In this document: in pieces, positions 1 through 32,039 of the stretch
How the letters are laid out: each line of letters opens with the position of its first letter
Numbering within the stretch: position 1 is the first letter of the stretch
Assembly (NCBI GenBank): GCA_002269645.1
Contig: NIVC01004898.1
Location: 1 to 32,039, forward strand
Source of the DNA: Macrostomum lignano
Lineage: Eukaryota
Direction: 5' to 3'
DNA: 32,039 nucleotides
Position numbers and translations under genes: made by a program
Notes under the pieces: generated by a model
Told to the model about the DNA's origin: nothing
The model's input: the letters and a program-made list of their open reading frames with translations, nothing else
The model's database searches: none

Positions 1-9088: not shown

Positions 9089-9844
9089 TTAATCCTCATC
9101 GTCCTCTTTCATCAGATCTTTTAAGATTCGATTTTTCCTTTCTAACCTTGGGTTGATATATATATGTTTGTATTGGCTATCATCCCAAATTTTTTTACAC
9201 AAGCTTTTAAATTGTTTTGTATCCAACCCAGGATTAAATCTAGCGTGTATATTTTGTAAATCATAATTATCTAAATCAAACATTACACAACAACTTGCAT
9301 TCTTTTTTATAATCGATTCTAATTCTCTAAAGGACTGTGTTAGATAAAAAGCTCCAATTCCATCTCCTCTACCACTAACAAAAATTTCCTTTTGCAATTC
9401 TTGATCACCGTCATTAATACAATCATCAAAAATAATTAGTGTTTTATCATGTTTTGGAATTTGATCATAGGCTAATCGGGTTGATACTCTAACAGTTGGG
9501 GCTCGTTCGGTGATGTTTTCTGGTTGTTGTGCCATTGTTTTACATAAATCCTCAATGTCATCGAGTGTAAATCGCGGTTCGTCATCATCCTCATATTGCT
9601 CATATGCTCTTAACATTCTAAACAAGACATCTTTTTTTAATTTGTTTTTTAATCCATGTTTAAGAAATTCATAATATTTTATTCTAGGTTTGTTAGTATA
9701 AATTATTAAATTATTATAGTCTAACATTCCATCTGTTGTTAATAAATCGTAAACAAAGTGTGTTTTTCCTTTACCTGATCCTCCGATTACTAAACAAAGA
9801 AAAGGATCATTTGGAAATATCTTATCGTGTTTTGCCTTTACCAT
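9089..9844 (-). CDS. A32-like (FtsK-HerA) DNA packaging ATPase
   Basis: Walker A GGSGKGKT, Walker B LIIFDD, GR...I..FYLTQSF arginine-finger/sensor region. Confidence 0.92.
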   Translation of the reverse strand: MVKAKHDKIFPNDPFLCLVIGGSGKGKTHFVYDLLTTDGMLDYNNLIIYTNKPRIKYYEFLKHGLKNKLKKDVLFRMLRAYEQYEDDDEPRFTLDDIEDLCKTMAQQPENITERAPTVRVSTRLAYDQIPKHDKTLIIFDDCINDGDQELQKEIFVSGRGDGIGAFYLTQSFRELESIIKKNASCCVMFDLDNYDLQNIHARFNPGLDTKQFKSLCKKIWDDSQYKHIYINPRLERKNRILKDLMKEDDED

Positions 9845-9865
9845 TTTTAAAGAAATAATTTAAAT

Positions 9866-9940
9866 AGGCGCGACGGTCGGAGACCTGCGCCGCTTACAGC
9901 GGGGCGACGTGCTTTGCACTGCGACACTAAAGTGGCGCGT
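9866..9940 (-). terminator. Cluster of 3-4 GC-rich mini-hairpins across and just after the MCP stop codon
   Basis: Minus strand: GTGC-AAA-GCAC, CCGCT-GTA-AGCGG, GGTC-TCC-GACC inside GGCGC/GCGCC. The 12-mer GTGCAAAGCACG is identical to part of insert 1. The terminator role is only inferred. Confidence 0.45.
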
Positions 9941-11399
9941 CCCGAACAATCGTGCCATCAGCTTTAGCAATTGACATATATTCCTCTAGAAACAATACGT
10001 GTGCGTCTATTGCCTGATTACCGGTTTTATTAATCTCTAACATATAATTAAGTCCAATATTGGCTACGTTTTCTTTCTGTGCCGTTAGATCATAAACAAC
10101 CACTGGATGAATGTTTAGAAACTCTGTGGGTGTGTACTGAGGGACGGCATACGCTTCATTTTTAGCATAATCTTGATAATATTTTATAAAATCATTAACA
10201 TTATTATTTGCTATATTTAAATTTAGGGGGTCTTTAACCGGATAATATTGATCATCAACCTGCAGGCGGATATTCTGAACATTAAACTCGTTAATAGCTG
10301 CAGCCGCATTGTCTGTTGCGGTGGCTGCTTGTTCTGCTATGGCACCGGATTGAAGCCAATATAAATCCCCATTTGCTCTTTTACTCCTTCTATTTGTTAT
10401 CTTAAACCAAACAAAAATATATCTCACCCGACGTTTTGATGTCAGTATTTGCCACTGGAATGAATCCTGGTTATTATTAATGGTTCGCATAAAATGTCGA
10501 CGATTCAAATAAAATATTTCCTGATCATGCGTTAACTGATTATCGATGTGTTTTAAAAGTGGGGCTGTTACCTCAATAGTTGGTACGACTAATTGAATTG
10601 AATCTATACGAACTGCTATATCGGTTGAAATTGAGGTTCCATAAAGTATCCTAGGCTGATATCCACCAGATATTTGCAACTGTATCCCAAATTTTAATCC
10701 TTTCCATACCCGATTTGGTGAGAAAAACCCAAATAGTGGAAAGATTGAAAAGTCCTGCTCATATGCTGTTGCTGTGGTTAAAACCGCGACTGGGAATTTA
10801 TTCTGACGATCTATAAAACCAGTATTAATATCTTTTGTATTAGTCATAGTGGTTACAACTGGAACTATGTTTGTATTAAGGTAAACAATTAGCGCTGCAG
10901 TATCTGCACCGGCTGCGTTTTGTACATTAGGGAAAACTACTGCTTGCCCGTTACCTTTATCCGGCATCCACCCAACATTATCACCAACTTGTTTTGATAA
11001 ATAAGTATAATTTAAATGTTTCAAAACTCCATTAATCTCTGCGGGGTTTGATGATGTCTCAACCTCAGCACCATTAACAGTTAGTTGAGCTTGGGAAAAA
11101 CATTTATAAAACCAATCATTTTCTATTATTATTCTGGATCGATCTGCGATATCTCCGGCTGCAAGAGCAGTTCCATCATTTCTAGTATACAACCATCTAA
11201 CGCGGAAAAACGCATTTTTCATATCCAATATAGTGTTGGTTGCGCCGATGTCAAAAGTTACCGTTCCAGTAGTAAAGTTATTTGAATTATCACTTGTTGG
11301 TAGGGTATAATTTAAATCTCTTGCTCTGACCTCATTAATATACTGTCGGTGCTTTTTGAAATGAAATTTATCACTCCACATAGTTTTTGTTTCAGCCAT
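9927..11399 (-). CDS. Major capsid protein (double jelly roll, PY-like)
   Basis: 490 aa, beta-rich; FDI, D..N..F.V, FSQA.L.VNG..VE, R.IFV.F, L.VD...YP, F...HP...YDLT patterns; Polinton gene context. Confidence 0.88.
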   Translation of the reverse strand: MAETKTMWSDKFHFKKHRQYINEVRARDLNYTLPTSDNSNNFTTGTVTFDIGATNTILDMKNAFFRVRWLYTRNDGTALAAGDIADRSRIIIENDWFYKCFSQAQLTVNGAEVETSSNPAEINGVLKHLNYTYLSKQVGDNVGWMPDKGNGQAVVFPNVQNAAGADTAALIVYLNTNIVPVVTTMTNTKDINTGFIDRQNKFPVAVLTTATAYEQDFSIFPLFGFFSPNRVWKGLKFGIQLQISGGYQPRILYGTSISTDIAVRIDSIQLVVPTIEVTAPLLKHIDNQLTHDQEIFYLNRRHFMRTINNNQDSFQWQILTSKRRVRYIFVWFKITNRRSKRANGDLYWLQSGAIAEQAATATDNAAAAINEFNVQNIRLQVDDQYYPVKDPLNLNIANNNVNDFIKYYQDYAKNEAYAVPQYTPTEFLNIHPVVVYDLTAQKENVANIGLNYMLEINKTGNQAIDAHVLFLEEYMSIAKADGTIVRDAPL

Positions 11400-11433
11400 T
11401 TTTTTAAGTTAAAAAAGTTTTTTATGTTAAAAA

Positions 11434-12075
11434 ATGAGTCAATTTATGGACGTTGATGGAGAGTTAGCGATTTATAAAGAGAAGCAAAGATATTCTGATT
11501 TTGTTAGAAATTTACAAAAAAGAAAGTTAGGAATACAATTAGCTGGCGAAAGATTTGCTGCTCCTTTTGTTAATCCTATTACTGGGAAAATTAGTGAACT
11601 AGAAAAAACAGATAAAGATCTTCTGGAAAAAATTGCTAAAAATACTGAGCCAAAAGAGGATGAAATTTTGGATGATGAGCCGCCTGCTTATGGTGTTGCT
11701 CAAGCACAATTGAGAGTTATAGAGATTAGGGCTGAAGAGATTAGGGGTGGAGTTGATCGGCAACAATTTCCAAGAGTACCACCTAGTATTGCTGTTACAG
11801 ATTTAGGTAATAATAATTATCGAATTGGTAACGTTGATAAAGATCGAAATGAACTATATACAGAATTGGGTGGAGCATATAATATTATTATGAACCCTAG
11901 GGTAAAATTTAACCCGGATTTATATACTAAGGATGAATTAGTAAGTGCTAAAATTTTTTATAATGAGTTAGGAGGAGCTGTTAAAAATACCAGCTTGTAT
12001 AAATGGATTGTAAATTCTATAAATAACAAACCAGCTGTTGGTGATGGATTTAAAACCCGCGAAAACTTGTTTTAG
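11434..12075 (+). CDS. PZ-like/core-protein candidate (213 aa)
   Basis: N-terminal ...F..PIT..I.EL motif reminiscent of Polinton PZ-type ORFs; divergent from MCP. Assignment is from memory. Confidence 0.45.
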   Translation: MSQFMDVDGELAIYKEKQRYSDFVRNLQKRKLGIQLAGERFAAPFVNPITGKISELEKTDKDLLEKIAKNTEPKEDEILDDEPPAYGVAQAQLRVIEIRAEEIRGGVDRQQFPRVPPSIAVTDLGNNNYRIGNVDKDRNELYTELGGAYNIIMNPRVKFNPDLYTKDELVSAKIFYNELGGAVKNTSLYKWIVNSINNKPAVGDGFKTRENLF

Positions 12076-12133
12076 CTGCTGCGAAAGCTGCTGGACATAC
12101 AGGTGTTTAATTGTTAAATTTATTTTTTATAAA

Positions 12134-12637
12134 ATGGATAATACGATAAAAGATTGTCTTTGTAAACCTATTTATGATAAGGCTGGTTCTGACAGAATAC
12201 TAAATAAGATATTTCAAGATGAATTAATAATTGCAAACCGTATTAAAACAATTCAAATGAGACTTGGATATCTTTATGAATTATTAGCTATTAAACATTT
12301 TGGTTTTGAAAAAGTAAATAAAATTGATTTAATTCATACAGAAAGAAAAGTTGCGTTAGAGTTAAAATCTTCTGATAACACAGATAATTCATCAAGTCGA
12401 TTTAGAAATATTCAAAAGTTATTAGAATTTAAATATGTTAATCCCGAATTTGATTTATATTATATTTGCATTAATAATACTACTAAAAACCCCGTACAAA
12501 AAGTATTTGATAATGGAGTTACCTTGTTAACTGGGGAATTTGCTTTAAATTTTTTATATGGTGATCAATATTTAGAAATTATTAAATTGATAGAAACATG
12601 TTTTTTAAACATTAAAAATGAACCAACTTGTGTTTGA
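12134..12637 (+). CDS. PD-(D/E)xK nuclease resembling the Eco47II restriction endonuclease family (167 aa from the AAAATG at 12134)
   Basis: KTIQMRLGYLYE ... IDL-x6-K-VALELK-SSDNTDNSSS ... KL fits the Eco47II-family pattern KT..N.IG.FHQ ... D......K...E.KN..NT.NSSS as I recall it. Catalytic D and ExK are present. Confidence 0.65.
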   Translation: MDNTIKDCLCKPIYDKAGSDRILNKIFQDELIIANRIKTIQMRLGYLYELLAIKHFGFEKVNKIDLIHTERKVALELKSSDNTDNSSSRFRNIQKLLEFKYVNPEFDLYYICINNTTKNPVQKVFDNGVTLLTGEFALNFLYGDQYLEIIKLIETCFLNIKNEPTCV

Positions 12638-14220
12638 TGGAGGATTGTTAGATGTTCAAAAAGGATTAACAAGCTTACCACCAATCTTTACTACTGGGAG
12701 GTATACAAATGAATTACACATCCCATCTTACAACTTCGCGGGTGGAGCTCGAGCTGTGCCCGAGTGGTAGATGCAAAGCTACTGCTAGTCACTATTAGTG
12801 GCAACACCAGCCGCTCACTCAATCCCCTAAAGCTTCAAGTACCACTTTGTTTTCGAAAGATTACAAAGGAACAGAGGTAACTCCTCTTCCCAACGGTAAC
12901 AAGCTTGAAGATAAATATATGGGCAAGAGTGAATCGAAAACCTAACCTCATATGACTTGAGTATGGTTGAGATGCAACGACTGTACGCTGGTGGGCTTGA
13001 AGGACTTAGTCAATCCTTATGATAGCTTAAGACACAGTCTACTCCTTTGTGAAAGCAAAGGTATAAAGGCCGGGTTGACTCGACTCGATCTCCGATTAAA
13101 TCCTGACAATACTCCAAAATCTGATTCAATTCCAATAAATGGGATTGATTGGTTAGCATACTATCACGACTTAGCATATAGAGATGCTGACAAGAACCCG
13201 CCCGAGGAAGCATTAAGATTAAAACATGAAGCCGATCAAAAAATGATTCAAGGATTAGATAACTTGCAGGGATTATCGGTAGGGCAAAGATTAACTAGGT
13301 GGATGGTTAAAAAGATTTTGCAGTCTAAAGTTAAATTTGGTTTGGGAATTAATTATAATCAACATGGAAATAATTGTGTCGAGTGTTTATTATTAAGTGG
13401 TGGTGGGTTAAGTTCTGATGAGGCAAAGATTCTTCATAAAGAATATCGAAAACCTAAATTTTATAGAAAAATCATGAACTTCAAAAAGAATGAAATTTGG
13501 TATGCTGATTTAATGTCGATGCCGAACGAAAGAGGATATAAATATATCTTAACCATATTAGATGGTTTTACTCGATACGCGTGGGCTGTTCCTTTAAAAT
13601 CCAAAAAGGGAGAGGAGGTTGCTGCTGCTTTTAGAAGTCTTGGAGAAAAAAGCGAAAGATTGTGTGTTGATGAAGGAAAAGAATTTTACAATCCTCATAT
13701 GTATAAATTGTATCATTTTGAAAAAGGAAAAGAAAGGAAAAAAGACGCGAATGGGGAGTATATTAATAAAATTTATTCTATTTATGGAGAGAGTAAAAAC
13801 GCATTAATAGAAAGATTTAATCGAACTTTAGGTAAGAAATTATGGTTTCAGTTTAGTCTTAATGGTAACCAAAAGTGGGTAAAAATATTACCAGACGTAG
13901 TGAAAGATTATAACAATTCATATCATTCAGCTATAAAGATGACTCCTCAACAAGCTTATAACAATCCTGAAAAAGTTAAAGTTACTTTTGGAAAATTTGA
14001 AAAAAATAAAAAGAAATCTTTTAAGGTTGGTGATTCTGTTTATATCTATAAATGGAAAGATAAGTTTGAAAAAGGAAGAAAAGGATATTGGAAGATAAGT
14101 GAGAAATTTACTATCAGTAAAGTTTTAAATACCAATCCTACAACCTATATAATTGCTGATAAGGACGGTGAAGAAATATTGGGTTCTTTTTATGAGAACC
14201 AGATAATGTCTGCGAACTAA
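12618..14220 (+). CDS. PLA2 (parvovirus-type)-RVE integrase fusion, interrupted by a group I intron (exon 1 12618-12743, exon 2 from 13070)
   Basis: Exon 1 ends ELHIPSYNFAG. Exon 2 gives (PG)..TRLDLRL...PINGIDWLAYYHDLAY (PLA2 HD motif), then WYADL, LTILDGFTRYAW, VDEGKEF, IERFNRTL (DDE integrase) and an FKVGD C-terminal domain. One indel near 13073-13077 is needed to keep frame if the intron ends at 13069. Confidence 0.9.
12744..13069 (+). ncRNA. Group I self-splicing intron (326 nt, no internal ORF)
   Basis: P1: exon CGGGU with IGS GCCCG 12758-62 (U.G at the splice site). P2; P2.1. P3: CACCAGC 12805-11 / GCTGGTG 12987-93. P4: TCACTC / GAGTGA. P5a-c. P6: ATC / GAT; P6a. P7: GACTG 12979-83 / CAGTC 13035-39 with bulged C and A-U closing pair. 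J8/7 TAAGACA; P8. P9: CCTTTGT-GAAA-GCAAAGG. Terminal G. Confidence 0.92.
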
Positions 14221-14230
14221 GTTCAAACAG

Positions 14231-14455
14231 TTACTTAAGACAACATGGTAGTAAATTTTTTATTACAAACAAAAACAATATTATTACTATAATTGTTACT
14301 AATATTATTATTGACATTTGTTCAACTGTTATCAAACTTAAATTTTCATTAAGTTCATTAATTGGAACATTTCCGATGTAGGAATAGTTTACCTTCATTT
14401 TTTTATATATATTTTTCACAATAAATGTCGTTTCTGTTATAGAATAATAGTTCAT
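14231..14455 (-). CDS. Small single-TM protein (74 aa)
   Basis: AAAAAATG start; hydrophobic MSIIILVTIIVIILFLFVI. Confidence 0.5.
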   Translation of the reverse strand: MNYYSITETTFIVKNIYKKMKVNYSYIGNVPINELNENLSLITVEQMSIIILVTIIVIILFLFVIKNLLPCCLK

Positions 14456-14471
14456 TTTTTAAATATTTTTT

Positions 14472-14786
14472 TCACATAAAAATTTCACTTTCATTCTCTG
14501 AATCACTGGTTTCATATGAACTATTTGTTGATTCGGAATCTGTTGATCTAACCTCCCAATCATCCGAATTTAAATAATCTCCAAGTTGAAATATTAACTC
14601 ACCCTCTTGTTCTAAATCATACATCTCATCTAGCTCTAATTGATAAAGTTTTAGGTCGTGCTTGTCGTCATATTTTAAATAAACTTCATCAATTATTCCA
14701 TTCAAAATATGTTGTTTTATTATCTCTGCATTTTTAGCAACAGTCTCAAAAGTATCACTAACAGAAAAGGTGTAAACTCGGGTCAT
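14472..14786 (-). CDS. Acidic hypothetical protein (104 aa)
   Basis: AAAAATG start; D/E/S-rich tail. Confidence 0.55.
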   Translation of the reverse strand: MTRVYTFSVSDTFETVAKNAEIIKQHILNGIIDEVYLKYDDKHDLKLYQLELDEMYDLEQEGELIFQLGDYLNSDDWEVRSTDSESTNSSYETSDSENESEIFM

Positions 14787-14843
14787 TTTTAGTAACAGAA
14801 AAAGACCCTTCGCGCCTGCGGCGCGGGCAAGGGGTTATAGAGT

Positions 14844-15110
14844 AGTAGTATAGAAAAAGACGCTTCTAGATCAGACCTTATTTTAATTACCGTTTTTAAG
14901 GTCTTAAGAGGGGGGACGCGAGGGGAGTATTGGGGAGTGTTTGGAAGTGTTGGGATTGATTTTTATTGTTAGGGGTGATTATGGGTGATTAGATGTATTA
15001 ATGGTGATTAGATGTGTTTTTTTATTTACCCCCCGTGTCCCCCCTCTAGACCCTTAAAACGGTAATTAAAAAAGTGCTCTGGGTCTAGAAGCGTCTTTTT
15101 CTATACTACT
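14844..15110. repeat. Terminal fold-back: ~90-bp inverted repeat (27 bp perfect) ending at the Polinton terminus
   Basis: AGTAGTATAGAAAAAGACGCTTCTAGA (14844-70) is the exact reverse complement of 15084-15110. Imperfect pairing continues to ~14934/15029 around a G/T-rich spacer. Confidence 0.9.
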
Positions 15111-15536
15111 GTTGAGTTCGTTATTTCTGGCAGTTGATTAAATTATTGTTTTGTTTTATTCTCACCCTTGACACCAAGGTCAAATCCGGTGGCAATCATG
15201 GCAGTGACAGGCCAGATACGAAGCAAACGCATGCCATCGGTCTGACTGGAACTAAATGTAGTAGCAATCTGTGACCCCCGTCCTCGAGGCAGCGAAAAAG
15301 GAATAAATTTCTTTTTGAATAAACTAAATGCAGCTTTCGACCTTGTACAGTGTCTATTGCCAATTTTTTTAGGAAAACGATGCTTAAAATAAAAAAGCAC
15401 CAAGCGCTGGAAGCCTGCTATCTAGCCTAAGACATCAGCACCCCTGTGAGCCTTGGCATCAAAACCTCCCTTTAAGGCTAAGCCATGGCTTAATACTAGT
15501 TTTCCATTTTATGCTTACCAGCAACTCCCAATCGAC

Positions 15537-16527
15537 CCTTGACATCTCAGCAATTCCCCCCGTGAGCATCGTGAGCATTGGCATCTCAGCAATTCCCCCC
15601 GTGAGCATTGGCATCTCAGCAATTCCCCCCGTGAGCCTGGCATCTCAGCAATTTCCCCCGTGAGCATTGACATCTCAGCAATTCCCCTCGTGAGCCTGGC
15701 ATCTCAGCAATTCCCCTCGTGAGCCTGGCATCTCAGAAATCCCCCCCGTGAGCCTGGCATCTCAGCAATTTCCCCCGTGAGCATTGACATCTCAGCAATT
15801 CCCCTCGTGAGCCTGGCATCTCAGCAATTCCCCTCGTGAGCCTGGCATCTCAGAAATTCCCCTCGTGAGCCTGGCATCTCAGCAATTCCCCCCGTGAGCC
15901 TGGCATCTCAGCAATTTCCCCCGTGAGCATTGACATCTCAGCAATTCCCCTCGTGAGCCTGGCATCTCAGAAATTCCCCTCGTGAGCCTGGCATCTCAGC
16001 AATTCCACTCGTGAGCCTGGCATCTCAGCAATTCCCCCCGTGAGCCTGGCATCTCAGCAATTCCCCTCGTGAGCCTGGCATCTCAGCAATTCCCCTCGTG
16101 AGCCTGGCATCTCAGAAATTCCCCTCGTGAGCCTGGCATCTCAGCAATTCCCCTCGTGAGCCTGGCATCTCAGCAATTCCCCTCGTGAGCCTGGCATCTC
16201 AGCAATTCCCCTCGTGAGCCTGGCATCTCAGCAATTCCCCTCGTGAGCCTGGCATCTCAGCAATTCCCCTCGTGAGCCTGGCATCTCAGCAATTCCCCCG
16301 TGAGCATTGACATCTCAGCAATTCCCCCGTGAGCACTGGCATCTCAGCAATTCCCCCCGTGAGCATTGGCATCTCAGCAATTCCCCCCGTGAGCATTGAC
16401 ATCTCAGAAATTCCCCCGTGAGCATTGACATCTCAGCAATTCCCCCCGTGAGCATTGACATCTCAGCAATTCCCCCGTGAGCACTGGCATCTCAGCAATT
16501 CCCCCCGTGAGCATTGGCATCTCAGCA
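15537..16527. repeat. Minisatellite, ~28-30 bp unit GTGAGCCTGGCATCTCAGCAATTCCCCTC
   Basis: More than 30 visible tandem copies. Confidence 0.95.
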
Positions 16528-16549
16528 AGTCAAGATCGGCGACGAGTGA

Positions 16550-16760
16550 GTCACCAACGCGGCAACGTGGCCTAGTTCGTCCAAGATTAGTTTGCGCCGT
16601 CTACTACGAAGACGGCGACTCCAACTGGCTGGCCGCATCAGCGCCGAGTCGCACTGCCCACACGAGGTGCTGCTGCTGACGCTGCAGACACGACAGGCGC
16701 GCACTCGGCGTTTCGTCGACAGCCTGCTGAACAAATGTGACGCCGCTCTCTTTAGATGGG
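16550..16760 (+). mobile_element. Degenerate 3' fragment of a non-LTR (RTE/L2-like) retrotransposon ORF
   Basis: VTNAA...RRRRLQLAGRI...VLLLTLQ...RTRRFVDSLL matches the LINE RT C-terminal pattern RRL.LAGH...LLW...R.R..Y.D.L. Confidence 0.55.
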
Positions 16761-16917
16761 TTTTTCACACACTGATCATGTCCTTGACTGCCACTCTCCC
16801 TGGCTGTCACATGTACATGCATCTGATAGCTGTCCTTGCATTTTAGAAACTAAATCGTTTCCAAGACTTTAGAAACGTTTTTTTGTACAAATTTTGCATT
16901 AGGAGAGCATGCACTGG

Positions 16918-17144
16918 GGGTGTTTCTCGAAACTCACGTAAGTTTTATGGTAAGTTAGATCGTAAGAAAGAAATTTACGTGTAGCGTAAGTTTGCTCGTA
17001 AGACGCTTTCTCAAAACTCACTTATACTTTGCGTGGCTTATGCTGTTCGTAAGTCGTATCTGAAACGAAAAGTTGCATGTCTATGGTCATAAATCTGTAA
17101 ATATCTTTACTTAGTCTATCGTAAGTTGCTTTCGAGAAAGACCC
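16918..17144. mobile_element. MITE-like element with 15-bp terminal inverted repeats
   Basis: GGGTGTTTCTCGAAA ... TTTCGAGAAAGACCC (1 mismatch); internal CGTAAG motifs. No clear TSD. Confidence 0.45.
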
Positions 17145-20100
17145 ACCTTCGATAAAGTTTAACTTGACTTGGCTTGACTAAAGCTTCACGCAAGGACGAC
17201 TTAAGTAGAAGGACGGGAAACCTCGTTTCTTAGAAAATTTTTGAAGACACTTTTTTCCCGAAAAAATACACTGCGGAGATAGGAAATTTTCATTTTTTCA
17301 GCACAAAAATTGCTATAACTTTTGATAGGAGGCAGCTCCAGTGTTCATCTTTTGATATGTTGTGCCTTTTTTATTGCTCTATCGATATTTATAAGCTTTC
17401 CGTTCAGAAAATTAGGATTCAGAAAAACAGCACCGTAACAACTTGGTGATTTGAAGAGATCAACGCCCCTACGATACTGCGTTCAAGTAAATGTTTTAAT
17501 ATATACCCGGTAATTATACGTTGCCAATTTAGACTACACAGAGAGAAGTACATGTTAGACTAATAAATATTTAAATCGTAAAATCTCCTCTATAGCCCGA
17601 AATTGTGGACATACGCTCGTAAAAGAAACAGCAGCATAAAAGAGACGTATGTGCACAGCGTGTACAGAACGGCGTGTGGCAGTGTCTAACTGACAAAAAC
17701 AAATACAGCATATAGCTCGTACTTTTGTTAATCTCTGGCTCACTAGATCGGGGTGGATAATTTTCAATGTCCGTGGGTGAAGCAGTAATTTTGGTGAGGC
17801 CGGGGTGAGCCTTAGCCATAAGTGGCAAGATCCCTAGGATCCCCGAATTCCTGGAGTGTCTCACTGGCAAGGCACACTATTTCTGGGGCTCAAGCTGCTG
17901 CAACCGTCAAAAACAGCAAGAGGCCTGATCAGGTGGTCGTTTGCCAGCTCCTTCACGGGTTAAGTTCACCTAGCGCAATAATGGCAGCTCAAAGCAGCAC
18001 AGAGAGCGCGGTACTCTTCCTTAAATACGGGCAGCTCACCAGCGATACAAAATCGTCGGCAAGAAGTCTCAGGCCGCACCACAACCCTCCGAGCCGAGTA
18101 CGCCTTCGGTGACAATCTCATCAGAGACCTTGTTTACGTCAGAATCGAATCATACTATAGCTTATCAAATCTTATCTGGAATTGTGTTCGACTTTGTTAC
18201 TCATTCTCTTGTACCGTACCTGTGACTATTGGATAAGTTTTGGTTGGACTCGCCGGTGATAGGCAAATAGGAATCAACCGTTTTAAAACATCCGAATCGC
18301 TCCAGTATTTGTCTTGGGCGTGACTATTTGGCCGTATATACATGTATATTACACCGTGGAACTGGATTGTGCGAAAGTTTCAAAAAAGGACGCTTGAGCT
18401 TTTTACAATGTTAATGCTCTCACACTCTTACTGCTCATAAATCACAGCCATCCTCGATTCCAATAAACAGAAAAGTAGCATTAATTAAGCTTTTTGAGCA
18501 ATATTTTAAAGCTCCAACTTCCCGGCGATTCCTACTTGTATATGTGCTGCATAACAAAGTCTTCTTTAAATATTCAAGAAAGTTTTTCTCAAGTTTTTCG
18601 TTAAGATAATCAACACATGTTTAAAAAACAAACAATAGTTTAATTAAGTTGTTTTGAAATGTTTTTCACAATTTCAATTTTCTATTTTCAATGAAACGAG
18701 ACTTTTAGAAAGCAGTTAATCTTTCAGAAAAAACAGGATTGATTGTGACTATGTTAGTGATTACACTGTGTGTTACATTTCCATTTCATAAAATAGTTGA
18801 ATCTAATCAATTAAATTTATCTCGTGGTTGCTAGATTCCCTTTTACAGACTAATCGGACTTAGAGAAAGTTTCTAATCACTATTTGATTGTTTTAAAACG
18901 TTTCTAGTGACTGTCTGGTATAATGTCGTATTCACAGCTGAGCCAGGATGTTACTGAACGTTATTCAAATGTCTCCAATTTTTTTCGCAGTGGTCACATA
19001 GAAGACATTGACAAAATTGGTAAGCAGGAAAGCTAGAAGCTTTAAAGTATTGCTATTTTCATCAATAAATTTTAACAACAAATAAATATAGTCTAGACTC
19101 AACAAATATTTTTGCAATAATTAATTTTTGATAGTATTTGACTGGTTTATTTAGCAGTTAATTTGTCAATAATAAAATTTAAAATGATAATATAAATCCA
19201 AAGCTATGCTATAGCTATGGTTTATATTTTGTCAGTTGTTATTGTTATAGCAAAAAAAAGTATTGAAAGAATATAGTTATAAAAATCTATAAAAATGTTG
19301 TTTCAATGAATGTTTTTCATTGATATATTTTCAAAAATTTTTTTAATACATATGTTTGACAAACTAGTCATATGCATATCTTTAAAAAAGTTATTTCAAA
19401 AGTTCATAACTATTAGTATACTTCATCATTTATAGTATACTTATATTTTTTAAGCAGAAAATTTTCTCTGCTTTCACATATTGTGATTTTTTTCCTTTCA
19501 TATATAATTTTATCTTTTTATTTATAGAAAAAAACAACACATTCATTTTTCATCTTATCCATTTTTTGGCTTATAGTATAACCATTTTTGCTTATAGTAT
19601 TGTTATTATAGTAACTTTATATAAAAATTCACAATGGTTATTTTTATAGTCAACACCTAAAATATATATATATATACTTGTGGTGTCAATCATAAGACTC
19701 TAAGAGACTATAAATATAGTAATAAGAGATATCAAAACTTGTTTTTAATGCATTGATACTAAGTTAACTTTCTTGTCATCAACCATAGCTTATAACTAAA
19801 TGCTTAGTATAATGAAATTTTCCTAATAAATATAAAAAAGCCATTCAGCTTTTTTTATTTAGTGACTATAAAAATAACAATTTTGATATTTATATAGTTT
19901 TGTTAAGTTAATCACTTCAGCTCAGATAGTATTCATTGTGTTAACCATAAAAATAGCAATTTCACTATTTACATGGTCACCGTAACAATAACAAAAATCT
20001 TATATTTTATTGGGATTTAATATTTTGTAAGATTTAGAAGCAGTTTTTTTCTTTAAGCTTAAAACAATCAGGGTCAAATAAAATAATTTTAGTATGCTAA

Positions 20101-20302
20101 AGTAGGCATATTTTAGGCATATTTTAAATGCCTTTAAACAAAGAACCTATTATGGTGTTATAATTGATATTTTTTGAATATTTATTATTAATATTACTAA
20201 AAATTATCTATCTGTAAATCAACTAATATATAAACAGTGGTTTGTATAGCAATTATATTCAGCACTTTTTCTGCTCACTTCTATCCATTTTATTATACAG
20301 GT

Positions 20303-23300
20303 ATGTATGCAGCCACTAGTCAGCTACAGCAAAGGGCCAATGAGGTTCGGGCTAACAGGGTGAATTGGCAATCATATTTGCAGTAAGTGAATTTCTATGA
20401 CTTTGTTTTTTGTATGGTTTATTAATTCTCTTTTAACATATTGGGAGCAAGAAAGTTTTAATTATATAGGAGTAATTGCAATAGGGACTCATCTTATTAG
20501 TAGTTTAGTTGATATTTAGACATTTTTTTATTAATGAAAAAGACAATGAGATGTAGATCTAAGGTAGAGAGAGATAAAGGGTAAATTAATCAGATTCAGT
20601 TAGATGAAGGGAGAGTCAATGAGATGCAGGGAGAGTCAATGAGATGCAGGGAGAGTCAATGAGATGCAGGGAGAGTCAATGAGATGCAAGGAGAGTCAAT
20701 GAGATGCAGGGAGAGTCAATGAGATTCAGGGAGAGTCAATGAGATGCAAGGAGAGTCAATGAGATGCAGGGAGAGTCAATGAGATGCAAGGAGAGTCAAT
20801 GAGATGCAGGGAGAGTCAATGAGATGCAGGGAGAGTCAATGAGATGCAGGGAGAGTCAATGAGATGCAGGGAGAGTCAATGAGATGCAGGGAGAGTCAAT
20901 GAGATGCAAGGAGAGTCAATGAGATGCAAGGAGAGTCAATGAGATGCAGGGAGAGTCAATGAGATGCAAAGAGAGTCAATGAGATGCAAAGAGAGTCAAT
21001 GAGATGCAGGGAGAGTCAATGAGATGCAGGGAGAGTCAATGAGATGCAAGGAGAGTCAATGAGATGCAGGGAGAGTCAATGAGATGCAGGGAGAGTCAAT
21101 GAGATGCAGGGAGAGTCAATGAGATGCAGGGAGAGTCAATGAGATGCAGGGAGTGAATGAGATGCAGGGAGAGTCAATGAGATGCAGGGAGAGTCAATGA
21201 GATGCAAGGAGAGTCAATGAGATGCAAGGAGAGTCAATGAGATGCAGGGAGAGTCAATGAGATGCAAGGAGAGTCAATGAGATGCAGGGAGAGTCAATGA
21301 GATGCAGGGAGAGTCAATGAGATGCAAGGAGAGTCAATGAGATGCAGGGAGAGTCAATGAGATGCAGGGAGAGTCAATGAGATGCAGGGAGAGTCAATGA
21401 GATGCAGGGAGAGTCAATGAGATGCAAGGAGAGTCAATGAGATGCAAGGAGAGTCAATGAGATGCAAGGAGAGTCAATGAGATGCAAGGAGAGTCAATGA
21501 GATGCAGGGAGAGTCAATGAGATGCAGGGAGAGTCAATGAGATGCAAGGAGAGTCAATGAGATGCAGGGAGAGTCAATGAGATGCAGGGAGAGTCAATGA
21601 GATGCAGGGAGAGTCAATGAGATGCAGGGAGAGTCAATGAGATGCAAGGAGAGTCAATGAGATGCAGGGAGAGTCAATGAGATGCAGGCAGAGTCAATGA
21701 GATGCAGGGAGAGTCAATGAGATGCAGGGAGAGTCAATGAGATGCAAGGAGAGTCAATGAGATGCAGGGAGAGTCAATGAGATGCAGGGAGACACAGCCA
21801 GAGTAACTCAACCCCACATGCGCAGAGGCCAAATGATAGACCAGGCTGACTATGACTTCATCGTGAAGCTGGAGTCCCGGGCCAGTCAACCGGAGCAGCG
21901 CAAGGCTCTGATAGACGAGAATTCCAGTCAGTTTGTTCGAACGATACTCGCCCTGCTGGCTAGAATCTCCAAGGAGCAGACTGTGCAGTACATCCTAACT
22001 CTGCTCGATGACCTGCTGCAGGAGGAAAAGCAACGCGTCGAGCTGTTCAAAGCTTATTCCCAGCGACGCAGAGAGAGCGTATGGGCGCCGTTCTTTGGTA
22101 TGCTGCACAGGCAGGATGGCTTCATTGTCAATCAGGCATCGAGAATCATCGCCAAAATTGCCTGCTGGGGTAACCAGCTGATGGAGCACACTGAGCTGCT
22201 GCATTACCTGTCCTGGCTCAGGGAGCAGCTGCGACTGCCTGTAGGATTTTTAATTGTCTTCTCCGATGCTGTGTCTTCCCTATGATCCCAGTGTCTTCCT
22301 TATGATCCCAGAGTCTTCCTTATGATCCCAGTGTCTTCCTTATGATCCCAGTGTCTTCCTTATGATCCCAGAGTCTTCCTGGTGATCCCAGTGTCTTCCT
22401 TATGATCCCAGTGTCTTCCTTATGATCCCAGTGTCTTCCTTATGAACCCAGTGTCTTCCTTATGATCCCAGTGTCTTCCTTATGATCCCAGAGTCTTCCT
22501 TATGATCCCAGTGTCTTCCTTATGATCCCAGTGTCTTCCTTATGATCCCAGTGTCTTCCTTATGATCCCAGAGTCTTCCTGGTGATCCCAGTGTCTTCCT
22601 TATGATCCCAGTGTCTTCCTTATGATCCCAGTGTCTTCCTTATGAACCCAGTGTCTTCCTTATGATCCCAGTGTCTTCCTTATGATCCCAGAGTCTTCTT
22701 ATGATCCCAGTGTCTTCCTTATGATCCCAGTGTCTTCCTTATGATCCCAATGTTCCCTGTGATCTCAGTGTCTTCCTTATGATCCCAGAGTCTTCCTTAT
22801 GATCCCAGTGTCTTCCTTATGATCCCAGTGTCTTCTTATGATCCCAGTGTCTTCCTTATGATCCCAGTGTCTTCCTTATGATCCCAGTGTCTTCCTTATG
22901 ATCCCAGTGTCTTCCTTAAGATCAGTGTCTTCCTTATGATCCCAGTGTCTTCCTTATGATCCCAGAGTCTTCCCTATGATCCCAGTGTCTTCCTTATGAT
23001 CCCAGTCTTCCCACGATCCCGGTGTCTTCCCTATGATCCCAGTGTCTTCCCTATGATCCCAGTCTTCCCCACGATCCCGGTGTCTTCCCCATGATCCCAG
23101 AGTCTTCCCCGTGATCCCAGTGTCTTTCACACGAGCATCATGAAGCCCATATGCAATCCATATTATTCCAATGTCTCCCTGGCCTCACAGTGCTCTCTCT
23201 TGCTAACAACACCTTGCCGCTTTGAAATCCCCTCCGTAGTCGAACGAGTACATCCAAACAGTGGCCCGCTGCCTGCAAATGATGCTCAGAGTTGGGCCCT

Positions 23301-26300
23301 ACAGACAGGCATTCTGCGACATTGACGGCATTGCCACCTTGGCCAGCGTTCTGTCAACTAAGGTCAACTATCAGATCCAGTACCAGCTGGTGTTCTGCCT
23401 GTGGTGCCTCAGCTTCGATGCTGATATTGTTATGCGAATGAAGAAGTGAGTTTTATTTATTCTGCAGTTTGCGGAAGAGTAGCGTTAGTTCTATTGGCGC
23501 TAAAGTCACGTATACGCTAAACTTGGCGCCACGATCTGTGTCTGCCAGTGGCACCGAATTTCGTGTGTGGATGGCGCCAAATTCAGTATGATAACGGCGC
23601 CAAATTTAGTATGTTGATGGCACCAGATTCAGTATGATAACGGCGCCAAATTCAGTATGTTGATGGCGCCAAATTCAGTATGATAACGGCGCCAAATTTA
23701 GTATGTTGATGGCACCAGATTCAGTATGATAATAACGGCGCCAAATTCGTTATGTTGACGGCGCCAAATTCAGTATGATAACGGCGCCAAATTCAGTATG
23801 TTGATGGCGCCAAATTCAGTATTTTGATTGCGCCAAATTCGATATGTCAGTGGCGCCAAATTCAGTGTTTTGATTGCGCCAAATTCGATATGTCAGTGGC
23901 GCCAAATTCAGTATTTTGATTGAGCCAAATTCGATATGTCAGTGGCGCCAAATTCAGTATTTTGATTGCGCCAAATTCGATGTCAGTGGCGCCAAATTCA
24001 GTATGTTGATGGCGCCAAATTCAGTATGTTGATGGCGCCAAATTCAGTATGTTGATGGCGCCAAATTCGGTATGATAATTTTTACATTGATAAGACGATA
24101 ATTCGTCTATATCAACGTTTCCAGTATATTTTAGTTAAAATATAAACAAAATGAATAAATATTCCTGCCGCCTACTGTTAGTAGCTGATAGCTCTCGTAT
24201 ATCAAGAGTAGCCGCTCTCTCTCCCGCGCAGGTACAATCTGATCCCAATCTGCGCGGACGTTCTGTGCGAATCCGAGAAAGAGAAAGTTAATCGCATTGT
24301 GTGCGCCTTCTTTCGGCACCTGCTTGAGAAGCCAACTGACTCAATGATGGTTAGGGAGAGCGCGCTGTCCATGGTGCACTGCAAAGTGCTTAAACAGGTG
24401 CGAATGAGTATGATTTATTGCTTATCAACTGGGTGCTGGCATGTCAATTTTTTGCTAGAAAGTTACCCTCCATCCTGTAAGCTGTCAGTTCAGACTGTCA
24501 CCCTCCATCCTGTAAGCTGTCAGTTCAGACTGTCACCCTCCATCCTGTAAGCTGTCAGTTCAGACTGTCACCCTCCATCCTGTCATCTGTCAGTTCAGAC
24601 TGTCACCCTCCATCCTGTCATCTGTCAATTCAGACTGTCACCCTCCATCCTGTCATCTGTCAGTTCAGACTGTCACCCTCCATCCTGAAAGCTGTCAGTT
24701 CAGACTGTCACCCTCCATCCTGAAAGCTGTCAGTTCAGACTGTCACCCTCCATCCTGTAAGCTGTCAGTTCAGACTGTCACCCTCCATCCTGAAAGCTGT
24801 CAGTTCAGACTGTCACCCTCCATCCTGTAAGCTGTCAGTTCAGACTGTCACCCTCCATCCTATCCGCTGTCAGTTCAGGCTGTCACCCTCCATCCTATCA
24901 GCTGTCAGTTCAGGCTGTCACCCTCCATCCTATCAGCTGTCAGTTCAGGCTGTCACCCTCCATCCTGTAAGCTGTCAGTTCAGGCTGTCACCCTCCATCC
25001 TGTAAGCTGTCAGTTCAGGCTGTCACCCTCCATCCTGTAAGCTGTCAGTTCAGACTGTCACCCTCCATCCTGTAAGCTGTCAGTTCAGACTGTCACCCTC
25101 CATTATGTAAGCTGTCAGTTCAGACTGTCACCCTCCTTTCTGTAAGCTGTCAGTTCAGACTGTCACCCTCCATCCTGTAAGCTGTCAGTTCAGACTGTCA
25201 CCCTCCATCCTGTAAGCTGTCAGTTCAGACTGTAACCCTGCTCCCTGCTCACTCACCCGCCTCCAGGTGGAGCTGCTTGTGCAGAAAAAATACGACGATC
25301 CTGAGCACGAAGACGATTTACAGTTCCTGTTCGAACGACTGAGCACTTCAATCCAAGATCTGAGCTCATTCGACGAATACGCCAGCGAATTGAAGGCGGG
25401 CCGACTCGAGTGGAGTCCGGTGCACAAGTCCGAGCGCTTCTGGCACGAGAATGCCACCAAGCTTAACGAGCGAAACTATGAACTGCTGAAGATCCTGGTT
25501 CGCCTGTTGGAGACTAGCAAAGACTCGCTCGTGCTCTGCGTTGCCGCTCACGATGTTGGAGAGTATGTTCGGCATTATCCCAGGGGAAAGACGTGAGTTA
25601 TTGTACGCTTATGCTTTAGACATCTCATGTTCCCATCTCAACATGAGAAATCCCACACTTCTAATCCCAAGATGAAAAATCTTAGACTTTAATCCCAACA
25701 TGAGAAATCCCAAAATAAGAAATCCATACTCTAATCCCAACACGAGAAATCCCAAACTCTAATCCCAACATGAGAAATCCCAAACTCTAATCCCAACATG
25801 AGAAATCCCACTCTAATCCCAACATGAGAAATCTCACACTTCTAATCCCAACATGAGAAATCCCAAGCTCTAATCCCAACATGAGAAATCTCACACTTCT
25901 AATCCCAGCATGAGAAATCCCATACTCTAATCCAAACATGAGAAATCCCAACTTCTAATCCCAACATGAAAACTTCCACATTCTAATCCCCACCTCGACA
26001 TGAGAGATCTCACACATTTATCTCTCGCTAATTAAATGCGGTTTCACACAACTGCGCAGGGTTATTGAGCAGCTGGGCGCTAAAGAGCTGGTGATGAGGA
26101 TGCTGACAAGCGACGATCCCAATGTTCGGTACAACGCTCTCATTGCTGTGCAGAAGATCATGGTGCACAACTGGTCTGTTTTGGCATCATTTTGTCCTTG
26201 CTTGGTATAATTATTTTCATTCTTTCAAGGCCGTTTATCTTGTAGGTGGAGCTGTTAGACTGTCACCCTCTTCTGACTTGCTGTAGATTAGACTGTCACC

Positions 26301-27101
26301 ATACTCTGACCTGCTGTAGATTAGACTGTCACCCTCTTCTGACCTGCTGTAGATTAGACTGTCACCATACTCTGACCTGCTGTAGATTGGACTGTCACCC
26401 TCTTCTGACTTGCTGTAGATTAGACTGTCACCCTCTTCTGACCTGCTGTAGATTAGACTGTCACCCTCTTCTGACCTGCTGTAGATTAGACTGTCACCAT
26501 ACTCTGACCTGCTGTAGATTAGACTGTCACCATACTCTGACCTGCTGTAGATTGGACTGTCACCCTCTTCTGACTTGCTGTAGGTTAGACTGTCACCCTC
26601 TTCCGACTTGCTGTAAGTTAGACTGTCACCCTCTTCTGACCTGCTGTAGGTTAGACTGTCACCCTCTTCCGACTTGCTGTAGGTTAGACTGTCACCCTCT
26701 TCTGACCTGCTGTAGGTTAGACTGTCACCCTCTTCCGACTTGCTGTAGGTTAGACTGTCACCCTCTTCCGACTTGCTGTAAGTTAGACTGTCACCCTCTT
26801 CTGACCTGCTGTAGGTTAGACTGTCACCCTCTTCCGACTTGCTGTAGGTTAGACTGTCACCCTCTTCTGACCTGCTGTAGGTTAGACTGTCACCCTCTTC
26901 CGACTTGCTGTAGGTTAGACTGTCACCCCACTCTGACCTGCTGTAGATTATAAATACAGAAACAGACGATCAACCTACATTTCATTTCACTACACGCGCA
27001 GGGAGTACCTTGGCAAGCAGATTGAGGACAAGGCCAAGGCTGAGACTGGCGGTGGCGGCAAATCGGGCGGATCGCAGAGCCAGCAGGCTGTGAAATCTTG
27101 A
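20303..27101 (+). CDS. ATP6V1H: V-type proton ATPase subunit H; coding exons 20303-20382, 21826-22240, 23240-23445, 24232-24397, 25267-25592, 26060-26173, 27002-27101
   Basis: Exons splice in frame at GT-AG sites: [107 protein letters not shown] small upstream exon (~18990-19019, ...EDIDKIG) may extend the N-terminus. Confidence 0.96.
20610..21790. repeat. Intronic minisatellite, 20 bp GAGATGCAGGGAGAGTCAAT
   Basis: Direct tandem copies in intron 1 of the V-ATPase H gene. Confidence 0.95.
22283..23125. repeat. Intronic minisatellite, 20 bp GATCCCAGTGTCTTCCTTAT
   Basis: Tandem copies in intron 2. Confidence 0.95.
23570..24075. repeat. Intronic minisatellite, ~22-23 bp GGCGCCAAATTCAGTATGTTGAT
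   Basis: Tandem copies in intron 3. Confidence 0.93.
24468..25232. repeat. Intronic minisatellite, 35 bp CTGTCACCCTCCATCCTGTAAGCTGTCAGTTCAGA
   Basis: Tandem copies in intron 4. Confidence 0.95.
25625..25990. repeat. Intronic minisatellite, ~28-30 bp CTCTAATCCCAACATGAGAAATCCCA
   Basis: Degenerate tandem copies in intron 5. Confidence 0.9.
26255..26950. repeat. Intronic minisatellite, 33 bp GACTGTCACCCTCTTCTGACCTGCTGTAGATTA
   Basis: Tandem copies in intron 6. Confidence 0.95.
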
Positions 27102-27419
27102 GTTGGAAAGTCGCAGCCGCAGCTCATTTTAATTACAATTGGATGACCTCAATAGTTATGCTGACGTAGTTCCACATTTGTCTAGTATTATAGATTCACT
27201 CTCTGTAGCTGCCGTTTTGGCTAGAAATTGATAAACCCGATCTGGTAGTGTAGGCTTTCTTCTGTGTTGTTAGTCTTCATGCGCAATTGAAATCATATAT
27301 TCAGCTGGGGATATTTGTCCCATTATATTATATTACGGTACATGCTTGCGCTCGTTTTACTTTAAGTAGTTGTCCTAGTCTTTTTCCTGTTTTTGGCTTC
27401 TTTTCAGCTGTTTCCGGTC

Positions 27420-27580
27420 CGTCTCTGTCTGTCTGTCTGTCTTAGTGTCTGTTTGTCTGTCTGTCTGTCTGTCTTAGTGTCTGTCTGTTTGTCTGTCTGT
27501 CTGCCTGCCTGTTTGTCTGTTTTTCTGTCTGTCTGTCCGTCTGTTTTTCTGTCTGTCTGTCTGCCTGTTTGTCTGTCTGC

Positions 27581-27611
<31 letters not shown>

Positions 27612-27633
27612 CCTGTTTGTCTGTCTGCCTGTT

Positions 27634-27665
<32 letters not shown>

Positions 27666-27668
27666 ATA

Positions 27669-27707
<39 letters not shown>

Positions 27708-27785
27708 TAGTGTCTGTCTGTCTGTCTGTCTGTCTTAGTGTCTGTCTGTCTGTCTGTCTGTCTTGGTGTCTGTCTGTCTGTCTGC
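27420..27785. repeat. (TGTC)n microsatellite
   Basis: Degenerate tetranucleotide run. Confidence 0.95.
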
Positions 27786-28349
27786 AGACATGCAACTCTT
27801 TAAGTTATCTCCAAATCCCATTTCTGTTTATTTTTGACAAACTACTAGCAGAAAAAAAATGATTTTACTTTTCCTCGTTGATATTTTATTTTATTCCACA
27901 GCAAATTTTCTTGCTTCGAGTTGGCTTTTTATGCAGAAATAAATCATATTTTCAATGATATTCCATTTTTTGTTGTCCTTGACTAGCACACCGTTTTCTC
28001 CATTCTCAAATACTTCAATGACTTTTTAAATTGTCGTGCGAGTCTTGGAGACAGACCACAGTTTTTAATTAACTCACAGAGCCTCAGTTTTCTCATTAGA
28101 ACTTTTTAAGCTTTGCACTCATTTTAGTTCCTACTTTATGCTTTTGACGTTGTGTGTACATTGATTGATAGCCTACTGTTGTAACTATTGATAATTACAT
28201 GACTATTCTCTAATTTGTTCCTTTATTAATTAATTGCATTCACATAAAAATTGCATAATATTTTACAGTAAATGGGTTCCAATTCTAACTCTAGTTTTAT
28301 TGTAGAATAAAATATATTTGCCTTATCCATTATCTTATCGTAAGAAATT

Positions 28350-28885
28350 GAGTGAGTCACGGGAATTAAGCATCACAGCTTGAGTGAGTCACGGGGATTA
28401 AACATCACATCTTAAGTGAGTCACGGGGATTAAGCATCAAAGGTTGAGTGAGTCACGGGGATTAAGCATCACAGGTTGAGTGAGTCACGGGGATTAAGCA
28501 TCAAAGGTTGAGTGAGTCACGGGGATTAAACATCAAAGGTTGAGTGAGTCACGGGGGTTAAGCATCAAAGGTTGAGTGAGTCACGGGGGTTAAGCATCAA
28601 AGGTTGGGTGAGTTACGGGGATTAAGCATCAAAGGTTGAGTGAGTCACGGGGGTTAAGCATCAAAGGTTGAGTGAGTCACGGGGATTAAGCATCAAAGCT
28701 TGAGTGAGTCACGGGGATTAAGCATCACAACTTCAGTGAGTCACGTGGATTAAACATCAGAGGTTGAGTGAGTCACGGGGATTAAGCATCAAAACTTGAG
28801 TGAGTCACGGGGATTAAGCATCACAGGTTGAGTGAGTCACGGGAATCAAGCATCACAGCTTGAGTGAGTCACGGCGATTAAACAT
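28350..28885. repeat. Minisatellite, 32 bp GAGTGAGTCACGGGGATTAAGCATCAAAGGTT
   Basis: About 16 tandem copies directly upstream of the WNK-like gene. Confidence 0.95.
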
Positions 28886-28948
28886 CAGAGGTTTAGTTCG
28901 TCTATCAAACTACGTGGCTATCAATCACTTCTCAACCTTGCTGGCAAT

Positions 28949-31909
28949 TTGCAGTCTTCAATTCGTCTCACGGTGGAAACCTCGGCTCCAGCCGACGATG
29001 GCAGCAAGATGCCACCGCCGCCGCCGCAGTCTCTGCCAGAGATTCAAGAGCCCGTCCGACTGAGGCAATCAGCGGAGACGCCCACCGGTTCCACAGCTGC
29101 GGAAGTACTCGGCGAAGTGCACCTGTGCTACGCCAGGTCGATGGAGTCTCTTGGCGGCAGCGGCGGCGGCGGCGGCGCGTTGCCGGTGGGCGGCAAAACC
29201 GACAGCAGCGTCAGCAGTTTGAGCCGCTAGGCGCGCCTTACAAAGGCGCCGCCCGGCCCGCAGTGACCCGGGCTAGAAAGATGCAACGCGTGCCGATTAG
29301 AGAAACTGTGCTCAGCCAATGCGAACCGACTGAGGCCGCCCCAGATAGTGGGCTGCAACAGCGTTTATCCGTGGGGATTTCGGCTGCTAGCGAGTGAGTC
29401 TGAGGCTATGAATCTGCGTAATGTGTTGCTTGACTTGACTTGACTCTGGGCTTGACCCAGATTGACCCAGGGCTTGACTCAGGGCTTGACCCAGATTGAC
29501 CCAGGGCTTGACCCAGGGCTTGACCCAGGGCTTGACCCAGGGCTTGACCCAGGGCTTGACCAGGGCTTGACCCAGGGCTTGACCCAGGGCTTGACCCAGG
29601 GCTTGACCCAGGGCTTGACCCAGGGCTTGACCCAGGGCTTGACCCAGGGCTTGACCCAGGGCTTGACCCAGGGCTTGACTCATACTGACCCAGGGCTTGA
29701 CCCAGGACTTGACCCAGGGCTGGACCCAGGACTTGACCCAGGGCTGGACCCAGGACTTGACCCAGGGCTGGACCCAGGACTTGACCCAGGGCTGGACCCA
29801 GGACTTGACCCAGGGCTGGACCCAGGACTTGACCCAGGGCTGGACCCAGGACTTTACCCAGGGCTGGACCCAGGACTTGACCCAGGGCTTGACCCCGGGC
29901 TTGAACCAGGGCTGGACCCAGGACTTTACCCAGGGCTGGACCCAGGACTTGACCAGGGCTTGACCCCGGGCTTGACCCCGGGCTTGACCCCGGGCTTGAC
30001 CCCGGGCTTGACCCCGGCTTGACCCGGGCTTGACCCGGGCTTGACCCAGGACTTGACCCAGAGCTGGACCCAGGACTTGACCCAGGGCTGGACCCAGGAC
30101 TTGACCCAGGGCTGGACCCAGGATTTTTCCCTTGTCTTAATGTTTACCTATTGTTCCCTTTGTTTTACCCTTAGGTTCACCTTAAACTTGACTATGTTTT
30201 ATCCCAGGCTTTGACCAAGGACTTACGCCAAGAACTAACTCACAGTTTGACTCATCATTATTTTCAGGCGTCGTCGCGTTCTTAGCGAGACAATCTCAAG
30301 CCGGTCCAAGCAGGATAAACAGAAAGAGAAGGAACTGCAGCAACAGGAACAACAACAGCAGCCTCAGCCATCGGAGCAGCAGCAGGCAGCTGAAGCAGAC
30401 GAATCTCAGACTAGTCAGCAGAGACCAGATTCTGTTGCTATGCCGCCTCCGCCGCCTGCCGTCACGACTTTCGCCGCTGCGGCGGGCAGTCACTCGCCTG
30501 TTGTAGTCGAGGCAGTCCTTGAGGAGCCTTCGCCAGCCGTGTCAGCAACAGACGCAGCCGATGTCCCGGCAACAATGAACGGGCACGACGCCTCCGCTGC
30601 GCAGATCTCGACGGCTGCTTCCGTTGTAGTTTCGGCCACTTCTACTTCGATTGCATCGTCAATAACAACGAATGCCACAACATCAACGACAGTTGCTTTC
30701 GCCGCTGCCGCCGTCGCCGCAGTCGCCACACCCGCATGCCGCCTCCGAGAAGGAGCGCGAAATCAACAACAAGAAGGCAGCGAAATCGCGGGAAGAGAAG
30801 GCCAAAGAGCGGGAGCGCAAACGGAGGAGCAGATGTGGCGCCGGCAACCAGATGGAGCTGCAGTTGAAACAGGGGGCATCGCCGTCAGCCCTGCGGTCGG
30901 TGGATTAAGCACAATATTAAATGCGGCGAAGGCGCCTACAAGCGAGTCTACAGGGGCTACGATCGGGAGCAGGGCCGGCCCATTGCCTGGTGCGAGCTCA
31001 AGTTTCACGTGGGCAAGGATAAGCCAGCTGAGAGGGAGCAGGTTCGCAAGGAGGTGAGCAGTAGCTGATGCCTGACCCACTGTAGCTGATGCCTGACCCA
31101 CTGTACTGATGCCTGACCCACTGTAGCTGATCCTGACCCACTGTAGCTGATGCCTGACCCACTGTAGCTGATGCCTGACCCACTGTAGCTGATGCCTGAC
31201 CCACTGTAGCTAATGCCTGACCACTGTAGCTAATTCCTGACCCACTGTAGCTAATGCCTGACCACTGTAGCTAACGATTGACCCATCCCAGCTATCATCC
31301 TGACCATCCCAGCTATCATCCTGACCAATCTCAGCTATCATCCTGACCAATCTCAGCTATCATCCTGACCCATCTCAGTATCATCCTGACCCATCTCAGC
31401 TATCATCCTGACCCATTCAGCTATCATCCTGACCCATCTCAGCTATCATCTGACCCATCTCAGCTATCATCCTGACCAATCTCAGCTATCATCCTGACCC
31501 ATCTCAGCTATCATCCTGACCCATCTCAGCTCTTCACCTGACCCATCTCAGCTTTCATCCTGACCCATCTCAGCTTTCATCCTGACCCATCTCAGCTTCA
31601 TCCTGACCCATCTCAGCTATCATTCTGACCCATCTCAGCTATCATTCTGACCCATCTCAGCTATCATCGAGCACCCCAACATAGTCGCTACTATGACTTA
31701 CTGGACTGCTATTTCGAATTAGACGAAAACGGCGAGAAAGGCGAGAAAGTGAAAGCTACGGTCATTGTCACCGAGTTCATGAGCGAGGGCACTCTGCGTG
31801 AGAAGATGAACGTTCTATAATGAGAGGACTCGCGAGGCTGTTGTCGATTTTAATGTTTTCCAGTCCTGGATGCAGCAGATTTAGAGGGGCTGCGGCATAT
31901 GCATCACAA
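28949..31909 (+). CDS. WNK-family Ser/Thr kinase, 5' exons only, with several indels; gene continues beyond the window
   Basis: SPCGRWIKHNIKCGEGAYKRVYRGYDREQGRPIAWCEL (Lys in subdomain I, Cys replacing the subdomain II Lys; exon ends 31053), EHPNIV.YYDY, VIVTEFMSEGTL (~31670-31810), SWMQQI.EGLRHMH (31864-31909). Low-complexity N-terminal exons at ~28950-29393 and 30267 onward. Start codon uncertain. Confidence 0.8.
29445..30125. repeat. Intronic minisatellite, 12 bp GACCCAGGGCTT
   Basis: Tandem copies between the first two WNK-like exons. Confidence 0.95.
31060..31665. repeat. Two adjacent related ~21-22 bp minisatellites (GTAGCTGATGCCTGACCCACT, then CTCAGCTATCATCCTGACCCAT)
   Basis: Tandem copies; unit switches near 31275. 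Confidence 0.93.
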
Positions 31910-32039
31910 GTGAGTATGCATTCTGAATTAGTGAGATTTTCGGGATGAGATCTCTCTGTTAGGGAGATTTCGGGATGAGATCTCTCTATAAAGGTTAGAT
32001 TTCGGTATAAGATCTTTCTGTTAATGTTGAGATTTCAGG

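Follow-up and report, generated by a model that had tools for sequence, protein, structure and literature searches.

The window, that is, the whole 32,039 nt stretch of Macrostomum lignano DNA that was analysed, begins within an integrated virus genome, the visible part of which occupies positions 1–14,843 (about 32% G+C) and the left end of which lies outside the window. The element was originally taken for a Polinton, for which polinton-like virus (PLV) is the better name. Its minus strand carries the gene of an A32-type ATPase (9,089–9,844, assigned by Pfam) and a 490-aa ORF (9,927–11,399) collinear with the DJR capsid gene of the related element L001. On the plus strand, a gene containing one frameshift compared with its L026 homologue (11,434–12,110) is followed by a nuclease gene (12,134–12,637) and by an integrase gene split into two exons. 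The right end is formed by a 267 nt palindrome (14,844–15,110), beyond which satellite-rich, host-like DNA follows, and the G+C content jumps at approximately 15,000. Ten unannotated ORFs of the window gave no match in PHROGs.

The ORF at 12,134–12,637 (167 aa, plus strand) had been predicted to encode an Eco47II-like nuclease, and the profile search agreed with this. The sole Pfam family matched was RE_Eco47II (PF09553) with an E-value of 3.9e-5 and a score of 23.8 bits, which is below the gathering cut-off of 25.9, and the same profile was matched by all ten aligned members of the nuclease family (E ≤ 0.01, best 4.1e-7). In precomputed tables, PF09553 is assigned to three homologues of the nuclease and to the respective genes of L008 and L027. 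The AlphaFold2 model (pLDDT 89) found EcoO109I (1wte/1wtd) as its best fold match in the PDB with a probability of 1.0 and a TM score of 0.64, the lower-ranking matches being other PD-(D/E)XK nucleases, and the fold search in BFVD returned generic PD-(D/E)XK or Mrr-like viral proteins only. The catalytic D...E-x-K motif reads D65...E76-L-K78; its three residues are invariant among the nine close homologues, and the motif was present in 21 of the 24 family members scanned. A profile search of the PDB sequences gave no match, nor did NCBIfam for the nucleases; looking up the clusters of ten distant members of the family yielded no informative names, and scans with the nuclease alignment revealed no relative in IMG/VR and one short contig (L006) in metagenomes. 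Considering the profile, the predicted fold and the motif, we concluded that this is a free-standing gene of an Eco47II-family PD-(D/E)XK nuclease. As had been noticed, it overlaps the start of the next gene, the overlap being 20 nt from the ATG at 12,618 to the end of the nuclease ORF.

The first exon of this next gene (12,618–12,743, plus strand) consists of 42 codons ending with ..HIPSYNFAG, where the last glycine is encoded by GGT; read through into the intron, it forms a 50-aa ORF (12,618–12,770). Its homologues are the N-terminal parts of integrases that have no interruption (P0010, 72% identity) and the ORFs representing exon 1 in six related elements (L001–L006). The following 325 nt (12,744–13,068) contain no ORF and had been regarded as a group I intron, which was corroborated by several lines of evidence. 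Rfam at gathering score found nothing in the whole window, and a local permissive search assigned 12,760–13,061 to Intron_gpI (RF00028) at 42.9 bits, the cut-off being 50 (E 1.6e-9). The segment is homologous to the introns of L001–L006 and L011, among which those of L005 and L006 score higher against RF00028 (65.3 and 80.6 bits, respectively). Compensatory changes were detected in 24 of the 64 predicted intron pairs, and the P3 and P4 sequences differ between relatives with their complementarity kept. The MFE fold (z = −2.7) recovered P1, P2, P2.1, P3, P4, and P9. In P1 (12,739–12,762), seen both by direct reading and in the MFE fold, the exon end CGGGU (12,739–12,743) pairs with the guide GCCCG (12,758–12,762), which places a U12743.G12758 pair at the 5′ splice site. 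This helix occurs in three covarying forms, CGGGU/GCCCG in the window, UUAGGU/GCCUAA in L001–L004, and CAGGU/GCCUG in L005 and L006. P1 is followed by the P2 hairpin (12,763–12,786), the position of which is occupied by a hairpin of different sequence in every relative, and by the P2.1 hairpin (12,788–12,802; 15 nt, 6 bp, 3 nt loop), both seen in the MFE fold. P1 and P2 were read directly from the sequences, as the MAFFT alignment offset two groups by one column. Thus, the covariation of P1 fixes the predicted 5′ splice site after GGT (12,743), and homology together with covariation indicates that 12,744–13,068 is a real group I intron, which is presumably self-splicing. Its 3′-end is G13068 or G13069, G being the last intron base in all eight introns compared (window, L001–L006, and L011).

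The second exon (13,069–14,220, plus strand) encodes the rest of a PLA2-like domain (around 13,129–13,275) and the rve integrase core (around 13,483–13,689), the latter identified by Pfam. The PLA2 assignment of the window copy is weak, since the match, which spans the junction of the joined exons, reaches 20.1 bits against a cut-off of 23.9, while the homologues are recognized clearly with 33–46 bits. According to the original prediction, the intron lies between GGT and CCG of the PLA2 calcium-binding loop, so splicing would rebuild GGTCC. In seven relatives (L001–L006 and L011) the intron is indeed inserted exactly within the GGT|CCN of the Gly-Pro pair. In the window, however, the 12,743|13,070 join (GGT|CCG) of the exons as they stand is out of frame and runs into a stop almost immediately, and the only join open up to 14,220 is 12,743|13,069 (GGT|GCC, ..NFAG|AGLTRLD..), which gives Gly-Ala and contains no GGNCC. 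This part of the prediction was therefore not borne out, although neither of the intron–exon junctions in the DNA contains GGNCC, as had been stated. Splicing from U12765 to 13,070 was also considered and rejected; it would be in frame, but would rely on the hairpin that serves as P2 in all relatives and insert eight residues in the calcium loop, and the P1 covariation favours 12,743. If the splice site homologous to that of the relatives is used, the window gene contains one frameshift.

The out-of-frame homologous join and the frameshift of the neighbouring gene mean that this copy may be decaying or that the assembly may contain indel errors. It is possible, though we consider it rather doubtful, that the whole system is inactive here, the integrase gene being truly frameshifted, the nuclease and the intron being fossils of an L005-like ancestor and the lack of GGNCC being inherited. 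The integration of the element beside satellites and the intron and nuclease scores, which are below those of the relatives, would fit such a relic as well. On the other hand, the reading frames of the nuclease, of both exons (383 codons in exon 2), of the ATPase and of the capsid protein are uninterrupted, the in-frame join is only one base upstream of the homologous one and leaves 7 nt from P9 to the splice site, a spacing shared with L005 and L006, and Gly-Ala at the loop has precedents in L009 and L010.

The related elements were compared next. In L001–L006, exon 1 ends with GGT, the intron with G, and exon 2 begins with CCN GGN (L011 is alike), and in these six relatives the nuclease ORF is located inside the intron, between the strands of P2.1, where the enclosing stems are 14 bp long in L001 and 10 bp long in L005. 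In a rough tree of the nucleases the free-standing window copy falls among these intron-borne copies. L011 has an ORF-less intron like the window, with an adjacent free-standing GIY-YIG gene in place of the Eco47II-like gene. The closest intron-less relative, L026, which has the closest integrase (72% identity), lacks the nuclease as well; its homologue of the 11,434–12,110 gene directly abuts the integrase gene, and GGNCC occurs nowhere in L026 but at the Gly-Pro codon pair, thus it represents an empty-site relative. The intron is absent at this codon pair also from L008 and 80 further Gly-Pro homologues, so that a presence/absence polymorphism exists at one site among close relatives. Four other elements (L009, L010, L027, and L028) are purged of GGNCC, contain no intron and have Gly-Ala or Gly-Thr at the loop. 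Free-standing nuclease genes without an intron were found in L008, L009, and L027; that of L008 is a divergent family member, yet the loop of this element retains an uninterrupted Gly-Pro (GGGCC). The conserved Gly-Pro of the PLA2 loop has thus met three fates in these elements: the intron separates its two codons, Gly-Ala or Gly-Thr stands in its place, or it persists as the sole remaining site. These variants do not support two further points of the original prediction: the Gly-Pro is not strictly essential, and it is not kept only behind an intron, since L008 keeps it uninterrupted beside its own nuclease gene.

Gly-Pro is always encoded by GGN-CCN, therefore GGNCC cannot be avoided at this dipeptide by synonymous changes. 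The element had been described as purged of GGNCC, and the counts agree with this: 1–14,843 contains no GGNCC site against 15.9, 11.5, and 5.1 expected by Markov models of orders 1, 2, and 3, respectively, and none of the 128 palindromic patterns compared is more strongly depleted than GGNCC. That no site has re-arisen in 14.8 kb is a further point against a relic. In the nuclease-bearing elements pooled (94 kb), two sites were found against 36.5 expected (rank 1 of 128 palindromes), or two against 25 if the window is omitted; as L001–L004 are close relatives, the pooled P-values overstate independence. The 14 nuclease-less controls, which are more distant and mostly higher in G+C, contained 204 sites against 196 expected. 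The flanks and a nested retroelement of the same contigs contain 52 GGNCC sites. The depletion reaches the protein level: as the original prediction implied in naming Gly-Pro as the codon pair unable to escape the site, the nuclease-bearing elements encode one Gly-Pro against 32 expected but 27 Pro-Gly dipeptides, and the controls 58 Gly-Pro against 71 expected. An origin of the deficit in chance, a low G+C content, or codon bias was rejected; it is opposed by the Markov expectations of orders 1–3, by CCNGG, a pattern of the same composition found at expectation (62 vs. 62.4), and by the low-G+C controls L007 and L025.

Eco47II, a member of the same Pfam family, is assigned to GGNCC (PMC10305163), which is exactly the avoided word, and EcoO109I, the best structural match, which shares the D...ExK active-site motif, cuts RG^GNCCY (PMC3089450). 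Specificity for RGGNCCY only was rejected, as every flank type of GGNCC is missing, and so was specificity for GGWCC only, as GGSCC is depleted too (about one observed vs. about eight expected, calculated from the pooled GGNCC counts minus GGWCC). Judging from these comparisons, GGNCC is most likely the target that the window nuclease cuts. The window protein differs from both enzymes in its length (167 aa vs. approximately 217–270), in being encoded by a eukaryotic virus and by intron-borne genes in the relatives, and in having no partner methyltransferase found. Methyltransferase families were detected neither in the window ORFs of at least 74 aa, the left arm of the element lying outside the window, nor among the called genes of L001–L005, L008–L010, L027, and L028, some contigs of which were partly covered; the supposed lack of a methyltransferase was thus supported in this range.

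The deficit could also be imposed from outside by a host or helper virus that restricts GGNCC, the Eco47II-like gene of the element being a captured passenger or inactive. L010, L011, and L028 are free of GGNCC and showed no Eco47II-like gene in the stretch fetched, and the 15,111–20,333 segment of the window, beyond the element, also lacks the site. However, the former are partial contigs, the latter is largely satellite or AT-rich with an order-3 expectation of only 2.4, and avoidance tracks the gene (2 vs. 36.5 expected with it, 204 vs. 196 without it). Moreover, L027, picked solely for its loop without Gly-Pro, proved to have an Eco47II-like gene that runs into the beginning of the integrase gene, and no GGNCC against 6–8 expected; the loop variant thus predicted the gene. 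An outside pressure is therefore very improbable. Of the co-occurrence of nuclease, intron, and GGNCC depletion expected originally, that of depletion with the nuclease was observed; L008–L010, L027, and L028 are without the intron.

The original prediction offered a restriction-like role and, as another option, a free-standing homing enzyme serving the ORF-less intron. The latter fits best, because six relatives encode the nuclease within this very intron, which makes the two appear as a mobile intron and the homing endonuclease belonging to it. With moderate confidence, we propose a mobile group I intron and a GGNCC-cutting homing endonuclease that purges the genomes of its carriers and is free-standing in the window. 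The nuclease would cut intron-less alleles at the GGNCC of the Gly-Pro codon pair, repair from an intron-bearing copy would spread the intron, and the inserted intron would destroy the target site. With a target of no more than five bases, GGNCC would have to be absent throughout a nuclease-carrying genome, and the carriage of such a short-target nuclease would explain the loss of GGNCC and Gly-Pro without a methyltransferase. The window, where the nuclease gene just precedes exon 1 and the intron is ORF-less, would represent the layout of collaborative homing.

According to the competing explanation, the nuclease is a restriction-like weapon that degrades GGNCC-containing DNA of the host, a helper giant virus or competitors, the purge is a methylase-free self-immunity and the intron is kept to hide the one indispensable Gly-Pro rather than through homing. 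The purge is genome-wide and extends down to the protein sequence, and since such a purge is sensible only with a nuclease attacking every GGNCC, foreign DNA would not be spared either; the flanking host-like DNA is rich in GGNCC, the nuclease stands free without any intron in three elements, and no methyltransferase was seen in the scanned ORFs. Nevertheless, the ORF inside the intron in six relatives and the intron inside the predicted target are the signature of homing, the Gly-Ala and Gly-Thr variants show that the shield is not required, and L008 tolerates an uninterrupted site, thus we consider the weapon an unlikely primary role. The two explanations are not exclusive and both may hold. 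In its fullest form, our proposal, the truth of which we regard as evenly balanced, is that a restriction-enzyme fold serves as a homing endonuclease with a 5 bp target, that its carriage without a methylase forced the loss of GGNCC and Gly-Pro with the three outcomes at the loop, and that it would also cut competitors, helper virus and host DNA containing the site.

Genomes of phages and other viruses are known to avoid restriction sites, and chloroviruses and marseilleviruses encode restriction-modification systems of their own. The present case resembles the former in the strong deficit of one short palindrome tied to a nuclease of presumably matching specificity, but the site would match the nuclease of the element itself rather than that of the host; it differs from the latter in that protection would be given by the absence of the site instead of methylation, with an effect reaching the protein level by the loss of Gly-Pro. 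[quoted passage not shown] Here, however, the system resides in a eukaryotic polinton-like virus, its nuclease has an Eco47II-type fold instead of HNH, GIY-YIG, or EndoVII, and the putative target is 5 bp with the whole carrier genome purged. A PD-(D/E)XK homing endonuclease, I-Ssp6803I, is known from a group I intron of a cyanobacterial tRNA gene (PMC3424549). It sets a precedent for the restriction-enzyme fold in this role, but it belongs to PF11645, no sequence similarity to the window nuclease was found, and its 17 bp target makes genome-wide avoidance unneeded. Group I introns (RF00028, 309–376 bp) have already been listed in PLVs of Rhodomonas lacustris, Paulinella micropora, and Desmodesmus (PMC12220804), so the intron as such is not new among these elements. 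Those introns lie in a short, unannotated gene of “about 50-aa,” which matches the 50-aa ORF at 12,618–12,770, and that report names no endonuclease and mentions neither Eco47II nor site avoidance. The present analysis adds the assignment of the gene as a PLA2-integrase, the placement of the insertion at Gly|Pro and the link with the nuclease and the purge.

Altogether, the results suggest that entire genomes of these viruses have been remodelled by a single selfish nuclease. If this is true, the candidate endonuclease and the PLA2-integrase gene can be assigned to the recently listed PLV group I introns, and restriction enzymes would be linked to homing endonucleases, mostly treated as separate fields, through a natural intermediate that combines the fold and the target length of a restriction enzyme with a location in or beside a self-splicing intron. 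The free-standing, intron-borne and empty-site states would form a comparative series on the formation of mobile introns in eukaryotic viruses instead of phages. Such a nuclease would dictate the nucleotide and amino acid vocabulary of a virus to the point that one dipeptide is almost abolished, which would be an exceptionally clear example of selection on the DNA prevailing over the protein sequence, and it would also suggest a layer of nuclease-based competition among these elements and helper viruses.

The gene content, the terminal palindrome and the G+C-richer satellite flank show that the finding belongs to an integrated polinton-like virus (PLV), of which the window contains the right-hand portion and not the left end. 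The AT-rich part of the window (1-14843, about 32% G+C) contains an A32-type packaging ATPase gene (9089-9844, minus strand), a 490-aa ORF (9927-11399, minus strand) collinear with the double-jelly-roll capsid gene of a related contig, and an rve integrase gene. It also encodes a 681-aa protein with an F5/8 type C (discoidin) domain (5612-7657, minus strand; domain E 2e-11), for which a fibre or attachment role is probable in view of reports for other PLVs. A 267-nt palindrome at ~14844-15110, built of perfect 27-nt outer and 43-nt inner arms, coincides exactly with the G+C jump ending the element; it could represent a hairpin terminus, or a head-to-head junction of two inverted termini. The DNA past it (15111-32039) is host-like and higher in G+C, and consists mostly of many different satellites, including a 29-mer repeated 33 times (15570-16528) and 20-mers repeated 60 and 43 times (20602-23126), besides an AT-rich non-coding stretch (18500-20500).

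The ORF at 12134-12637 encodes 167 aa, and its sole Pfam match was RE_Eco47II (E 3.9e-5; 23.8 bits, cut-off 25.9). Its 3′-end shares 20 nt with the start of the next ORF (ATG at 12618), in line with the original prediction of an Eco47II-like nuclease gene overlapping its neighbour. D65, E76 and K78 are invariant in nine close homologues (50-69% identity), PF09553 was matched by all 10 aligned family members, and a profile search gave 283 cluster representatives of the family, which has been placed in the PD-(D/E)XK class (PMC3424549). The top match of the AlphaFold2 model (pLDDT 89) was the restriction enzyme EcoO109I (1wte/1wtd; probability 1.0, TM 0.64), which cleaves RG^GNCCY (PMC3089450), while GGNCC is the specificity assigned to Eco47II (PMC10305163). 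Family name, nearest fold and the word avoided in the DNA agree and point to GGNCC as the predicted target.

The ATG at 12618 opens a 42-codon stretch ending in ..HIPSYNFAG, with GGT at 12741-12743, and the downstream reading frame begins at 13069. Rfam at gathering score gave no match anywhere in the window; a local Rfam search detected Intron_gpI at 12760-13061 (42.9 bits, cut-off 50; E 1.6e-9). In P1, the last exon bases (CGGGU, 12739-12743) form a helix with GCCCG (12758-12762) that places a U.G pair at the 5′ splice site, as expected of a group I intron, and the minimum-energy fold recovered P1, P2, a short P2.1 (a 15-nt hairpin), P3, P4 and P9 (z = -2.7). Splicing had been proposed to rebuild GGTCC, which fails in the window copy: the exons as they stand, joined at 12743/13070 (GGT/CCG), close almost at once. 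The frame produced by joining 12743 to 13069 (GGT/GCC) has 383 open codons, extending as far as 14220, with the junction sequence ..NFAG/AGLTRLDLRLNPDN... Because the Pfam PLA2 match spans this junction (profile positions 2-68) and its score increases on joining, from 14.9 to 20.1 bits, the two exons are one PLA2-integrase gene.

Six contigs carrying close nuclease homologues were recovered (L001-L006), and all six, unlike the window, have the order exon 1, P1 and P2, nuclease ORF, intron core, exon 2. Their exon 1 ends in ..HIPxYNYLG or ..YSFTG with GGT as the last codon, exon 2 begins with CCN GGN (PGTRLD.. or PGTNLD..), and the nuclease ORF sits between the strands of P2.1, the stem of which is 14 bp in L001 and 10 bp in L005. 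The introns of L005 (65.3 bits) and L006 (80.6 bits) passed the Rfam cut-off. P1 covaries in three forms (UUAGGU/GCCUAA, CAGGU/GCCUG and CGGGU/GCCCG), the P2 hairpin differs in sequence from lineage to lineage, P3 and P4 of the window are unlike those of the relatives in sequence with complementarity kept, and 24 of the 64 predicted pairs show compensatory changes. A seventh relative, L011, carries a homologous ORF-less intron at GGT/CCT in its integrase gene, and just upstream of exon 1 is a free-standing gene for a GIY-YIG "group I intron endonuclease" (TIGR01453, E 2.8e-10); the arrangement involves 2804-3145 and 3169-3600 of the contig. Two types of nuclease are thus associated with this intron. 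The predicted position of the intron, between GGT and CC of a Gly-Pro pair, is exact in all seven relatives, and the Eco47II-like nuclease is intron-encoded in six.

Relative to their homologues, two window genes show a change of frame. In the PLA2-integrase there is one frameshift, and only if the relatives' homologous splice site is used; the gene at 11434-12110, upstream of the nuclease, contains one relative to its homologue on the related contig L026; the other ORFs examined are all open. With the in-frame join, which lies one base upstream, 7 nt separate P9 from the splice site, the same spacing as in L005 and L006, and the junction encodes Gly-Ala, for which L009 and L010 provide precedents. 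The window copy may be a working Gly-Ala gene, in early decay or an assembly error.

The predicted purge was confirmed: in 1-14843 none of the 128 palindromic patterns is as depleted as GGNCC, with 0 sites versus 15.9, 11.5 and 5.1 expected (Markov orders 1-3). In 94 kb of nuclease-bearing PLV sequence (window, L001-L006, L008 and L009, flanks left out; the relatives are metagenomic and often partial, and L001-L004 mutually close), 2 sites were found versus 36.5 (order 2) or 20.2 (maximal order) expected, rank 1 of 128, and omission of the window left 2 versus 25, still rank 1. CCNGG, equal in composition, occurred 62 times versus 62.4 expected, and the flanks and nested retroelement of the same contigs hold 52 GGNCC sites. 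Fourteen control PLV contigs with a related integrase and without the nuclease, which are more distant and mostly G+C-richer, had 204 versus 196 (rank 81). Since no flanking context retains GGNCC, the recognition sequence probably extends no further than these five bases. Outside the element, 15111-20333 also has 0 GGNCC, being mostly satellite or AT-rich with an order-3 expectation of 2.4; the first flank site is at 20334. CANTG is also under-represented, more weakly (20 versus 46-50 expected in 1-15000; 193 versus 269 in the pooled nuclease-bearing loci).

Gly-Pro is necessarily encoded by GGN-CCN, so the purge extends to the proteins: ORFs of the nuclease-bearing set contain one Gly-Pro versus 32 expected and 27 Pro-Gly, and the controls 58 Gly-Pro versus 71. 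Of the two residual GGNCC sites, one is at the loop Gly-Pro of L008, an intron-less element with a divergent member of the nuclease family elsewhere in its genome; the other is in L003, a copy disrupted by a nested Ty3-like retroelement (6343-9975; protease, RT, RNase H and integrase). The Eco47II-like gene was absent from the recovered part of three GGNCC-purged contigs, L010, L011 (0 sites versus 5.6 expected) and L028. Several models of plant microRNAs matched both strands of a long near-perfect hairpin in L001 (8262-8390), in some cases above gathering score; the hairpin is probably a palindrome and not a microRNA.

The search for integrase homologues gave 1106; among 85 listed ones in which the PLA2 calcium loop is uninterrupted, 80 have Gly-Pro at this position. 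The nearest (P0010, 72% identity) is on L026, which has neither nuclease nor intron; there the homologue of the window's 11434 gene directly abuts the integrase, and the loop Gly-Pro codon pair is the sole GGNCC on the contig. Five homologues lack proline after the loop glycine. In L009 (Gly-Ala) a nuclease homologue immediately precedes the intron-less integrase and the PLV part is free of GGNCC; L010 (Gly-Ala) is purged as well. L027, a marine element selected solely on its loop sequence (Gly-Thr) as a prediction test, carries an Eco47II-like gene that overlaps the start of the integrase gene, and GGNCC occurs 0 times versus 6-8 expected, CCNGG 15 times; a second Eco47II-like paralogue lies at 4148-4654 (HMM E 3.7e-24). 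L028 (Gly-Ala), a contig beginning at the integrase, has 0 versus about 3.6 expected; directly downstream of its integrase is a gene (1553-1951) for a nuclease of another family, PDDEXK_3. The conserved Gly-Pro thus has three fates: division by the intron, replacement, or retention as the last site.

These sequences are best read as a mobile group I intron accompanied by a homing endonuclease of restriction-enzyme type. The nuclease would cut the intron-less Gly-Pro site, repair would copy the intron into the cut allele, and the inserted intron would destroy the cleavage site. Because the target is short and no methyltransferase was seen in the window ORFs scanned or the gene tables of the relatives checked, carriers would be obliged to lose GGNCC everywhere. 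The nuclease may also cut DNA of competitors, helpers or the host, a wider role that is compatible with homing. The window layout, a free-standing nuclease gene and an ORF-less intron, is that of collaborative homing known from phages (PMC3984707). In a rough neighbour-joining tree the window nuclease groups beside the intron-borne L005 group, and the genes of L008 and L009, both free-standing, branch deeply; the nuclease may therefore have moved in either direction. Group I introns of PLVs, identified with Rfam, were reported in a 2025 survey, among them introns of 309-376 bp within an unannotated ~50-aa gene; the survey named no endonuclease and did not mention Eco47II (PMC12220804). Full-text literature searches on Eco47II and introns, and on group I introns and polinton-like viruses or virophages, brought up no account of the arrangement. 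Each component is of a known kind; what appears to be new is their combination, with its footprint across genome and proteome.

Follow-up and report, generated by a model that had tools for sequence, protein, structure and literature searches.

A group I intron family linked to a nuclease in the PLA2X-integrase gene of a Polinton integrated in an animal genome

In the accessible text of two surveys, group I introns of nuclear genomes occur exclusively in rRNA genes of microbial eukaryotes (PMC3679873, PMC8395846), and the available part of a 2025 database gives animal group I introns only for placozoans, corals and sponges, mostly in mitochondria (PMC11835236). Regarding viruses, the initial annotation of the present locus considered group I introns as limited to phages and giant viruses; this view does not hold, since introns matching the covariance model RF00028 are described, in the accessible part of the source, in Polinton-like viruses of Rhodomonas lacustris, Paulinella micropora and Desmodesmus armatus (PMC12220804). 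Just as the intron presented here, these are ORF-less (309-376 bp) and interrupt protein genes of integrated elements, in their case in a few protist groups and within a short gene without annotation that lies upstream of the capsid gene (PMC12220804, same portion).

In the literature searched, no group I intron is reported from an animal Polinton, nor any combination of group I intron, endogenous viral element and animal genome; an animal Polinton intron is absent from the accessible parts of 10.1101/2023.08.22.554363, PMC11296320, PMC8502044, 10.64898/2026.10.13.758929, PMC6125680, PMC11835236 and PMC3984707, and supplements (PMC12220804 S11-S12, the PMC11835236 database) could list some. 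Within the bounds of these sources, group I introns of protist Polinton-like viruses are already known (PMC12220804) and a nuclease-linked group I intron family is new to animal nuclear DNA.

The intron, its host gene and the carrying element

The window, i.e. the whole stretch of 32,039 nucleotides that was analysed, begins within a Polinton/adintovirus-like element (1-15110, unstranded) whose left end lies beyond the contig start. The hallmarks of such elements are present, namely pPolB, an rve integrase, a packaging ATPase and PLA2X (integrase, ATPase and PLA2 by Pfam). The pPolB gene (349-3339) is broken into four frame-shifted pieces recognised by homologues, some of them with PF03175; two of the homologues, P0048 and P0072, are annotated with intein and LAGLIDADG domains. 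An A32-like ATPase (9089-9844) is identified by Pfam, while the putative capsid genes (8288-9073 and 9927-11399) and the putative protease (7668-8105) are proposed from position, size, order and motif only, the Pfam search of the window ORFs giving no relevant library match for a double jelly-roll capsid, a penton or a cysteine protease. On the minus strand, 5612-7657 encodes a 681-aa protein with about nine 19-residue repeats (6949-7632) and an F5/8 type C domain, which on these sequence features is probably a fibre or receptor-binding protein. The right terminus (14841-15110, unstranded) is an AGTAGT-type end with internal inverted arms (27 nt perfect plus 43 nt at 79%), because of which the element ends can each form a hairpin.

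The interrupted gene starts with an exon 1 of 42 codons (12618-12743, + strand) that ends in the first Gly of the PLA2 calcium loop, and reading through from it meets a stop at 12768-12770; the open frame of exon 2 (13078-14220, + strand) encodes the remaining PLA2X fused to an rve integrase. Two intronless alleles were retrieved from the genome with an uninterrupted-junction pattern that other codon choices would escape (reversed control, 0), and both are single 422-codon frames in which PLA2X is fused to the integrase. They fix the 5' splice site after T12743 and place the insertion between the Gly and the Pro of the calcium loop, Gly-Pro-Gly-Thr being conserved in homologues. The initial annotation had seen here a Polinton PLA2 gene: the PLA2 domain stands, and the intronless alleles together with Pfam make the gene a PLA2X-integrase fusion instead of a separate PLA2 gene. 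Spliceosomal removal was considered and rejected, as no GT-AG pair gives the frame on inspection by eye. Between PLA2X and the integrase, the window reads Leu-Ser-Gly-Gly-Gly at 13378-13400; because this stretch fits the adenovirus-type protease site consensus, the fusion may be a polyprotein. Just past the start codon, exon 1 bears GC-rich, partly palindromic inserts of about 30 nt in many copies (L002, L019, L023, L039).

Ninety loci at this site were fetched, of which 76 lie on distinct contigs once 14 repeats were dropped: 24 carry the intron type of the window (type A), 3 a decayed type B and 49 a type C; a further type D contains a nuclease ORF. The type A intron of the window, itself ORF-less, extends over 12744-13069 (+ strand), with a fixed 5' end and a 3' end placed by P9.0 and by homology to the sister types. 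All named helices (P1, P2, P2.1, P3, P4, P5, P5abc, P6-P6b, P7, P8, P9.0 and P9) pair where the initial annotation had put them, and with helices defined by hand, P1 to P9 pair without mismatch using standard pairs. Along the + strand, P1 (12739-12762) joins the last five exon bases to the internal guide (12739-43/12758-62) with the U.G at the splice site (T12743.G12758); P2 and P2.1 (12764-12802) are near-identical to those of type C; the core from P3 to P8 (12805-13040) comprises the P3-P7 pseudoknot (P3, 12805-11/12987-93) with P4-P6 and P8, its P4, P6 and P7 being unlike those of the IC1-like core of types C and D. The P5abc domain (12833-12910) has a GAAA-capped P5b and an A-rich bulge; P7 shows the pair A12977-U13040, the bulged C12978 and the guanosine-site pair G12979-C13039. 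Finally, the 3' splice region (13041-13077) holds P9.0 (13042-43/13067-68) and P9 with its GAAA loop, G13069 being out of frame and 13068, 13074 and 13077 being in-frame G candidates.

The covariance-model check suggested by the initial annotation gave a full-length RF00028 match at 12760-13061 (E 1.6e-9) whose 42.9 bits lie under the gathering score of 50, so that at that score no match is returned for the window intron. Folding is better than in any of 100 shuffles (z = -2.87). Across eight type A and two type B variants, 96% of cells are paired and 12 of 97 pairs are changed on both sides; helices slid along the alignment pair at 33-46%, and the relatedness of the variants inflates the shuffle control. 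P5abc variants with compensatory changes are common to several types, and exon base -4 covaries with its guide partner (G-C in type A, A-U in type C), G at this base being found in 24/24 type A and 0/48 other copies. The G-binding site covariation claimed at first also holds, the window having A-U with a bulged C where types C and D have G-C with a bulged A; covariation of the P7 bulge is described in the accessible text of PMC8395846 (section 10). The window intron is a real group I intron. That it interrupts an mRNA gene of a Polinton integrated in an animal genome is supported, and the context that had escaped the initial annotation is that there are several cores, omega-A variants and a nuclease lying within the intron in a sister family and standing free in the window.

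Sister introns, the nuclease and GGNCC avoidance

The type A set is complete at 24 copies (25/25 candidates by DNA similarity, one copy being split by an insertion), and the 49 type C loci are a sample of a larger set of 116 candidates. Between types A and C, 39-40 of 42 bases are identical in P2-P2.1 and 66-67 of 78 in P5abc, against about half of the bases in the core arms. An IC1-like periphery (P5abc with A-rich bulge, P2/P2.1) is found in all types; the IC1-like core motifs P, Q, R and S are present in types C and D and in a virophage intron and absent in the window's type, types A and B having another core with an A-U pair and a bulged C in P7. On sequence, type A can be read as a mosaic of the shared periphery and a different core, possibly of IE type, as we take the A-U pair with bulged C at the G-site to resemble subgroup IE. 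Type B copies (L025-L027) lack exon 1 and the 5' end and have a broken P7; by these features they are putative relics of a more distant family sharing the window's core type. Additional insertions occur, namely a foreign stretch of about 830 bp, richer in GC, within P8 of a single type A copy (L024, ~1768-2592) and optional 30-nt hairpins in or after P5abc (L030, L048, L072, L078, L093, L098), one hairpin form being common to types C and D with a similar one in the virophage intron.

Type C, followed over 27 haplotypes, pairs in 99.5% of cells with 8/81 pairs doubly changed and an invariant P7; one copy passes RF00028 at 50.7 bits, and six other intron loci in the same scan gave no match. Its terminal base is A in 37/49 and G in 12/49 loci, the position of the 3' end following from the frame, from P9.0 and from the terminal G of type D at the same place; with either base in type C, as in type D, the frame of the interrupted gene would be restored. 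An in-frame exon extension instead of omega-A was rejected for type C, as the junction falls before Pro by P9.0 and P10 as well as in type D and the intronless alleles. In A-ending copies, pN/pS is 0.06 over the first ten codons after Thr (12 haplotypes), compared with family-wide values of about 0.33 in exon 1 and 0.06-0.13 in exon 2; being family-wide and subject to recombination, this low pN/pS does not prove type A splicing.

Movement between element backgrounds is observed. On the tree of distal exon 2 (59 rows after removal of two short loci and of identical rows), 11 changes are required for type A, no fewer than 8 of them forced; its fixed markers are confined to the stretch from exon 1 -4 through the first 15 bases past the Thr codon, and its 3' half differs by 1.2% vs 6.4% in exon 2. 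The intron cassette is exchanged between backgrounds, and because all intron labels scatter on the tree, plain recombination explains this mobility as well as homing does.

Just upstream of the intron, the window carries a free-standing PD-(D/E)XK nuclease gene (12134-12637, + strand, 167 aa), Eco47II-like by Pfam and fold. Its match to the Pfam family RE_Eco47II (E 4e-5) is below the cut-off; the model (pLDDT 89) resembles best EcoO109I (TM 0.63), AvaII and DdmD, AvaII being within the top 5, at identities of 14-18%, and such fold similarity does not by itself fix the recognition sequence. EcoO109I cuts RGGNCCY and Eco47II GGNCC; AvaII cuts GGWCC, according to a published abstract. The free-standing gene lies upstream of 7/24 type A, 9/49 type C, 0/3 type B and 0/2 intronless loci, i.e. 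no link with intron type was found among these loci, and another gene occupies the slot in the copies checked. The slot gene of other copies has no credible Pfam match; that of L002 (792-1394, 200 aa) contains an Asp-His motif along with two Cys pairs, looks HNH-like by eye and is perhaps a rival nuclease.

In family D, the same nuclease resides inside the intron. The genome scan with RF00028 scored 28 of 29,353 candidates, all 28 being above the cut-off (72.7-91 bits) and of family-D type, and on the 5' side of each of the 28 there is a nuclease match, either adjacent or overlapping. The one type D copy read through runs from exon 1 over P1, P2, the nuclease ORF and the core to a terminal G in 880 nt at the same site. 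The nuclease ATG lies 79 bases into the intron, in a P2.1 loop closed by an 11-bp stem, and the frame continues into the intron core; the product is 66% identical to that of the window's free-standing gene over 114 residues. One nuclease gene is thus found in two states, in the P2.1 loop in family D and 100 bp upstream of the intron in the window, and because six of nine database homologues carry a tail that is translated intron core, the composite nuclease-intron exists elsewhere as well. The description of the intron as ORF-less consequently suits this copy and does not extend to the family. No cognate methyltransferase was found among the scanned window ORFs, the element's left end lying beyond the contig.

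The 15,110 bp of the element contain no GGNCC, compared with 16.4 expected from dinucleotide shuffles (0/200 as low) and 5.8 from a third-order expectation, which makes it the second most depleted of 256 gapped words. At the protein level, Gly-Pro is absent from the element's 4,395 aa against 7.3 expected, Pro-Gly occurring five times; as the pair (GGN CCN) always contains GGNCC, no silent change can remove the site. Among type A and C loci, 72/73 lack GGNCC and the sites of the exception are all within its foreign insertion, while the intronless alleles have exactly one each in 3 kb, i.e. the insertion site; these loci being near-copies of one region, the independent evidence is that of a single 15-kb element. 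The word is not depleted in host DNA (23 vs 19.6), in 80 metagenome PLA2 loci (260 vs 214) or in the virophage (7 vs 8). Over positions 1-15110, the strongest depletion among gapped words is that of CANTG (20 vs 48 expected), CCNGG is also low and GCNGC is enriched; with CANTG avoided even more than GGNCC, and CCNGG to some extent, the avoidance of words must have further causes.

Outside the genome, a 328-nt insert occurs at the same junction in IMGVR_UViG_3300032299_000973, one of five IMG/VR PLA2 relatives, with P1, P2.1, P5abc, P7, P9.0 and terminal G recognisable when it is aligned and its helices are paired by eye; a Sputnik-type capsid (E 4e-53) is encoded on this contig, and RF00028 gave no match to this intron at E 0.05. 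Inserts at the same codon, which the initial annotation had proposed to look for, thus exist as sister introns in the genome and in one virophage contig; its suggested protist or algal virus link gains this same-site relative in a Sputnik-type virophage contig, the origin itself staying a hint. Among the best 80 of 345 metagenome PLA2 relatives, a ranking that favours unbroken genes, no intron was seen (73 with an unbroken motif, 7 unread by the pattern, the core motif in 0/80). In viral contigs, a single query revealed no relative, the type A core pattern none either, and 195 pattern matches contained no nuclease relative; with a looser 3'-end pattern, 13 stretches were recovered, i.e. the virophage intron, an unrelated weak RF00028 match and 11 by chance. 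The weak match (L179, 625-1233; 32.5 bits) belongs to an unrelated viral contig, where it precedes a capsid-like frame.

The reading we favour, with a probability of about 0.6 for the explanation as a whole, is a mobile group I intron family at Gly|Pro combining nuclease-driven homing or competition, GGNCC immunity and self-splicing. The nuclease would cut GGNCC or a site containing it; the element would have purged every GGNCC, and the intron would protect the Gly-Pro site that cannot be silently lost. Cutting of intronless or foreign elements would drive homing, in the classical way in D and collaboratively in A and C, and would hold the intron near fixation. The RNA would remove itself by guanosine-initiated two-step splicing, because of which the integrase fusion protein would depend on splicing. 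As a five-base cutter would shred host chromosomes, confinement or lytic-phase-only expression is implied, and one may speculate, by analogy with chloroviruses, that the nuclease is confined or used in a lytic phase.

A wider reading, put forward tentatively and at somewhat less than even odds, joins these parts: a short-site, restriction-type nuclease of an animal DNA virus family would work without a methylase, its site being purged genome-wide and a self-splicing intron giving immunity to the one site fixed by function; the nuclease would serve homing and attack on competitors or host DNA and would move in and out of the intron, cores of two subgroups would swap within a shared periphery, most copies would splice with a terminal A, and all this would work on animal mRNA.

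Alternative readings and the 3' end of type A

Introns of this kind are typical of protists, fungi and their viruses, and the contig begins within the element, which would suit contamination by a protist virus or protist DNA, or an insert created by assembly; the probability left to this is nearly nil. The element is joined after 15110, its terminus being read in the window, to host DNA with an animal-like V-ATPase subunit H exon on the same contig (21833-22240, + strand). Against seven solved chains this exon reaches 118-123 bits, against two more it reaches 40-45; the seven best are presumably mammalian and the next a plant chain, and the scores therefore designate an animal as host. Copies are located in contigs up to 1.5 Mb, in two other contigs the terminus occurs in both orientations, some 18 kb apart, with a type A intron in between, contigs of independent sequencing runs span the junctions and one of them the whole intron, and three contigs of one run have mutually different sequence beyond 15110. 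Integration of the element in an animal host, as the initial annotation had it from the start, is confirmed; contamination was among the findings that it said would refute its claim. The host DNA also shows tandem arrays beside V-ATPase H exons (15550-16530, 20610-21790 and 22280-23000, with units of about 29, 20 and 20 nt). A less improbable, still unlikely reading takes the introns for ordinary passengers inherited from ancestral viruses of protists, regards the nuclease as cargo that is decayed or unrelated, and gives GGNCC avoidance another cause, e.g. the restriction enzyme of a helper virus or of an earlier host, or composition. Group I introns do occur in protist Polinton-like viruses (in the accessible text of PMC12220804), the virophage has a same-site intron without GGNCC avoidance, a different gene fills the nuclease slot in other copies, and the Gly-Pro of a conserved loop is a natural intron site regardless of any nuclease. 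Against this, many nuclease copies have unbroken frames in both states, the avoidance is complete, extends to the protein level and spares the insertion site alone, and the fold neighbours of the nuclease cut such sites.

More weight has to be given to doubts on the productivity of type A itself. Splicing at G13069 puts the gene 2 nt out of frame in 24/24 copies: the frame reads Pro-Gly-stop, and the conserved PLA2 frame restarts at 13078. Compared with the intronless alleles, the two extra bases are 13076-13077, and as they recur in all 24 copies, an assembly error was ruled out. The terminal G proposed by the initial annotation thus keeps its P9.0 pairing and loses the reading frame. P10 is equal for exon starts 13070 and 13075 (five Watson-Crick and two G.U pairs each, shuffle p ~0.02) and poor, in strict register, for 13069 and 13078; the register of 13075 allows three further pairs, the guide loop of type A is palindromic, and P10 energies do not separate the 3'-site candidates. 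No intron-skipping joint was found in the contigs of four runs (three guessed to be RNA and one unknown, out of 22 runs, none recorded as RNA), which is no evidence on splicing because contigs drop rare forms and the RNA status is unproven. We put at even odds that type A uses an in-frame shifted 3' site, most likely 13074, and a little below this that it is a non-productive allele carried by trans-complementation, little being left for any other explanation of its 3' end. In the rival account built on the latter, which is credible while falling short of an even chance, splicing at G13069 would lead to the stop, or would not occur, other copies would supply PLA2X-integrase in trans, and recombination or homing would spread the cassette. 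P9.0 and homology with types B, C and D and the virophage intron do place the 3' end at the 13069 position, every in-frame alternative alters the Gly-Pro-Gly-Thr spacing of the calcium loop, the low diversity of the 3' half fits a recent sweep, and the pPolB of the window copy is broken; yet core, P1 and P9 are intact in 24/24 type A copies, 18/24 keep a downstream frame of at least 380 codons, with the 13074 register, the silent exon-2 positions at which type A is fixed are complementary to the type's own guide loop, and many diverged backgrounds carry type A. It is very improbable that, after splicing at 13069, ribosomes make a programmed -1 shift at the Gly codon preceding the stop, restoring the frame and metering the integrase fusion: this would retain the Gly-x-Gly loop and agree with two extra bases invariant in 24/24 copies, but a classical slippery heptamer is absent, no shift is required in types C and D or in the intronless alleles, and the unshifted product has merely 44 residues. 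Even with a non-productive type A, the favoured account of a mobile, nuclease-linked intron family may hold at the level of the family.

Likeness to and departure from known systems

A conserved intron family of this kind makes testable group I splicing on animal mRNA, as well as where Polintons are transcribed and whether a lytic phase exists. Both nuclease states in one genome offer a test of how nucleases enter introns, and the A and G alleles side by side a test of omega-A tolerance, while the nuclease may be a new restriction-type enzyme adapted to eukaryotes.

Regarding enzymes, I-Ssp6803I is a known intron-encoded PD-(D/E)XK homing nuclease, and chlorovirus restriction enzymes degrade host DNA. 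With these and with the type II enzymes Eco47II, AvaII and EcoO109I, the window's element has in common the PD-(D/E)XK fold and site avoidance in the carrier genome; no methyltransferase is in view in the element, protection being apparently ensured by site loss and intron. In the phage model of collaborative homing, as far as the accessible part of the source describes it, a nuclease free-standing beside an ORF-less intron and the same nuclease borne by the intron represent two stages (PMC3984707). Both are found here, in one animal genome, and the nuclease resembles a short-site type II restriction enzyme rather than a long-site homing enzyme.

Regarding the ribozyme, nuclear IC1 and IE rDNA introns (e.g. 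Tetrahymena Tth.L1925 and Didymium GIR2) have the same P1-P9 core and covarying P7 bulge, and those of IC1-like type share in addition P2/P2.1, P5abc with its A-rich bulge and the GAAA loop, in the accessible text of PMC3679873 and PMC8395846; there, the rDNA introns are associated with His-Cys nucleases, whereas the window's intron interrupts an mRNA gene carried by a mobile element of an animal genome. Splicing retained with omega-A, described in the available passages for Diderma L2066 (PMC3679873, section 9) and the hexacoral mitochondrial ND5-717 (PMC6545197), is a precedent for the 37 A-ending type C copies; unlike in these two cases, as far as those passages go, A and G endings segregate here within one family and one genome.

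As for the element, adintoviruses and Polintons with PLA2X share with it pPolB, rve integrase, packaging ATPase, PLA2X and, apparently, terminal repeats (PMC8502044, accessible part), but here an intron divides PLA2X, which forms one gene with the integrase; the only mention of introns in that part of PMC8502044 refers to group II maturases. Compared with the protist Polinton-like viruses, the family of the window is set apart by its animal host, the PLA2X-integrase gene, the nuclease link, the several cores and omega-A.
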